DNA of 64,000 nucleotides from Candidatus Parcubacteria bacterium (GTDB taxonomy: Bacteria > Patescibacteriota > Patescibacteriia > Patescibacteriales > UBA12465): assembly GCA_037076615.1 (NCBI GenBank), contig AP029158.1:636299-700298 (forward strand), given 5' to 3'. The notes under the pieces were generated by a model. It saw only the letters and a list, made by a program, of their open reading frames with translations. It was not told the origin of the DNA and did not search any database. Positions 1 through 64,000 of this stretch are shown piece by piece. The position numbers and the translations under genes are program-made. Numbering within the stretch: the first letter of the stretch is position 1; each line of letters starts with the position of its first letter.

Positions 1-186
1 TATTCCCGAGAAAACAATTTGTTCATGCTTTAACTCAAAGGGCATATATTTTTTATTTCTTACTTTTATCTTACGCTAAAGGTAATTTTTAAGCAATAAA
101 AAAGCCCGCTCACGCAGGCTACTGACAAGCATTGTAACGCACCCCTAATAATTAGTCAAGTTTTTTTCAAGATTTTTTTGCTTTTT

Positions 187-215
187 TTGACAAAAATAAA
201 AAAGGGCTTTAATAT
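187..215 (+). promoter_or_regulatory. sigma70-like promoter upstream of the tRNA-Pro/Ala/Pro cluster
   Basis: TTGACA (187-192), 17-nt spacer, TAATAT (210-215), about 27 nt before the first tRNA. Confidence 0.45.
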
Positions 216-241
216 TATTAAGCTAAATTAAGGCAGAAATC

Positions 242-312
242 CGGGCTGTAGTATAATGGTAGTACGCGTGCATGGGGTGCATGTAATCCCGGTTCAATTC
301 CGGGCAGCCCGA
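242..312 (+). tRNA. tRNA-Pro (anticodon GGG)
   Basis: Hand-folded cloverleaf: acceptor CGGGCTG/CAGCCCG, anticodon stem CGTGC/GCATG, loop ATGGGGT, T-loop TTCAATT; CCA not encoded. Confidence 0.85.
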
Positions 313-344
313 CAATAAAAAATCGGCTGCTATTTTAAGACATC

Positions 345-417
345 GGGCTTGTAGCTCATCTGGTAGAGCGCAGCATTCGCATTGCTGAGGTAAGGGGTTC
401 GAGTCCCCTCAAGTCCA
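345..417 (+). tRNA. tRNA-Ala (anticodon CGC)
   Basis: Acceptor GGGCTTG/CAAGTCC with G3:U70 Ala identity pair; anticodon stem CAGCA/TGCTG, loop TTCGCAT; T-loop TTCGAGT. Confidence 0.9.
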
Positions 418-428
418 CGGTTACGTTT

Positions 429-499
429 CGGGCTGTGGTATAGTGGTATTACGCGCGATTCGGGTTCGCGTAACCCCGGTTCAATTCCGGGCAGCCCGA
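429..499 (+). tRNA. tRNA-Pro (anticodon CGG)
   Basis: Same acceptor and T arm as the tRNA at 242-312; anticodon stem CGCGA/TCGCG, loop TTCGGGT. Confidence 0.85.
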
Positions 500-680
500 C
501 CGATAAACCCGGTTCTCTGTTAATTGGCGGACCCGGGCCGCCCAACCAATTTAATTTTCCTCTAAAACGCTAATCATTGGCGTTTTTTAGTTATTTTTGC
601 TTATTGCCAAAAGGAGTGGATAATTATACAATAACTAAGACCTAATTTATAAAACCGCGTTTAGATTAGCGGTTTGTTTT

Positions 681-2183
681 ATGAGTGCTGATCATTTTAT
701 GATTAATTTTAACGATAACTGGGAAGAAACAGGAGAACTTTCAGAGGCAAAAGTGGCCACCCCCAAAAAAAAGCAGCGCCGTCTAATAAAAATTACCTGG
801 CTAATTATTATTCTAGCTGTAATTTTTACCGGCAAAATGATTATTTCCGGATCGGGAGACGATTCTTGGTTTAGTCGTAATATCATTAATAAGTTGTCAC
901 ACATCGTTCCCGTCGAGGATAAAAAATTAATCGGCGAAGAATACGACCGTATCAATATTTTGTTGATTGGCATTGGCGGCAAAAATCATGATGGCGGCTA
1001 TTTGGCTGACACGATTATGTTAGCCAGCTTTAAGCCTTCCACCAAGCAAGTGGCCCTACTCTCTATACCTCGCGATTTATCAGTGCGCAATCCTATTGCT
1101 GAGTCTTCTTCTAAAATTAATGCTGTTCATGCCTACGCTGAGAGCAAAGAACCTGGCAGCGGCGGGCCGGCAATGACCGCCCTATTATCAGAATTACTTG
1201 ACACGCCTATACATTATTATATTCGGGTTGATTTTGAAGGTTTTATCAATATTATTGACGACATTGGCGGAATCACGGTAAACGTTGAAAGGGTTTTAGA
1301 CGATTATGCCTACCCAATTATGGGCCAAGAAGATAACCCCGATTATTATTCCCGCTTTGAACACTTACGTGTCGACACCGGCCCCCAAAAAATGAACGGT
1401 TCCCTGGCCTTAAAGTTTGCTCGCAGTCGCTATGGCGTCGGTGGCGAAGGTAATGATTTTGCCCGGGCTCGGAGACAGCAACTAATCTTAGAGGCCACTA
1501 AAGAACGACTGCTCTCAGCAAATGTCCTTCTAAGCCCCGGCCGCTTAATTGATATTTCCAATGAGCTTTCTGAGCACTTGGCCACCAACTTAACTATTTC
1601 CGAAGGCTTATCTTTATGGAAAGATTTCAAAGATATTAATACCGACAGTATTGTCAATAAAGTCTTAGATAATAGCCGCGAAGGTTTACTAATGGACCAA
1701 ATCGGCTATAATGGCGCTTACCTATTAGTTCCCCGGGCTGGTAATTTTTCTGAAGTTCAGACCTTGGTGGCCGAAGTTTTTGGACCCGCCCCCGAAGAAA
1801 TAAGTAGCACGACAACGACCATTATTACTACTCCAGCCAGTCAAATTGAACCTTTAAACGAAGCCGTTCGCTTAACCGTTTTAAACGGCAGTTGGGTTAG
1901 TGGCTTAGCTGGTAAAACGGCCACTATTTTAAATACGTACGGTTTCGCCGCGACCGCTGCAAATGCGAGTAATCGAGAGATTAGAGAAAGTAAAATCTAT
2001 GATCTTTCTTACGGGCAAGAGGACACAGCCTTAAAATTACTGGAGACGATTACTCCCGCCACCCTTTCTTATGACGCGCCCGAATGGTTAGAGGATTTTA
2101 AAGAAACTGGCAGTGATGCGCGCTTAATTTTAATTTTAGGAACCGATGCTTCTGATTGGCAACTAGAAACTTATAAAAAATAG
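681..2183 (+). CDS. LytR-CpsA-Psr (LCP) family cell-envelope phosphotransferase with C-terminal LytR_C-like domain
   Basis: N-terminal TM anchor; LCP core INILLIGIGGKNHDGGYLADTIMLASF...LSIPRDL; C-terminal VRLTVLNGSWVSGLAGK segment. Confidence 0.85.
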   Translation: MSADHFMINFNDNWEETGELSEAKVATPKKKQRRLIKITWLIIILAVIFTGKMIISGSGDDSWFSRNIINKLSHIVPVEDKKLIGEEYDRINILLIGIGGKNHDGGYLADTIMLASFKPSTKQVALLSIPRDLSVRNPIAESSSKINAVHAYAESKEPGSGGPAMTALLSELLDTPIHYYIRVDFEGFINIIDDIGGITVNVERVLDDYAYPIMGQEDNPDYYSRFEHLRVDTGPQKMNGSLALKFARSRYGVGGEGNDFARARRQQLILEATKERLLSANVLLSPGRLIDISNELSEHLATNLTISEGLSLWKDFKDINTDSIVNKVLDNSREGLLMDQIGYNGAYLLVPRAGNFSEVQTLVAEVFGPAPEEISSTTTTIITTPASQIEPLNEAVRLTVLNGSWVSGLAGKTATILNTYGFAATAANASNREIRESKIYDLSYGQEDTALKLLETITPATLSYDAPEWLEDFKETGSDARLILILGTDASDWQLETYKK

Positions 2184-2185
2184 TT

Positions 2186-3583
2186 ATGTCTGAACGATTT
2201 ACACAATTACCCCTCGTCACTCTCTTCGGCCGAACTAACGTGGGCAAGTCAACCATCTTTAACCGCTTAACGGAAAAATCGCAAGCGCTGATTTCTGATA
2301 TTTCTGGAACGACCCGAGACAGTAATTTGGGAGTGGTGGCTTGGGATAATTGCGAATTTGAACTAGCCGATACAGCTGGATTTTACGACTTTAATCATTT
2401 AGAAAAAAAACCAAAAAAGAAAGACGAGAAATTAAGCGCGAATGATTTGGCTCAACGACAAGCCGCTCGACTCTTAAGTGAAGCCCAGTTAATTCTATTC
2501 ATTGTTGATAATCGCGACGGCCTCACGGCCGATGACAGACGTCTGGCCAAAGCTTTAAAAAGCCGCCCCGAACTAATTGCTAAAACAATGGTCGTCGTTA
2601 ATAAAGTAGATAGCTTTAAATACGCGAGCGAAGCGGCGGTCTTTACTAAATTAGGCCTGGGGGCACCGCAGTTAATTTCTGCTTCCAGCGGTTCTGGAAC
2701 TGGAGACTTATTAAGTAAAATCTTAACACGCCTTTCGTGGACGGATAATTTAACCACTTTAGAAAATAGACCTGAAGAAATCCGCGTTACTTTTATTGGT
2801 AAACCAAATGTCGGTAAATCTTCTCTAGTCAACGCCTTGCTGGGTTACGATCGCTCACTAGTGAGCGACGAACCGCACACGACCCGTGAGCCTCAAGATG
2901 CTTTCTTAACTTGGCGAGAAAAAAATATTAGATTAGTTGATACCGCAGGCTTAACCAAAGAGGGGCATAAGCGCGCCGGTTTAGAAAAGGCTAGCGGCGA
3001 ACGCGCCTTGTCGGCTTTACATAAATCAGATTTAGTTTTATTTGTCTTAGATGTTTCTGAGCCGCTAACAAAACAAGATGCTCGCCTGGTTGGCGAAATA
3101 ATTGCCCAAAGGAAAAGCTTAGTTTTGCTAGCAAATAAGTGGGACAAAATTAAACCTAAAGATGTTAAGGGTTGGACGCAAAAAATTTATAACCATTTCC
3201 CTTTTGCTGCTTGGGCGCCAATCAAATTTGTCTCGGCAAAAAGCGGTTTAAAAGTTCCGGAGCTTCTTGACCTAATTCTGGAGATAGCCGCGGCGCGGGA
3301 ATTAAAAGTTTCCGATTCTCAATTACAAAAACTATTGGCAAAAATTGTTAAAATCCATTTGCCCGCCAAAGGTAAAGGTTTGAAAGCCCCGCGGATTTAT
3401 GAATTTACTCAAACTCAAACTAATCCGCCAACCTTTAAGATTAGAATCGGCTCTAAAGATAATCTTCATTTTTCCTACGTCCGCTTTATGGAGAATCGGT
3501 TACGAGAAAAATATAATTTTATTGGAACACCAATAAAAATGGAGGTTGTGAATAACAAGCGCGTTCACAGTCTTAACTCTTAA
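2186..3583 (+). CDS. der: ribosome-biogenesis GTPase Der/EngA (two tandem GTPase domains plus KH-like C-terminus)
   Basis: Two G1 motifs GRTNVGKST and GKPNVGKSS; DTAG twice; NKVD and NKWD G4 motifs. Confidence 0.93.
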   Translation: MSERFTQLPLVTLFGRTNVGKSTIFNRLTEKSQALISDISGTTRDSNLGVVAWDNCEFELADTAGFYDFNHLEKKPKKKDEKLSANDLAQRQAARLLSEAQLILFIVDNRDGLTADDRRLAKALKSRPELIAKTMVVVNKVDSFKYASEAAVFTKLGLGAPQLISASSGSGTGDLLSKILTRLSWTDNLTTLENRPEEIRVTFIGKPNVGKSSLVNALLGYDRSLVSDEPHTTREPQDAFLTWREKNIRLVDTAGLTKEGHKRAGLEKASGERALSALHKSDLVLFVLDVSEPLTKQDARLVGEIIAQRKSLVLLANKWDKIKPKDVKGWTQKIYNHFPFAAWAPIKFVSAKSGLKVPELLDLILEIAAARELKVSDSQLQKLLAKIVKIHLPAKGKGLKAPRIYEFTQTQTNPPTFKIRIGSKDNLHFSYVRFMENRLREKYNFIGTPIKMEVVNNKRVHSLNS

Positions 3584-3681
3584 AAGCCCCAGAAACCGCT
3601 GGGTTTTTTAAATATTTTTCTTTACTTTTTATTAAAGTTTTATTAGGGGAAAATTAAAGTCACTTAGTCTATAATAATTAT

Positions 3682-4224
3682 ATGAAAATCGTTATTGGTT
3701 TAGGCAACCCCGGAAAAGAATATGCCGCTAATCGCCACAACGTTGGTTGGATGGCGCTTGACCGTTTACTGGGGCCGGTAAAATGGGAGGACAATAAACG
3801 CCTGCGCTGCCAGATCTATCGACAAGGCGATTACTTGTATGCTAAGCCGCAAACCTTTATGAATAATTCCGGGGAAGCAGTCAGAAAAATTCTTAGCTAT
3901 TACCAGCTGCTACCTAAAACTTTAGGGATTTTTAAAAAGACGGCCGCTGATTTAAGTGAAGTGCTGCTAGTAATTCATGATGATATTGATCAGAGTTTAG
4001 GACGCTACCGATTGACTAATGATTCTGGTAGTGGTGGCCATAACGGAATCAAATCAATTATTAATCATTTAAAAACCCAAAAATTTAAACGATTAAAAAT
4101 TGGTGTGGCGAATGAGAAATTGCGCCACCAGATTCCCGCCGAACGATTTGTCTTAACTAATTTTTCCACGGCGGAAAAAGAGATTCTAAATGAAACTATC
4201 GATCGCGCTCTTAAGGAAATGTAG
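3682..4224 (+). CDS. pth: peptidyl-tRNA hydrolase
   Basis: MKIVIGLGNPGKEYAANRHNVGW N-terminus, FMNNSGEAV, GGHNGIKS motifs. Confidence 0.93.
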   Translation: MKIVIGLGNPGKEYAANRHNVGWMALDRLLGPVKWEDNKRLRCQIYRQGDYLYAKPQTFMNNSGEAVRKILSYYQLLPKTLGIFKKTAADLSEVLLVIHDDIDQSLGRYRLTNDSGSGGHNGIKSIINHLKTQKFKRLKIGVANEKLRHQIPAERFVLTNFSTAEKEILNETIDRALKEM

Positions 4225-4311
4225 TCCTGGCCGTTAAAGTGATGTCGCCAGAAAGGAGTTAGCTGAGGAGGGGCAGCTTGTTTCTTTGTTGACGGCATCT
4301 CTTGAGCGGCC

Positions 4312-4342
4312 AAAAAATCCCTGATCTTTTCAGGGATTTTTT
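4312..4342 (+). terminator. rho-independent terminator after pth
   Basis: Hairpin AAAATCCCTGA/TCAGGGATTTT followed by a T-run. Confidence 0.7.
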
Positions 4343-4424
4343 AAAATATTATTTTTTAAAAGTTGACAGCTTTAACTCAGATAGTACACTAACTAGCAGA
4401 TAAGTTTTTGATTTTTTTAATTTT

Positions 4425-6617
4425 ATGAATTTAATAATTGTTGAGTCGCCAACTAAAGCTAAGACTATTGCTAAGTTTTTAGGCAAAGATTACCAAGTCA
4501 CTTCTTCTTTTGGTCATGTTCGTGATTTGCCAAAAAGCACCATGGGCATTGAAATTGAAAATGGCTTTACTCCTAAATATGTAATCCCGACCAGCGCCCG
4601 CAAAAAGGTAAGTGACTTAAAGAAGCAGGCCGGGCAGGCAAAAAAAGTTATTCTCGCCTCCGATGAAGACCGCGAAGGTGAAGCGATCGCCTGGCATCTA
4701 AGTGAAGTTTTAAATTTAACTCCAGAAAATAGCGAACGCATTGCCTTTCACGAAATCACAAAAGAGGCAATTTTAGAGGCGCTTAAAAATCCGCGCGGCT
4801 TAGATATGAATCTGGTTGATGCGCAACAAGCGCGCCGCTTATTAGATCGCTTGGTTGGCTATGAACTGTCGCCCTTCCTTTGGAAAAAAGTTGCTAAGGG
4901 TTTATCGGCCGGGCGTGTTCAAAGTGTGGCCACGCGCTTAGTGGTTGAAAAGGAACGCGAGATTAAAAAATTTGTTGCCCAAGAATACTGGAGTTTAAGT
5001 GCTCTTTTAAAAACTGACCAAGAGGAAGATTTACGAGCAGAACTGGTTGGGGTTAAAGGAAAAACCTTAAAGCCCATGGAGTTAGATAAAGATTTAGCCG
5101 CGCAATACAAAGACACTTTGACGAAAGAAAAATATCAGGTAAAAGCCGTTAGCGCTAAGCGGGTCAAAAAAAATCCACCGGCACCGCTAACTACTTCTAC
5201 TTTACAACAAGCGGCTAATCGTCAACTAGGGTTTTCGGCCAAACAAACAATGACAATTGCTCAGAAACTTTATGAGCGCGGATTTATTACTTACATGCGT
5301 ACCGATTCGCTGAACTTGTCCGCTAAATTTCTAGAGGAGAGTCGCGCTTGGCTGGAAAAAACTTTAGGGAAATCTTACCTCCCCGAACAGCCGCGAGTCT
5401 TCAAAAAAAAGAATAAAAATGCTCAAGAGGCCCACGAAGCAATTAGGCCAACCGAGGCCAGCCGGCACCCCGACGAAGCTAAGGGCTTAGAAGGAAGCGA
5501 GCAACGTCTTTATCGTTTAATTTGGTCACGTTCCCTAGCCACACAGATGACCGCCGCCGAATTAGAAACGACCACTATTGATATTAGCGCTGGTGATTTT
5601 GACTTACGTAGCAATGGCCAAGTTTTAATTTTTAAAGGGTATCTAGAAATTTATCCCGAAAAAACCAGCGAACAAGTGTTACCCGTTGTTAAAGACGGCG
5701 CCGCCTTAAAATTAATTGCACTTCAAACCGAACAACACTTTACCAAAGCCCCGGCGCGCTATTCTGACGCCACTTTAGTTAAAGAGTTGGAGCGCCACGG
5801 CATCGGTCGCCCCTCCACTTACGCCCCAACAATCAATACCATTATTACGCGCGGTTATGTCAGCCGTGATGATAATAAACGACTGGGACCTAGCGAAATA
5901 GCCTTTATTGTTAATGATTTATTAGTTGAACACTTTCCAGAAATCGTGGATTATCAATTTACCGCTAACATGGAAAATGAATTGGACGAAGTCGCCGCCG
6001 GGAAAATTAATTGGCAGCCAGTAATTAACAACTTTTACGAAAAATTCCACGACAACTTAGAAAAAAAATATCAAGAAATAAATAAAAACGAAATTATGCC
6101 TGAAGAAAGCAGTGAGGAGGTGTGCGAAAAATGCGGCCAACCGATGATTATAAAAACAGGACGCTATGGTAAATTTTTAGCTTGTAGCGGTTTTCCGGAT
6201 TGTAAAAATATCAGATCTTTAGAAGCAGGAAAGAAAAGTGCCGACCCCAAAATCAGCGCCCTCGCCGAAAAACATAAAGATGAAAAATGCTCTAAGTGCG
6301 GCAGCCCGATGGCTGTTAAAACTGGACGTTACGGTCCTTTTTTAGCTTGTACATCTTATCCGAAATGTAAAAACATAAAAAATATTACTGACGATTCGGT
6401 GCCAGAAATAACTTGTCCAGTCTGCGGAACGGGAAAAATTGTCAAAAAGTTCAGTAAGCGCGGCGCCTTTTATGCTTGTGATAATTACCCCGATTGTAAA
6501 ACTGCTTATTACGGTCAACCGACGGGAGAAAAATGTCCGGACTGTCATAATTTGTTAATCAAAGACCGGCAAGGCAAAATTGTTTGCAGTCAAAAAAGTT
6601 GCGGTTTTGAAAAATAA
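4425..6617 (+). CDS. topA: DNA topoisomerase I with multiple C-terminal Cys4 zinc ribbons
   Basis: TOPRIM N-terminus MNLIIVESPTKAKTI...DEDREGEAIAWH, active-site region ITYMRTDS, four CxxC...CxxC modules at the C-terminus. Confidence 0.95.
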   Translation: MNLIIVESPTKAKTIAKFLGKDYQVTSSFGHVRDLPKSTMGIEIENGFTPKYVIPTSARKKVSDLKKQAGQAKKVILASDEDREGEAIAWHLSEVLNLTPENSERIAFHEITKEAILEALKNPRGLDMNLVDAQQARRLLDRLVGYELSPFLWKKVAKGLSAGRVQSVATRLVVEKEREIKKFVAQEYWSLSALLKTDQEEDLRAELVGVKGKTLKPMELDKDLAAQYKDTLTKEKYQVKAVSAKRVKKNPPAPLTTSTLQQAANRQLGFSAKQTMTIAQKLYERGFITYMRTDSLNLSAKFLEESRAWLEKTLGKSYLPEQPRVFKKKNKNAQEAHEAIRPTEASRHPDEAKGLEGSEQRLYRLIWSRSLATQMTAAELETTTIDISAGDFDLRSNGQVLIFKGYLEIYPEKTSEQVLPVVKDGAALKLIALQTEQHFTKAPARYSDATLVKELERHGIGRPSTYAPTINTIITRGYVSRDDNKRLGPSEIAFIVNDLLVEHFPEIVDYQFTANMENELDEVAAGKINWQPVINNFYEKFHDNLEKKYQEINKNEIMPEESSEEVCEKCGQPMIIKTGRYGKFLACSGFPDCKNIRSLEAGKKSADPKISALAEKHKDEKCSKCGSPMAVKTGRYGPFLACTSYPKCKNIKNITDDSVPEITCPVCGTGKIVKKFSKRGAFYACDNYPDCKTAYYGQPTGEKCPDCHNLLIKDRQGKIVCSQKSCGFEK

Positions 6618-6630
6618 TTTCTTAATTAAC

Positions 6631-6663
6631 AAAAGCCTCTCCCTAGGGAGAGGCTTTTTTTAT
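6631..6663. terminator. bidirectional terminator between convergent topA and the 6679-7047 gene
   Basis: Perfect hairpin AGCCTCTCCC-TA-GGGAGAGGCT flanked by an A-run and a T-run. Confidence 0.75.
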
Positions 6664-6678
6664 TACCAGTTTTTTTAA

Positions 6679-7047
6679 TTATTTTTTAGCTGTTTTCTTT
6701 TTGGTAGCCGATTTTTTAGCCGCACTTTTTGGGGTAGTGGATTTTTTAGCACTTGCTTTTTCCTCTTTCGCTGTCCGTCTAAAAGGACGATCCTTTAAAA
6801 AGCCGAGGACTTGGGCGGCGACCAGATTAAAGAATTTTAAATAAAGTCCACTGTCACTAAGCGTTTTTTTGACGGTCGCGGCAATCCCTTCCGCACCGTT
6901 TACAATCCGCTCCGCGCGATCGATAACTCTCTTAGCTTTAATCGTGGCAGAGATAACATAGTATAAAGCCCAGCAAAGGAAAAACGTTAGGACGATGACA
7001 CAAAAAGCGGTTACTAAATTTAAAAGATCACCGGAAGTTTCAAACAT
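6679..7047 (-). CDS. small membrane-anchored protein with Lys/Ala/Ser-rich C-terminal tail
   Basis: One hydrophobic helix (LVTAFCVIVLTFFLCWALYYVI); tail AKEEKASAKKSTTPKSAAKKSATKKKTAKK; last gene of the valS-pheST minus-strand run. Confidence 0.6.
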   Translation of the reverse strand: MFETSGDLLNLVTAFCVIVLTFFLCWALYYVISATIKAKRVIDRAERIVNGAEGIAATVKKTLSDSGLYLKFFNLVAAQVLGFLKDRPFRRTAKEEKASAKKSTTPKSAAKKSATKKKTAKK

Positions 7048-7057
7048 ATTTTTAAAA

Positions 7058-9487
7058 TTAAAAATTTCTTATTTGCGCGTCAAACTTTTCTTCTAAATGT
7101 TTGACCAACTCTTTTTGAATGGCCTCAACCTCCTCAGAACGAAGTGTGCGATCGGGGGCTTGATATTTAAGGTGAAAAGCCAAACTCTTTTTACCTTCAC
7201 CTAATTGACCACCCTGATAAGTGTCAAACAAATCAACCGCGACTAGTAAAGAATTAAACTTTTTTATTTCTTGTCTGAGATTATTATACACCATTTCACT
7301 ATTAACAACAAAAGCTAAATCGCGTTCTACCGCCGGGTATTTAGCCGGTGCTTGATATTTAAGAGCCGGACAAACAGCCAAGAGAGCTTCGAGTTCCACT
7401 AAACTCAGCTCCGCTACCGTCGTCTTCATTTTTAAACCAAGCTCTTTAGCGGTCGCAGCCGAAATGGTCGTAATCGCTCCTAGGTCACGATCATTCACCC
7501 GCAACCGGACCGTTTCATTGGGGTCACTGTAATGATAGGCGGTAGAATCTTCCGGAGAAACAAATTCTAAATCCCAAGTTTTCCCAAATAAATAGGTAAG
7601 GAGGGCGGCAACCCAACCTTTAACAACCGCAAAATTATCCGCATTTTCTTTAGTGGCGAAAAGCAGGCCTAGGCGTTTCTGTTGGTAAGGTAAGCGCTCC
7701 TGATCATCGCCGGCCTTATCAAAAATTCCCGGAGTATCAAAATAAACGCGGCCGATTTCAAATAGCGCGAGGCGAGAAAAATTAAATTGATTAGTGCGCA
7801 CATTATTTAAAAGATTAACCCCTAAATTCTGCCGCAAATAATCATATTGATCCGACAAGGGGTTAGCAATTTTTAAATAAGTGCCTTCCTCTAAACCAAG
7901 TTTTTGTAAATGATGATGGCTAACAAAACTGTAATTTTGAGTCTCGGTTAAATTTAAGGAGCCCGACAAAAAGTCTTCCAATTTTCTCTCAAGAGCTAAA
8001 TCGGCTAAGCGCAAAGGCGGAATTAAAGCGGCTCTTGGTGCTGTCGACGGCAAATTATCATACCCCCAGAAGCGCAAAATTTCTTCCAAGACATCTTCCT
8101 TTAAACGAACATCTTTAGCCGCGCGCCAACTAGGAATCACTATCAATAACTCGCCATCATTATTAGTCACTCCAAAACCTAAGCGTTCTAAAATAGAAAT
8201 GACTTTAGTTTCCGGAATTTCTTGACCGGCGCGCTCATTAATCCAGTTTAAACTCAGGGTTAGGGGGTCGCCTTCTAAATTAAATTTTTTATGATCAAAA
8301 ATTTTGCTAGCAACTTTAGCGCCAGGGGTAACTTCTTTCAGTAAAGCCCAAAAGCGGCGCAAAGCGGTTTCCGCTAAATTCGGATCTAAAGATTTTTCAA
8401 AACGCACCGACGCCTCCGTTCGCAAGCCTAACTTAGACGCTGTTTTGCGAATCGAGACTGCTTCAAAATTAGCGGCTTCCAAAATAATTTGATTAGTATT
8501 AAGAGAAACACCACTGTCTTTGCCGCCCATAACGCCAGCCACCGCGACCGGTTTTTCACCGTCAGTAATTACCAGCATCTCTTCGGTTAATTCTTTTTCT
8601 TGGCCATCTAAAAGAGTAAGCTGTTCATCCTTTTTCGCCAGTCGAACACCAATCTTCTTCACTAAGTCGCGATCAAAAGCATGTAAGGGCTGACCAGTTT
8701 CTAACATGACATAGTTAGTCAAATCAACAATATTATTAATTGGTCGTAAACCAACCGCTTGTAACCGACTTTTAAGCCACTGCGGTGATTCGGTAATTTC
8801 TAAACCCTCAATCGCTAAGGCTAAATAACGAGGACAAAGACGACCATCTTCAACTTTAACACTCAACTCCTCCTCACCCGCAATGATTTCTGTTTTTAAA
8901 AACTCGGCGTAATCTTTGACGGGCGCCTCATAGATTACTCCCAATTCTCGCGCCAAGCCATAGTGGCCCCAAAGGTCCGAGCGATTAGATAAGGACTTAT
9001 TATCAATTTCTAAAACAACATCACTCAATTTAAAATATTTAGCGAGCGGCTCACCAATCTTGGCCGTTTTATCCAAAACCATAATGCCTTCATGGTTATC
9101 GCCTAAACCCAACTCGTCTTCGGCACAAATCATTCCGGCGGAAGTAACACCTCGCAACACTGACTCTTTTATTTCTAGGCCATTAGGCAAAACCGAACCG
9201 ATCATCGCCACTGCTACTAATTGTCCGGCCGCGACATTCGGGGCGCCACAAACAATGTTTAAAACAGCAGACTTAACATCAACGGTTGTTACTCGCAAGC
9301 GATCGGCATTTGGGTGTGGTTCTACGGTTAGAACTTTTCCGACCACCACCCCCGGCCACTGCGAATCTTGTCTTTTAACGCCCTCTACTTCCACAGTGTG
9401 CATCGTGAACTTGGCGGCCACCTCTTCCGGTGTCGCCGTTTTAGGCAGTTTAATAAAATCGTTTAACCAGTCGTAAGAAATTAACAT
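7058..9487 (-). CDS. pheT: phenylalanine--tRNA ligase beta subunit
   Basis: 809 aa; N-terminal tRNA-binding OB (MLISYDWLNDF...HPNADRL), B3/4 and B5 regions, C-terminal FDX-ACB-like domain; directly downstream of pheS. Confidence 0.93.
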   Translation of the reverse strand: MLISYDWLNDFIKLPKTATPEEVAAKFTMHTVEVEGVKRQDSQWPGVVVGKVLTVEPHPNADRLRVTTVDVKSAVLNIVCGAPNVAAGQLVAVAMIGSVLPNGLEIKESVLRGVTSAGMICAEDELGLGDNHEGIMVLDKTAKIGEPLAKYFKLSDVVLEIDNKSLSNRSDLWGHYGLARELGVIYEAPVKDYAEFLKTEIIAGEEELSVKVEDGRLCPRYLALAIEGLEITESPQWLKSRLQAVGLRPINNIVDLTNYVMLETGQPLHAFDRDLVKKIGVRLAKKDEQLTLLDGQEKELTEEMLVITDGEKPVAVAGVMGGKDSGVSLNTNQIILEAANFEAVSIRKTASKLGLRTEASVRFEKSLDPNLAETALRRFWALLKEVTPGAKVASKIFDHKKFNLEGDPLTLSLNWINERAGQEIPETKVISILERLGFGVTNNDGELLIVIPSWRAAKDVRLKEDVLEEILRFWGYDNLPSTAPRAALIPPLRLADLALERKLEDFLSGSLNLTETQNYSFVSHHHLQKLGLEEGTYLKIANPLSDQYDYLRQNLGVNLLNNVRTNQFNFSRLALFEIGRVYFDTPGIFDKAGDDQERLPYQQKRLGLLFATKENADNFAVVKGWVAALLTYLFGKTWDLEFVSPEDSTAYHYSDPNETVRLRVNDRDLGAITTISAATAKELGLKMKTTVAELSLVELEALLAVCPALKYQAPAKYPAVERDLAFVVNSEMVYNNLRQEIKKFNSLLVAVDLFDTYQGGQLGEGKKSLAFHLKYQAPDRTLRSEEVEAIQKELVKHLEEKFDAQIRNF

Positions 9488-9502
9488 ATAATAAAATGCT
9501 CT

Positions 9503-10531
9503 TTAAAATTGATCTAAAAATCTTTTATCACCACTCATCAGTAAGCGGGCATCATCAATGCCATACTTCAACATTACTAACCGAGACAGGCCAAAGCCGA
9601 AGGCGAAGCCTGAATATTTTTCCGGGTCTAAGCCACCGGCGCGTAAAACATCGGGATGAATCAAACCGCAACCCAGGATCTCTAACCAACCCGACCCCTT
9701 ACAAACTCGGCACCCTTTCCCTTCACACAAGAAACAAGTGTATTCACCATTAGAACCGGGCTCGACAAAAGGATAAAACTTAGGGCGCATTCGCAATTTA
9801 GTATTAGGACCATAAAGTTTTTTTCCGACAATCTCACAAAAACTTTTGAGGTGGGCAAAATTAATATTCTCGCCCACCAGCAAGCCTTCTAATTGATAAA
9901 AGGTGTGTTCATGGCGAACATCCGTGGCTTCGTTTCTAAAGGTTCGGCCAGGAATAATGGCTTTTAAAGGCGCACCGTATTTTTTTAAAGCCCGTACTTG
10001 AGCATTAGAAGTCTGAGTGCGCATCAATAAATCATAATCACCATCCTCGTTTTTTTTGTCAACGTAAAAAGTATCCTGCATATCTCGAGCCGGATGATGT
10101 TTAGGAACATTTAGAGCTTCAAAATTGTAATAATCACTTTCTAATTCAGGGCCATCTAAAATCATAAACCCCATAGAAGTAAAAAGGTTTTCAATTTCTC
10201 GGCGCACCAAAGTGAGCGGGTGTAGATGTCCAATTTCAATTTCTTTTCCCGGCAAAGTGGCATCTGCAACAACAGCGTCTTCTGAGGCGGGGTTAAGCTG
10301 AGCATGAACTTGTTCAAACTCTTGAGTCAATTGGACTTTTAGCTTGTTAACCGCCGCTCCGAATTCTTTCCGAGCGTCACCCTCTAAGTTTTTAATTTGC
10401 CCCATTAGTTTCGCCAGCTCGCCCTTACGAGACAAAAACTGATGCTCAAAATCAAGTAATTGCTCCGGAGTTTTAATAGCCGCTAAAGCCGTAGAAAAAG
10501 TTTTTTGGAAATTGTCTAATTGTTCTTTCAT
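9503..10531 (-). CDS. pheS: phenylalanine--tRNA ligase alpha subunit
   Basis: Class II motifs HPARDMQDTFY, GRTFRNE, GFAFGFGLSRLVM; contains a CxxC...CxxC insertion. Confidence 0.93.
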   Translation of the reverse strand: MKEQLDNFQKTFSTALAAIKTPEQLLDFEHQFLSRKGELAKLMGQIKNLEGDARKEFGAAVNKLKVQLTQEFEQVHAQLNPASEDAVVADATLPGKEIEIGHLHPLTLVRREIENLFTSMGFMILDGPELESDYYNFEALNVPKHHPARDMQDTFYVDKKNEDGDYDLLMRTQTSNAQVRALKKYGAPLKAIIPGRTFRNEATDVRHEHTFYQLEGLLVGENINFAHLKSFCEIVGKKLYGPNTKLRMRPKFYPFVEPGSNGEYTCFLCEGKGCRVCKGSGWLEILGCGLIHPDVLRAGGLDPEKYSGFAFGFGLSRLVMLKYGIDDARLLMSGDKRFLDQF

Positions 10532-10539
10532 ATAAATAA

Positions 10540-10923
10540 TTAAAGTCGGTTTTTACTGGGGCGGGTTAAGATAGCCTCAATAATAATAAAAAGGGTGCCC
10601 AAAATAGCGAGATTTAACCAAGTGAATAAATTTTTTGCCAATAAGCACAAAAGAATAATAATAAAAGCGGAAAATAAGAAGGCCTGCCGATAGGCATTAC
10701 GCACTGAATAAAAAGCAAGTTCATGTTTAAGGGCGACAAAGCGGACCAAGAAACCGAAGAGTGCGGTAAAACCAAACAGGGTTAAAAATAGAGAGCCGTA
10801 AAAAAATAAAAAACCTAGCTGATTAGTGGTATTCGGATTGATGCTGCTAGCGACGTAGAGAAAAGCGGTCGCACAAACGGCCGTCGCCGTCGCGATTGCT
10901 AAGAGATAGCGTTTCAAGGTCAT
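10540..10923 (-). CDS. small polytopic membrane protein, unknown function
   Basis: Four predicted hydrophobic helices; 4-nt overlap with the valS stop suggests co-translation. Confidence 0.55.
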   Translation of the reverse strand: MTLKRYLLAIATATAVCATAFLYVASSINPNTTNQLGFLFFYGSLFLTLFGFTALFGFLVRFVALKHELAFYSVRNAYRQAFLFSAFIIILLCLLAKNLFTWLNLAILGTLFIIIEAILTRPSKNRL

Positions 10924-13541
10924 ATGGTTTCCTTTAATTTATCAAGTTCTGCTTGGTAAGCAGCGAGCTTAGCTTGTTCTTGGGCGACGATATGGGCGGG
11001 AGCACGGTTAATAAACTCCTGATTAGCCAAACGATCCTTTAAATTCGCAATTAATTTTTGGAGGTTAACTTGTTCTTTAGCAAGGCGGTTCGCTTCTTTT
11101 TCTGGATCGACAGCTTCTAAAAGATAAATGATTGTATCTTGGACAACCACTACCACCGCCTTATCCGGTCGCGGGTCTTCCCCCACTAAAGTTAAAGAGG
11201 AGAGCCCTGTTTTTAATTTAGTAATTAACTCTAAGCCCGGTTCTAAAAGATTTTTATTTTTCGGAGAAAAAGCTAATGCCGCCAACTGGCGCCCCGGCGC
11301 GACTTTATTAGCGCTACGAGCATTGCGAATCGCTACAATTAAATCACGCCACAAACTTAAAGCGGTCTTTGCCTCTGCATCAGTGATTAGCTGCGCTTGG
11401 GGCCACTGCGCCACCATTAAAATTCCTGGTCGGAAGCTTTGCCAAATCTTTTCTGTCACAAAAGGAATGAAGGGGTGCCAGAGGTGTAAGATAGCGACGA
11501 GTAAATAATTTAAAATTTCAGTTTTTCCGCCCTCAACTTTAGCAATTTCCAAATACCAATCAGCTAACTTATCTTTAGTAAATTCCGTTAAAGCTTCTGC
11601 CGCTAAAGAGAACTCAAAATTATCCAGGCGCTGACGGACTTCCGCGAAGGTGGCGCTTAACTCGGCTAAAATCCAACGGTCGGCCAGGGTTTTTGCTGGC
11701 GGGGCGGTAGTGACCTCACATTCAACCACGCCCGGCTGGCTTAAAATGTAACGAGCAATATTCCAAAGCTTATTGATAAAGTTACGTTTGGCCTCAACAC
11801 GCTCAGCGCTGTAGCGACTATCATTTCCTGGCGTACTCCCCATTAACAGGGAAAGGCGTAGAGCATCGGCCCCATAATCAGCAATCGCCAATAAGGGGTC
11901 AACGCCATTGCCCTTGCTTTTGCTCATTTTTTTACCATGCTTATCTAAAATTGTGCCGTGTAAATAAACAGTCTCAAAGGGGAGCTCGCCCAAGCAGAAC
12001 ATCGACATCATCACCATGCGCGAAACCCAGAGTGTTAAAATTTCATAGCCAGTTTCCAAAACTTGAGTCGGATGAAAACGCGCTAGGTCGCCGACTTTCT
12101 TAGCATTTTGATAATTATCAGGCCAACCCAGGGTGGAAAAAGTCCACATCCCTGAAGAAAACCAAGTATCTAAAGTATCAGGGTCCTGAGACCAGCCTTC
12201 GCCTTGGGGCGCCTGGGAGCCGCAGTAAACTTCTTCGCCGCGGTACCAAACCGGAATCGGATGCCCAAACCAAATTTGTCGCGAAATGCACCAGTCGTGC
12301 AAATTGGTCAGCCAATTTTGATAACGTTTATTAAATCTTTCCGGGACAAATTTTAAAGCTCCATCTTGAGCCACCGCTAAAGCCCTCTCTTTTAAGGATT
12401 TTCCATCTAAACGGCTTAAGGGTTTGCCCACATTAATAAACCACTGCTTAGAAGGCAGGGGTTCTATCGGCGTATCACAGCGATAACAAGTTGAGAGATT
12501 ATGACTAATCTCTTCCTCACTAATAAGTAAATTTGCCTCCTTAAGTTTATTAACGATTTTTTCCCGGGCCAAAAGAACATCAAGACCGGAATAATCACCA
12601 AATTCTTCTCTTATTAAACCTTGCTCGGAAATAACTTTAATAATTGGCAACTCATTTTCTTGAGCCATCTGCCAATCAATCATGGAATGCGCCGGCGTCA
12701 CCCCTAAAGCGCCCGTACCAAAATCCGGATCAACATTCCGATCAGCAATTACCTTCAGTTTTAGTTTTTGCCCAACAAAATCCAGCTCAAATTCTTGACC
12801 AAGATATTTTTTATAACGCTCATCTTTCGGATTAACCGCGATCGCCGTATCACCCAACTTCGTTTCTGGCCGGGTAGTGGAAATGGCAATCGGAAAATCC
12901 GGGGCATATTTAAAAGTATATAATTTAGTTGCTTGCTCACTATACTCCACCTCATCGTCGGCTAAAGTTGACTGACAATGCGGACACCAATTAACAATTC
13001 GTTCGCCCCGATAAATTACGCCCTCTTCATACATTTCTACAAATAAACGACTAACCGCCTTCTGGCGAGGCTCATCTAAAGTAAAAGCTTCTCGCGACCA
13101 ATCTAAAGAGGCGCCCATTTTACGCATTTGTCCTAAAATCTCGGATTGTGTATTTCGCAAAAATTCCCAAATTTTCTCCAAAAGAGTCTCCTTGCCTAAA
13201 TCGTGTCTAGTTTGTCCGGTCTCTTCAAAAATTTTTTTCTCAACCACCATCTGAGTAGCAATGGCGGCGTGATCAGTACCCGGAACCCAGAGCGTACGAT
13301 AACCGTTCATGCGGTGATAACGAATAAGCAGATCCTCAATCGCCAACATCGCGCTATGACCAATGTGCAGTTTTGCTGTTATATTTGGTGGCGGCAAAAT
13401 AATCGTATAGGTTTCCGCCGCCTTAGATAAAGGGGCATTGTCGGGGTTAAAAAAGCCCGAATTTTCCCACAAATGATAGATTCCATCCTCATTTTCTTGC
13501 GGCGCGTAGGTTTTACTTAGTTCTGTTTTCATACTAATCAA
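10920..13541 (-). CDS. valS: valine--tRNA ligase
   Basis: 873 aa class I ligase; HIGH-type LHIGHSAM, KMSKSKGN, C-terminal coiled coil. Confidence 0.93.
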   Translation of the reverse strand: MISMKTELSKTYAPQENEDGIYHLWENSGFFNPDNAPLSKAAETYTIILPPPNITAKLHIGHSAMLAIEDLLIRYHRMNGYRTLWVPGTDHAAIATQMVVEKKIFEETGQTRHDLGKETLLEKIWEFLRNTQSEILGQMRKMGASLDWSREAFTLDEPRQKAVSRLFVEMYEEGVIYRGERIVNWCPHCQSTLADDEVEYSEQATKLYTFKYAPDFPIAISTTRPETKLGDTAIAVNPKDERYKKYLGQEFELDFVGQKLKLKVIADRNVDPDFGTGALGVTPAHSMIDWQMAQENELPIIKVISEQGLIREEFGDYSGLDVLLAREKIVNKLKEANLLISEEEISHNLSTCYRCDTPIEPLPSKQWFINVGKPLSRLDGKSLKERALAVAQDGALKFVPERFNKRYQNWLTNLHDWCISRQIWFGHPIPVWYRGEEVYCGSQAPQGEGWSQDPDTLDTWFSSGMWTFSTLGWPDNYQNAKKVGDLARFHPTQVLETGYEILTLWVSRMVMMSMFCLGELPFETVYLHGTILDKHGKKMSKSKGNGVDPLLAIADYGADALRLSLLMGSTPGNDSRYSAERVEAKRNFINKLWNIARYILSQPGVVECEVTTAPPAKTLADRWILAELSATFAEVRQRLDNFEFSLAAEALTEFTKDKLADWYLEIAKVEGGKTEILNYLLVAILHLWHPFIPFVTEKIWQSFRPGILMVAQWPQAQLITDAEAKTALSLWRDLIVAIRNARSANKVAPGRQLAALAFSPKNKNLLEPGLELITKLKTGLSSLTLVGEDPRPDKAVVVVVQDTIIYLLEAVDPEKEANRLAKEQVNLQKLIANLKDRLANQEFINRAPAHIVAQEQAKLAAYQAELDKLKETI

Positions 13542-13645
13542 AAATACCAGAAAAATAACGACAAGTCAATAAAAATAAGGGTTTTAAACACTTGACTAAC
13601 TTTAATCATCGGGCTATATTAGGGAACTAAGTATTTTGTATTACC

Positions 13646-14800
13646 ATGTTAACTAACGAGGAACAATTTTTAAATCGTTTACGAAAGAGCCAGAAACCGC
13701 TCCTTGTTTTTCCGGCCGATTGGCCCGGCGAGGCCGTCGCGGTTAGCATCACCCTTTTTCAATTACTCGAGAAGCTAGGAAAAGAACCAACTTTGGTGGC
13801 CGCCCCTTCGTGGCGTCAAAAAACTTGGAATTTTTTAGCACCCCTCAAAAAAATAAAACACCATTTAGATTCCTCCGGCCCCTTAATAATTAGTCTGCCG
13901 GCTAAAGAATCGGAAGTGGCCCGGATAAAATATAGCTACGACAGCGAGGAATTAAAATTTTTTATCTTCCCTAAAGAAAAAAATTTAAAGGCCAAAAACG
14001 TTAAAGCCGAAAACGCTTCTCCTCCTTATGATTTAATTATCGTTACCGGGGCGGCCGATTTGGATTCACTGGGGAGTATCTATAATGATAATATTGACCT
14101 ATTTTATAAAACCGATGTTATTAATTTAGATTGCCAAGCCGAGAACGAAGAATTTGGCGAAATTAATCTGGTTGATTTAAGTGCGGCAACGATTAGTGAG
14201 ATTTTATATTCCGCTTTATCAGAAAATGAGCGCCGCTTAATTGTCGGTGATGTGGCTACCAGCCTCTTGGCTGGTTTAATTGCCGGTACCAAAAGCTTTA
14301 AGAGTAGCCGGCTCACCCCCAAGACTTTAGAGTTAGCCTCTTTATTAATGGCGGCCGGCGGTGAACGAGAAAAAATAGTCAATCATCTTTATCGTTCCCG
14401 CAACTTCTCAACTTTAAAATTATGGGGGAAAGTTCTTGCCGGTTTGAAAGCGGAATTAAATAGCGCTTTAATTTGGTCATATATCCGTCAGGAAGATTTT
14501 AAAAATAGCGGTGCCAGTGCCGATAACTTAATTGATATTATCGACGAGTTAATTGCCAATATCCCCGAGGCTCGAGTGATTACTTTAATTTTTGAAGATC
14601 CGGAAAAAGTCGGAGAGCTAAAAGCTGTTTTATACGCCGCCAAAAACATGGATGCTTTAAAATTACTCAAAAATTATCAGCCGCAAGGAAACTTCCGCTT
14701 GGCTCAAGCCTCTTTACAGAAATCAGAAACTAATGAGAAAACTTTAGAAAAATATTTAAACACTCTTAAACAAGAACTAGCTACTTGGCTAGCACGCTAA
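13646..14800 (+). CDS. DHH/DHHA1 (NrnA-like) family protein with degenerate catalytic motifs
   Basis: Overall NrnA-like layout (LLAGLIAGTKSFKS resembles the DTGxF segment), but no DHH or GGGH motif could be found. Confidence 0.45.
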   Translation: MLTNEEQFLNRLRKSQKPLLVFPADWPGEAVAVSITLFQLLEKLGKEPTLVAAPSWRQKTWNFLAPLKKIKHHLDSSGPLIISLPAKESEVARIKYSYDSEELKFFIFPKEKNLKAKNVKAENASPPYDLIIVTGAADLDSLGSIYNDNIDLFYKTDVINLDCQAENEEFGEINLVDLSAATISEILYSALSENERRLIVGDVATSLLAGLIAGTKSFKSSRLTPKTLELASLLMAAGGEREKIVNHLYRSRNFSTLKLWGKVLAGLKAELNSALIWSYIRQEDFKNSGASADNLIDIIDELIANIPEARVITLIFEDPEKVGELKAVLYAAKNMDALKLLKNYQPQGNFRLAQASLQKSETNEKTLEKYLNTLKQELATWLAR

Positions 14801-14856
14801 AATTATTTTTTCTTGATTTGTCGGCCCATGAATGATATATCTATAAAGAAGATTAA

Positions 14857-14929
14857 GCGCCCATGGCTCAGTGGTTAGAGCACCGCTCTTATAAAGCGGG
14901 GGTCGATGGTTCAATTCCATCTGGGCGCA
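14857..14929 (+). tRNA. tRNA-Ile (anticodon UAU)
   Basis: Acceptor GCGCCCA/TGGGCGC, D arm GCTCAGTGGTTAGAGC, anticodon stem CCGCT/AGCGG, loop CTTATAA (34-36 = TAT), T-loop TTCAATT. Confidence 0.8.
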
Positions 14930-14994
14930 CTTTTGGTAAAAAAATATTTACTTTTAACCTTGTTGTTGCTAATATTAAATCAGGTTGGTAACGC

Positions 14995-15068
14995 GGGCTC
15001 GTAGCTCAGTTGGTTAGAGCGCTACGTTGACATCGTAGAGGTCTGCAGTTCGAGTCTGCACGGGCCCA
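14995..15068 (+). tRNA. tRNA-Val (anticodon GAC)
   Basis: Acceptor GGGCTCG/CGGGCCC, anticodon stem CTACG/CGTAG, loop TTGACAT, T-loop TTCGAGT. Confidence 0.88.
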
Positions 15069-15083
15069 CCGCAATTTTTTCTT

Positions 15084-15506
15084 ATGCTCAACAATTTATT
15101 TAATAGGCCTAGCGAGGCGACAATCCAAGAAAATAGTCGACCGGCTATTAGTGATTGGTCTTCTGATCAAGATAATTATCAATTAGCTATTGATGTTTAC
15201 CAAACCCCTAGCCAGGTTGTTATTCGAGCTATTGTCCCGGGTGCTGAACCGGAAGATTTAAAGATTTCTTTGCATAACGATTTGCTCACCATTAAGTATC
15301 AAAAAGTGGATGAACTGGCGGTTCCCGAAGAAGATTACTTTTATAAAGAATGTTTTTTTGGGCCTTGCCACCGTTCTTTAATTTTACCGGCCGAGGTTGA
15401 TAATCAAGAAATCAGCGCCAATGTTGAGAATGGAATCTTAACCATCACTCTCAAGCGCTTAAACCATGGACCCGAACTCGGTCAAGAAATTAAAATTGAT
15501 TATTAA
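15084..15506 (+). CDS. Hsp20/alpha-crystallin small heat-shock protein
   Basis: 140 aa; alpha-crystallin domain pattern ...AIDVYQT...VIRAIVPG...ISANVENGILTITLKR. Confidence 0.85.
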   Translation: MLNNLFNRPSEATIQENSRPAISDWSSDQDNYQLAIDVYQTPSQVVIRAIVPGAEPEDLKISLHNDLLTIKYQKVDELAVPEEDYFYKECFFGPCHRSLILPAEVDNQEISANVENGILTITLKRLNHGPELGQEIKIDY

Positions 15507-15626
15507 TATTAATTATGAGTACGCCCGATTTATTTGAGCTCCTAAATAGCCAAACCCCGGAAGAAGATTCTTCCCCAAAAGATTTGCTTAATGACTTATT
15601 GACGGCCTAGGAACCAACAAACAGAT

Positions 15627-17531
15627 ATGAAAAAAATAGAAAAGTGTCCACCAAAGAAAAATTTTTTTATCTTCTTGTGGGCATTTTTATTAATCTTATT
15701 ATTAACCAGCGGCGCAATTTCTTTTTTTGCTTGGAAACTTCACGCTAATAAAATTAACCCGGGCACTAGCGTCGGCACTATTTTAGTCGGCAATTTAACA
15801 ATCGGTGAAGCCCAGCAATTAATAGAAAAAAATCTGCAGGCTTGGGAGCAATCAGGTTTAGTGGTCCGACATAATGATACTCGCTTAGAAATTCCGGCAG
15901 CCATCCAGGTTAACGTCGAAGCTAGTTTGCCAATTTTTACTTGGCAGCCGGAGCCGATAAACCAATTTCTAACCAACAATCTTGGGGCTAAGTCTTGGCG
16001 ACGTTATTTAGCTAGCCACTTCAATCCCGCCCACTTAGATATTCCTTATTTCTTAAATGAGACCTTACTTAAAAACTATTTAACCGAAACTCTTCCTGAT
16101 CTTACCATTATTCCTCAAGATGCCCGCTTCATGGTTCGGGAAGATTTAAGCACTGATTGGGAATTTACCATTCAGCCGGAACAGATTGGCCGGCAAATTA
16201 ATTTTGAGGCCGCACTTAAAACAATTCATAAAAATTTAGCCACCCCAAGTAATGAGGAGGCAGTCCTCACAACCGAATTAGTTCGCCCTCAGGTTTATCA
16301 AGCTGATTTAGAAAATTTAAGACCGGCTGCTCAAGACTTGATTAGTCAAGGCGGTCTAACCTTAACTGTCACTGCTGAAGCGGATACTGCCACCAGCACT
16401 TGGTTAGTGCCAACTAGCACCGTGGCTACTTGGATTGTTCCTAAGTTTACCAATCAGTCGCAAACAGTCGGCTTGGATTCTAAAAAAATTGCCGCTTATT
16501 TAAGCGACCTAGTTGCCCCCGAGATTGATCGCGAACCTCAAGCACCTCGCTATGAACTGGCAGAAAATCGGCTAACTGATTGGTCTCCTGCTGTAATCGG
16601 CAAACAATTAGACACGGAAAAAAGCGCTAACGATATTTTAGAAAATTATTTAGAAAATAAAATTACGGAAACCGAGTTAAGCGTTAACCTACTCTTACCG
16701 GAAATAAAAAGTGATGACAACCCTTTAAGGATTGAGGAGACGATTGGAACCGGTCACTCTAATTTTTCTGGTTCTTCTAAAAACCGACGCCATAATATTA
16801 AAGTAGGCGCTGACACTTTACATGGCTTGCTCATTGCCCCCGGTGAAGAGTTTTCTTTAATTAAAGCTCTTGGCAATATGGATGCCAGTGGTGGCTACTT
16901 ACCGGAATACGTAATTAAAGGCGACAAAACCCAACTGGAATATGGTGGCGGCCTGTGTCAGGTGGCAACGACCATTTTCCGCTCCGCCCTAGGCTCTGGT
17001 CTCCCCATCACGATGCGCCAAAATCATTCTTACCGCGTTGGCTACTATGAGCCGGCCGGCATGGATGCGACTATTTATGATCCGCTTCCTGATGTTCGCT
17101 TTATTAATGATAGCCCCGATTATATATTGATTCAGGCGCGCATTGACGGCGATGATCTTTACTTTGATTTCTGGGGAAAGGAAGATGGCCGTCAAGCGAC
17201 GACCACCACGCCGGTAATTTTTAACATTGTTAAACCGGCGCCAACAAAAATTATTGAAACGACTGATCTCAAGCCAGGCGAAAAAAAATGTACCGAGAGT
17301 TCACATAATGGGGCCGATACTTATTTTGATTACACTGTTATCTATCCTGACGGCGAAGAAAAAATGGAGCGCTTTAAATCTCATTATGTCCCTTGGCAAG
17401 CGGTTTGTTTAGTTGGCGTCGATCCAGAAGCAAAAGCGGAAGAGGCCGAACAAGCAGAACAGACTGAGACTGAAACGGATTCCTCTCCCACCGCTAGCCC
17501 TACTCCAGAAACAGAGACGAAGTTGGAATAA
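15627..17531 (+). CDS. VanW-domain protein, membrane-anchored, with acidic Glu/Thr/Pro-rich tail
   Basis: N-terminal TM; VanW core GGGLCQVATTIFRSAL...MRQNHSY; C-terminal AEEAEQAEQTETETDSSPTASPTPETE. Confidence 0.8.
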   Translation: MKKIEKCPPKKNFFIFLWAFLLILLLTSGAISFFAWKLHANKINPGTSVGTILVGNLTIGEAQQLIEKNLQAWEQSGLVVRHNDTRLEIPAAIQVNVEASLPIFTWQPEPINQFLTNNLGAKSWRRYLASHFNPAHLDIPYFLNETLLKNYLTETLPDLTIIPQDARFMVREDLSTDWEFTIQPEQIGRQINFEAALKTIHKNLATPSNEEAVLTTELVRPQVYQADLENLRPAAQDLISQGGLTLTVTAEADTATSTWLVPTSTVATWIVPKFTNQSQTVGLDSKKIAAYLSDLVAPEIDREPQAPRYELAENRLTDWSPAVIGKQLDTEKSANDILENYLENKITETELSVNLLLPEIKSDDNPLRIEETIGTGHSNFSGSSKNRRHNIKVGADTLHGLLIAPGEEFSLIKALGNMDASGGYLPEYVIKGDKTQLEYGGGLCQVATTIFRSALGSGLPITMRQNHSYRVGYYEPAGMDATIYDPLPDVRFINDSPDYILIQARIDGDDLYFDFWGKEDGRQATTTTPVIFNIVKPAPTKIIETTDLKPGEKKCTESSHNGADTYFDYTVIYPDGEEKMERFKSHYVPWQAVCLVGVDPEAKAEEAEQAEQTETETDSSPTASPTPETETKLE

Positions 17532-17547
17532 TAACTAGTTAAGAAAA

Positions 17548-17761
17548 CCAAAAAGCCCCCACAGAGGGGGCGCTTTGATTTAAAAAAAGATCGTCTGAAA
17601 CGGGCAGGCAAGAAAATTTCTTCTAGGAATCCCCGAGCCTATGAGAGAATACCATTTTTGATATTATCTCACAGGCCCAAAAAACCCTAGCAAGAAAGTC
17701 CCCATGCTTGTCGTGCCTAACCCGTTTCAAACGACCTTAGTAAAAAGAACTGAAATGCTAA
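17548..17761 (-). ncRNA. candidate rod-shaped small RNA (6S-like architecture; identity unproven)
   Basis: Near-consensus promoter just upstream and a terminator at the 3' end. A long closing helix pairs 17590-17611 with 17713-17735. Inner helices are TTTCTTGCTAGG/CCTAGAAGAAA and GGGCCTGTGAGA/TCTCATAGGCTC. Several pairs are G-U only if the RNA is read on the minus strand. Confidence 0.4.
17551..17580. terminator. bidirectional terminator (VanW gene on +, small RNA candidate on -)
   Basis: Hairpin GCCCCC-ACAGA-GGGGGC with an A-run upstream and T-rich downstream sequence. Confidence 0.65.
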
Positions 17762-17767
17762 CGATTT

Positions 17768-17796
17768 AATATAGCATACCCTTAATTCTTTGTCAA
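17768..17796 (-). promoter_or_regulatory. near-consensus sigma70 promoter (minus strand)
   Basis: Minus-strand TTGACA (17796-17791), 17-nt spacer, TATATT (17773-17768). Confidence 0.6.
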
Positions 17797-17818
17797 CCCC
17801 CGAGAGCCAATAATCTGA

Positions 17819-18652
17819 TTAGGGGGCTTTTTTTAAATAAATATCTTTATTATTAGCAAAAATATTAATAGTGCCAACTTCGTCAGTACGAAAAATATTC
17901 GCCGCGACCGTTTCTAATCTTTTTAAAGTTTCTAGATGGGGATGAGAAAATTTATTATCTTTTCCGACTGAGATAATGGCAACAAGCGGCTTAACGGTTC
18001 TTAAAAAAATTTCCTGACTGGCACTGGCTGCTCCGTGATGAGAAACTTTTAAAACATCGTAAGTTTTTAAACCGCTGTCCAACAAATCAGCCTCGATTTC
18101 TTGACCGGCATCACCAGTAAATAAAAACTGGCGCTGACCGCAGACTAACTCACTCACCACTGACTGATCATTAATTTCTTTACTGGCGGCGGCGCTCAAA
18201 ATATTAACCTGACAATACTTTCCCAGCGAAAAAGAATCAGCCGCCGTAATTTTTTGTTTAGGAATTTTATTTTTTTCTAAATTACTAAACCACTCTTTAA
18301 TTAAAATATTATTCTCAGTCACCTCTCCATAAAAAACTTGCTTGATTCGATAACGATCACCCAACTCAAGCAAGCCGAGCAAATGATCGCTGTGCTCATG
18401 AGTCAGTAAAACAAAATCTAAGTGGCGCTGCCACCAAGGCAAGACGGTGCCCAACTCTTCTAAGAGACTATTATCAGGACCACCATCAATTAACAAAGTT
18501 TTTTTGTCCGGGGTCACAATTAAAATTGCATCACCTTGCCCAACGGAGAGAAAAGAAACTTTAACCGCGTCCCGCGGATATCGCGACAGTGGCAAAAAAA
18601 GTGTCAGTCCTAAGGAAAAAAATAGAGCGCTAACTAAAAGCAGGCGTTTCAT
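17819..18652 (-). CDS. ComEC-type metallo-beta-lactamase domain protein (stand-alone, signal-anchored)
   Basis: N-terminal hydrophobic anchor; FLSVGQGDAILIV...LLIDGG, HEHSDH, VSHHG motifs typical of the ComEC/Rec2 C-terminal MBL domain; no channel domain. Confidence 0.8.
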   Translation of the reverse strand: MKRLLLVSALFFSLGLTLFLPLSRYPRDAVKVSFLSVGQGDAILIVTPDKKTLLIDGGPDNSLLEELGTVLPWWQRHLDFVLLTHEHSDHLLGLLELGDRYRIKQVFYGEVTENNILIKEWFSNLEKNKIPKQKITAADSFSLGKYCQVNILSAAASKEINDQSVVSELVCGQRQFLFTGDAGQEIEADLLDSGLKTYDVLKVSHHGAASASQEIFLRTVKPLVAIISVGKDNKFSHPHLETLKRLETVAANIFRTDEVGTINIFANNKDIYLKKAP

Positions 18653-18753
18653 ATTTTTAGTCTAACACGGTGAGTATCAAGTTTTCCTCAATTACAAAAA
18701 TCGCCCGGAGAACGGACGATTTTTGTATAATTTTTAAATGGCTTAAAAAAGAA

Positions 18754-19110
18754 TTATTTTTTCTTTTTTGGAGCGGCCTTTTTCACAACTTTTTTAGAAG
18801 CTGCTTTTTTCGGAGCTGCTTTTTTAACCACCTTTTTGACTGCTTTTTTCGGAGCTGCCTTTTTCACAACTTTTTTAGGAGCTGCTTTTTTAACCACCTT
18901 TTTGACTGCTTTTTTCGGAGCAGCTTTTTTCACAACTTTTTTAGGAGCTGCTTTTTTAACCACCTTTTTGACTGCTTTTTTCGGAGCAGCTTTTTTCACA
19001 ACTTTTTTAGGAGCTGCTTTTTTAACCACCTTTTTGACTGCTTTTTTCGGAGCAGCTTTTTTAGGAGCGGCTTTCTTAACAACTTTTTTAGCCGGTTTTT
19101 TTGCGGGCAT
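18754..19110 (-). CDS. histone H1-like Lys/Ala/Pro/Val repeat protein
   Basis: 118 aa, almost entirely KKAAPKKAVKKVVKKAAPKKVV repeats; SD-like GGAGG upstream of the ATG; followed by a stop. Confidence 0.7.
   Translation of the reverse strand: MPAKKPAKKVVKKAAPKKAAPKKAVKKVVKKAAPKKVVKKAAPKKAVKKVVKKAAPKKVVKKAAPKKAVKKVVKKAAPKKVVKKAAPKKAVKKVVKKAAPKKAASKKVVKKAAPKKKK
18775..19075. repeat. 66-bp (22-codon) in-frame tandem repeat inside the Lys-rich gene
   Basis: Three full near-identical units at 18841-18906, 18907-18972 and 18973-19038, plus diverged partial units on both sides. Confidence 0.9.
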
Positions 19111-19223
19111 ATTTTCACCTCCTTTCAGTTGGAACTAATTTAAAATTTTTTTTAAAAAAAAATTACATCGACCGAAAACTTATTCTAATTATACATCCAG
19201 ATGAAAACGATAGCAATACTTTT

Positions 19224-20603
19224 TTATTTTTTTAAGCGAGTAAAAAAATATTTTTCCAATTCGGAAATTTTAATTCTCTCCTGAGTCATCGTATCACGAT
19301 CACGAACGGTCACCGTTTTATCTTCCAAACTATCAAAATCAACAGTAATACAAAACGGCGTCCCAATTTCATCTTGGCGACGATAACGCTTGCCGACATT
19401 ACCATTATCATCAAACTCACAAGAAAATTGGGATCGCAAATTATCATAAATTTTTCGCGCGGCCGTCACTAACTCTGTTTTATTTTTTAGTAAAGGAAAG
19501 ACGGCAATCGTGACCGGTGCTAAATCGGCCGGTAATTTTAAAACCACTCGGGTTTCTGTTTCCGAAATATTTTCTTCGTGATAAGCAGAAAGCAAGGTCA
19601 CTAAAAAACAACGATCCAAACCAAAGCTGGGCTCTAAGACGTGAGGCGTAACCTGACGATTAGTAGTAGCTTCAAAATATTCTAACTTCTGATGAGAAAA
19701 TTCACTGTGTTGTTTTAAATCAAAATCGCCGCGGTGAGCCAAGCCGCATAACTCTTTAAAACCACCAAAAGGCATATCGTATTCTAGGTCAACCGTCTTG
19801 CGGGAGTAGTGCGATAATTTTTCTCGCGGATGTTCGTAGCGCCGTATTTTTTGAGAGTCAATTCCTAAATCATCAACAAAAAAATGTTCCTGTTCCGCCA
19901 AAAGAGAATCAAACAATGATTGCCAGTCTTTTTCCGGATCAATAAAATACTCTAATTCCATTTGTTCAAATTCACGAGTTCGAAAAATAAAATTACCAAC
20001 GATAATTTCATTACGGAAAGCTTTACCAATTTGCGCAATCCCAAAAGGCAACTTCGGACGCATCACATCAACAACATTTTTGAACTCGGCAAAAATAGCC
20101 CCCGCTGTTTCTGGGCGCAAGTAGACCATTTCATCAACGCCATTCATCTCCGTTTTAAACATCATGTTAAAGAATCTGGCCGCGCTCCAATTCTTTGTTC
20201 CACAAGCCGGACAGGCAATTTCTGGCAGCGCTTTATTTAAGGCCTCTAAATCCCCTTCTAAATCTTGACCCGTGGCTTCGGCAACTAAATGATCGGCGCG
20301 CCAACGCTTGTGACATTTTTTACAATCAACCAGCGCATCATTAAAACCGCCGACGTGACCGCTGGCTTCCCATAACCGCGAAGGCAAAATAATTGGTCCA
20401 TCTAAACCATAGACTTCATCTCGACTAGAAACAAAACGATTCCACCATTTCCGTTTTATTTTATTTTTTAGCGTTACGCCGTAAGGGCCATAACTATAAG
20501 CCCCGGACAGGCCGCCATAAATTTCTCCGGCCGGAAAAACAAAGCCGCGCCTTTTGCAAAGAGAAACAATTTTTTCCATCAAATCATTAGTAGCTTCTTT
20601 CAT
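19224..20603 (-). CDS. glyQS: glycine--tRNA ligase (homodimeric GlyQS type)
   Basis: 459 aa; GLSGAYSYGPYGVTLKNKIKRKWW N-terminus, class II core, C-terminal anticodon-binding domain. Confidence 0.92.
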   Translation of the reverse strand: MKEATNDLMEKIVSLCKRRGFVFPAGEIYGGLSGAYSYGPYGVTLKNKIKRKWWNRFVSSRDEVYGLDGPIILPSRLWEASGHVGGFNDALVDCKKCHKRWRADHLVAEATGQDLEGDLEALNKALPEIACPACGTKNWSAARFFNMMFKTEMNGVDEMVYLRPETAGAIFAEFKNVVDVMRPKLPFGIAQIGKAFRNEIIVGNFIFRTREFEQMELEYFIDPEKDWQSLFDSLLAEQEHFFVDDLGIDSQKIRRYEHPREKLSHYSRKTVDLEYDMPFGGFKELCGLAHRGDFDLKQHSEFSHQKLEYFEATTNRQVTPHVLEPSFGLDRCFLVTLLSAYHEENISETETRVVLKLPADLAPVTIAVFPLLKNKTELVTAARKIYDNLRSQFSCEFDDNGNVGKRYRRQDEIGTPFCITVDFDSLEDKTVTVRDRDTMTQERIKISELEKYFFTRLKK

Positions 20604-20606
20604 ATT

Positions 20607-22295
20607 TTACATTTCCTCTAAATAAATAAGACCTAACAAATCAAAACCATTTTTTAAAACTTGACTACAGGCGCGTACTAACTGCAAGCGCCCCGCCGCC
20701 ACCCCTGGCGCCGCTTTCAGAATTGGCCGTTGTTGGTAGTAATCATTAAAGGCCTGTGCGAGCTCAAACAAATAACGAGCCACTATCGACGGATCGCGCT
20801 CAGTCGCCGCCTTACTAACCGTTTCTAAATAGCGTTCTAATTTTAAGGCCAGGACTAGTTCGGGCTCTTCATAATTAGCCCCCTCCTGACTCTCCAAAAT
20901 TTTTCCGCTTTTACTTAGTAAGCTGGCAACGCGGGCACCGGTATATTGTAAGTAAGCCGCCGTATAACCATCAAAACGTAAAGCTTCGCTAAGATCAAAA
21001 GTAATAATTTTATCAGCGGATACCTTAATCATTTCAAATTTTAAAGCACTGACCGCCAAACCGCGCGCCGTGGTAGCGACTTTTTCCGCCGACCAATCTT
21101 CGTGCCGTTTGATAATTTCTTCACGGGCCCGGGTCTCGGCCTCAGCTAAAACTTCTTGGAAGGTAATAACATTGCCAGTGCGCGAAGACATCATCCCGTT
21201 TTTCAAAGTCAAAAAATCATAACCCAAGTGCGTCATTTTTTCTTGATACCCCATCCGCTTTAAGATGGCAAACAATTGCTGAAAGTACAAACCCTGGCGG
21301 ATATCTACAACATAAATTGATTCGGCTAAATCATACTTGGCAAATTTAGCCGAGGCTAAAGCCAAGTCAGCGACCGCATAAAGAGCGGTGCCATCAGAAC
21401 GAATAATGGGCAAAACGCCTAAACCTTCAGTCTCTAAATCAGCAATAATAGCGCCTTCGCTTTTTTTAAGAATCCCCTTCGCCAACAGCTTATCTTTTAT
21501 TTCTAAACCTTGATCAATAAAATCACTCTCGTAAAAAGTATCGTCGAAGTGAATGTTTAAAATTTGATAAACAGCGGCAAAATAATCAATACTCCACTGA
21601 CGAGTCTCCTGCCATAACTGGTAAGCCTCCCCCTGACGACTCTCAATCGCCTTCATGATTTCACTGACCTCTCCCTTGGCAGTTTCATTGTCGCCAATTA
21701 ACTGGACGGCCTCACTATAACAACGACCCAATAAGTAGCCCCTCGGCTCGGTCGTCGTTGCATATTTTTCTTGCCGTTGCCAATTCCAAATAGTTTTGGC
21801 GGTATGAATACCAAAATCATTAATATAGGAAACCGGAATAACCTTTTCGCCCGCCGCCGCCAAAATTTTAGCCACCGCCGCTCCGTAAGAAATATTGCGC
21901 AGGTGGCCAACATGTAATTCTTTATGCGTATTACCATTTGAATACTCAATCATAACCGCCGGGGCTTCACGCTCAGAAACAGCGCCAAAATTTTTACCAC
22001 CACCGATAATCTCGGCGGTAGCCGCCGTCGTAAAAACATCGGGCTCTAAAAAGAAATTTAAATAAGGCCCCACCGCTCGCACCTCCTTAATTGCGGCCGG
22101 TAAATCGTCAGAAGAACTTGCGGCTGCCACTAACCTAGACGCTAATTCCTGCGCGCTAACTTTTTGTTTAGCGGCCTCGGTAAAGAGGGGCCAACTTAAG
22201 TGCCCCATTTTGGTCTCGGGCGGATAAACAAAATCCGTCGCCGCACAATTAAATTTTTTGGCCAATTCTTCTTTTAACTTTTCCAAGTAAACCAT
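20607..22295 (-). CDS. argS: arginine--tRNA ligase
   Basis: 562 aa; HVGHLRN (HIGH), MSSRTG (KMSKS-equivalent), DALR-type C-terminus ending in ...YLEEM. Confidence 0.92.
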   Translation of the reverse strand: MVYLEKLKEELAKKFNCAATDFVYPPETKMGHLSWPLFTEAAKQKVSAQELASRLVAAASSSDDLPAAIKEVRAVGPYLNFFLEPDVFTTAATAEIIGGGKNFGAVSEREAPAVMIEYSNGNTHKELHVGHLRNISYGAAVAKILAAAGEKVIPVSYINDFGIHTAKTIWNWQRQEKYATTTEPRGYLLGRCYSEAVQLIGDNETAKGEVSEIMKAIESRQGEAYQLWQETRQWSIDYFAAVYQILNIHFDDTFYESDFIDQGLEIKDKLLAKGILKKSEGAIIADLETEGLGVLPIIRSDGTALYAVADLALASAKFAKYDLAESIYVVDIRQGLYFQQLFAILKRMGYQEKMTHLGYDFLTLKNGMMSSRTGNVITFQEVLAEAETRAREEIIKRHEDWSAEKVATTARGLAVSALKFEMIKVSADKIITFDLSEALRFDGYTAAYLQYTGARVASLLSKSGKILESQEGANYEEPELVLALKLERYLETVSKAATERDPSIVARYLFELAQAFNDYYQQRPILKAAPGVAAGRLQLVRACSQVLKNGFDLLGLIYLEEM

Positions 22296-22451
22296 AAAAA
22301 TAAATCTACTCCCAAACCACCAAGAGCGACAGCTTGGAATACTCCTATTAAATATGCTACAATGTTAACAAATCTGCCAGTGTTTTTCAATCTTTAAGCG
22401 CTGTCTTAAAATTTTATTTTTTGCTAAACTTTAAAAAATATTTTTAAATCT

Positions 22452-23525
22452 ATGTCTATCCATCGACCCATTTTGAGCGCCGCCTGGCGCTTGGCAACAC
22501 GCCGAAAAAAACTCTGGGTTTTTGGTTTTTTTGCCCTCCTGGTTTTTATCGGTGGCGAATACCAAATCATTAATCAGTCTTTAAATAGTGGCTGGGGTGC
22601 TAATATTTATGAACGCCTTCTTACCGGCAGCAGCTTGCCACCAGAACTCTGGACCGCACTTCTTGGCGCTCTAAGTGTTGACTGGCGCACCAGTCTAGCG
22701 GTCATCATCTTGATTCTTCTGGTTACTGGTCTCCTATTCGGGGTTCTTTGGCTCGCAGTTAAATCGCAAATTGCCCTAATTCGTTGGGCGAAAAAAGATC
22801 ACATGGGCCAAGGCGACGAAGAGATTAGTTTATGGGAAGCGTTCACAGTTAAAGATGGGCGGTTTGGTCGAGTTTTAGCAGTTGGCGTATTAGTGGAAAT
22901 TATTATTTTTGCGACCGGCGTCTTTTTAAGTTTGCCTTTAATTTATCTGTATTTTAAAAACTCTCTCTGGGCCGTCGCCGCTTACTCCTTATTCTTCTTA
23001 ATTTTAATCCCGCTGGCTGTTTCCTTTTCTCTAATCGCTAAGTACGCTATGGCGGAAATAGTTTTAAAGAAAAAAGGCTTCACTGCTAGCGTCATTAGCG
23101 CTATTGAATTATTTAAAAAGAATTGGCTGGTTAGCTTAGAAATGGCTCTGATTCTTTTCTTTATCAACTTTAGCGTCAGCTTTATAATTCTCTTCCTCTT
23201 AACTTTTGTGGCCTTCCCGATCATGCTGACTTTGATGATCTTTGACTTAGCCCTGCCGCTAGCATTACTGATTCTTACTTGTTTTCTCCTGATAGTTTCC
23301 ATCGCTTCTTTCTTAATGACCTTCCAAACGACTGCCTGGACGAACCTCTATTTGAAAATTAAAGAACACGGGGCGCCCGCTAAAATTGAAAGAATTTTTG
23401 GAAAAGGCAAAAGCCCTAAAAAAACTCAGGCAGCCAAGGCTCCTGCCAAAACTACTAAAAAGCTGGTTTCTAAAAGGCCCCGAACCACCACCGCCAAAAA
23501 AACTACTCCTAAGAAAAAATCCTAA
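22452..23525 (+). CDS. polytopic membrane protein with Lys/Thr/Pro-rich C-terminal tail
   Basis: About 6-7 hydrophobic helices; tail GKSPKKTQAAKAPAKTTKKLVSKRPRTTTAKKTTPKKKS; stop lies 3 nt before the ATPase gene start. Confidence 0.6.
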   Translation: MSIHRPILSAAWRLATRRKKLWVFGFFALLVFIGGEYQIINQSLNSGWGANIYERLLTGSSLPPELWTALLGALSVDWRTSLAVIILILLVTGLLFGVLWLAVKSQIALIRWAKKDHMGQGDEEISLWEAFTVKDGRFGRVLAVGVLVEIIIFATGVFLSLPLIYLYFKNSLWAVAAYSLFFLILIPLAVSFSLIAKYAMAEIVLKKKGFTASVISAIELFKKNWLVSLEMALILFFINFSVSFIILFLLTFVAFPIMLTLMIFDLALPLALLILTCFLLIVSIASFLMTFQTTAWTNLYLKIKEHGAPAKIERIFGKGKSPKKTQAAKAPAKTTKKLVSKRPRTTTAKKTTPKKKS

Positions 23526-23528
23526 GCT

Positions 23529-26500
23529 ATGAATCTGAGCTCCATTGACAATTTAATTACCGACGAGGAGCCAGAAGAAGGCTCGGCGTTAGATAACTTT
23601 TCTCGAAAACAGAAAGAAATTAAAGCCCGCGAAATTGAACGCGAAGCGGAAAGACAAGCCCGACTACTCGGACTTCCTTATATTAATCTCGGTAGCTTTC
23701 CGATCAGCAGCGACGCCTTAGGTTTAGTAGAAGAAATGAGGGCTCGCGACTTAAACTTAGTTTGCTTTTTTTATGACGGCAAAGATTTTAGATTAGGGAC
23801 GACTAACCCCACGACTGAAGTAAAAGAATTTGCCGAAGAGCTCCAAAAAAAATTATACGCCAATGGAGTATTATTTTTTATCTCTGAAAATAGTTTGCAA
23901 CACGCTCTTGAGCTTTACAAAAACCTGCCGAAAGTTACCCCCTACACCGGCACGGTCGAGATCAGCCCCCAAAAATTAGTAGAGTTCCAAGAAGACTTAG
24001 CTGATTACCGCAAGTTAAACGAGCGCATCAACGAAGTTAACATCAGCGATGTTATTACTTTAATATTGGCGGCTGCCATTCGTTCCGGATCTAGCGATGT
24101 CCACGTTGAGGCGGAAGCTCGCGGCTCGGTTATTCGCCTCCGCATTGATGGCGTTTTGCACGAAGCGGCGGTGATTACTGGTGAGAAGTGGCGACGAATA
24201 GCCACCCGTCTAAAAATTCTTGCTAAGGCAAAAATTAATATCACCAATCAACCTCAGGATGGCCGTTTTAGTGTTCGCCTTGACGACCGTAAACTTGATG
24301 TCCGGTGCTCCTTTTTGCCAACAGCTTTTGGTGAGAGCGTGGTACTGCGCTTACTTGATTCTTCGGCGCAATCTTTATCTTTTGAGCGCCTGGGCTTAAG
24401 AGCAGAAGTTTTAAAAATACTCAAAGCTCAAATCAAAAAACCAAACGGCATGATTTTGACCGCCGGCCCAACTGGTTCCGGAAAAACGACGACTCTTTAT
24501 GCGATTTTAAACGAATTAAATAAACCGAATATAAAGATTATTACTCTAGAAAATCCGATTGAATATCAGTTACCCGGGATTAACCAGAGCCAAATTTCTG
24601 AAGATAAGGGCTATACTTTTGCCGAGGCCTTGCGCTCCGTCTTGCGTCAAGATCCAAATATTTTAATGGTAGGTGAAATCCGCGATTCAGAAACAGCTAA
24701 GATTGCTTTACAATCTTCAATTACTGGCCATTTAGTTTTATCAACCGTACACACCAACGATGCCGCGGGTGTGATTCCGCGCTTATTAGATTTAGAAGTT
24801 GAACCTTATCTACTGCCACCGTCTCTAAACGCCGTTATCGGGCAACGTTTAGTGCGCCGTCTTTGCCCGCACTGCCGCAAGCCTCACAAGTTGAGTAACC
24901 TCGAAAAAGAACAAATTAATAAAATTATTGGGGTCATTTCCCCCAAGTCAGGGGTGAGTGTTCCCGACCAGTTACCTCAACTCTGGAAAGTAGGCGAGGG
25001 GTGCCCGGAATGCAGTTACACCGGCTATCATGGCCGAATTGGAATTTACGAACTATTTACGATGGATGAAAAAATAAAACAGCTCACCATTGATCGGGCC
25101 CCGTCTTTTAAAATTCTCCAACAAGCCATTGAGAACGGAATGATTACCATGCTTCAAGATGGTATTTTAAAGTGCTTTGAAGGTATTACTTCAATTGAAG
25201 AGGTTTACCGTGTGGTCGGTGACTTTGATTATATCAACGAAATTTACGATATCGTTATTTCTCAAACTATTGGTCGCGGTCTAATCATCAAGGAGACGGA
25301 CCTAGCCCAAGCGAGAGAAACCACAATTGATATTAAAGCCCTTTCAGAACAGGTTAAAGTAATCTCACCCCGAGAAATTGTTAATTTAATTATGTCGCTA
25401 GCGATAGTTAAAGACGCGGGCGATGTTCATATTGAGCCCACTGACAATTTAGTTAAAGTTCGCTTCCGAATTGACGGGGTCTTACACGACATCACTAACC
25501 TCCCGAAAACTTCCTATTTACCGGTTCTAGCGGAAATGAAAATTTTAGCCGGTTTTGAAACTAACGTGAAGCGCGCCACTCTTGATGGTCGCTTTAGCTT
25601 ACACCTACCGCAACGAAAAATGGATTGTCGTATTTCGATTATCGCGGGCGGCTATGGAGAAACCATTGTAATTCGTTTATTATCGGCGGCGGCAGTGAGT
25701 CTGGATTTAGAGGAACTGGGCGTTAGCGGCCCTTCTTTTGATTGTTTGACTAAGGCGATGTCGAAGACTAAGGGTATTATTATTACGACCGGACCAACTG
25801 GCTCTGGTAAAACCACGACCCTCTACGCCATTTTGAATAAGTTAAACCGACCTGATATTAAAATTATCACCGTTGAGGATCCGATTGAGTATCAACTACC
25901 AGGAACTATTCAAACCCAGATTGATACCGAACGGGGCTACACTTTTGCCTCGGCTATGCGTTCCTTGTTGCGTCAAAATCCAAACATCATGATGATTGGT
26001 GAAATTCGCGATGCGGAAACAGCCAAAATTGCCATTGAAGCGGCCTCCACTGGCCACTTAGTGCTCTCGACGATTCATGCTAATTCGGCGGCCGGAGCGA
26101 TTTCTCGCTTCTCTGGTTTAGGTGTCGAGCGTCAAGCCCTGGCTAACGCCTTAGAATTTTCTATTGGCCAACGGTTAGTTCGACGGCTTTGTAAGCATTG
26201 CCGCCAACCCGCACACATCGATGAGGAAACACTTAGCCGCGTGCGCAGTATTTTATTACAAGTTAAAAACCCGCGAATTAAAATCCCTCAAGATTTAATA
26301 TTTTATACCGCTCCCGGCTGCGAGCACTGCAACCATATTGGCTATAAAGGAAGAGTAGGAATCTATGAGACTATTACCACCACCCCCACCATTATGAAGC
26401 TGATTCAGGATAACCTCATTACTGATTATGAGATTGAGCAAGCAGCGATTGCCGAAGGAATGGTGCCGATTGTAGTTGATGGTATCTTAAAAGCCTTAGC

Positions 26501-26540
26501 TGGAGAAACCAGTTTAGACGAAATTTTCAGAGTAATTTAA
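23529..26540 (+). CDS. tandem (double-core) GspE/PilB-family secretion/pilus ATPase
   Basis: Two complete cores. Walker A is GPTGSGKTTTLYAIL in both. Walker B regions are DPNILMVGEIRD and NPNIMMIGEIRD. His boxes are GHLVLSTVH and GHLVLSTIH. Each core has a CxxC...CxxC cluster. A T2SS-E N-terminal-like domain occurs only at the very N-terminus. Confidence 0.88.
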   Translation: MNLSSIDNLITDEEPEEGSALDNFSRKQKEIKAREIEREAERQARLLGLPYINLGSFPISSDALGLVEEMRARDLNLVCFFYDGKDFRLGTTNPTTEVKEFAEELQKKLYANGVLFFISENSLQHALELYKNLPKVTPYTGTVEISPQKLVEFQEDLADYRKLNERINEVNISDVITLILAAAIRSGSSDVHVEAEARGSVIRLRIDGVLHEAAVITGEKWRRIATRLKILAKAKINITNQPQDGRFSVRLDDRKLDVRCSFLPTAFGESVVLRLLDSSAQSLSFERLGLRAEVLKILKAQIKKPNGMILTAGPTGSGKTTTLYAILNELNKPNIKIITLENPIEYQLPGINQSQISEDKGYTFAEALRSVLRQDPNILMVGEIRDSETAKIALQSSITGHLVLSTVHTNDAAGVIPRLLDLEVEPYLLPPSLNAVIGQRLVRRLCPHCRKPHKLSNLEKEQINKIIGVISPKSGVSVPDQLPQLWKVGEGCPECSYTGYHGRIGIYELFTMDEKIKQLTIDRAPSFKILQQAIENGMITMLQDGILKCFEGITSIEEVYRVVGDFDYINEIYDIVISQTIGRGLIIKETDLAQARETTIDIKALSEQVKVISPREIVNLIMSLAIVKDAGDVHIEPTDNLVKVRFRIDGVLHDITNLPKTSYLPVLAEMKILAGFETNVKRATLDGRFSLHLPQRKMDCRISIIAGGYGETIVIRLLSAAAVSLDLEELGVSGPSFDCLTKAMSKTKGIIITTGPTGSGKTTTLYAILNKLNRPDIKIITVEDPIEYQLPGTIQTQIDTERGYTFASAMRSLLRQNPNIMMIGEIRDAETAKIAIEAASTGHLVLSTIHANSAAGAISRFSGLGVERQALANALEFSIGQRLVRRLCKHCRQPAHIDEETLSRVRSILLQVKNPRIKIPQDLIFYTAPGCEHCNHIGYKGRVGIYETITTTPTIMKLIQDNLITDYEIEQAAIAEGMVPIVVDGILKALAGETSLDEIFRVI

Positions 26541-26543
26541 TTT

Positions 26544-27119
26544 ATGCTTAATAAGAAATTTTTTGCTGATTTAATTGCTAACTACCGGGAGCAATCCCAA
26601 TCACGACGAGAAATTATCGCCGCCACTGCCCCGATTTTGTTTGCGGCTAAAACAGCCATCTTCTCCCTACACCGAGGCGAAGAAGAAAAGGCGCGCCAAA
26701 ATTTAGAGACAGCCACTGCTGCTTTAAAAACTTTACAAACCGACTATCCGCTGGAGCGATTAGAAGAAGAAGGTGCTTACCGAGCGGCGGTTGAAGAATT
26801 TGCCGAAGCTTCGTTCTTGGAACAAGCAGTTTTAAAAAATACTTTAAGTGCTAACTCTGAGGTTACCTTAAACTACGAGGCTTACTTGGGTGGCTTATGC
26901 GATTTAGTTGGCGAGTTAGTCCGTCTAGCAACTAACCGAGCCGCGGCGGGACAACTTGAGGCGCCGGCCGAATTAAAAGTTTTGGCTGATGAGGTTTTGG
27001 CGGCATTAGCGCCGGCAAATTTTACCAGCTACCTGCGAACAAAATACGATCAAGCCAATAGCCACCTGCGCAAACTTGAACAGATGGCTTACGAAATTCG
27101 TTTACGTCAAAACGCATGA
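26544..27119 (+). CDS. translin-family protein
   Basis: 191 aa; YLGGLCDLVGELVRLATN...LRTKYDQANSHLRKLEQMAYEI matches the recalled translin/TRAX C-terminal signature (YxxGxxDxxGELxR ... LRKRYD). Confidence 0.6.
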   Translation: MLNKKFFADLIANYREQSQSRREIIAATAPILFAAKTAIFSLHRGEEEKARQNLETATAALKTLQTDYPLERLEEEGAYRAAVEEFAEASFLEQAVLKNTLSANSEVTLNYEAYLGGLCDLVGELVRLATNRAAAGQLEAPAELKVLADEVLAALAPANFTSYLRTKYDQANSHLRKLEQMAYEIRLRQNA

Positions 27120-27610
27120 GCTTAGTGGCGATTTTTTCCGACCTGCATGACAACCTAAATAACTTAGATTTATTTTTAACTAAGGCCCGCGCCCAAAAAG
27201 TCGCGGCCCTTATTTTTACCGGCGACTTAACGAGCGCCGAAACCTTGAATTATCTTGCCTCGCAGTGGGACAAGCCGCTTTATTTAGTTGGCGGCAATGC
27301 CGACCTCTTTCGAAGCACTGATACTAAAAAGCGCCCCCACCTTATTTATGACGAGAATTATTTAGATTTTACTTACGAGAATTTTGACTTCTTAATTGCC
27401 CACAAGCCGACTGATTTAAAAAAAATTCTCGCTACTAACACTGTTTACGATTTCGCTTTTTACGGTCACACCCACCGCCCTTGGATAAAAAATGAAGGCG
27501 GCGTAATTATCGCCAACCCCGGTAATTTAAAAGATGGGTTCGGCCAAGCCACCTACGCTCTTTTAGATACGAGGAGTGGCTACTTAAAATTAAAAAGACT
27601 AAGTGATTAA
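27116..27610 (+). CDS. YfcE/MJ0936-type metallophosphoesterase
   Basis: Motifs SDLHDN, GDL, GGNAD, YGHTHRP; 4-nt overlap with the upstream gene. Confidence 0.8.
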   Translation: MSLVAIFSDLHDNLNNLDLFLTKARAQKVAALIFTGDLTSAETLNYLASQWDKPLYLVGGNADLFRSTDTKKRPHLIYDENYLDFTYENFDFLIAHKPTDLKKILATNTVYDFAFYGHTHRPWIKNEGGVIIANPGNLKDGFGQATYALLDTRSGYLKLKRLSD

Positions 27611-27612
27611 GA

Positions 27613-27642
27613 AAAACGGCTCCAGCAAGGAGCCGTTTTTTT
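27613..27642. terminator. bidirectional terminator between convergent genes
   Basis: Hairpin AAAACGGCTCC-AGCAA-GGAGCCGTTTT plus a T-run. Confidence 0.75.
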
Positions 27643-30100
27643 ATTTCAATTTTCTTAGATATTGGCCGGTATAACTTTCTTTTACTTTAGCTACCTGAGC
27701 GGGCGTCCCAGCGGCGACTACGTGTCCCCCCATCTTTCCGCCCTCAGGCCCAAGATCAATCAGCCAGTCGCAAGTTTTAATTAAATCTAGATTGTGTTCA
27801 ATAACCAAAACCGTATTCCCTTGCTCAACTAAAAGATTAAGAACTTTTAAGAGGCGATCGATATCGGCAAAATGAAGGCCGGTGGTGGGCTCGTCTAAAA
27901 TATAAAGAGTTCGACCGGTTGAACGTCTGGCTAGCTCTGTTGCGAGCTTAATTCGTTGGGCTTCACCACCAGAAAAGGTCGTCGCGGCTTGACCTAGTTT
28001 TATATAACCCAAACCAACCTGATCTAAGATTTCTAACTTATGATGCAGCGCGCTTTGGTCGCGAAAAAAAGAAAGGGCTTCTTTAACTGTTAAATTAAGA
28101 ACTTCAAAAATATTTTTTCCCTGATACTTAACGGCGAGAACTTTAGGTTTAAAGCGTTGCCCCCCACAAGCTTCGCAATTCAAATAAACATCCGCCAAAA
28201 ATTGCATCTCCACTTTTATCACCCCGTCGCCGCGACAAGCTTCACAGCGACCACCGGGAACATTAAAGGAAAAATCTCCCGCCGTTAAGCCGCGGGTTTT
28301 TGATTCCGATAAATTTGCATAGAGATCACGAACATAGCTAAAAATACCCGTATAGGTGGCGGGGTTAGACCGAGGCGTCCGCCCAATTGGAGACTGATCA
28401 ATAGCAATCACTTTATCAATATTTTCCAGGCCGATGATTTTCTTATGTTTGCCCGGGATAGCTTTGGCTCGATAAAAATGACGATTTAAAGTCTTGGCTA
28501 AAATATCATTCATTAGGGTAGATTTTCCCGAACCTGAGACTCCAGTAATCGCCACCAACTTACCCAGCGGTAAACGCACATCAATATTTTTTAAATTATG
28601 TTCGCTGGCGCCAATAATTTCTAAGAATTTACCCATCCCTAAATGATCGCGACCACGCGGTTGAATTTTTTTACGACCGGCTAAATAATCACCGGTTAAA
28701 GACTGCGGACAGTCAACAATCTCGCTAGGGGGACCGGCATAAATAATCTCGCCGCCATAATCACCCGCCCCGGGACCAATATCAATTAAGTAGTCCGCCG
28801 ACCGTATCATTTGCGCATCATGCTCAACGACAATTACGGTATTACCGTTATCCCGCAAACTCTTTAAAATTTCAATCAGTTTCTGGTTATCCCTTTCGTG
28901 CAAACCAATTGAGGGCTCGTCTAAAATATAGATGACACCACTTAGGCCCGCTCCAGCTTGAGTGGCCAGGCGTAAACGTTGCGCTTCGCCACCAGAAAGA
29001 CTGGCCGCCCCGCGCGATAAACTTAAATAGCCCAAGCCAACGTGTTGTAAAAATGTTACCTTTTTTAAGACCTCATTTAAGATTGGCTGAGTGACAGCGG
29101 TTAGGCCGGTTTTCGCCGCTAACCATTTATTAAGTACCTCAGAAAAAGAATCAAGATCTAAATCGGCTAAAGCAGCTAAATTATAATTATGGAATTTTAC
29201 GGCCAAGGCCTCAAGATTTAAACGCGCGCCCTCGCAACTGCGGCACGTAAAAGATAACATCGCTTTTTCAAGCTCCTGTTTAACAAAGTTTGATCGCGTT
29301 TCCTGATAACGTTTATTTAAGTAAGAGACGATGCCGTCAAATTTAGAATCACCATGCAATAAAGCTTTTTTTTGATCTTCTTTTAAATCTCTAATTTCCG
29401 TATCCAAGGTAAAACCCTCGCGAGCCGCCAGGGCCGCTAGATCGCGAAGTAACTCTTGCTGACGGTTAGAATTATTAAAAGATAAAACCTTAATTGCCCC
29501 TTGAGCTAAACTTAATTTTTGATTAAAGATTAAACTTTCCTCTACCAGCAATTCTGTTCCCAATCCGGTACAAGTTGGACAAGCGCCGGCGGTAGAGTTA
29601 AAAGAAAAATCGCGAGCTTCGAGCGGTAGACGGCAGTAGCCGCAAGCTAAACACTCCCAACCACCATTAACCTTGGCGGCTTCCGGACTATCTTTTTGGC
29701 ACTTAATTTTTTTTAACTTAGCACCACAATGAGGGCAATAAGGAACGCCGGCTCGAGCATAGAGTAGGCGCAGATAATCATAAATTTCCGTAATCGTGCC
29801 CACGGTTGAACGCGGGTTGTTGCCGATGGTACGCTGATCAATAGAAATCGCGGGTGATAAACCTTCAATAATATCCACCTCCGGGCGATCACTTAGATCC
29901 ATAAATTGGCGGGCGTAAGAAGACAATGATTCAACATAGCGACGCTGCCCCTCAGCATAAATCGTGTCAAAAGCCAATGAGGATTTACCGGAACCAGACA
30001 AGCCAGTAATCACGGTTAATTGATTGCGTGGAATCGTTAGGCTTAAATTTTTTAAATTGTTCGCGCGTGCCCCTTTTATTTTTATAAAATCAACCGCCAT
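27641..30100 (-). CDS. UvrA-family ABC ATPase lacking the UvrB-binding domain (class II UvrA-like)
   Basis: 819 aa; two ABC modules ([18 protein letters not shown]; LSGGEAQR and FSGGEAQR). Only about 40 aa separate CPHCG from [17 protein letters not shown], the position I recall as holding the UvrB-binding domain in canonical UvrA. Confidence 0.8.
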
Positions 30101-30213
30101 AAAGTCGAAATTTAGAAAATTATTAGCCTACATTATAAAGATTATTAGCCAATAAATCAAGAGCGGGCCAATTAAAAAACGGCCCGGAGGCCGTCGCAAC
30201 TGAATCTTTCCTC

Positions 30214-31251
30214 TTAAAAAAGTGGTTCTAAAAACTTAATTATGGCCAACAACAAGCGATCAGACCATTTTATTTTTCTCTTCTTCTCTTTAAGTGGGGT
30301 GCTGGTCTTTTTCCAATTATCAAAAATTCTGAGCAGATTTCGGACCGCCTCTTGTTGAGAAAAGAAAATACCGACTTCAAAATTTACGCCAAAAGACAAA
30401 ATATCTAAATTTTGCGAACCGACCACGGCCTCCCTATCATCAATAATCATTATTTTAGAATGATTCATCACGGGAAGAAAATAACAGCGGGCACCGAGAG
30501 CGCTTAGTCGCCCCGCATTTAAATAATTAACCCTATTTAAGGAGCGGTGATCAGTATTTTTTGGCATTAAAATTTCCACCCGCACGCCCCGCCTTAGGGC
30601 GCCATCAATAAGAGCCATTAACCAACGTGGGGGGGCTAAATAAGGAGAAGTCATCTTAACACTTTTCTGAGCGTTAACGATTTTCTCTCGGTAATAACTA
30701 TCCAGATAATAGGCCTTACGCGAACGTGGCCAATTATCAACTACCCACGCCTTAATTTTTCTTGATAAAGCCTGTTCTGAATAGGCTAAAATTTGCAGAT
30801 TCTTGCCACCAGAAATTTTGTAAGTATAAGCAAAGCTTTTTATAATCGGTTTCACCACCGCCCCCGAAACCCGCATTGTTAAATCATTCCACTGCTGAGT
30901 ATTTTTCTTGATATTCGCCCCGCCAATAAAGGCTAATTTTTTATCAATAACCAATATTTTTCGGTGACTGCGATAAAGAAGGTGGCTAAAAAAATGTAAG
31001 TCGACGCCGGCTGTTTTCAGTCTTTTGATCGCCTCTTTTGATAAACTATAACTGCCAAAAGCATCTAAAACCAAAGCGACGGAAACACCCGCCTCGGCTT
31101 TAGTAACCAATAAGCCCACAAAGTCATGAGTCTCGCTGGTGTCTTCTAAAAAAATATACATTTCTAAAAAAACAGACTCCCGCGCCTGACTAATGGCTTG
31201 GTACATACCTGACCAAACGCTGCTAGATTTTGTATAAAAGCGATAAGACAT
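30214..31251 (-). CDS. phospholipase D / cardiolipin synthase-like protein (two HKD motifs)
   Basis: HRKILVIDKKLAFIGGANI and HSKIMIIDDREAVVGSQNL. Confidence 0.85.
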   Translation of the reverse strand: MSYRFYTKSSSVWSGMYQAISQARESVFLEMYIFLEDTSETHDFVGLLVTKAEAGVSVALVLDAFGSYSLSKEAIKRLKTAGVDLHFFSHLLYRSHRKILVIDKKLAFIGGANIKKNTQQWNDLTMRVSGAVVKPIIKSFAYTYKISGGKNLQILAYSEQALSRKIKAWVVDNWPRSRKAYYLDSYYREKIVNAQKSVKMTSPYLAPPRWLMALIDGALRRGVRVEILMPKNTDHRSLNRVNYLNAGRLSALGARCYFLPVMNHSKIMIIDDREAVVGSQNLDILSFGVNFEVGIFFSQQEAVRNLLRIFDNWKKTSTPLKEKKRKIKWSDRLLLAIIKFLEPLF

Positions 31252-32063
31252 TAGGTAGCTAAAAGACGTTTAAGTTTAGGAAGTTGTTTTTTTGTTTCTT
31301 GGTACCCGATAGCAACCATCTCTGCCAGGTTTTTTTCGGTAAGCAGCTGGCTGGGTTTTTTATCAACATAAGCGGAGAGATCGGGGCTAATTATTAAATT
31401 CGCGCTTTGAATTGAATGCTTAGCTAGATGGTAAAGAGCAATCCGCGAGCTGCGCAGGGCGGCTTTAACTAAATTAAATTCTTCGTTAACAAACTCATGG
31501 CGATGATATAAATTAACGGCAATAATAATTTCGGCGCCGGCCTCTTTAAGAGTTTTAACCGGCACCGGATCGCTTAAGCCGCCGTCAACAAAATAACGAT
31601 TTTTTAATTTCAGCGGTTCAAAAATTAAAGGCACGGAACAGCTGGCACAAACCGCACTTGCTAAAGAACCGCTTTTAATGATTTTGCCGGCGCCACCGCT
31701 TAAATCCGTTACCGCAACCCGCAAAGGGATTTTAGTGCTGGTAAAAGTTTGGGCCTCAAAAATTTCTTTCAAAATATTTTCTAAGGTCTCACCCTTAATC
31801 AGTCCTGGCGATAGGCGTAAATCAGACAAGCCAATTCTTTTTAAAGATCGTGCCCGCTCCAGCAAGTATTCCGTGGTCGCGGCTGCCTCTAAAGACAGCG
31901 CATAACAAGCCGCCACCAAAGAACCAATTGAGGCCCCACTAATAAGATCTATTTTTATTCCTGTTTCCTCTAAGGCTTGTAAGACCCCTAAAAGGGCAAA
32001 GCCGCGCTGGCCGCCGCCACCTAAAGCGAGGCCGATTTTTTTAGGATTATTTTTTGTTTTCAT
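31251..32063 (-). CDS. patatin-like phospholipase
   Basis: GLALGGGGQRG oxyanion motif, GASIGS nucleophile elbow, DGG near the C-terminus. Confidence 0.85.
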   Translation of the reverse strand: MKTKNNPKKIGLALGGGGQRGFALLGVLQALEETGIKIDLISGASIGSLVAACYALSLEAAATTEYLLERARSLKRIGLSDLRLSPGLIKGETLENILKEIFEAQTFTSTKIPLRVAVTDLSGGAGKIIKSGSLASAVCASCSVPLIFEPLKLKNRYFVDGGLSDPVPVKTLKEAGAEIIIAVNLYHRHEFVNEEFNLVKAALRSSRIALYHLAKHSIQSANLIISPDLSAYVDKKPSQLLTEKNLAEMVAIGYQETKKQLPKLKRLLAT

Positions 32064-32095
32064 AATTTAATTATATCTTAGGCTGGAGAGAAAAA

Positions 32096-32127
32096 CAAAA
32101 AGAGTGCACCATGGTACACTCTTTTTT
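32096..32127 (-). terminator. terminator/attenuator-like hairpin immediately upstream of the patatin gene
   Basis: Minus strand AGAGTGTAC-CATG-GTGCACTCT followed by TTTTTGTTTTT; ends about 35 nt before the patatin ATG. Confidence 0.5.
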
Positions 32128-32129
32128 AT

Positions 32130-32146
32130 GTAGTCCCTAGGGGAAT
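32130..32146. repeat. 17-nt exact copy of the tRNA-Glu 3' end (left copy)
   Basis: GTAGTCCCTAGGGGAAT is identical to 32347-32363, which overlaps the genuine tRNA-Glu 3' end. Confidence 0.9.
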
Positions 32147-32308
32147 TATCGCGCTCGCTTTTCTTCCGAAAAGCTCACTTGTCCAGAGTTGGCGTTCAAT
32201 ATGCCCCCGGCATATTGTCCGACATTCGTCTGCATCCTCGCCGCTCGAAATAGCGGCTCGGATTTGACTCATTTCCAACCTGTTCGATTCCCGCGGCTAA
32301 CGCCGTCT

Positions 32309-32345
32309 AAACAAAACAACACCTCAGAGAGGTGTTGTTTTGTTT
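32309..32345 (-). terminator. long perfect hairpin directly 3' of tRNA-Glu
   Basis: AAACAAAACAACACCTC-AGAG-AGGTGTTGTTTTGTTT (stem of about 16-17 bp). Confidence 0.6.
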
Positions 32346-32347
32346 AG

Positions 32348-32419
32348 TAGTCCCTAGGGGAATCGAACCCCTGTTACCAGGATGAAAACCTGGTGTCCTA
32401 ACCACTAGACGAAGGGACC
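32348..32419 (-). tRNA. tRNA-Glu (anticodon UUC)
   Basis: Minus strand GGTCCCTTCGTCTAGTGGTTAGGAC..., anticodon stem CCAGG/CCTGG, loop TTTTCAT, T arm AGGGG-TTCGATT-CCCCT. Confidence 0.88.
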
Positions 32420-32549
32420 AAATTTTTTAGACAAAAAAGCGCTGAAGACGGCGCAAAATTCAATTTCAATTTTACCTACAAAGATTTTTAATGTCAAGAA
32501 AGACTGGACGAAATTTGGCCTTTAGGCTAGAATCACTTAAAATATATTT

Positions 32550-33581
32550 ATGAAAATACTAGGCATTGAAAGTAGTTGTGACGAAACGGCCGCTTCAGTT
32601 GTGGAAGTTGATGAAATTAGCGGTGGCAACAAAACCTTAAGTAATGTTATTTCTTCACAAATTGCTATCCATAAAAAATATGGTGGCGTCATACCTGAGG
32701 TCGCGGCGCGCGAGCATGTTTTAAATATCTTGCCGGTCATTACTGAGGCTTTAGAGACTGCCAAAGTGAACCCCGAGGAACTTGATTTATTAGGAGTCAC
32801 TTCCGGCCCCGGCCTAATAACTTCCCTAATTTCTGGAGTAGAGACCGCCCGGGCCTTAGCCGCGGTTTGGCAAAAACCCTTAGTTGGCGTTAACCACATT
32901 GCCGGCCATATTTATTCCGGCTTCCTCGACCAAAATACCTCACCCCAATTTCCGGTGATTATTTTAACTGTTTCCGGGGGACATACTAATTTAGTCTTAA
33001 TGAAAGACTGGGAAGATTTTGAAGTGATTGGCGAAACCTTAGACGATGCGGCCGGCGAAGCCTTTGATAAAGGGGCAAAAATGCTGGGGCTCGGCTATCC
33101 TGGCGGGCCAGCGATAGGAAAGGCGGCCGCCGATTTTAGCGCTCGCGGCCAAGGTACCAATCTAAAATTTCCTCGCCCTTTACTAGGCAAAGGTTTTAAC
33201 TTTTCTTTTTCTGGCTTAAAAACGGCGCTTCTTTATAAATTACAAAAAGATCCCACCTGGTCTAAAAGAGTTTCGGAATATGCCTTTGCTTACCAAGAGG
33301 CAATTATTGATGTTTTAGTGGCTAAGGCATTAGCGGCGGTAAAAAAATACCAACCGCGGGCTGTTACTCTTTCTGGAGGTGTTAGTGCCAACGCTCGCTT
33401 ACGCGAAGTTTTAAAAAATAAACTTACTGAGCATCACTCCGACTTAACTTTAAGAATCCCGGATTTTGCTTACACCACTGACAACGCGGCGATGATTGCC
33501 TTGGCTGCCTACTATGCCAACCGGGCGGGAGCACCTAGCGCTTGGCAAAATTTAAAAGTTAAGGTAAACTTCTCCTTATAG
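32550..33581 (+). CDS. tsaD: tRNA N6-adenosine threonylcarbamoyltransferase TsaD (Kae1/Qri7 family)
   Basis: MKILGIESSCDETAA N-terminus, GVNHIAGH metal-binding motif, SGGVSAN. Confidence 0.93.
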   Translation: MKILGIESSCDETAASVVEVDEISGGNKTLSNVISSQIAIHKKYGGVIPEVAAREHVLNILPVITEALETAKVNPEELDLLGVTSGPGLITSLISGVETARALAAVWQKPLVGVNHIAGHIYSGFLDQNTSPQFPVIILTVSGGHTNLVLMKDWEDFEVIGETLDDAAGEAFDKGAKMLGLGYPGGPAIGKAAADFSARGQGTNLKFPRPLLGKGFNFSFSGLKTALLYKLQKDPTWSKRVSEYAFAYQEAIIDVLVAKALAAVKKYQPRAVTLSGGVSANARLREVLKNKLTEHHSDLTLRIPDFAYTTDNAAMIALAAYYANRAGAPSAWQNLKVKVNFSL

Positions 33582-33586
33582 CTTCG

Positions 33587-33660
33587 GGTTCGGTGGTGAA
33601 GCGGTCTAACACAGCAGTTTGCAAAACTGCCATTCGTGGGTTCAAATCCCACCCGAACCT
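33587..33660 (+). tRNA. tRNA-Cys (anticodon GCA)
   Basis: Acceptor GGTTCGG/CCGAACC, anticodon stem GCAGT/ACTGC, loop TTGCAAA, discriminator U73. Confidence 0.88.
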
Positions 33661-33671
33661 CAAGAAGCGAA

Positions 33672-33705
33672 AAACGACTCAAACGGAATCTTGGGTCGTT
33701 TTTTA
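33672..33705 (+). terminator. terminator after tRNA-Cys
   Basis: Stem ACGACTCAA/TTGGGTCGT followed by TTTTTT. Confidence 0.65.
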
Positions 33706-34280
33706 TTTTATAAAATTAAAAAAACTAAGACTTTTTATTTTAATCGAAACTGTGGATAAGTTGTGATTTTCCAGGTGAAGGAATTAAGTTAAGTCCACTC
33801 TGTAGTGGACTTTAGACTGGGGAAAGGGACTTTTTTATCCCCTTGTCAAATAAAAATATTTATTTAATATTAGTTAAAAATTATCGTTTTTGCCCAAGTT
33901 TTCAACATTTTGCGCTTGAGACTTGCCACTAGTTTTGAAAAATGTTAGAATATACACATAAATAGTTCTTTAATTTATTTACTGTAACCCGTTATCTTAT
34001 CAGCGTCAGAATGATAAACGCTTATAGAGCCAGTCTATTCAATAAAGATTCGATCAATTTCTACGATTAAATGTTTATTAAATCACTGGCTAAGTTACGG
34101 TCAATAAAAAGTTTCTTAATCTGACCAGAAACAAAAAACCGCTAAGCAATTTAGCGCCAAAATAACAATCAGAGGCTCCCGACCACGAAATCATTTTATG
34201 CCCAACGCATAACCGGTCTTAAGAGCCTCTTTTTATTTTTACTAAAATCTGCTTAAATAGAATTTAATAGTTTTTAGTTT

Positions 34281-35348
34281 ATGTCTTTATCAATTGGCAT
34301 TGTCGGTTTGCCTAATGTTGGCAAATCATCCTTATTTAATTTATTAACCCAGAAGGGCGTAGAAGCGGCCAACTACCCTTTTTGCACGATTGATCCGAAT
34401 GTCGGTATTGTCAAGGTGCCTGATGAGCGTTTAGAAAAATTAGCCGCCATTTCCCAACCTAAACAAATAATTCCCACGGTTATTGAGTTTGTTGATATTG
34501 CCGGCTTGGTAGCGGGTGCCAGTCAAGGTGAAGGATTGGGTAATAAATTCCTCGCCCATATCAGGGAATGTGATGCTATCTGCGAAGTAATTCGGGATTT
34601 TAAAGATGAGAATATTATTCATGTCGCCAATAAAATAGACCCCGAAAGCGACAAAGAAACAATTAACCTAGAATTAATTTTGGCCGACTTAGCCACCGTT
34701 GAGAAGCGTTTAACTGCACTTAAAAGAGAAAGTCGTAGCGGCGACAAAGAAATTGTTGCTCAAGTGGCCACCTTAGAGAGGATTTTTGAACATTTAAGCG
34801 CTAGCCGCGCGGTGCGCGAGCTGGAATTTAGCGACGCTGAGGCCCCCTTTGTTAAATCTCTATGCTTATTGAGCGCTAAACCAATTATTTATTTATTAAA
34901 TATTGATGATGCTTACAGTGGTGAAGCCCGCCTCAAAGGAACTAATGAGCAAATTTTAAGCATCAATATCAAAACGGAAGAAGAAATTGCGGCTCTTCCG
35001 GCCGCCGAGCAGGCCGAATTCATTGAGGAGTTAGGTTTAGAGAGGAGCGGTCTGGATCGTTTAATTGCGGCCGCTTATAAACTTCTGGGCTTAGAAACCT
35101 TCTTTACCACTGGTCCAGACGAAACTAGAGCCTGGACAATTAAGAGCGGCACCAAGGCTCCGGACGCAGCCGGCGTTATTCATACCGATTTTATTAAGGG
35201 GTTTATCCGCGCGGAGGTTATCCAGTGGGATAAATTTATTGCCAGCGGTGGCGAAGTAAAAGCTCGTGAAGCTGGACTGATCCGCACTGAAGGTAAGGAT
35301 TACGTAGTAAAAGACGGTGATGTTTGTAATTTCTTAATCAATCGTTAA
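34281..35348 (+). CDS. ychF: ribosome-binding ATPase YchF (Obg-like)
   Basis: MSLSIGIVGLPNVGKSSLFN, DIAGLV, C-terminal TGS-like region ...GKDYVVKDGDV. Confidence 0.93.
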   Translation: MSLSIGIVGLPNVGKSSLFNLLTQKGVEAANYPFCTIDPNVGIVKVPDERLEKLAAISQPKQIIPTVIEFVDIAGLVAGASQGEGLGNKFLAHIRECDAICEVIRDFKDENIIHVANKIDPESDKETINLELILADLATVEKRLTALKRESRSGDKEIVAQVATLERIFEHLSASRAVRELEFSDAEAPFVKSLCLLSAKPIIYLLNIDDAYSGEARLKGTNEQILSINIKTEEEIAALPAAEQAEFIEELGLERSGLDRLIAAAYKLLGLETFFTTGPDETRAWTIKSGTKAPDAAGVIHTDFIKGFIRAEVIQWDKFIASGGEVKAREAGLIRTEGKDYVVKDGDVCNFLINR

Positions 35349-35365
35349 CTTTTTAAACAAAGCCA

Positions 35366-35391
35366 AAGCCCTGCTCCGCGGGGCTTTTTTT
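35366..35391. terminator. terminator between convergent ychF and the methyltransferase gene
   Basis: AAGCCC-TGCTCCGCG-GGGCTT followed by a T-run. Confidence 0.6.
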
Positions 35392-35399
35392 GAATTTAG

Positions 35400-36581
35400 T
35401 TATTTCTTCTCCAAAACAACAATTTCTCGGAAGACTTTTTGTCCGGCTCGACCATAAATCACGGTTCCGCGCGAGGTTAATTTTATTTCCGGCCATTTTT
35501 GCCAATCTTCTGGTAAAAAATTAACAATTTTAAAAGCGCCATAATTCGGTTTTAAGAGTTGATTGCCAAAAAAGCTGGGCCAAACCATAACTATTCTGCC
35601 CTGAGGGGTAATAATCTTGGAAAATTCCGCTAAACTAGCCGTATATAAAGCCTCTAAATCTCCTTTTACCGCCCTTAGATCATGCCGGCCGCGCTGAGGC
35701 CCAAGATAAGGCTCGCTTACAATTGTCGCTATCTCTTTTGGTTTAAAAGATTCACTTAACCGGGTGGCATTTTTTAGAAAAACCCGGACCATCCTTTTTT
35801 CCAAATGATATTTTTCTTTAATCCAAGCTAAATTCTCTTTAGTGTCAGAAATTGCCTTAGGGGAAATGTCGGTACCAATAACCTCTTTTGCTCCTAAAAG
35901 TAGAGCTTCTTGTAAAATTGTTCCGGAGCCACAAAAAGGATCAAGAACTGGGCCACTATTTTCATTGACACCCGCTAAATTAAGCATGATTTGGGCTAGC
36001 TTTGGCGGTAACATCCCGGAAGCGTCATCGCGTGCCGGACGACCATAATCTCTTTTTGATAAGTCTTTAAAAGCCTGAACCGCCAAAGTCTGACCAACAA
36101 ACAGCTTTCCCCCATCGGAGGCCAGTACCAATTCACAACCTTTTGTTAATAATTTATTCTGCTCAACAACCACACTGGATAAATTAGGTTCTTTACTAGT
36201 TACCAGTCGAGAGCTAATCCCCTCAGCCTTCAACTTTTTCTTTAATTCCAGGCCCCATGGCAGAAGTGGTAATTTATGCGGACCATAACTAGAGAGACCA
36301 AAATTAAATTTCCCAGTTAAATCTGGGCTCTGGCTCGCTTTTTTTAAAATATTAAATAAGGCCGGCTGAGAACCTTGTTGCGGTGGTAAGATTTTCTTAA
36401 TTACCCCAATCTTAATGACGCCTCCTAATTTTTTAATCAGCGTCGTGGGCTGGAGCTCGTGCTCACTCTCCCAAAGCAAAAAATCCTTGCCCAAAATTTG
36501 GGCTTGATGGTCAGGTAAAATGGCCGCCAACTCCATTGAAGAGAGGGTGGGGTTATTTCCTAAAATGAAAAAATAAGTCAT
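35400..36581 (-). CDS. SAM-dependent RNA (Trm11/RlmL-like, UPF0020) methyltransferase
   Basis: VLDPFCGSGTILQEA (motif I), SEPYLGP (motif IV-like), N-terminal THUMP-like region. Confidence 0.7.
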   Translation of the reverse strand: MTYFFILGNNPTLSSMELAAILPDHQAQILGKDFLLWESEHELQPTTLIKKLGGVIKIGVIKKILPPQQGSQPALFNILKKASQSPDLTGKFNFGLSSYGPHKLPLLPWGLELKKKLKAEGISSRLVTSKEPNLSSVVVEQNKLLTKGCELVLASDGGKLFVGQTLAVQAFKDLSKRDYGRPARDDASGMLPPKLAQIMLNLAGVNENSGPVLDPFCGSGTILQEALLLGAKEVIGTDISPKAISDTKENLAWIKEKYHLEKRMVRVFLKNATRLSESFKPKEIATIVSEPYLGPQRGRHDLRAVKGDLEALYTASLAEFSKIITPQGRIVMVWPSFFGNQLLKPNYGAFKIVNFLPEDWQKWPEIKLTSRGTVIYGRAGQKVFREIVVLEKK

Positions 36582-36612
36582 ATCCTGCTAGCTTACCGCA
36601 AGCTTTTAACTA

Positions 36613-36641
36613 TTGCAATTATTTAGTATCCATGTTAGATT
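36613..36641 (+). promoter_or_regulatory. sigma70-like promoter for the rpsF-ssb-rpsR operon
   Basis: TTGCAA (36613-36618), 17-nt spacer, TAGATT (36636-36641); implies a leader of about 175 nt. Confidence 0.45.
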
Positions 36642-36823
36642 AAGCGGGTAAATAAAAATGAATAGTAATATCTTTTCCATGGTTCCTTTATAGGAGTCGG
36701 CTTTCCGGCATTAGCGACAGGAAGGCCAAAGGTGTTCTAGGAAACCTCTCGGCTTTTTTAGGATACCGGGAGGATTTTTTTAACCGAGCACCCCTTCATC
36801 AAAAAGGCGCTCCTAAACAAATT

Positions 36824-37330
36824 ATGTCAAAAACTAAAGCGTCGGGTTTAACCCGTTACGAAATCATGTTCATTGTTCCTAATAAGTACACTGAAGTGGA
36901 AGCAAAAACCATTATTGGTCAGGTGGAAAAAATGATTATGGATAATGATGGCCAAATTGTCTCCGGTGAATATTGGGGCAAGAAAAAAATGGCTTACGAG
37001 ATCAAACACAATTCTTATGGTTACTATCAGCTCTACCAGTTTGATTTCCCTAATGCTAACTTAAGCAAGTTAAACAATGACTTGCGTCTCTCCACCGAAA
37101 TTTTACGCCACCAAATTTTAAAGATTAAAATAAAAAGTGAAGAGCAGTTAGCTAAGGAGCAAGCGGCTCGCGATCGTTTAACTGCTAAAGAGGAAGAAGC
37201 AAAAGTCGCCGCCGCTAAATCCGCAAAAAAAACTACTCCTCACAAAAAGAAAGATGAGGACAAGGCGGAGCTGAAAGATTTAGACAAAAAACTAGACGGT
37301 ATTATTGAAGACGCCAAAGGTTTAGTGTAA
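36824..37330 (+). CDS. rpsF: 30S ribosomal protein S6 with Lys/Glu/Ala-rich C-terminal extension
   Basis: YEIMFIV...EYWGKKKMAYEI core; conserved rpsF-ssb-rpsR order. Confidence 0.9.
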   Translation: MSKTKASGLTRYEIMFIVPNKYTEVEAKTIIGQVEKMIMDNDGQIVSGEYWGKKKMAYEIKHNSYGYYQLYQFDFPNANLSKLNNDLRLSTEILRHQILKIKIKSEEQLAKEQAARDRLTAKEEEAKVAAAKSAKKTTPHKKKDEDKAELKDLDKKLDGIIEDAKGLV

Positions 37331-37381
37331 AGACTGTAAATAATATTAATTAAAGCGACCCCCTGCTCGCTTACTAAAAAT

Positions 37382-37822
37382 ATGACTTTAAACAAAGTAA
37401 TGATCATCGGTAATCTCACCCGCGATCCAGAATTACGCAACACCGCCTCTGGCGCAAATGTGGCTTCTTTTTCGGTGGCGACCAGCTTAATCTGGAACGA
37501 TGCTAATGGTCAAAAACAACAAAAAACCGAGTTTCATAATGTCGTGGCCTGGCGCCGTTTGGCCGAAATTTGCGGACAATACCTGCGCAAAGGCTCTAAG
37601 GTTTTTATTGAGGGGCGACTACAAACTACTGACTGGACTGGTCAAGATGGAGTAAAGCGCTATCGCACCGAAATTGTTGCCGAAAATCTAATCATGTTAG
37701 ATTCAAAAAATTCTAACCGCGGCGATTCAGTTGGCGACAATAATCTACGTGAAGAATTAAAAGAAATCCAAGTTGAAGAGGAGCCCGAAGAAGAAATTCG
37801 CGTGGAAAACATCCCCTTCTAA
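37382..37822 (+). CDS. ssb: single-stranded DNA-binding protein
   Basis: LNKVMIIGNLTRDPELR...FHNVVAWRRLAE OB fold; acidic tail ending in IPF. Confidence 0.93.
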   Translation: MTLNKVMIIGNLTRDPELRNTASGANVASFSVATSLIWNDANGQKQQKTEFHNVVAWRRLAEICGQYLRKGSKVFIEGRLQTTDWTGQDGVKRYRTEIVAENLIMLDSKNSNRGDSVGDNNLREELKEIQVEEEPEEEIRVENIPF

Positions 37823-37847
37823 AATTAAAAAAATATAATTGTTAATT

Positions 37848-38060
37848 ATGACTACTAAAAAAAGTAAGGAGTGCTATTTTTGCGCCAATGATATTGAGGT
37901 TGATTACAAAGATACCCGGTCATTACGCAAATTTGTAAACTTTTATGTTAAAATTCTACCGGGAAAACGCACCGGTGTTTGTGCTTGGCACCAACGCAAG
38001 CTAGCGGAAGCTGTTAAGCGCGCCCGCACGATGGCTTTGATGAGCCATACTCATCGTTAA
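37848..38060 (+). CDS. rpsR: 30S ribosomal protein S18
   Basis: CYFCANDIEVDYKD...LRKF...TGVCAWHQRKLAEAVKRAR; the ATG at 37848 is preferred over the TTG at 37839 given in the ORF track. Confidence 0.9.
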   Translation: MTTKKSKECYFCANDIEVDYKDTRSLRKFVNFYVKILPGKRTGVCAWHQRKLAEAVKRARTMALMSHTHR

Positions 38061-38070
38061 TTATTAGCCT

Positions 38071-38628
38071 ATGTTAAGTATCAGCGAAATCAAGCCGGGA
38101 CGAGTGATTAAAGTCAATAATCAGCCCTACGTCGTCACCAAAACCGATCATCATAAAATGGGTCGCGGCGGGGCCGTTTTAAAAACTAAGCTTCGTAACC
38201 TTATTGACGGTCGTGTTCTCGATCAAACCTTTCAAGGGGTTCAGCAAGCCGAAGAAGCAGAAACAGAAACAAAAAAAGCTAACTATCTTTACAAAGATGC
38301 TGAGCAAGTTTTTTTCATGGACAATCAATCGTTTGAGCAATTTAGTTTAGATCTAGAGTCCATTGGCGACCAAGCCAAATTCTTAAAAGATGGCACCGAT
38401 GTCTCCGTTCTCTATTTTGAGGGCAAACCAGTGACCATTGAACTACCAATTAAAATGGAGTTTAAAGTTGTTTCTGCGCCCCCTGGCGTTAAAGGTAATT
38501 CTGCTGGCAACGTTAATAAACAAGTAGAAATTGAAACTGGCGCCACCATCTCCGTACCGATGTTTATCAATGAAGGTGATATTATTAGAATCAATACGGA
38601 AAGCGGCGATTACGTGGAACGCGCTTAA
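38071..38628 (+). CDS. efp: elongation factor P
   Basis: 185 aa; KPGRVIKVNNQPYVV...HHKMGRGGAVLKTKLRNL; three-domain length. Confidence 0.92.
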   Translation: MLSISEIKPGRVIKVNNQPYVVTKTDHHKMGRGGAVLKTKLRNLIDGRVLDQTFQGVQQAEEAETETKKANYLYKDAEQVFFMDNQSFEQFSLDLESIGDQAKFLKDGTDVSVLYFEGKPVTIELPIKMEFKVVSAPPGVKGNSAGNVNKQVEIETGATISVPMFINEGDIIRINTESGDYVERA

Positions 38629-38705
38629 AAATTATCACCACCCAAAAAGACCGCCTCACTGGTGGTCTTTTTTCTATTTTTAGCCCCGTGCTATAATAAT
38701 TATCT

Positions 38706-40085
38706 ATGATTTACTTGCTGTTAGCGAGCCTGGCCTTTCTTATTTTGGCCTGGAAACGCTTGGATTTAGCCGTCTTACTAATTGTTGCCGGCACCCCGCT
38801 TTATTTGTGGCGCGGTCAGTTAGCGGGCCTGCCGCTGACTTTTTTAGAGGTTATGATTTTAACGGCCTTTGCCGTTTGGCTTCTAAAAGATGGTCCTCAT
38901 TTTAAAACTCTCTTAAAAAAGGATTCGGAGCGAACGTCCTACCCCTTCCGCTGGGAAATTATTGCCGTTCTTTTGGTTTCTTTTGCCGGAGTGATTGTCG
39001 CTCAAGTTAGCCCGGCGGCCCTGGGCATTTTTAAAGCTTATTTCTTTGAACCGCTCTTACTCTTCATTTTAATCATTAATTTATTTTCTTCTCCAGCCGG
39101 GCGAAAAAAAATTATTGGCGCCTTAGCAATTTCCGCTTTAGCCGTTTCTATCTTTGCCATCTTCCAACAACTGACTGGTCTTTTTATTGCCAACCCTTTT
39201 TGGCAGGCCGCCGGCAGCAGAAGGGCCACTTCTTTTTTTCCTTATCCTAATGCCGTCGGCTTATTTCTCGCCCCTTTGGTGCTAATTTTTCTCGGTCACT
39301 TAATTAATTATTGGCGAGAACGTTCTTGGGCGTGGCGCATTTTTTATCTTTTAACCAGCTTAACTGCTGTAGCCGCGATGGTGGCCGCTCAATCTGAGGG
39401 CGCGCTCGTAGGGCTAATGGCCGGGCTCGGAATCTTTGCCCTTTTAGTTAATAAAAAAGCACGGCTAATTACAATTATCTCCGGGATGCTCTTAGCGCTC
39501 GTGATTTGGTTTACGCCGCCGGCAAAAGATTTTGTCTTAACTAAAGTTTTACTAAAGGATTTATCGGGCCAAATTCGCCGCCAGCAATGGAGCGAAACGA
39601 TGTTAATGTTAAAAGACGGCCGCTTAATTACTGGCGCCGGATTAAGTGCTTATCAGGAGGCGATTACCCCTTATCACCAAGATGGGATTTGGATTAAAAC
39701 TGATGACCCCAATTGGCTACATGATATAATGTTCACTCCCGGCTTTCGAGAAAAAATGTGGCAGCCGACAGAAATTTATTTATACCCGCATAATATCGTT
39801 TTAAACTTTTGGAGTGAGCTTGGTATTTTTGGCGCCCTAATATTTCTTTGGATAATTGCCAAAGCCTTGGTAATGACGCTAAGATTGTCCCGGAAAAAAG
39901 ATGATTCAGAACGCTACCTGGCCCTAGGGATTTTTGGAGCGCTGGTAACTTTAACTGTTCATGGCTTAGTTGATGTCCCCTATTTTAAAAATGATCTCGC
40001 TGTCCTTTTTTGGATTTATTTAGCCCTAATTGGCGGCCTAACCTTAAAATCAAATGGAAAAAATCTTACAAAAAATAATCGCTGA
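38706..40085 (+). CDS. O-antigen ligase/polymerase (Wzy_C) family membrane protein
   Basis: About 10-12 TM helices; large loop followed by YPHNIVLNFWSELGIFG, typical of the family. Confidence 0.7.
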   Translation: MIYLLLASLAFLILAWKRLDLAVLLIVAGTPLYLWRGQLAGLPLTFLEVMILTAFAVWLLKDGPHFKTLLKKDSERTSYPFRWEIIAVLLVSFAGVIVAQVSPAALGIFKAYFFEPLLLFILIINLFSSPAGRKKIIGALAISALAVSIFAIFQQLTGLFIANPFWQAAGSRRATSFFPYPNAVGLFLAPLVLIFLGHLINYWRERSWAWRIFYLLTSLTAVAAMVAAQSEGALVGLMAGLGIFALLVNKKARLITIISGMLLALVIWFTPPAKDFVLTKVLLKDLSGQIRRQQWSETMLMLKDGRLITGAGLSAYQEAITPYHQDGIWIKTDDPNWLHDIMFTPGFREKMWQPTEIYLYPHNIVLNFWSELGIFGALIFLWIIAKALVMTLRLSRKKDDSERYLALGIFGALVTLTVHGLVDVPYFKNDLAVLFWIYLALIGGLTLKSNGKNLTKNNR

Positions 40086-40767
40086 ATCCGGTTTTTGTTC
40101 CCGCCGCCAAGCGGAAGCCGCCATAAAGCGTGGTGAAGTAAAAGTTAATGGCATCTTAGCTAAGCCCGGAGATCTAGCTTCGGCGACCGATAAAATTACC
40201 GTTCGCGGAAAAAGAATCGGTGCCCCCCAAGAAAAAGTTTATCTGAAACTTAATAAGCCTAAAGGTTATATCTGTACTAACCGTACTTTTGTTAACGAAA
40301 AAAATATTTTTTCACTCATTCCCGATAACATTAAAGGTTTATTTACAGTGGGACGTTTAGATAAAAACAGTCAAGGTTTAATTATCTTAACGAATGATGG
40401 TGATTTAACCTTAAAGTTGACCCATCCGCGCTCCGGGCATACTAAGGTTTATGAGGTAAAAACTCGACCAAACCTCGAAGAAAAAATTATTAAAAGAATT
40501 CAAAATAATTTTATTAGCGGCATCCCCTTTGAAGAAGAGGAAGGCATTGCTAAAGCTAAAAAAGTTACTTATTTAGGTGACGGCGCTTTTGAAGTGGTCT
40601 TAGCCGAAGGAAAAAAACGCCAGATTAGAAGAATGTTTGAAGCTTGTGGTGTAAAAGTTTCCAACCTTAAAAGAACAACTTTTGCCGGTTTAAAATTAGG
40701 CGGTTTAGCGGAAGGGCAATGGGGGTATTTAAGTAAAAGTGAGATTGCCAAACTGCGCGGCTTATAA
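40054..40767 (+). CDS. pseudouridine synthase, RsuA/RluB family (S4 domain plus catalytic GRLD)
   Basis: LQKIIAESGFCSRRQAE S4 motif; GRLDKNSQGLIILTNDG catalytic Asp motif; KKRQIRRM. Confidence 0.88.
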   Translation: MEKILQKIIAESGFCSRRQAEAAIKRGEVKVNGILAKPGDLASATDKITVRGKRIGAPQEKVYLKLNKPKGYICTNRTFVNEKNIFSLIPDNIKGLFTVGRLDKNSQGLIILTNDGDLTLKLTHPRSGHTKVYEVKTRPNLEEKIIKRIQNNFISGIPFEEEEGIAKAKKVTYLGDGAFEVVLAEGKKRQIRRMFEACGVKVSNLKRTTFAGLKLGGLAEGQWGYLSKSEIAKLRGL

Positions 40768-40785
40768 TAAGATAAGGGCGCTTAG

Positions 40786-40876
40786 GGAGGAGTCGCATAG
40801 CCCGGTTGATTGCGCCGCATTCGAAACGCGGTATACCCGTCAAAAGGTATCAAGGGTTCGAATCCCTTCTCCTCCG
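40786..40876 (+). tRNA. tRNA-Ser (anticodon CGA), class II with long variable arm
   Basis: Acceptor GGAGGAG/CTCCTCC, anticodon loop TTCGAAA (one A-C mismatch closing the stem), variable arm TATACCCGTCAAAAGGTAT, T arm AAGGG-TTCGAAT-CCCTT. Confidence 0.8.
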
Positions 40877-40877
40877 C

Positions 40878-40915
40878 ATATAAAAATACAACCCTTTAGG
40901 GTTGTATTTTTATAT
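40878..40915 (+). terminator. terminator after tRNA-Ser
   Basis: 17-bp perfect hairpin ATATAAAAATACAACCC-TTTA-GGGTTGTATTTTTATAT. Confidence 0.7.
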
Positions 40916-41115
40916 GATGATAATAAGGGTGAGAACCTTTAGGTTCGACTGCCGAGGATAGCGAGCGAAATGAAAACTCGGTTTTCATTTTCGAGCGACA
41001 CAGGCAGAAAAGGGCGGCTTGACCGCCCTGCTATCCCTGCCTCTCCGCAATTGACAAGGGTATGCCAAAATGGTATACCTTTTTGTTAAATGGATCCTTA
41101 AAAAAAATATTAAAA

Positions 41116-41492
41116 ATGAGAAAAGTGATAAACATCATTGCAATTAAAGATAAAAAATTCTTTTAGTAAGAAAAAGGGAGGCTTGGATTTTGCCTGGCGG
41201 CAAACCTAATTTAGGTGAAAGCGACGCAGAATGCCCCCTTAGAGAATTGTCTGAAGAATTGCCAAAATTATCAGTTATTGGAGATTTCAAACTTTATAAA
41301 AGTTTTACCGGTCAAACACCTCATCAAGGTGACATAGTAGAGGCGGTAGCATATTTTAGTAAAATTCAAAGGGAAATAAAGCCAGACAGGGAAATAAGTG
41401 AGGCTTTATGGACAAATAACTTTGATAACATTAAATTATCCGAAATAACTACAAAAATTATTAACCCCCTCTATAAAGATGGGTATCTTTAA
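41116..41492 (+). pseudogene. Nudix hydrolase gene interrupted by a frameshift in an A6 tract
   Basis: ATG at 41116 reads MRKVINIIAIKDKKFF-stop. Shifting one nt at the A-run 41152-41157 continues as KILLVRKREAWILPGGKPNLGESDAECPLRELSEEL, which carries the Nudix box G-x5-E-x7-REUxEE. Confidence 0.7.
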
Positions 41493-41498
41493 TTAATG

Positions 41499-41525
41499 CC
41501 GCTATTTTTAAAATAGCGGTTTTTT
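41499..41525 (+). terminator. terminator after the Nudix gene
   Basis: CCGCTATTTT-TAA-AAATAGCGG followed by TTTTTT. Confidence 0.7.
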
Positions 41526-41534
41526 ATTTTATTG

Positions 41535-41566
41535 AAACCGTTCCAACTATGCCCCACTCTCTCCGC
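41535..41566. repeat. left copy of a 32-bp imperfect direct repeat bracketing the island
   Basis: AAACCGTTCCAACTATGCCCCACTCTCTCCGC versus 47892-47923 AAACCATTCCAACTATGTCCCACCCTCTCCGC (29 of 32 identical by eye). Confidence 0.8.
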
Positions 41567-41786
41567 TAATTTTTATTAACTTCGCACACGCGGAGCGCGT
41601 GGTGGCTCTTTCCTAAGTCATACGCTCCGATTGCGTGGTGAAGCGAACAATGCGCGTCTCGCGCTCCCTTCGGTCGTAAACCAAAACCAAAAACTTTCTT
41701 ACCTATCCATTTTCGGCGGGGGGGGAGCCGCTTAAAAAATGAAAGGAAATCTTTTGGTTTTGTTTTCGTCGCTTCAGCGGTTGTTG

Positions 41787-41815
41787 TTTACAATCGCATA
41801 AAAATTCGTTATGAT
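41787..41815 (+). promoter_or_regulatory. sigma70-like promoter of the xre-ligase-MTase-MTase-peptidase operon
   Basis: TTTACA (41787-41792), 17-nt spacer, TATGAT (41810-41815), 64 nt upstream of the xre ATG. Confidence 0.5.
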
Positions 41816-41878
41816 TTAAATATGGAGATTAAATATTTTATATTATAGTCTATATATTAAATTATACAATAGGAAATT

Positions 41879-42076
41879 ATGAATATTGCAGATAACTTTA
41901 AAAAAATAAGAACAGAAAAGGGATACTCTCTTGAAAAGATCGCTCGTTTTGCTGATTTGTCTCTCAATACGGTTGTTAAAATTCAGAGTGGAGTCAATAA
42001 GAATCCAACCATTGAAACATTATCTAAAATCGCCAAGGCGCTTGGTGTTAGCGTTGGCGATTTGATACAAAAATAG
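41879..42076 (+). CDS. XRE/Cro-C1 family helix-turn-helix transcriptional regulator
   Basis: 65 aa; IRTEKGYSLEKIARFADLSLNTVVKIQSG...PTIETLSKIAKALGVSVGDL. Confidence 0.88.
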   Translation: MNIADNFKKIRTEKGYSLEKIARFADLSLNTVVKIQSGVNKNPTIETLSKIAKALGVSVGDLIQK

Positions 42077-42078
42077 TT

Positions 42079-43197
42079 ATGAAGAAAATAATTTCTGAAA
42101 ATATATTGAAAAATGCACGGAATGATGCAATTGAATTTGTAGAAGCAAATGGTCAAAACAGTTTGTATCCATCATTCTATGATGCAGATAGTTATGTTAA
42201 CGATTTGGTGAATGACAAATATTTTGCCGCACTAGCGATTGTCCGTCACTATGTAAAATTAATGAGTGATGCATACTGGTCAGATTTTGGTGCAGTCAAC
42301 ATAGATCTTTTTATGTTGACCTCAAGCGCCTCATCTCCTATGGGACCAGGATCCGACTCTGAGGTAATAAATATTCAATTTGGTAAATATCAAACCAATC
42401 TCACTGACTCATCACAATTTGGTTTTGAGCCGCTTATGTTTCATCTCGATAAAGCGTACTGTTATTTACCATCTATGCGGGGTGAGAATCCTGACGCTCG
42501 ACACATTAACCAGTTCTTTCATTGTGAAGCGGAAATAACCGGAACACTCGATAAATTGTTGCCGTCTGTTGAGAACTATGTACAGGCACTCGCCAGAATA
42601 TTTATAGCGCTCACACCAGTCGTGAAGCTTATTAGTATAGATTTTTTCAAAACAAAACAGGCGCTACAAAATATTATTAACGCTAAGAGTTTCAATAAAA
42701 AAACTTTTGATGAGGTGTATCAGTGGTTACAAAAAAATCCCTTATTCCACTCGGCAAATAATTTTGGAAGAAATATTACCAGCAGTGGCGAAATAGCGCT
42801 TGCTCAAGAGATGGGAGGTGAGCTACCTATCTGGCTCTGTAATTACGATAGGGATATCACTCCTTTTTACCAAAAACCAGATCCGCAAAATACAAATAGA
42901 GTTATAAATGCGGATCTGTTATTTCCACCAATTATAGAGGGCGGTTTCGGAGGTGAAATCGTTGGTTCTGGGCAACGACAAGATAATCCTGAAGAAATTA
43001 TCGAGTCTCTCAAAAGACAAAAAATCGATAGTGAACCTTATGAGTGGTACATCAATCTCCGCAAACAACCAAACTACAAAATAACATCTGGTTTTGGATT
43101 AGGAATAGAAAGATTTATTGCCTGGGCACTTGGATATTCTGATATTAAAAATGTCATTCATTATCCACGACTTAAAAATATTAAAACACTGCCATAA
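42079..43197 (+). CDS. class IIb aminoacyl-tRNA-synthetase-like ligase (AsnRS/AspRS-type catalytic core, no anticodon-binding domain)
   Basis: Motif 2 PSMRGENPDARHINQFFHCEAE (compare AsnRS FRAE...RHLAEFWMIEPE). Motif 3 GSGQRQ...SGFGLGIERFIAWALGYSDIKNVIHYPR. Only about 45 aa precede the core, so there is no OB fold. Confidence 0.8.
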   Translation: MKKIISENILKNARNDAIEFVEANGQNSLYPSFYDADSYVNDLVNDKYFAALAIVRHYVKLMSDAYWSDFGAVNIDLFMLTSSASSPMGPGSDSEVINIQFGKYQTNLTDSSQFGFEPLMFHLDKAYCYLPSMRGENPDARHINQFFHCEAEITGTLDKLLPSVENYVQALARIFIALTPVVKLISIDFFKTKQALQNIINAKSFNKKTFDEVYQWLQKNPLFHSANNFGRNITSSGEIALAQEMGGELPIWLCNYDRDITPFYQKPDPQNTNRVINADLLFPPIIEGGFGGEIVGSGQRQDNPEEIIESLKRQKIDSEPYEWYINLRKQPNYKITSGFGLGIERFIAWALGYSDIKNVIHYPRLKNIKTLP

Positions 43198-43198
43198 T

Positions 43199-44041
43199 AT
43201 GAAAAAAGAAATTTTCGATTCATTTTTTAATCCGTATGCAAAAACCGTTGACAAGGCGGCTGGCGTTAGCGCATTTTGGCGATTGTCAGATGAAATCATC
43301 ACAGAAATAATTAAACGAGAGATCGCGCCGTATTGTATAGACTTATCGCTTACTATGGACGCTGGTGGCGGCACAGGAAGGTGGGCAATAAAACTAAGTG
43401 GGGTTTTGAAAGGGAAAATTGTTGTATTCGATCGGTCGAAAGATATGTTAGCGAAAGCGTCAGAAAATATTAGTAGGAGTAGCACATCTGATCGCATTAG
43501 CATAGTAGAAGGAGACTTAACGCAGATAAATGAGTTCGCAGACAACAGTGTTGATAATATCGTGAGTATTTATAGCCCGCTTAGTTTTATCTATGAACAA
43601 GATAAGGCCGCAAAAGAATTGTTCCGTATTTTGAAACCAGGCGGTCGCATCCTTATAATGAGTCATAGTTACCATAACGCAGTAGCTTCTAAAATAAATA
43701 ACTATCGAGCTAGCGCAGAAGAATTACAAAAACTTGTAAATGAACAGGTGGTGAAATGGGCGCCACACGTTCCAGAATTAGTGACTCATTCAAAAGAGTC
43801 CATAGAAAAACTTTTTTCTGATGCAGGATTTCATATACATAAAACATACGGTGTGCCCGTGTTTGTCCAGCCTGGTTCAGAAGACTTTGACCCAGAAAAC
43901 GAAAAGAAAAGCGCTGTAAGCGCATACCTTGAAAACCCCGATGTATTTAAATCGGTATTTGAAATTGAAATGAGGTTTAATGCAAACGAAACAGTGGCAA
44001 ATCGAGGTATGAATATGTTTATGCTCGCAGAAAAGAAATAA
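43199..44041 (+). CDS. class I SAM-dependent methyltransferase
   Basis: Motif I MDAGGGTGRWA, LKPGGRILI. The ATG at 43199, one nt after the upstream stop, is preferred over the overlapping 43118 start in the ORF track. Confidence 0.8.
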   Translation: MKKEIFDSFFNPYAKTVDKAAGVSAFWRLSDEIITEIIKREIAPYCIDLSLTMDAGGGTGRWAIKLSGVLKGKIVVFDRSKDMLAKASENISRSSTSDRISIVEGDLTQINEFADNSVDNIVSIYSPLSFIYEQDKAAKELFRILKPGGRILIMSHSYHNAVASKINNYRASAEELQKLVNEQVVKWAPHVPELVTHSKESIEKLFSDAGFHIHKTYGVPVFVQPGSEDFDPENEKKSAVSAYLENPDVFKSVFEIEMRFNANETVANRGMNMFMLAEKK

Positions 44042-44042
44042 T

Positions 44043-44924
44043 ATGAAAAAAGATAAAATTTTAAAAGAATATCCTTGGCTTGCGAAGATAAATACCGTTG
44101 AAGATTACCTTCCTCCAGAGTATTACCAACACTTACTAAAACCATATATTTTTGGCGGAGTGTCAGATATTTCACTGCTTGGTAATTTCTTACATAATAA
44201 AAAACCTTTAAAGGTTCTGGAGCTTGGGTGTGGCAGTGGTAGAGCCTCAGATACTGCGGTTTCGATTATTCCTACTGCAGATTACACTTTTTCAGATCTC
44301 AGTGGCAGAATGCTCGAAGCTGCGAAACAGCATTTGCCCAAAAACTCAGCTTTTGTTATTTCTGATGCGGTTGATTTTATGGAGAACACTAATGATATAT
44401 ATGACTTAGTGTACACACTTTGGAGTTTTTCACATTCAACGCACCAGCATGTTCATCGGTTGGGCATAGAAAAAGCTGAGGATTACATTTCCTCCGTTAT
44501 CAAAAAGTTTATTCGTCAAAACATTACAAAGAATGGATCATTTTTCTTAATACATTTTGACTCACTCTCTCAGGAACAGAGTATTTTAATGAGACAATGG
44601 AAACGAGTATTTCCTACCTTTGCAAATATCGAGGAACAAAGTCCCTCAAAGCAATTCATCGACAGAACTTTATTGGAATTAGATACAAAAGGAGAAATTA
44701 CCCTATCTATCAATCACTTATGTGGTGATGCCATACATTACAAATCAGAAAATGAATTGCTGGAGACTTTTATGAATTTTCATCTTGAGACGTACTTCAA
44801 TAATTCATCACTTAATAAAAGTGTTATTGAGGACATAAAAGAACAAGCCTCAAAGTATCGTAATGAAGATGGTTCTTATGATATTACCCCTGGATGTTAT
44901 GTTTATTCATTTGTTAAAAATTAA
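44043..44924 (+). CDS. class I SAM-dependent methyltransferase (second, divergent)
   Basis: Motif I VLELGCGSGRAS, acidic FSDLS, post-I ISDAVDF; start is one nt after the upstream stop. Confidence 0.75.
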   Translation: MKKDKILKEYPWLAKINTVEDYLPPEYYQHLLKPYIFGGVSDISLLGNFLHNKKPLKVLELGCGSGRASDTAVSIIPTADYTFSDLSGRMLEAAKQHLPKNSAFVISDAVDFMENTNDIYDLVYTLWSFSHSTHQHVHRLGIEKAEDYISSVIKKFIRQNITKNGSFFLIHFDSLSQEQSILMRQWKRVFPTFANIEEQSPSKQFIDRTLLELDTKGEITLSINHLCGDAIHYKSENELLETFMNFHLETYFNNSSLNKSVIEDIKEQASKYRNEDGSYDITPGCYVYSFVKN

Positions 44925-44932
44925 AAAATACT

Positions 44933-45964
44933 ATGAAAAAACTTCAAAAATTGCAGAAAGGAGACAAGGTAGCAGTGTTGTCGCCATCGTTTGCGGCGCC
45001 TGCCATCTTTCCAAAAGTGTTTGAATTGGGGCTCCAGAGAATTCGCGACGAGTTCGGACTGGAGCCAGTGGAGTATCCAACCACAAGACAATTAAACGCA
45101 AGTGCTGAGGACCGCACTCTCGATATCATTGAAGCTTTTTCTGATCCAGAGATAAAAGCCGTAATTGCAAGTATTGGTGGAGATGATCAAGTGACCTATA
45201 TTCACAAAATGTCTCCAGAGGTATTTATAAAAAATCCCAAGCTGTTTTTAGGATACAGTGACAATTCACATCTTTGTAATTTTTTGTTTCAGCATGGAAT
45301 TCCATCGTATTACGGAGCTTGTGTGATGACACAATTTGCAATGCAGGGAGAAATGGACAGATACACGGTGGAAAATATTCGTCACGCTTTGTTTGATTCA
45401 GGCGAATACGAAATTAATCCTTCAAAAGAATATAATGAGATTGGTCTAAATTGGAAAGATGAAACACTGCTTGCAACAAGACGAACCTACGAAAAAAACA
45501 CGGGATGGATATGGGATGCTCCAGTGGACAGCGAAGGTATCTTATGGGGCGGGTGTTTAGAGTCAATTGATGATATGTTGCGTAACAATACACCAATCCC
45601 AAGTCTTAAAGAATTCGGAAATATTATTCTTATGCTCGAAACGTCGGAAGAAATACCTTCGCACGGATATGTGAGGCGAGTCATTCGCGCTTTGGGTGAA
45701 CGATACATATTGCAGAAGGTCCAAGGTATTTTTGTTGGACGGCCGAAAGCGTGGGAATTCGACAAACAATTCACCAAAGAAGAACGAACCATCTACACTA
45801 ATGAGCAACAAAAAACCATTCTTGAAACAGTGCGAACATACAACAAAAATATTCCTGTGGTACAAAATATGAATTTTGGTCATACAGATCCGCAGATACC
45901 AATGCCGTATGGAGGAAGGGTAAGAGTTGACTCAAACAAAAAGAGGGTCTTTGTTTACTTTTAG
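44933..45964 (+). CDS. peptidase S66 family (LD-carboxypeptidase / microcin C7 immunity MccF-like)
   Basis: GDKVAVLSPS N-terminus, nucleophile elbow LGYSDNSHL, MLETSEE, FGHTDP His motif; 343 aa. Confidence 0.8.
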   Translation: MKKLQKLQKGDKVAVLSPSFAAPAIFPKVFELGLQRIRDEFGLEPVEYPTTRQLNASAEDRTLDIIEAFSDPEIKAVIASIGGDDQVTYIHKMSPEVFIKNPKLFLGYSDNSHLCNFLFQHGIPSYYGACVMTQFAMQGEMDRYTVENIRHALFDSGEYEINPSKEYNEIGLNWKDETLLATRRTYEKNTGWIWDAPVDSEGILWGGCLESIDDMLRNNTPIPSLKEFGNIILMLETSEEIPSHGYVRRVIRALGERYILQKVQGIFVGRPKAWEFDKQFTKEERTIYTNEQQKTILETVRTYNKNIPVVQNMNFGHTDPQIPMPYGGRVRVDSNKKRVFVYF

Positions 45965-45966
45965 AA

Positions 45967-45996
45967 AAAGACCAGGAAATTAATTTCCTGGTCTTT
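45967..45996. terminator. bidirectional terminator between the convergent S66 peptidase and HisRS-like genes
   Basis: Perfect 30-nt palindrome AAAGACCAGGAAATT/AATTTCCTGGTCTTT. Confidence 0.75.
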
Positions 45997-47152
45997 AGCA
46001 GTCACCGTCCTTAAACAGTTTCTGCATTAGCTCTGCACCTATTCCAGAGGTAACCATCGCCTCGCGTTTGTTATCGAGTAGTTTCGCAGCCCAATCTACA
46101 GCTCCTCCATCCGCAATCTGAACCACATCGCCTTTTTGGTTGGTGGCAAAAATGTGGAAGCATAGATGCGGATAATAGCCCAACCCAGCTTTTCTATTGA
46201 AGTCAAAGCAGAATCGGACATCAGGATTAGTTGAACGAAGTGGTTTTATAATACCTTGCTCAATGTGCGCAAAGTATCTAACTCGATCAGCGAGACCGTT
46301 ATCCCTGAACATTGTCGGCTTTAGGTCGTCTGCAGTTTCAACTTCTCTTGGAAACTGAACTTGATATTCCGTGAACAAGTCGAAGTCGTCATTAAGTGAA
46401 TTTCGCAAGACATCTTCACGAGAAAGTTTGATCGCTTCTATCAACTGATCAAGGAATCGCATATCAGAAACCTTGACAGTAATGTCTGACGATTTGTACC
46501 CTTCTCTATGTAGGACAGAGATAGTATTCAGCAATGTCGCTATATGTTTCTGCAGCGAAGGAATTGCAAACCCACCCATTTCTGACCTGTTGGGCCCACC
46601 AGAGCAAAGAGCAAAAAGGTTGAAATGTTGCATATACCCCTTGCTCTTGTCGAACGGCTGTAGCCGCAGAACACGACCCGATGTACTAATGTGTATAGCA
46701 CTCTTATCTTTTCGGGTCACATTCCGTTTTCTCCTTAATGAGCACTCTAACGCAAGCTGGCTTGTTAGATCGCTCACAACTTCCGATCCTCGTATCGAGG
46801 AAAGAGTGTTGTTTTGGCTAACCATGCTCAATACTGCGTTGAGACCAAAAGGTGCAATGGGAGAAGTTTGAACGCTCTCGAACGTAGACCGTGTCGCCTC
46901 GTGACATGCGAGGGCAAACTTGTACAGCTCGATTTGAGTTATCGAACTAATCCCGAGAAATTCTTGCCTCCTTTCGTACTCTTGGAGTAGCTCTGCTGGT
47001 TTTCTGACCATCGCCCTATTCTTGAATGCATGCACCAGAATAGGCTGTAGGCGACGCATCGGTGTTGTCGACAGAATCTCAAGGAGGTTGGTCACACCAA
47101 GCTCCTTGGAGATGCTTTGAATCATTTTTTCTTCCGAACTCTTGGAATCCAT
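45995..47152 (-). CDS. class IIa aaRS-like protein (HisRS/HisZ-like core, no anticodon-binding domain)
   Basis: SSIRGSEVVSDLTSQLA (compare LRPEGT...), RVLRLQPFDKSKGYMQHFNLFALCSGG (motif-2-like), GLGYY (compare GLDYY), IADGGAVDW...AMVTSGIGAELM (GGRYD/motif-3-like, Arg absent). Similarity judged by eye only. Confidence 0.45.
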   Translation of the reverse strand: MDSKSSEEKMIQSISKELGVTNLLEILSTTPMRRLQPILVHAFKNRAMVRKPAELLQEYERRQEFLGISSITQIELYKFALACHEATRSTFESVQTSPIAPFGLNAVLSMVSQNNTLSSIRGSEVVSDLTSQLALECSLRRKRNVTRKDKSAIHISTSGRVLRLQPFDKSKGYMQHFNLFALCSGGPNRSEMGGFAIPSLQKHIATLLNTISVLHREGYKSSDITVKVSDMRFLDQLIEAIKLSREDVLRNSLNDDFDLFTEYQVQFPREVETADDLKPTMFRDNGLADRVRYFAHIEQGIIKPLRSTNPDVRFCFDFNRKAGLGYYPHLCFHIFATNQKGDVVQIADGGAVDWAAKLLDNKREAMVTSGIGAELMQKLFKDGDC

Positions 47153-47312
47153 TTTTTACCTCCTTTTTAGCTGTTAAAGAACGAGACCTCAAGACCATCT
47201 TGAAGCTTAATGCGAACATAGCACAATTATGTTCTTTTGTCCAGAGCAAGTCACTTTCCTTGAACCATGAATTAAAGGAGTAGATATTAGCTTATCATCA
47301 GTTAAAAGAACA

Positions 47313-47816
47313 TTGGTTAGAAATAATTTAATCAGATCTAGAAGTCCTTGGAAAAAATGGCATTATTCTTTGCCTCGTCCAATATCTGAAAAACTGGGTG
47401 ATTTACTACAAATTGATACAGTTCATTTTTTAACTAGTGATGGTGAAAGATTTTATGTCTATACTATAATTGTTTTATATTCTCGTTGGGCTTATGCTAA
47501 AGTTGTCAAAAAGATAAGTGCTGATAGAAGTGCCCGATTCGTGAAAGAAGCTAAGAGAAAATCATCTTTCAATTTTGAAATGACTCGATCTGATCATGGT
47601 CCAGAATTTAGTTCTTGGTTCACTAATGAATTAATTAGATTAAATATATCTCATAGACATTCTAGAATCAGAAAGTGTAACGACAATGCTCATATTGAAA
47701 GATTTAATCGGACTATTCAGGAAGAATGTTTTGGAATAGATAGACCAGTTAGTTATGATAGATATTTATCTTTAATTAATTATTATCAAGACTATAATAA
47801 GCATAATTTTATTTAA
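47313..47816 (+). mobile_element. 5'-truncated DDE (rve, IS481/IS3-like) transposase remnant
   Basis: Integrase core LQIDTVHF...SDHGPEF...NAHIERFNRTIQEE (D, D, E). The N-terminal HTH domain is missing and the in-frame upstream sequence hits a stop at about 47284. Confidence 0.75.
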
Positions 47817-47891
47817 TATAAGACAAAAAATTTCAGAATAATTAATTTATCTCGAAAAAGCCAATGAAAAATTAAAATTATTATTTGATTA

Positions 47892-47923
47892 AAACCATTC
47901 CAACTATGTCCCACCCTCTCCGC
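47892..47923. repeat. right copy of the 32-bp imperfect direct repeat
   Basis: See 41535-41566; lies about 75 nt after the transposase remnant. Confidence 0.8.
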
Positions 47924-47980
47924 CAGAAGAACTAAGTATCGGTATAATCCGAGTACTTAAATTGGGGTATTTAAGCTAAA

Positions 47981-48913
47981 ATGAACAATGTGGAAAAGTT
48001 TGAACAGATAAAATCTAGTCATTTAGAAAATCAAGAGTCGTTAAAAAACCTGCAACGGCAACTGCATTTTGATGGTGTTGAATTATTACCCGGACAGGAA
48101 TTTCCTATAAATATTCACGTTCGAAAAGAACCGATTGAAATTAAAGACGGAGATAGTTTAGAATTATTGTCACTTATGGAAGAAGCTGAAAAGTTAGCAG
48201 AATTTCCTGAGGAAGAACGTCTTACGGCTTTAATAGAACTAGTACGCAGTAAACTCAAATACCCATATCCTGATGTTATGGAGGCTTCGGGAGCAGAGAA
48301 TCCTGAATTGAAAGAATGGCTTGAAAAAAGATTTGGGCTAAATCCGAGTATTTGGAAACTTGAACTTAACGATTTACTAAAAAATGGATTTGGCGATTGT
48401 AAGATTATGGCTGCAGCTTATCTTATAGCGGCGCAATCTGCAAAAATTAAAGGTATTTATGCAAATAGCGGAGTCAGTCTTAAAAACATTGTTAGATCTG
48501 ACATCAGCAAGCCGATATTTAAATCGGTAGAACTAGATCGGGATACAAATTCAGCCCACGAATGGGTTAAAATTCAATTATCAGACGGGAGATTGATTCC
48601 AGTCGACCCAACAACCAATATGGTTGGCTTAGGAGAAATGATAGCGGTTTTTAGGCAAGCTGGTTATAACGTTCCAGTTACTTTCAAATCTGAAGTTCCT
48701 TCTGATTTAGAGCTGGAACGCGATGGTGCCGCTTTCGCTCCAGGAGAAACAGAAAAAAGACTGAATTTAAAGTTAAAAATTGGATCAGTAATGAGTTTTG
48801 GTGAGGGCGCATCTACAAAAAGATTGAAAACTGATAAATTTTCTGGAGATGTAGATGTAAAATTTAATTCAAATACAGATTCTAAAAGTACAAACCTTGA
48901 TTTTTTGGATTAA
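47981..48913 (+). CDS. transglutaminase-like cysteine protease fold protein
   Basis: Putative Cys-His-Asp triad in NGFGDCKIMAAAYL ... SAHEWVKIQLSDGRLIPVDPT. Confidence 0.55.
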   Translation: MNNVEKFEQIKSSHLENQESLKNLQRQLHFDGVELLPGQEFPINIHVRKEPIEIKDGDSLELLSLMEEAEKLAEFPEEERLTALIELVRSKLKYPYPDVMEASGAENPELKEWLEKRFGLNPSIWKLELNDLLKNGFGDCKIMAAAYLIAAQSAKIKGIYANSGVSLKNIVRSDISKPIFKSVELDRDTNSAHEWVKIQLSDGRLIPVDPTTNMVGLGEMIAVFRQAGYNVPVTFKSEVPSDLELERDGAAFAPGETEKRLNLKLKIGSVMSFGEGASTKRLKTDKFSGDVDVKFNSNTDSKSTNLDFLD

Positions 48914-49099
48914 CCTATGGGTGACCCGAGTACCTCAAATGGGTCGAGCGAAATGTGCTAAAATATTCTTACAAGGCCTCATCTCGGTGATACTTAATTC
49001 AGTTAGGCCGCTAAATTAAAACTTAGTAAAATAAGGGTCTTTGCTGATTAATCCGTCAGCATCAAAGCAATCGACTAACTAATTCCCGTTTTTCAAAAT

Positions 49100-49447
49100 A
49101 TGCGAATTTGGGACATACCAACAAGATCGCTCTGTCGCAAACATCTTCTCGCCGAACATCGGGAACTGCATGGACTTTGGAATATTCTCACAAAACATGG
49201 CGGTAAAGGGGGCTATTCCAGGCACCCAGAAACGCTTCGTTGGATTGGCAAAGAAAAGGCTTTATATCTTAGACACGAAGAAGAAGCGAAAGAGATTATC
49301 AGGAGAGGTTATAACCACAAGAGCCCCTTGGATTTTAAATTGGCGGCCGGAAGCAAAGACAAACAAGATATAAAAATTGATACAATTGCCAAACAAAAAG
49401 AACTCCTGAATAATAAGCCCTGTGATTGTAAATTTACGCCTCGCTAA
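49100..49447 (+). CDS. pyrimidine-dimer DNA glycosylase (T4 endonuclease V / DenV family)
   Basis: MRIWDIP..LCRKHLLAEHRELHGLW resembles T4 endoV LADQHLMAEYRELPRVF; also RRGYNHKSPL. Confidence 0.65.
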   Translation: MRIWDIPTRSLCRKHLLAEHRELHGLWNILTKHGGKGGYSRHPETLRWIGKEKALYLRHEEEAKEIIRRGYNHKSPLDFKLAAGSKDKQDIKIDTIAKQKELLNNKPCDCKFTPR

Positions 49448-49508
49448 AAAAATCGCCACTGACGAGGACTGAGCTAGTGTTTAAATTATTATTTAATATT
49501 TAAAAAAT

Positions 49509-49826
49509 ATGAAAAAAAATACCCTTATTAAACAAGGCCTTCTCTACGCCTTTGGGGTCGTTGTCTATGTTTCACTCTTAAGCCTCTTTATGGAAAACGC
49601 TTCCGGCTGGTTCGGCGAAGAGGATGCTCGCGTAATAACTCCGGTAGCCGTTCTTTTGCTCTTTATTTTCTCTGCCTTAATCACTGGCGGCCTGGTTCTA
49701 GGAAAACCAATTTTACTTTATCTTGAGGGGAAGAAAAAAGAGGGCCTCGATCAATTATTATCTACCGGCATTAGTTTGTTTGTCTACCTCCTGATTGTTT
49801 TTTTGATATTGTGGTTACAAAAATAA
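49509..49826 (+). CDS. small membrane protein (three predicted TM helices)
   Basis: 105 aa, three hydrophobic stretches; no recognisable motif. Confidence 0.5.
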   Translation: MKKNTLIKQGLLYAFGVVVYVSLLSLFMENASGWFGEEDARVITPVAVLLLFIFSALITGGLVLGKPILLYLEGKKKEGLDQLLSTGISLFVYLLIVFLILWLQK

Positions 49827-50051
49827 ACATTAATCCTATTTTTTAATAACCCCTAAAAAACACCCTCAGCGGTGTTTTCGTTTTTGTAAAAACACCTTAA
49901 GTGCGGTACAATTTAATCAGCGCCGGCAACGGCACCTATCTTTTGAGAATGTTACTTTCAGAAATAACTAGGGCCTACTATAGTATCAACCCCTTATAAG
50001 CGCTGGCCGCTTTGATTAATAAAATATTTATAAATTATAAAAAATAAAAGT

Positions 50052-50945
50052 ATGAAAAAACTAGGCACTCTCCTTATTTTATTGATTGTTTTTTTAGTTG
50101 CCTCTTTTATTATTATCGAGCAAAAAAACAACAGTAAAGTAACTGTTCTCTGGCCCAATGGCGGGGAAACTATCGAGGCGGGATCAACTCAAATAATTAA
50201 TTGGGGAACAAAAAATATCCCCGAAGGAAACAAAATTTCAATTTCTATTAGACGCGTTCTCGCCACTGGTGAGGTAGTTGAAGGACAAGAATTTGATCCG
50301 CTACTTTTTGTCAACCTAGAAAATACTGGCACCATCGAGTGGGAAGTGTCTGAGAGTTATCCTGAAGGTGATTATATTTTAGAAATTAACAGCTACGAAT
50401 CCTTGCCGATGACTAACCCAATTAGCGATGAAAGTGACACTGCTTTTAAAATTACTAAAAGTAATAGCAGTGCCGTCGCCGACGACAGCTGGTCAACTTA
50501 CAAAAACGAAAATTTTTCTTACCAAATAAAATACCCAACCAGCCTAACCTTAAAAGAGTTCTTAAAAACAGGAACTGGGGGAAGCTTTATTATAAATGAC
50601 GAAGACCCTATTGACTGTCTTACCGTCTCAGCGAGAACCGCCGTTGGCCCGAAAGCCGAATTAGCTTTTGACGATTATGTTAAGGAGGCAGCGATTCAAG
50701 AAATTCAAGGTGTGACTGAATTAAATTCCATTGAAACTATCACCACTAATACCGGCGATTCGGTTTACAAAACTACCTGGAGTTATAAAAAGCCCGGCGA
50801 CGATCAAGATAAAAATTTAGCAATTACTTATCTTGAAGGACCGGGAAGTGTTGGCGCTGAAAATTATAAAACTATTCAATTAATTTTAAATGATTCTCGC
50901 TGTGAAGACGTCTACAACCAAATGCTTTTGACTTTCGGTAAATAA
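50052..50945 (+). CDS. signal-anchored extracytoplasmic protein, unknown function
   Basis: N-terminal hydrophobic anchor; Ig-like VTVLWPNGGETIEAGSTQIINWGT segment. Confidence 0.55.
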   Translation: MKKLGTLLILLIVFLVASFIIIEQKNNSKVTVLWPNGGETIEAGSTQIINWGTKNIPEGNKISISIRRVLATGEVVEGQEFDPLLFVNLENTGTIEWEVSESYPEGDYILEINSYESLPMTNPISDESDTAFKITKSNSSAVADDSWSTYKNENFSYQIKYPTSLTLKEFLKTGTGGSFIINDEDPIDCLTVSARTAVGPKAELAFDDYVKEAAIQEIQGVTELNSIETITTNTGDSVYKTTWSYKKPGDDQDKNLAITYLEGPGSVGAENYKTIQLILNDSRCEDVYNQMLLTFGK

Positions 50946-50964
50946 AAAATTACTAATAGCCAAT

Positions 50965-51002
50965 AAAAAACCCTCCACATTATGTGAAGGGTTTTGTTTT
51001 TT
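50965..51002. terminator. bidirectional terminator between convergent genes
   Basis: AAACCCTCCACA-TTATG-TGAAGGGTTT (one mismatch) flanked by an A-run and a T-run. Confidence 0.6.
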
Positions 51003-51013
51003 AAAATTACAAT

Positions 51014-51832
51014 TTACAATACCGTTTCACCGTCCCACTCTTCGGTAACGTCGAAGGTGATTTTGGCACCACCAAGATCCGAGCCATCACTGTTACCACC
51101 GAGGAGTTTAGTAATTACTTTATATCTCCGGTTTGGTTGGATATTAACAGTGCGAGAATAGTGATCATAATCTTTGTTAACTAAATCAGAGTGAATCGTA
51201 ACCTCAATCTTTACGTTTTTCGCCGGAAAAACGAAGTTAAAGTCGTTATCACCGGTAACCGCCGTCCATTTTTTGGCTGGGGCAAACTTCCAAGTAGTTA
51301 GATCTAAGGAAGTTGGTGAGGAGATACTAGCTTTAAGCGTAATCCAGGGAAATAATTTTAAGCCGTCACTTTTGATAATTTCGATTGCCGAAACCATCCT
51401 CTTTAACACTATCGTGGCTTCCGTGCCCGTTTCTAAAACATTGAGCGCGTAATCGGTGTGATAAAAATGTTGAGAATTTAAATCTGTAGTTAGCAAAAGC
51501 GTTTTATAGCTCTCCGAACAAACAAAGCGGCAATTATAATTGCCCGGGAAAAGCTCCAAATTCAAGCCCTGACTTCTCTGACAATCGCCTTCTAGGGCAA
51601 TTTGTCCGGAAGTAGCCTCGGTAATTACATAATGCAAATTTTGCGGAGCCGCCGTTTCACTCATGGCCGATCTTAAACCAACTTCTTCCACTACTAATCC
51701 ACTAAAACTAAATTTAACGGGAACTTTTTGATTCAGCTCCGGAATTTCACCCTTAGAACAAGATACTAAAAATACTGAACCAATAAACATCAACATCAAC
51801 AGTACATTTCTCATCGCATTGTTTTTTTTCAT
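51014..51832 (-). CDS. putative lipoprotein, unknown function
   Basis: Signal peptide with lipobox (VFLVSC-SKGE); beta-rich sequence. Confidence 0.55.
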   Translation of the reverse strand: MKKNNAMRNVLLMLMFIGSVFLVSCSKGEIPELNQKVPVKFSFSGLVVEEVGLRSAMSETAAPQNLHYVITEATSGQIALEGDCQRSQGLNLELFPGNYNCRFVCSESYKTLLLTTDLNSQHFYHTDYALNVLETGTEATIVLKRMVSAIEIIKSDGLKLFPWITLKASISSPTSLDLTTWKFAPAKKWTAVTGDNDFNFVFPAKNVKIEVTIHSDLVNKDYDHYSRTVNIQPNRRYKVITKLLGGNSDGSDLGGAKITFDVTEEWDGETVL

Positions 51833-52032
51833 TACTTAAATTATTTTTTTCTAGACCAGAATTAGTCGTAGCTAAAAAACCTCAAATACTTCAGGCCTTA
51901 TAGCTACTACTAAAAATCCAGCACTTGTTAAAGATCGTAAAAAACCTTGTTCAAGATAACAAGACAGAAAAATTTTGTCAATAGCTAGACCGCTTTCAAG
52001 CACCTTTAATCCTACCGCACAGCGGTTAGAAT

Positions 52033-52062
52033 AAAAAACCTCCGATTAGGGAGGTGTTTTTA
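52033..52062 (-). terminator. terminator after the LUD-domain gene
   Basis: Minus strand CCTCC-CTAATC-GGAGG followed by TTTTTT. Confidence 0.6.
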
Positions 52063-52066
52063 TATT

Positions 52067-52729
52067 TTAATAGCCTAGAATTTCGTTTACTATTAATAGG
52101 TGAAGCTTTCGACCCATAAAATCCGGTTCTCGATTTAAAAGTAAGACTTTAGAAGGATAAGTGCCAACACCTTGGGTGGCTTGCATCCGCTCTCCCTCTA
52201 AAGGGATTACGTACTCCTCTAAACGCTTCCAGGCCTCACCAATTGTCGGTACAATCTTTTGGGCGCCGACAACTAAAACTAAATTAGGAGAAGTAGACAC
52301 CAGATGCGGTAATTGGCTCCCGGAGTTAGAAGCGATTAGAAGCTCTCCGTCTTCCGTTAAAGCATGGACCGAACCCAGATAAAATTCGGATAAAATCGCT
52401 TGTTGTCTCATCTTTTGCTGCTCAACCGGATCGCTAATCGCTAAAATATCAGCATGTAAATTTTTCCAACCGTGTTCACCGCTTTTTAAATAATTAACAA
52501 AACCAATTTCTTCTAAAGTACGGGAAGAACCATTCATCACCGAAGATCCGGCCGGAATTAATTCTTTTACTCTAGAGAAGGCCGCTTCTTTAGTCTCTAT
52601 TAGTTCCGGTAAAAATCCGCGCCCCTTTAAAGAGTTTATTGTTTTAGCAACTGTCTCTTTAGAGGCTAAATTATTGTAAGTCATAATAATTTTATTTATA
52701 TTTTTTAAAAACTCCGTCCTATTATACAC
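52067..52729 (-). CDS. LUD-domain (LutC/YkgG-like) protein
   Basis: 220 aa; ...GSSRTLEEIG...LGSVHALTEDGELLIASNSGSQL...LVVGAQKIV pattern of the LUD family. Confidence 0.65.
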   Translation of the reverse strand: MYNRTEFLKNINKIIMTYNNLASKETVAKTINSLKGRGFLPELIETKEAAFSRVKELIPAGSSVMNGSSRTLEEIGFVNYLKSGEHGWKNLHADILAISDPVEQQKMRQQAILSEFYLGSVHALTEDGELLIASNSGSQLPHLVSTSPNLVLVVGAQKIVPTIGEAWKRLEEYVIPLEGERMQATQGVGTYPSKVLLLNREPDFMGRKLHLLIVNEILGY

Positions 52730-52809
52730 CCCCTGGGGGTATTAGTCAAGAGCAAGACTTTTGGTCAACTCCTAATAAGAAGCTCAGGAATAAATCCTGA
52801 GCTAAAAGG

Positions 52810-52883
52810 CGGAATGGACGGGACTCGAACCCGCGACCTCCTGCGTGACAGGCAGGCGCTCTAACCAGCTGAGCTACCACTCC
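52810..52883 (-). tRNA. tRNA-Asp (anticodon GUC)
   Basis: Minus strand GGAGTGGTAGCTCAGCTGGTTAGAGC..., anticodon stem CCTGC/GCAGG, loop CTGTCAC, T-loop TTCGAGT. Confidence 0.88.
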
Positions 52884-53044
52884 TAATTTTTGAAAAAAGG
52901 CCGCTTTCTCAGAAGTCGGCAAAGAAATCATAGCAAAAGAATCTTTGCCTTGTCAAACCCCTTTTTTTATCCTACAATAAGCTTGTTCTTGATCTAACTC
53001 TTTTTATAATAAAAGTGGTTTTTTCAGGAACTTATTTAAAATAT

Positions 53045-53428
53045 ATGGAAAAAGAACTGACTCCCCAGGAGATTGAAAAAATCAAAAAAAACTTAATCGC
53101 CCGACGCGCCGGGTTGATGGCGGATATGGAGGAAAAATCCCGAGTAAACCCCAACGAGGCCGATAATTTGAGCTCTAAATTTCCGGAATACGGCGACAAG
53201 CCGGATGAAAATGCCCAAGAGATAATGGACTATTCCACCGATTTAGCAACTGAGCAAATTTTAGAAAAAACCTTAATTGAAATTAATGGCGCTTTAAAGA
53301 GAATTGAAAATGGGACTTATGGCATCTGCCGTTACTGCAAAAATCCTATTGGCGCTAAACGTTTAATGGCTCGCCCGGTGGCCAGCTCTTGTATTTCCTG
53401 CAAAACCGAGCTCCAGGAAAATGAATAA
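53045..53428 (+). CDS. DksA/TraR-family C4 zinc-finger protein
   Basis: CRYCKNPIGAKRLMARPVASSCISCK; the ATG at 53045 is preferred over the GTG at 53015. Confidence 0.8.
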   Translation: MEKELTPQEIEKIKKNLIARRAGLMADMEEKSRVNPNEADNLSSKFPEYGDKPDENAQEIMDYSTDLATEQILEKTLIEINGALKRIENGTYGICRYCKNPIGAKRLMARPVASSCISCKTELQENE

Positions 53429-53891
53429 AGCCCTCACCAGAGATAAATTTAGCCATATAGCCGGGTTTCTAACCTTGGCTATATTTTTTTTAAGTGACCG
53501 CTGGTTTAAGCGCTTAAGCTTGGGCGGACTGGATCTTGTTTTGATTCCGGAATTTTTAAATTTTAAATTTTTCGCTAACAAAAACATCGCCTTTTCTTTA
53601 CCCCTCGAGGGCGCCTGGCTCATTTTTATTATTACCCTAATTATTAGCTTTTTAATTTTTTACTTTCTCCGTTTTTACTGGGCTTTAAACAAAACTACTC
53701 TTTTCGGCTTAGGCGCCGTAATCACTGGTGCTTTAAGCAATTTAATTGACCGCTTTACTAACGGTTTTGTGATTGATTATCTGGATTTAAGTCACTTTAC
53801 CATCTTTAATGTCGCCGACATTTTAATTGTGGTCGGAACAGCGCTTATCTTTTGGGGGCTAATAAAAGAAAATCGGCAAAACGCCGATTAG
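53421..53891 (+). CDS. lspA: lipoprotein signal peptidase II
   Basis: GALSNLIDRF...GFVIDYLD...FNVADI catalytic Asp motifs; four TM helices. Confidence 0.9.
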   Translation: MNKALTRDKFSHIAGFLTLAIFFLSDRWFKRLSLGGLDLVLIPEFLNFKFFANKNIAFSLPLEGAWLIFIITLIISFLIFYFLRFYWALNKTTLFGLGAVITGALSNLIDRFTNGFVIDYLDLSHFTIFNVADILIVVGTALIFWGLIKENRQNAD

Positions 53892-53901
53892 CTTAAATAG
53901 T

Positions 53902-54324
53902 TTATTTTTTTTGGTAAATTCTTAGCTCTCGCCCCGTGGCCGTATTTTTAAATTTAATTTTTATTGCGCCGCGCGGCTTTAAATCAACAACCAGGTCGGC
54001 CCATTCAATCACCGTGACGGTTGTGGGTGAATTTAAGTAGTCTTTAATTCCTAGATCTAATAAATCTTGAACGGACTGTAGGCGGTAAGCATCAACATGA
54101 CAAAGGCTAAGGCGCCGCCCCTCATAAATCTTCATAATATTAAAGGTCGGACTAGTGACAACGCTCTTAACACCCAAGCCGCGGGCCAACCCCTTAGTTA
54201 AGTAGGTTTTACCAGCCCCCAATTCGCCCACTAATAAAAAAACCTCGCCCCCACGACAAGCCGCTCCCAGGCGTCGCCCCAAAGATTCTGTCTCCTCGGG
54301 GGTTTTGGTGATTATTTTCTCCAT
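53902..54324 (-). CDS. tsaE: tRNA t6A biosynthesis ATPase TsaE
   Basis: LVGELGAGKTYLTKG, SPTFNIM, HVDAYR motifs. Confidence 0.9.
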   Translation of the reverse strand: MEKIITKTPEETESLGRRLGAACRGGEVFLLVGELGAGKTYLTKGLARGLGVKSVVTSPTFNIMKIYEGRRLSLCHVDAYRLQSVQDLLDLGIKDYLNSPTTVTVIEWADLVVDLKPRGAIKIKFKNTATGRELRIYQKK

Positions 54325-54375
54325 AACTAATGTTACTTTTATAAATAGTCTCTGTCTATTATAATAGAATAAGTT

Positions 54376-54921
54376 ATGGCCAGCAACTTTAATTCAACCA
54401 CGACCACCGCCGCTTTTGACAAGCTGTATGCGGATTATATTGAAGCTATTTATAACTTCTTGTTTTATAAAACTTTAAACCGCGAGACGGCCGCTGACTT
54501 AACCCAAGAAGTATTTTTAAAAGCTTGGCGGGGCTTAGAAAAAACTCAAGTTAAAAATCCTAAGGCCTGGCTCTACACTATCAGCCGCCACGCCGTGGCT
54601 GATTACTACAAAAAATTGAAGCCCCAAGCAAATATCGATGACTTCTGGGACTTGGCTGATTCTAACGACCTCTTAGAAAAAATCGATCAGAAATTAGCAG
54701 GAGAGAAAGTTGTTTGGGCTTTAAAAAATTTATCGAGCAGTGACCGCGACCTTCTAATTATGCGCTTTTGGTTGGACTTACCCTTTGCCGAAATCGCGCT
54801 TCACTTAAATAAGAAAGAAGGAGCGGTTAAAATGGCTTGTGTGCGCGCCCTTAAAAAAATGCAAGCCGAAGTGCCGCTTATTTGCTTCTTGCTCTTAGCG
54901 ACCCAACTATCAAATCTATGA
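54376..54921 (+). CDS. ECF-type RNA polymerase sigma factor
   Basis: Region 2 (DLTQEVFLKAW) and region 4 (LPFAEIALHLNKKEGAVKMACVRALKKM). Confidence 0.88.
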   Translation: MASNFNSTTTTAAFDKLYADYIEAIYNFLFYKTLNRETAADLTQEVFLKAWRGLEKTQVKNPKAWLYTISRHAVADYYKKLKPQANIDDFWDLADSNDLLEKIDQKLAGEKVVWALKNLSSSDRDLLIMRFWLDLPFAEIALHLNKKEGAVKMACVRALKKMQAEVPLICFLLLATQLSNL

Positions 54922-56534
54922 CTACAAAAAAAATAAGCCAGTGGTTGGAAGAATTATATGAATTTGACCCAAGCCTAAAAGAACACGAAACGGCTTTACG
55001 CCAATTAATCCCTCAAATGATTGCCGCTAAGCCTGAATCTGGTTTTAGCCCTGAATTAGCTCAACAAATTAAAACTCGCCTCGAGCGGGATCTTAAAAAA
55101 CTTAATTATAAATCTATGCCCGAGAAAAGACTGCCTATTTGGCGACCAATCTTAGTTTGGTCAACCGGGGTAATGGCGATGCTATTTTTAGCCATCACTA
55201 TCTACCAAATTGTGCCTAGCGATAACATTCAGCGAGCACAAAAAAGTCCAGAAAACGGAATTAAGAAAGTAGCCGCCGCCGCTTTTGGCCCCTTAAACTC
55301 CCAAGGGGTTGGCGTTAATGAATCAAGGACCGCTGCCGGTTTAGGTGGCGGTGCTAATAATGTTAACCAAAGCGTCACAATGACAAAAGAGTTATCAATC
55401 ACCGCCTCTGATTCCTCAGTTAGTACAACGGTTTCTGTTGACACTTTAGAAGCGGACACCTTAGCTCCAGTGAATGCCGTAGGGATGGGCGGTGATGGCA
55501 CAGAATTTGTCCAAGAAAAAATGGTAATTATGCCGATTACTAATTACCGCTTTAGCTACCAAGGCGAACCTTTGGACTTAAGTAATATTAGTAATACTGT
55601 TTATAAGCGCCTCAAAAGCCAAAATGGTTTTGCTGTCGCTAGCTTGCTCAGCGGTCTAGCAATTGATGCTGTTAATTTAAGCTCTTTCAGTAATCTTAAA
55701 GCTACTTATGTCTCTTTAGCTGAAGATAAACCCTTTGGTTTAACCGCTTCCTTTGATTTTAATGAAGATTCCGTTTCCCTTTATTCAAATTGGGAAAAAT
55801 GGCAGAACCCTGAAAGAGAGAACTGCCAGGACCAAGCCTGTTGGGACCGCTTCCGAGTTAGATATGAAGACATCCCGGAAGATTCGGTCGCTATCGCTGC
55901 TACTAATGAATTCTTGAGTAATCTTGGCATTGATCTTAATCGTTATGGCCAGCCGAGTGTTAATAATTACTGGCGCCAGTGGTACGATCAAGCTGAGGAT
56001 AAGGCTAATTATTATTTTTCAGAAACAGTAAGCGTCACCTACCCTCTATTGATTGAGGGGCAAGAGGTGAGTGGATCATCTGGTGAACCTGATGGTCTTT
56101 GGGTTAGTTACAATATTTTAGAAAAGCGAGTTTCTGATGCTGGTGCTTTTACTCCCTATAATTACGAAGCTTCGGAATACACAACCGAGACTAGCACCGA
56201 CCGTCTAATTGGCTTAGCTGAAGCCGGCGGCTGGAATCAATATGGTTATTACTTTAACGAAGGCATGGAAGGTGTAGAGGTGGTTAATAAGGAATTAGGC
56301 TTAGGCACTCCCCGCCAAGGGCTGATTCGTTTCTGGAGCTACCAAAATAATGTCAGCCAAGAATTATTTGCCCCGGCTTTAATCTTCCCCGTTCTTGATG
56401 CTCCGGCCGATTACTATGGCTCAAAAAATATTATTGTCCCTCTAACTCAAGATCTGATTAATGAGTTAGAACAAAGAAACAATCAAAATAATGTGGGAAT
56501 AATGTCGACGTCAGTAAGTGCTTTTGCTCGCTAA
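54918..56534 (+). CDS. single-pass membrane protein coupled to the ECF sigma gene (possible anti-sigma factor)
   Basis: ATGA start/stop overlap with the sigma gene; short cytoplasmic N-terminus, one TM (ILVWSTGVMAMLFLAITIY), large external domain. Confidence 0.45.
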   Translation: MTTKKISQWLEELYEFDPSLKEHETALRQLIPQMIAAKPESGFSPELAQQIKTRLERDLKKLNYKSMPEKRLPIWRPILVWSTGVMAMLFLAITIYQIVPSDNIQRAQKSPENGIKKVAAAAFGPLNSQGVGVNESRTAAGLGGGANNVNQSVTMTKELSITASDSSVSTTVSVDTLEADTLAPVNAVGMGGDGTEFVQEKMVIMPITNYRFSYQGEPLDLSNISNTVYKRLKSQNGFAVASLLSGLAIDAVNLSSFSNLKATYVSLAEDKPFGLTASFDFNEDSVSLYSNWEKWQNPERENCQDQACWDRFRVRYEDIPEDSVAIAATNEFLSNLGIDLNRYGQPSVNNYWRQWYDQAEDKANYYFSETVSVTYPLLIEGQEVSGSSGEPDGLWVSYNILEKRVSDAGAFTPYNYEASEYTTETSTDRLIGLAEAGGWNQYGYYFNEGMEGVEVVNKELGLGTPRQGLIRFWSYQNNVSQELFAPALIFPVLDAPADYYGSKNIIVPLTQDLINELEQRNNQNNVGIMSTSVSAFAR

Positions 56535-56590
56535 AAGGTAATAGAAAAATACAAAAAAAGACAGATTAATAATCTGTCTTTTTTTAGAGG

Positions 56591-56664
56591 TGGGCGCACA
56601 AGGACTCGAACCCTGGACCCCTTCGGTGTAAACGAAGTGCTCTAACCAACTGAGCTATGCGCCC
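56591..56664 (-). tRNA. tRNA-Val (anticodon UAC)
   Basis: Minus strand GGGCGCATAGCTCAGTTGGTTAGAGC..., anticodon stem CTTCG/CGAAG, loop TTTACAC. Confidence 0.88.
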
Positions 56665-56675
56665 TTAAATAAGGG

Positions 56676-56759
56676 TGGGCGAAAGAGGACTTGAACCTCC
56701 ACGGCCTTGCGGCCACAAGCCCCTCAAGCTTGCGTGTCTACCAGTTCCACCATCCGCCC
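56676..56759 (-). tRNA. tRNA-Leu (anticodon GAG), class II
   Basis: Acceptor GGGCGGA/TTCGCCC, anticodon stem CAAGC/GCTTG, loop TTGAGGG, long variable arm TGGCCGCAAGGCCGT. Confidence 0.85.
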
Positions 56760-56782
56760 CCTCGCCCTTCTCTTATTAAAAA

Positions 56783-57142
56783 TTAGCGAAGGGTTGTTTC
56801 CTTTAACTTTTTCTTATAAGGCTTCTTTAGGTAATTCAATTTAGCCCGATTAACTTTAGCGATTTTTTTCACCTCAATTTTTGTAATCGTCGGTAAGTTA
56901 AGTGGGAAAATCTTTTCTACGCCAACGCCATCAGAAACTTTACGCACGGTAATTGTCGCTCCTTTTTCCTTCTGGTGTTTACGCGCAATAATAATACCCT
57001 CAAAATACTGAACGCGCTCTTTCTCTTCACCTTTAGAATTAAGTTCTTTAATTTTTTGATATACCCGAACCGTCATTCCCGGTTTCAGTTCTAAATCTTG
57101 CTCCATCGCCTTCTCGGCTAAGGTCGCCTTTTTTTCTGCCAT
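56783..57142 (-). CDS. rplS: 50S ribosomal protein L19
   Basis: VRVYQKIKE...[14 protein letters not shown]...[21 protein letters not shown]. Confidence 0.92.
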
Positions 57143-57211
57143 ATTGCTTAAAATTAGAAACGAAGCTAGTGAGCCTCGCTTTGATTTTACAACTTAAAAT
57201 CTCGCTTTATC

Positions 57212-57793
57212 TTATAATTTACCGTTTGAATTGTCAATGCCTGCTCTTTGGGCCTGTTCTTTTTTTATTAGAGTGCAAACCTCAGCAAAAACCTCAGCTT
57301 CATTTAAATTAGTGGTATCCACAACATAGTCGAAATTATCGGGATTATAAGCATCAATGCCAAAATATTTCTGATACCGAGTTTGATCGCTGAGCTGGCG
57401 GCGACGAGTGCTTGCCAAAACTTCTTCTAGGGTGGACATTTTATCATCTTCGCCTTGGCGCTGAGCTAAAAGAATGCGGCGTGCCCCCTCGTTTTCCTCT
57501 ACCTTTAGGAAAATTTTTAAAGAATGGGGAATAAAATACCAAGAAGTTCGCCCCTCAATGATAAAATTATCCTCGGTTTGGCCAAGCTTCTTCTGGTATT
57601 CATCCACCTCCAAGTCAGTTACCGGATCTGTTTCTCCTAGCTTATTATATTCAGCCAAGGTTAAGCCACGCCGTGCGGCCGCTTCTCGCCTTAAGCCGCC
57701 CATATAATAACGAGGCCACCCTAAAGTGGCGGCTAATTTTTCCGCTAAAACACTTTTTCCTGAACCCTGATTCCCGCTTAAAGAAATAATCAT
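57212..57793 (-). CDS. cytidylate kinase-like (archaeal-type CMP kinase family) P-loop kinase
   Basis: MIISLSGNQGSGKS P-loop; overall NMP-kinase length and layout. Confidence 0.65.
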   Translation of the reverse strand: MIISLSGNQGSGKSVLAEKLAATLGWPRYYMGGLRREAAARRGLTLAEYNKLGETDPVTDLEVDEYQKKLGQTEDNFIIEGRTSWYFIPHSLKIFLKVEENEGARRILLAQRQGEDDKMSTLEEVLASTRRRQLSDQTRYQKYFGIDAYNPDNFDYVVDTTNLNEAEVFAEVCTLIKKEQAQRAGIDNSNGKL

Positions 57794-57882
57794 GTTGTCT
57801 TTTGCTTAATAAAAGTCTATTATATTATAAGCTAAGCCGGCTCTAGATGCAAAGGAGTGGCCGGAATTTTCTTTTTTTTATT

Positions 57883-60800
57883 ATGTATTTAGAAAAATTA
57901 GACATTCAAGGTTTTAAATCTTTTGCGAACAAAAACTCCCTGGTTTTTCCGGGAATCATCTCTGGTTCTAAGCGCGGCCTCACCTCAATTGTTGGCCCTA
58001 ATGGCTCAGGAAAATCAAATATCGCTGACGCTGTCCGCTGGGTTTTGGGCGAACAAAGCCTAAAAACCTTACGTGGTAAAAAAAGTGAGGATGTTATTTT
58101 TTCTGGCTCTGATAAAAAAAGCCAGCTCAGCTTTGCCGAAGTTTCCCTAATTTTAAATAATGAAGATCTTAAAACACGGCCAATTTTTGACAAAGAAATT
58201 GCTGCCGACACTAAAGAAGAGGTCACTCCTTTAAATTTTGATATTGTTCGGGAGTTCCTAAAGTCTCCTAAAATTACTATTACCCGACGCCTGTTTAGAA
58301 GTGGGGAGAGCGAATACTTAATTAATGGTAAGCGCGTTCGTCTGGCTGACGTCCAAATGTTGCTCGCTAAAGCTAATGTCGGTCAAAAAACTTATAGTAT
58401 TATTGGCCAAGGCATGGTTGAAAATTTTTTAAACACCAGTGCCAGCGAGCGAAAAGATTTTTTTGACGAAGCGACCGGAATTAAAGAGTTTCAAATTAAA
58501 CGCGATTTATCTATTAATAAACTAGAAGGAAGCTACGAGAACTTACAGCAAGTAGAGATGCTTTTAACGGAAATTAGACCGCGATTAAAAAGTCTAACTC
58601 GCCAAGTTGATAAATTAAAACGTCGCGATGAGCTGGAAATTGAATTAAATAGCCACCAATTAAATTATTACGGTTATCTCTATAAAGAAGCGGAACAAAA
58701 GCTCAAAGAAGCAAATACTAATTACTTAAAATTAGAAAAAGAGCGCTTTAATGAGAATGACCGCCTGGCGGAATTGGAAAAAACTATTGAAGAGATGCGC
58801 GCCAGCACTGACCGCCAAGAACTTAAGGCCTGGCAACTTGAATTAGCTGACTATCAAAAAGCGAAGGATCAGTCCTGGCGTGAATTAATGAAACTCCAAG
58901 CCGAGCTTGAACATCAGTTAGACGCTCAAGGTCAATATGATATTTCGTGGCTAAAAACTAAAGACCAAGATTTGGCCACTACCATTAGCGCTGCCCAAGA
59001 AGAATTAAAATCTTTACCTTTAAGCTCAACCGCTGAAGCTGTGGCGACCAGCCAAGAAGAATTAGTTTTAATAAACAAGGAACTCGCCGCGGCTAAAGAA
59101 GCCCTTAGCGCTGTTAAAAAACAAGAGGCCGAAAAAAGCCGTTGCTTACAAGAAATTGCCCGCCTAGATGCCGTTTTACAGGTCAGCCGAGAATTTCTAA
59201 ATTTTGATCCGAAACTTAAAGCCGAAGAAAAAAATACTCTCACCAAAATAGTTTTTGATTGCGATGTTTTACTCAAAGAGGCTGAGGCTGAAGTGGCGCG
59301 CCTAAAAGATGAGGAGAGGGGAGCGAGTGAAAAAATTAACTCCTTAAATAATTCCCTCAACGAAACGCGCGCCGAAGTGGAGCGCCTAAAAAATAAATTA
59401 AAACAAAGCGAATTAAAAAGCGGCAAAGCCGTAATTAGTGCTGCCGTTGATCGCTTTCTTGAAGAGTTAGAACAATTAGAAGAGGAGACTGATAGTAGTC
59501 GTCTTAAATCTAGACTAAAAGAGAGTCAAGAAAAGTTCACGGCCGAGATTAAAGAAATTTTAGATTACGGTGCGGAAGCGGAAGCTGAACAATTAAAAGA
59601 TTTACAAGAACGCTTAATTACTTTGGGGCAAGAAAAACAGGTGGCGAGCGACTCTTTAATGGATTGCCGCCTTAAAGTTGCGGCCGCCGAAGAAAAATGG
59701 CGCTTAGCGGTTTCTGCCCACAAAGACGCGGAACGAAATTTAAAAAATAATCAAGAAGAAATAACGAAAGCCCAAGAAGCGCAAGATGAAGCCAGTTCAG
59801 CGGAAGAAAAAAAAGATTTACTAATCAGGGAGGCGGAAGCCTTAGAGCAAAAGATAAAAACCGTTTACGCGGCTGATAATTCTCAAATTCTCGAGGAGAG
59901 TCAGCGGGAAGCGGAAAAGCGCTTAAACGCTAAGCACTTGGAATTAAATTCTTTAAACGAAAAAAAACGCTTACTAACCACCCGCTTAGAAAGTCTGACC
60001 TACGAACAAACAGAAATTCAAAATAAGCTTAAGCGCAGCGAAATAAAATTTGATGCCACCGAACTGGAGAAAAAAATGGCCAGCGTTCAATTAGAAATTG
60101 GCCAGAGCCAAGAAAAAATTACTGCTGTTCAGGAAAAAATAAAAGTCTATACCGACGCTAAAGAGGCGGAAACGGCTCAACTTTTTAAACTCCAACGTCA
60201 AGCTGATGAAAAGCACCGCCTCGTTAATCGTCTAGCGGCAGAGCTAAACGATTGGCGTGTCGTCGCCGCTAAAGAAGAGACTCGCCTGGAAAACTTGGAG
60301 AGTAATATTCGCGATGCGGACCTAGATTTACTGCTTATTAAAAACCATGTTTTAGAAACTGAAGAAATTGAATTAGAGCGCTGGCGGGAAAGAATAAATC
60401 AACTTCAAAATCAATTAGAATTAATTGGCGGTATTGACCCAGAAACAGAAACTGAATTTAATCAAACTAAAGAGCGCTTTGATTTTTTAAGCGCGCAGAC
60501 GGCCGATTTAAACCAAGCCATTCTTTCTTTAGAAAAAATTATTACCGAATTAGACACCAACATCAAAGAGCGCTTTGATCAAGAATTCGCCATCATTTCC
60601 GAGAAATTTAGTGACTATTTTAAAATTTTATTTAACGGTGGCGACGCTAAGATCTTTAAATTATCAGAACCAGAAACTCCGACAACTGGAGAGGAAAACT
60701 CTAGCCAAAGCCTGAGCGAACAGAATCTCCGTAAAGTTAAACGGTTAAAAAGAAATAACTCTTTAGGTTTATCTGGAATTGAAGTTCAGGCCACCCCGCC

Positions 60801-61122
60801 CGGAAAAAAAATTAAAACCGTTTCCATGCTTTCTGGTGGCGAACGCGCCTTAACGGCCATTGCTTTAATTTGCGCTATTATTAGCGCTAACCCTTCGCCC
60901 TTTGTGATTTTAGATGAAGTTGATGCCGCCTTAGATGAAGCTAATTCCGAGCGCTTAGCCCAAATTTTAGACGATCTCTCTAATCAAACCCAATTCATTG
61001 TTATTACTCATAATCGCGCCTCAATGAAACGCTCTCAAGTTTTATACGGCGTTACGATGCAAGCTGATGGTGTCAGCCAACTCCTTAGTGTTAAGCTGGA
61101 AGAGGCTCCACTTCCTCAGTAA
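57883..61122 (+). CDS. smc: chromosome segregation protein SMC
   Basis: MYLEKLDIQGFKSF...GPNGSGKSNI head, long coiled coils, hinge region, C-terminal LSGGERALTAIALI signature and ILDEVDAALD; the ATG at 57883 is preferred over 57847. Confidence 0.92.
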   Translation: MYLEKLDIQGFKSFANKNSLVFPGIISGSKRGLTSIVGPNGSGKSNIADAVRWVLGEQSLKTLRGKKSEDVIFSGSDKKSQLSFAEVSLILNNEDLKTRPIFDKEIAADTKEEVTPLNFDIVREFLKSPKITITRRLFRSGESEYLINGKRVRLADVQMLLAKANVGQKTYSIIGQGMVENFLNTSASERKDFFDEATGIKEFQIKRDLSINKLEGSYENLQQVEMLLTEIRPRLKSLTRQVDKLKRRDELEIELNSHQLNYYGYLYKEAEQKLKEANTNYLKLEKERFNENDRLAELEKTIEEMRASTDRQELKAWQLELADYQKAKDQSWRELMKLQAELEHQLDAQGQYDISWLKTKDQDLATTISAAQEELKSLPLSSTAEAVATSQEELVLINKELAAAKEALSAVKKQEAEKSRCLQEIARLDAVLQVSREFLNFDPKLKAEEKNTLTKIVFDCDVLLKEAEAEVARLKDEERGASEKINSLNNSLNETRAEVERLKNKLKQSELKSGKAVISAAVDRFLEELEQLEEETDSSRLKSRLKESQEKFTAEIKEILDYGAEAEAEQLKDLQERLITLGQEKQVASDSLMDCRLKVAAAEEKWRLAVSAHKDAERNLKNNQEEITKAQEAQDEASSAEEKKDLLIREAEALEQKIKTVYAADNSQILEESQREAEKRLNAKHLELNSLNEKKRLLTTRLESLTYEQTEIQNKLKRSEIKFDATELEKKMASVQLEIGQSQEKITAVQEKIKVYTDAKEAETAQLFKLQRQADEKHRLVNRLAAELNDWRVVAAKEETRLENLESNIRDADLDLLLIKNHVLETEEIELERWRERINQLQNQLELIGGIDPETETEFNQTKERFDFLSAQTADLNQAILSLEKIITELDTNIKERFDQEFAIISEKFSDYFKILFNGGDAKIFKLSEPETPTTGEENSSQSLSEQNLRKVKRLKRNNSLGLSGIEVQATPPGKKIKTVSMLSGGERALTAIALICAIISANPSPFVILDEVDAALDEANSERLAQILDDLSNQTQFIVITHNRASMKRSQVLYGVTMQADGVSQLLSVKLEEAPLPQ

Positions 61123-61142
61123 TAAAAAATAATTCTATTTTT

Positions 61143-61170
61143 AAAGAGCGCTACCGGTAGCGCTCTTTTT
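61143..61170 (+). terminator. terminator after smc
   Basis: AAAGAGCGCTACCGGTAGCGCTCTTT palindrome plus T's. Confidence 0.7.
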
Positions 61171-61233
61171 AATTTTAGCATTTTTTTGTTATAATGATTA
61201 TGTTTAAGCGACTACTAATCGCGTTTTGATTTT

Positions 61234-62604
61234 ATGTTGAAAAAACCTCTTTTGCTCGCCTGTTTATTAATCTTTTTTGTCGGGGCCGGCTTCGGCTGTC
61301 AAACAAAAATCGACGAAGCAACCTTAAAAGCTTCCGAGCCAATCAAAATTGTCTTCTGGCAAGCCTTTGATGATTCCGATGCTTTTTCGGAAGCAATTAA
61401 AAAGTACCAAGAGCTACACCCCAACGTCACCATTGAGTATAAAAAATTCCGTTACGAGGAGTATGAGAGTCAACTTTTAAACGCTTGGGCGGAGGACCGG
61501 GGGCCAGATATTTTTGCCATCCATAATACTTGGGTCAAAAAATACCAAACAAAAATTACCCCCTTACCAGAATACACTTCAATTGCCTTTTTCGTAGAAA
61601 GCACGGGGTTTAAAAAAGAACTGGTTCCGGAGTTAAGAAGTATTAGAAGTTTAAGCACGCGAGAGATTAAAAATAATTTTGCCGATGTTGTGGCTGTAGA
61701 CGCAATTTTAGAAGATGGCTTAATTTACGGCTTACCCTTATCAGTTGACACCCTAGCTCTCTACTACAATCGCGATTTACTAAACAGTGCTGGGATTGTG
61801 GAGCCGCCCCGTTATTGGAACCGAGAATTCCAGCAAGCTGTTAAAAAGATGACTAAACAGGATCCTAAAAAAGGTTTAATTCAATCCGGAATCGCTTTAG
61901 GAACGGCGAATAATATTAATCGGGCCAGCGACATTTTAGCAGTCTTAATGTTGCAAAATGGCGCCACCATAATTGATAACAACCGAGTCGTCTTTAACCA
62001 AGTCCCTCCTTATATTACTAGCGGCTACAACCCCGGACTCGAAGCCCTGCGTTTTTATACTGACTTTGCCAACCCCAACAAAGAAGTTTATTCCTGGAAC
62101 GCTGATCAAGCGAATGCCCTAGATGTCTTCACTAGTGGCAACCTGGCGATGATGCTTGGCTATTCTTTTAACTTGGAACAAATTCGTTCGCAAGCGCCAA
62201 AATTAAACTTTGGTGTCGCCAAGCTGCCACAAATAGAGGGTAACCAGCTCCAAATAAATATGGCCAATTATTGGCTCTTAACCGTTTCCAAAAAAAGTCA
62301 ACATAGTGATGTGGCCTGGGATTTTATCCAGTTTTTAACCAAAAAAGAAAACGCCGATGTTTACTTAGAAAAGACTGGCAAGCCAACCGCTTTAAAAGCT
62401 AGTATTAATGACCAGAAAAATGATGAATACCTTGGTCCTTTTGCCGAGCAAGTTTTAAGCGCTAAAAGTTGGTATCGCGGTTTTAGCGCTCAAGATGCCG
62501 AAGGGGCTATGGGAGAAATGATTAAAAACGCCTTAAATCCTAATTACGAGATAATGGACGTTCTAAGTGACGGGGCAATTAAAGTTCAACAAACGATCCG
62601 CTAA
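61234..62604 (+). CDS. ABC transporter extracellular solute-binding lipoprotein (family 1, sugar-type)
   Basis: Lipobox GAGFGC; SBP_bac_1-like pattern throughout. Confidence 0.75.
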   Translation: MLKKPLLLACLLIFFVGAGFGCQTKIDEATLKASEPIKIVFWQAFDDSDAFSEAIKKYQELHPNVTIEYKKFRYEEYESQLLNAWAEDRGPDIFAIHNTWVKKYQTKITPLPEYTSIAFFVESTGFKKELVPELRSIRSLSTREIKNNFADVVAVDAILEDGLIYGLPLSVDTLALYYNRDLLNSAGIVEPPRYWNREFQQAVKKMTKQDPKKGLIQSGIALGTANNINRASDILAVLMLQNGATIIDNNRVVFNQVPPYITSGYNPGLEALRFYTDFANPNKEVYSWNADQANALDVFTSGNLAMMLGYSFNLEQIRSQAPKLNFGVAKLPQIEGNQLQINMANYWLLTVSKKSQHSDVAWDFIQFLTKKENADVYLEKTGKPTALKASINDQKNDEYLGPFAEQVLSAKSWYRGFSAQDAEGAMGEMIKNALNPNYEIMDVLSDGAIKVQQTIR

Positions 62605-62608
62605 CCAT

Positions 62609-63007
62609 ATGAAGTTAAAAAAAATTATCCTTCCCCTTCTTGTTCTTGGACTTATAGTTATCAGTCCTGGTTTTACTCACGCCCAAAGCTTAGTTGATAC
62701 CACCGATCCGGCTTATGCGACCGGAGGTTACACCCTCGATCATGTGCGCAATTATTTAGTTTATTTAATGTATTTTATTTTAGGTCTCGTGGGCACTCTT
62801 TCCTTAGCGGCCTTTGTCTATGGTGGTATTGTTTTTTTAACTTCGGCTGGCTCCGATCAGAAAGTAAAGAAAGGGAAAGATATTTTAGGGGCAGCGGTAA
62901 TTGGTTTACTGATTGTCTTTTCCAGTGTTTTAATTATTCAAACCTTGTTTGACGGCTTAGGAGTCAAATGGGACTCCGCTAAAGGAACTTTTTCCAATAT
63001 AAAATAA
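62609..63007 (+). CDS. TrbC/VirB2-like pilin-type membrane protein
   Basis: Signal peptide ending in FTHAQS. Two hydrophobic helices flank LTSAGSDQKVKKGKD, as in T4SS pilin-like proteins. The ATG at 62609 is preferred over 62567. Confidence 0.45.
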   Translation: MKLKKIILPLLVLGLIVISPGFTHAQSLVDTTDPAYATGGYTLDHVRNYLVYLMYFILGLVGTLSLAAFVYGGIVFLTSAGSDQKVKKGKDILGAAVIGLLIVFSSVLIIQTLFDGLGVKWDSAKGTFSNIK

Positions 63008-63013
63008 AGGGTT

Positions 63014-63676
63014 ATGGCTGAATTTACCAGAAAATCCTTAAACAACAAAAGCAGCCTCGGGTCACGCTTAAGAGACGCTCGCGAGTTAAAACAAGCTGAC
63101 GCCGCTTTAGCCGCCAAAAAATTAGGTATCCGTTTAGAATATTTATTAGCCTTAGAGGAGGACCATTTTGACCGCTTGCCGGCCGGTTTATACGGCCGCA
63201 ACTATGTAAAGAAATATGGCCGTTGGTTGGGTTTTCCCAGCTCCGAAATCAATAAATGGTTACTTGAAAAAGAAAAGAATACTGCCCCAGGAGTCGATCC
63301 TTTTTCTCAAAAAATTGTCGCTAAAAAAGAGTTTGCCAATTTTCCCAAATTAATCCGCAACCTTGTTCTGGTTTTAATTCTTTTAGCTTTTCTGGGGTAC
63401 TTAGCTTTTTATCTAACTAGAATTGTTTCCGCCCCGGAATTAGTGGTTTTTGAACCGGCCAATAATTTAAAAACCACTAGCACTATTTGGGAAATTAGTG
63501 GGCGCAGTGAGCCGGAGGCCGAAATCAGAATTAACGGCGAAGAAGTGTTGAGTATGAAAAATGGCGATTTTTCTTTAGTGGTTAATTTAAAAAAGGGGTT
63601 GAATAATATTACTGTGAGTGCCAAAAAAAAGCATAGCAGTGAAGCTGTAGTTGAGCGCCAAATTTTAGTAGAATAA
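63014..63676 (+). CDS. RodZ-like protein (N-terminal HTH, one TM, extracytoplasmic Ig-like domain)
   Basis: LGSRLRDARE...LEYLLALEEDHFDRLPAGLYGRNYVKKY; TM LVLVLILLAFLGYLAFYL. Confidence 0.65.
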   Translation: MAEFTRKSLNNKSSLGSRLRDARELKQADAALAAKKLGIRLEYLLALEEDHFDRLPAGLYGRNYVKKYGRWLGFPSSEINKWLLEKEKNTAPGVDPFSQKIVAKKEFANFPKLIRNLVLVLILLAFLGYLAFYLTRIVSAPELVVFEPANNLKTTSTIWEISGRSEPEAEIRINGEEVLSMKNGDFSLVVNLKKGLNNITVSAKKKHSSEAVVERQILVE

Positions 63677-63692
63677 ATTAAATACTACTTAT

Positions 63693-64000
63693 ATGAGCGA
63701 ACTTTTTTTTAGAAAAACTTTAGACATGGATTTAGTTTTTGAAAAAATGCCAATTCAAGAGGGACAAGTAGTCGCCGAGTTAGGCTGCGGACACTTAGGC
63801 CATTTTGTTTTCCCGCTCGCTAACCGGGTTGGCACCACTGGCACACTTTATGCCGTTGATATTATTCGGGAAATTTTAGACGATATTAAAAAACGTGCTC
63901 ACTTGGAGAATCTACCGCAAATAAAAACTGTTTGGACCAACCTAGAAGTATTTAAAGGCGCAGATATTAAATCCGGGACCGTAGAAACTGCTTTTTTAAT
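63693..64000 (+). CDS. class I SAM-dependent methyltransferase (partial, runs off the window)
   Basis: Open frame from the ATG at 63693 to the window end; motif I VAELGCGHLGHF and YAVDI. Confidence 0.6.
   Translation, partial: MSELFFRKTLDMDLVFEKMPIQEGQVVAELGCGHLGHFVFPLANRVGTTGTLYAVDIIREILDDIKKRAHLENLPQIKTVWTNLEVFKGADIKSGTVETAFL

Follow-up and report, generated by a model that had tools for sequence, protein, structure and literature searches.

A six-gene cassette on a genomic island of a Candidatus Parcubacteria bacterium, related in its enzyme core to the agrocin 84 and microcin C clusters

Aminoacyl-adenylates are mimicked by N-acyl phosphoramidate nucleotides, among them processed microcin C and the toxic moiety of agrocin 84. 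In the plasmid-borne agn cluster of Rhizobium rhizogenes K84 (pAgK84), a SAM methyltransferase is encoded directly 3' of agnA, AgnC5 is an MccF-like S66 peptidase, and two NUDIX genes, a resistant LeuRS (AgnB2) and an ABC pump (AgnG) are also present. AgnA, an AsnRS-core ligase without an anticodon domain, has been proposed as the enzyme forming the phosphoramide bond, and AgnC1 was described as remotely ProRS-like (PMC8323819). The mcc cluster of E. coli relies on the MccA peptide, the ThiF-type MccB, the MccC pump and a GNAT, its mccF gene being convergent to the biosynthetic genes. Here we compare with these systems a locus within a 64,000-nucleotide stretch (the window) of the genome of an ultra-small (CPR) Candidatus Parcubacteria bacterium (contig AP029158.1). 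On balance, we favor the view that six genes of this locus form one mobile cassette, a compact CPR-borne variant of clusters making non-hydrolysable aminoacyl-adenylate mimics.

Gene content and island context

According to the ORF listing of the window, five co-directional genes of the + strand (41879-45964), separated by gaps of 2, 1, 1 and 8 nt, form an operon in the order XRE-ligase-MT1-MT2-S66, just as the initial annotation had stated; the protein assignments made there also held in profile and structure searches, which gave HTH_3, a tRNA-synt_2 core, two class I SAM methyltransferases and N- and C-terminal S66 domains. What had been overlooked is a convergent sixth gene (45995-47152, - strand), encoding a HisRS/HisZ-fold class II synthetase-like protein of 385 aa. 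We assign this gene to the cassette; it shares the repeat-bracketed island with the operon and accompanies it in other genomes.

The first gene of the operon encodes an XRE/Cro-type HTH regulator of 65 aa (41879-42076, + strand; Pfam HTH_3, 3.4e-12). Its homologues (34-74% identity) were found upstream of the ligase in five loci of the comparison set (L numbers, see below), directly 5' of it in L001, L003, L005 and L007 and ~3.6 kb upstream in L020. A TTTACA-17-TATGAT site (41787-41815, + strand; 10/12 match) is indeed located 64 nt 5' of the XRE start codon, but the previous qualification of this promoter as good has to be tempered: the region has no excess of promoter-like sites (21 against 16.9 ± 4.2 expected from shuffles), so the site is a plausible promoter by position alone. 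The perfect 30-nt palindrome reported earlier (AAAGACCAGGAAATT/AATTTCCTGGTCTTT) was recovered by direct sequence reading at 45967-45996, between the stop codon of the S66 gene and that of the convergent HisRS-like gene, and, being flanked by both, would serve the two genes as a putative bidirectional terminator.

The operon, the HisRS-like gene and a remnant of an integrase-core (rve) transposase (47313-47816, + strand; Pfam rve, 4.7e-11) are bracketed by 46-nt direct repeats (41521-41566 and 47878-47923, both on the + strand), which a repeat search showed to be 87% identical. The GC content of the block is modestly lower than that of its flanks (0.35-0.38 versus 0.40-0.45), and a tRNA-Ser(CGA) gene upstream of the island and outside the cassette (40786-40877, + strand; ARAGORN; Rfam tRNA, 46.8 bits) is a likely insertion landmark. 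Considering the repeats, the rve remnant, the nearby tRNA-Ser gene and the lower GC content, we regard the cassette as an accessory island, the bracketing repeats, transposase remnant and AT-richness having all been correctly recognized at the outset. Just outside the left repeat, a 100-aa ORF (41190-41492, + strand; Pfam NUDIX, 7.6e-6) encodes a truncated NUDIX hydrolase covering profile positions 33-113 only; NUDIX genes occur together with the ligase in L022, L040, L056 and pAgK84, and the membership of this ORF in the cassette is uncertain. Elongation factor EF-P is encoded ~3.5 kb upstream of the cassette (38071-38628).

Core enzymes of the cassette

The ligase (42079-43197, + strand; Pfam tRNA-synt_2, 8e-25) comprises an AsnRS-type class IIb catalytic core preceded by a helical N-terminal extension of ~90 aa, while no anticodon-binding domain was found in it by domain search. 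AsnRS was matched both in the PDB (2e-27) and by the predicted structure (Foldseek, 1e-18), the model being of low confidence over the conserved core residues 80-145. The residues of class II motifs 2 and 3 are invariant in the alignment of the ligase family, and the sites of the protein for ATP and amino acid are intact and of the AsnRS type. Its match to AgnA (30% identity over 336 aa, E 2e-44) takes in the N-terminal extension and the SSPMGxGSDS motif. The identity of only 30% was counted against the agrocin-type reading.

As the class IIb fold and AsnRS-type active-site motifs are common to the ligase, AsnRS and archaeal asparagine synthetase A (AS-AR), a role in primary metabolism had to be considered, in which the ligase would act as an asparagine synthetase of the AsnA/AS-AR type, independent of tRNA, and the S66 protein as an LD-carboxypeptidase recycling cell-wall peptide, both for salvage in an auxotrophic CPR cell. 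CPR bacteria do depend on salvage; the NCBIfam "asparagine synthetase A" models gave 74-132 bits with the ligase, PGAP assigns this name to several of its homologues, and the Pfam domains of the S66 protein are named for LD-carboxypeptidase. The scores of the ligase are, however, far below the family cut-offs (132 versus 389 bits for asparagine synthetase A, 158-159 versus 343 bits for the AsnRS models), the archaeal AsnA of the PDB was matched only at 2.6e-7 and over the C-terminal third, and the genomic context is wholly different. Its N-terminal extension is specific to the family and, like the SSPMGPGSDS motif, is shared with AgnA.

The S66 serine peptidase (44933-45964, + strand) points in the same direction. 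It possesses both S66 domains, the catalytic triad S109/E236/H317 (residue mapping) and an MccF-type loop with W174 aligned to W186 of MccF, so that the triad and loop of the microcin C enzyme are conserved; its PDB matches (Ba3275, 1.7e-50; MccF, ~1e-20) put it on the MccF side of the family, in the Ba3275 subtype, and AgnC5 is matched with E 7e-30. It does not group with murein LdcA: the LdcA equivalog gave 40.6 bits (cut-off 378) and BLAST gave 84.7 bits against MccF and 42 bits against E. coli LdcA, MccF outscoring LdcA for all the cluster S66 proteins. The initial grouping with MccF-type enzymes is thereby upheld. Considering also the patchy distribution, the location of the cassette on an island and of its relatives on plasmids, and that salvage gives no explanation for the extra LeuRS, AlaRS and GluRS, pumps and MccD/MccE-like genes of the related clusters, we find the primary-metabolism explanation very unlikely.

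MT1 (43199-44041, + strand) is a class I SAM-dependent methyltransferase, UbiE/CmoM-like by domain search, with its start at the ATG at 43199, from which the homologues align. It occupies the slot beside the ligase that belongs to MccD/AgnB1-type enzymes in other clusters: AgnB1 and the ligase-adjacent methyltransferases of the Xenorhabdus, Peribacillus and Bacillus plasmids are MccD homologues (E 1e-20 to 1e-28). MT1 itself was ruled out as an MccD (or AgnB1-type) homologue, with only 35 bits against the MccD-family HMM, confined to the SAM-binding core, versus 209-307 bits for the MccD-type methyltransferases of 20 sister CPR loci. MT2 (44043-44924, + strand), the second class I SAM methyltransferase, shows weak BioC/Tam-like matches, is not an MccD homologue either, and is 42% identical to a methyltransferase of Bacillus sp. 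Leaf75 whose gene overlaps the HisRS-like gene there. The parallel to MccD drawn initially does not hold for MT1 of the window; MccD-type enzymes are found in the sister loci and plasmid clusters. Three of the 20 loci (L003, L044, L051) additionally encode a PLP decarboxylase like the MccE N-terminal domain (2e-16), and AdoMetDC is encoded in four loci, three of which (L022, L027, L056) have an MccD-type methyltransferase gene next to it.

The product of the sixth gene was modeled with a pLDDT of 89.8 (AlphaFold), and the predicted fold matches HisRS catalytic domains and HisZ, the ATP-PRT regulatory subunit (Foldseek E ~1e-15, TM 0.55-0.7); the score with Pfam tRNA-synt_His was 19 bits, under the cut-off of 25, and its sequence profile found no match in the PDB. 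It differs from HisZ and HisRS by an identity of only 12-16% and by consisting of the catalytic domain alone, without an anticodon domain, and there is no hisG near its gene. It retains HisA-like R..GYY and DGG motifs, whereas the motif-3 arginine is replaced by leucine, and the protein may be non-catalytic.

Linkage of the genes in other genomes

Homologues were matched in only ~100 of 185,579 species representatives, and the comparison set comprised 80 genome loci with ligase homologues, mostly from Patescibacteria. An S66 gene adjoins the ligase homologue in 72-74 of the 80 loci and a SAM methyltransferase gene in 71; a second class II synthetase-like gene is present in ~55, being HisRS-like (beside the ligase in 26, and also in the Bacillus plasmid clusters), AlaRS-N-terminal-like (23-24) or LysRS-like (7). 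The full MT1-MT2-S66 set is kept in L001 and L006-L011. Gene order is shuffled among the loci, which argues for selection on co-occurrence. The ligase clade is thus not a stand-alone housekeeping one, and the gene set is co-conserved elsewhere, as the initial annotation had expected.

The linkage crosses phyla. Plasmid clusters of cultured Bacillus, Peribacillus and Xenorhabdus, no description of which was found in the literature searched, have in common with the cassette the ligase with a methyltransferase gene next to it, S66 and a second core of class II. This shared set is combined with leuS and a class IIa-core protein on the plasmid of X. bovienii CS03, with AlaRS and an AlaRS-related protein on that of Peribacillus psychrosaccharolyticus, and, in Bacillus sp. 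Leaf75 and B. pseudomycoides pBTZ_2, with GluRS/gltX, a HisRS-like protein (41% identity), an MT2 orthologue (42%), ATP-grasp ligases and ahcY. Beyond what the cassette contains, each of the clusters encodes an MFS pump and one additional, full-length synthetase; an aminotransferase, a PP-loop ATPase and a nucleoside phosphorylase are further components which the cassette does not have.

The initial annotation knew of no described cluster of such composition, a statement that does not stand in view of pAgK84 with its agnA, adjacent SAM methyltransferase, agnC5 and NUDIX genes; AgnC1, a second remote class II synthetase-like protein (PMC8323819), parallels the HisRS-like gene, although the two proteins show no detectable similarity. 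The cassette differs from agn in its CPR host and in lacking the resistant synthetase, the pump, the agnC2-C7/D/E/F tailoring genes and the sugar-phosphate part. The likeness to microcin C includes, besides S66, the convergent orientation (of the S66 and HisRS-like genes here) and the MccD-like and MccE-N-like genes of the sister loci. Neither MccA peptide, MccB/ThiF-like enzyme, MccC pump nor GNAT was seen in the cassette, as was largely noted before, and the nucleotide-forming enzyme would be a class II synthetase core, not an E1-like one.

Proposed function

Sharing its enzyme core with the agrocin 84 and microcin C clusters, the cassette most probably directs the synthesis of a related poison of tRNA synthetases and gives protection from it, and the candidate aminoacyl-nucleotide biosynthesis/immunity module postulated initially gains strong comparative support from this homology. 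As to substrates, product, order of steps and target, we infer the following. The AgnA-type ligase, having no tRNA-binding domain, would activate an Asn/Asp-like substrate with ATP and build the acyl-N-P-nucleoside linkage; the amide nitrogen could come from its Asn-type substrate site, cf. the chemistry of MccB. The second core of class II, HisRS-like in this cassette and AlaRS-, LysRS- or ProRS-like elsewhere, would bind or attach a variable amino-acid-like part, and MT1 and MT2 would decorate the product; in sister clusters the methyltransferase slot holds MccD-like enzymes with PLP decarboxylase or AdoMetDC, which in microcin C would give the aminopropyl group. Finally, the MccF-type S66 enzyme would cleave the acyl-N(P) bond, either for producer protection or as a processing step.

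No exporter or extra synthetase copy was revealed in the window cassette by the ORF listing and searches, and for this reason its production and self-resistance look incomplete in comparison with the plasmid clusters. Such a gene set, devoid also of a precursor, would suit pure immunity or detoxification, where S66, the methyltransferases and the ligase-like binders neutralize aminoacyl-adenylate mimics of neighbors or hosts and the CPR cell makes none. MccF homologues are often stand-alone resistance genes (PMC8323819), and the S66 subtypes are freely exchanged between clusters. Immunity alone nevertheless appears improbable to us: all loci preserve an ATP-dependent ligase whose adenylation site is intact; pumps, extra synthetases, ATP-grasp ligases and aminotransferases turn up together with the core, as in biosynthetic clusters; and the tailoring genes (MccD-like, PLP decarboxylase, AdoMetDC) fit synthesis rather than detoxification.

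Synthetase paralogues without anticodon domains are known to modify macromolecules, such as EpmA/PoxA acting on EF-P and GluQRS on tRNA, and the ligase might likewise aminoacylate a protein, tRNA nucleoside or cofactor, with the methyltransferases finishing and S66 removing the modification. Two synthetase-like cores together with methyltransferases resemble modification pathways, and the EF-P gene is not far away. However, neither EF-P nor the other window neighbors are conserved beside the ligase in the other loci, the cassette is mobile and its relatives plasmid-borne, and the resistance-type synthetase copies, the pumps and the AgnA/AgnC5/MccD/MccF homology point to a small-molecule antibiotic, making macromolecule or cofactor modification the least probable of the explanations weighed here.

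Within the preferred reading, synthesis of and protection against a synthetase poison, the Asp/Asn-derived product suggested initially goes beyond the comparative data: the additional synthetases of the related clusters are LeuRS, AlaRS or GluRS and point to targets other than Asp/Asn. To be counted against the preferred reading, along with the non-MccD type of MT1, the lost motif-3 arginine of the HisRS-like protein and the low confidence of the ligase model over its core, is that the second synthetase-like gene and the extra synthetase are of one type in Peribacillus alone (Ala/Ala), the HisRS-like protein of Bacillus being paired with GluRS, and the class IIa-like proteins of agn and Xenorhabdus with LeuRS.

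Layout of the cassette and its island

The ORF listing returned five plus-strand genes with intergenic gaps of 2, 1, 1 and 8 nt, as had been read in the initial annotation: an XRE regulator (41879-42076), an AsnRS-type ligase (42079-43197), two SAM methyltransferases, MT1 (43199-44041) and MT2 (44043-44924), and an S66 peptidase (44933-45964). For MT1 the listing extends to an upstream TTG at 43118; alignments with homologues begin at the ATG at 43199, taken here as the start. A convergent minus-strand ORF of 385 aa (45995-47152), hereinafter HisRS-like, is the sixth gene of the cassette, and the perfect 30-nt palindrome recognized earlier (45967-45996) is located between its stop codon and that of S66. 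The promoter proposed ahead of the operon, TTTACA-17-TATGAT, is indeed present at 41787-41815, but such sites are not commoner in this region (21 found) than in shuffled sequence (16.9±4.2 expected), so that the argument for it is one of position only.

The operon, the HisRS-like gene and a remnant of an rve integrase (47313-47816) are bracketed by direct repeats of 46 nt, 87% identical (41521-41566 and 47878-47923), just downstream of tRNA-Ser(CGA) (40786-40877). The repeat-bracketed island with its transposase remnant, suspected from the sequence, was thus recovered, as was the higher AT content of the gene block (GC 0.35-0.38 versus 0.40-0.45 in the flanks). An Rfam search of the island gave no match except tRNA-Ser.

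Several minor features border the operon. A GC-rich stretch atypical of the genome (41560-41745) lies between the left repeat and the promoter-like site, with short inverted repeats (41678-41698 and 41746-41766), and neither an Rfam match nor an explanatory ORF was found for it. Just ahead of the left repeat, a clean terminator (41498-41520) ends a 100-aa NUDIX ORF (41190-41492), which spans profile positions 33-113 only and may be a truncated relic of the NUDIX type seen in the agrocin 84 plasmid pAgK84 and in L022, L040 and L056 (L numbers designate loci with ligase homologues in other genomes and plasmids). An inverted repeat of 32 nt, 84% complementary (40864-40929), overlaps the 3' end of tRNA-Ser and may represent a terminator or an attachment-site remnant.

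Proteins encoded in the cassette

The window belongs to a Candidatus Parcubacteria genome, and the ligase matches at 100% identity a database protein from such a bacterium called 'amino acid--tRNA ligase-related protein'. In the ligase, residues 42-365 are covered by Pfam tRNA-synt_2, with no tRNA_anti-codon match, and Foldseek retrieved AsnRS catalytic domains; the protein is a class IIb catalytic core of AsnRS/AspRS type that lacks the OB anticodon-binding domain. The best NCBIfam models were those of AsnRS (158 bits with TIGR00457, cut-off 342.6; 159 bits with NF003037, cut-off 414) and 'asparagine synthetase A' (132 bits at most), none of which comes near its cut-off; since the matches to AsnRS models begin at about model position 127, the N-terminal anticodon-binding domain is absent. 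AsnRS also came first in the PDB sequence search (2e-27) and the fold search (1e-18), with archaeal asparagine synthetase A far behind (NF005055, 132 bits at a cut-off of 389; PDB 3p8t, 2.6e-7, ligase residues 245-368 only). On these cut-offs, together with the genomic context and patchy distribution, we rejected a housekeeping AsnRS as well as the stand-alone housekeeping asparagine synthetase that the initial annotation had held against its own proposal. The residues of motifs 2 and 3 (R134, E136, R141, H142, F146, E150, E152, D279, E293, Q299, R300 and G338-R345) are invariant in 19 family members, and therefore the adenylation site looks intact. Set beside AsnRS and AspRS structures the pocket looks AsnRS-like, which we take as a lead: it has no Lys at the position of AspRS K198, retains the motif-2 Glu and the 'QR' arginine, and carries 'QRQ' for the 'QRE' of AsnRS. 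Pairwise, the ligase is 30% identical over 336 aa (E 1.6e-44) to AgnA, the agrocin 84 synthetase, with which it has in common an N-terminal extension and the SSPMGxGSDS motif.

The S66 peptidase contains both Pfam domains (S66 and S66C). Its closest solved relative is Ba3275 of B. anthracis (1.7e-50), followed by MccF proteins (~1e-20), and its triad S109/H317/E236 aligned with S118/H311/E243 of MccF. It scored 84.7 bits against MccF versus 42 bits against E. coli LdcA, and MccF outscored LdcA for every S66 of the clusters; the LdcA equivalog NF008424 gave 40.6 bits at a cut-off of 378. The assignment as MccF-like made from the sequence consequently held, and a murein LdcA was rejected. Sub-threshold matches to asparagine synthetase A and LdcA could be read as a primary metabolism set of these two enzymes, a role that the same cut-offs and the MccF scores make very unlikely.

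All cluster S66 proteins possess the MccF-type loop, of which E. coli LdcA lacks ~35 residues, and a Trp aligned to the adenine-stacking W186 (W174 in the window), although W174 alone is not discriminating, because MAFFT also puts an LdcA Trp in this column. The positions of the Asp-contacting residues N220 and K247 of MccF are not conserved in the window S66. The catalytic triad is kept throughout the clusters, with the exception of L063, which has Asp at the Glu position. Three subtypes occur: Ba3275-like (the window and 13 loci), BA_5613/Lmo1638-like (clusters with an AlaRS-like gene; E 1e-107 to the solved structure) and MccF/AgnC5-like (best PDB match E. coli MccF, 1e-53). As these non-orthologous subtypes swap within the cassette, what selection retains is apparently 'an MccF-type hydrolase', whatever its subtype. 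In Parcubacteria bacterium OLB19 (L015:9931-12009, minus strand), AlaRS-like (residues 29-359) and S66 (370-692) parts are joined in one in-frame ORF of 692 aa, which is either a real fusion coupling both functions or the result of a stop codon lost in assembly. As MccE illustrates, a biosynthetic domain and an immunity domain can be fused as well.

MT1 and MT2 are generic class I SAM methyltransferases, with generic PDB matches only. AgnB1 of pAgK84 and the methyltransferases encoded beside the ligase in Xenorhabdus, Peribacillus and Bacillus proved to be full-length MccD homologues (E 1e-20 to 1e-28), and an MccD-family HMM built from AgnB1 and plasmid ligase-adjacent methyltransferases scored 209-307 bits on the methyltransferases of 20 loci of Patescibacteria (CPR). 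With this HMM MT1 reached 35 bits, in the SAM-binding core only, and MT2 was absent among the matches listed; tblastn of MT1 against plasmids (1e-10) gave no match. Since the MccD/decarboxylase slot is occupied in the window by MT1 and MT2, methylation would be the likelier decoration there. A macromolecule modification system, which two synthetase-like cores with methyltransferases would resemble, is the least probable of the readings weighed here, as the homology to AgnA, AgnC5, MccD and MccF points to a small-molecule antibiotic.

The HisRS-like ORF matched Pfam HisRS below threshold (19.1 bits, cut-off 25), all members of its family are annotated 'hypothetical', and the family profile found no match among PDB sequences, so that its fold is identified by structure search only. 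An AlphaFold model from 32 sequences (pLDDT 89.8) had HisRS catalytic domains and HisZ as its best Foldseek matches (E 7.5e-16 to 1e-13; TM 0.55-0.7; 12-16% identity), which gives the modelled protein a HisRS-type catalytic fold. The family keeps the motif-2 arginines (R160, R163, Q165), the HisA-like R320..G-Y-Y and a DGG motif; its motif 3 reads SGxGxEL, thus missing the usual arginine, and the protein may be non-catalytic. Of the marks of a true HisRS or HisZ it thus lacks the family-level sequence match and the arginine of motif 3, and it has neither an anticodon domain nor a hisG partner, no such gene being seen around the window cassette. A Chroococcidiopsis plasmid match to this gene had no cluster context.

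Linkage of the ligase family across genomes and plasmids

When one genome from each of 185,579 species was scanned with the ligase family, about 100 relatives came up, and 80 of them were retained. Almost all stem from Patescibacteria MAGs; a few bear implausible taxon labels, and one lies on plasmid 2 of Calothrix parasitica NIES-267. The family was not found on viral contigs. Neighbours were counted first by tblastn with the window proteins and, more widely, by all-against-all ORF clustering. The co-occurrence anticipated by the initial annotation is evident: an S66 peptidase adjoins the ligase in 72-74 of the 80 loci and a SAM methyltransferase in 71. A second class II synthetase-like gene (second core) in the neighbourhood is HisRS-like (26/80), AlaRS-N-terminal-like, ~370 aa (23-24/80), or full-length LysRS-like (7/80), and accessory genes encode HD phosphohydrolase (10 loci), APH-type kinase (8), ABC exporter-like proteins (6), AdoMetDC (4), Orn/DAP-type PLP decarboxylase, radical SAM and NUDIX proteins (3 each). 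Gene orders differ, e.g., LIG-MT-S66-HisRS-like (convergent), HD-MT-AlaRS-like-S66-LIG and MT-HisRS-like-S66-LIG (LIG, ligase), and therefore it is co-occurrence, not inherited synteny, that is conserved. The complete window architecture (LIG-MT1-MT2-Ba3275-type S66-convergent HisRS-like) recurs at 65-95% identity in L001, L006 and L008-L011, so the doubt whether the genes of the operon travel together in any other genome is removed for LIG-MT1-MT2-S66; L005 and L007 carry window genes up to their contig ends, and the ligase-XRE pair is present in L001, L003, L005, L007 and L020.

No locus combines a HisRS-like with an AlaRS-like gene, and the two show no relationship outside motif 2. Their treatment as one family was rejected, since hhalign aligned them over a motif-2-sized segment only (probability 4%), which makes the families distinct. 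With Pfam tRNA-synt_2c the Calothrix member of the AlaRS-like family scored 24 bits and the Peribacillus homologue 75 bits. Neither family matched AgnC1 of the agrocin cluster, described as remotely ProRS-like (PMC8323819). The NJ tree of the ligase does not sort by second-gene type, which, as the tree has no support values, is a hint of module swapping only.

One or two full-length class IIb LysRS-like genes with OB domains (one divergent, 157 bits with tRNA-synt_2, and one standard, 257 bits) precede or follow the LIG-MT-S66 trio in some CPR loci (L033:11069-13779, L052:10964-13773, L072:11005-12327, L013:2622-3935 and L064:41-1030); these could be a spare resistance copy or a variable second enzyme.

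On plasmids the protein search matched agnA of pAgK84, annotated 'Agrocin84-synthetase', directly followed by a SAM methyltransferase gene (agnB1) and agnB2, a resistant LeuRS. The agnC operon includes agnC5, an 'MccF-like protein' 25% identical to the window S66 (E 7e-30), and two NUDIX genes and an ABC transporter are nearby. Hence the earlier statement that no cluster of this composition had been described does not stand: in the window as in the agn cluster, the ligase gene is accompanied by genes for a SAM-dependent enzyme and for an MccF-like S66. The literature search found no described AsnRS-like/S66/methyltransferase cluster, nor a CPR version. Unlike agn self-resistance, the window has neither an export pump nor a second, insensitive synthetase in or beside the cassette, in agreement with the absence of an exporter noted from the sequence; its ValRS, ArgRS and PheRS genes are housekeeping and distant.

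Extra synthetases and pumps do accompany the family on other plasmids. The X. bovienii CS03 plasmid carries LIG-MT-S66-nucleoside phosphorylase-VOC-GloA-leuS-class IIa-core protein-MFS; the Peribacillus psychrosaccharolyticus plasmid has ATP-grasp, MFS, a 595-aa AlaRS, an AlaRS-related protein, MT, LIG and S66; Bacillus sp. Leaf75 and B. pseudomycoides pBTZ_2 combine aminotransferase, S66, MccD-like MT, LIG, ATP-grasp and GluRS (gltX) with orthologues of MT2 (42% identity) and of the HisRS-like protein (41%), MFS and ahcY. On pBTZ_2 this adenosylhomocysteinase gene (L091:13220-14527) is close to the ligase-methyltransferase pair; a chromosomal SAH hydrolase is required for agrocin 84 production (PMC8323819). 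Bradyrhizobium elkanii plasmids of symbiosis type (L085) carry S66-LIG-HAD-MT amid IS elements and some 800 bp away from nodU, with no second synthetase-like gene annotated; their ligase is the closest non-CPR relative of that in the window (52% identity). On Pantoea agglomerans plasmids (L089:8599-11110) a ligase homologue (427 aa) bears a fused fragment of a GNAT acetyltransferase and is directly followed by an MFS transporter, and no S66 or methyltransferase is annotated in 9 kb on each side, so the locus looks like a minimal two-gene variant.

Compared with the E. coli mcc operon (ThiF/MccB, MFS/MccC, MccD, MccE and convergent MccF), no ThiF-like gene was found among the cassette ORFs, as had been stated initially. 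Of a canonical microcin C (McC) system the cassette thus lacks the ThiF/E1-type MccB and the MccD and MccE-N features, and no MccA precursor peptide was noticed in it. Elsewhere in the family such features do occur: L003, L044 and L051 are arranged as LIG, MccD-like MT (3-amino-3-carboxypropyl transferase type), S66, PLP decarboxylase and convergent HisRS-like, the decarboxylase resembling the MccE N-terminal domain (27% identity, 2e-16), and L003 is among the closest relatives of the window (ligase 79%, XRE 72% identical). AdoMetDC accompanies MccD-type methyltransferases at L022, L027 and L056, and a window-type MT1 at L002. In McC, MccD and MccE1 put an aminopropyl group on the phosphoramidate (PMC8323819). 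A decoration of this type is also suggested by the occurrence, next to the ligase, of two alternative routes to an aminopropyl donor.

Proposed product and pathway

The homology of the proteins and the linkage of their genes are direct observations, from which we infer substrates, product, target and order of steps. The cassette is probably a compact variant of the agrocin 84/McC kind, making an aminoacyl-nucleotide of the N-acyl-phosphoramidate type with built-in hydrolytic protection or processing. This rests on the homologies, the linkage across phyla, the extra synthetases and pumps at other loci and the mobility of the cassette. The product of the ligase side would be a nucleotide with an N-acyl phosphoramidate bond inhibiting a synthetase, and S66 is predicted to hydrolyse the aminoacyl-N bond of aminoacyl-adenylate analogues. 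The weak points are that an exporter and a spare synthetase are missing from the window, that MT1 is not MccD-type, that the HisRS-like protein is possibly non-catalytic, and that the second-core type equals the type of the extra synthetase in Peribacillus only. A cassette serving immunity only, with which the MccF-like hydrolase and the missing exporter would agree, is unlikely beside an apparently intact adenylation site; this reading, primary metabolism and macromolecule modification are all weaker than the agrocin 84/McC kind.

The agrocin 84 pathway was described in 2021 as not yet known, AgnA being proposed to join a pentanamide precursor to AMP via a phosphoramide bond (PMC8323819). A bolder and rather doubtful version supposes a modular, peptide-independent route to 'programmable' synthetase inhibitors. 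From asparagine and two ATP, the ligase would make isoasparaginyl-AMP by succinimide chemistry like that of MccB, performed here by a class II fold; the MccF-like S66, acting biosynthetically, would release adenosine-5'-phosphoramidate; and the second core (HisRS-, AlaRS-, LysRS- or ProRS-like) would re-acylate its NH2 with its own amino-acid-like substrate, yielding a non-hydrolysable mimic of the matching aminoacyl-adenylate. Such a route would explain why ligase, S66 and SAM enzyme are constant and the second core and resistance synthetase variable; it is compatible with the core being constant, with AlaRS-like and AlaRS genes being paired in Peribacillus and with the in-frame AlaRS-like-S66 ORF of L015. 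If true, it would solve how the P-N bond of agrocin 84 is made and would provide CPR episymbionts with a chemical weapon.

An agrocin 84/McC kind of system is already known. Judging from the searchable literature, the novelty lies in how widely the AgnA/S66/SAM-enzyme family extends, in its occurrence in about 100 species that are mostly Patescibacteria, in a second class II core that is interchangeable, and in the combination of AgnA-type ligases with homologues of MccD, MccE and MccF. AgnA-type ligase, SAM enzyme and MccF-like hydrolase now belong to a much larger modular family, which extends to plasmids of cultured Bacillus, Peribacillus, Xenorhabdus, Bradyrhizobium and Calothrix and links the agrocin and McC toolkits, homologues of MccD, MccE-N and MccF standing beside an AgnA-type ligase in place of MccB. 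Cassettes of three to six genes are small enough for reconstitution, which opens the P-N bond question to direct test, and from the additional copies of LeuRS, AlaRS and GluRS new inhibitors directed at several synthetases would be expected. CPR bacteria are characterized by limited biosynthetic capacity (PMC12102498); their cassettes would be compact candidate antibiotic clusters, with a bearing on how episymbionts treat hosts or competitors.

Outside the cassette, two ORFs had no Pfam match: one of 310 aa (47981-48913), which begins directly after the right-hand repeat and also had no NCBIfam match, and one of 550 aa (54882-56534), scanned against Pfam only. A protein of 1003 aa (23529-26540), which matches T2SSE (type II/IV secretion ATPase) twice, is an unusually long and apparently duplicated secretion or pilus ATPase.
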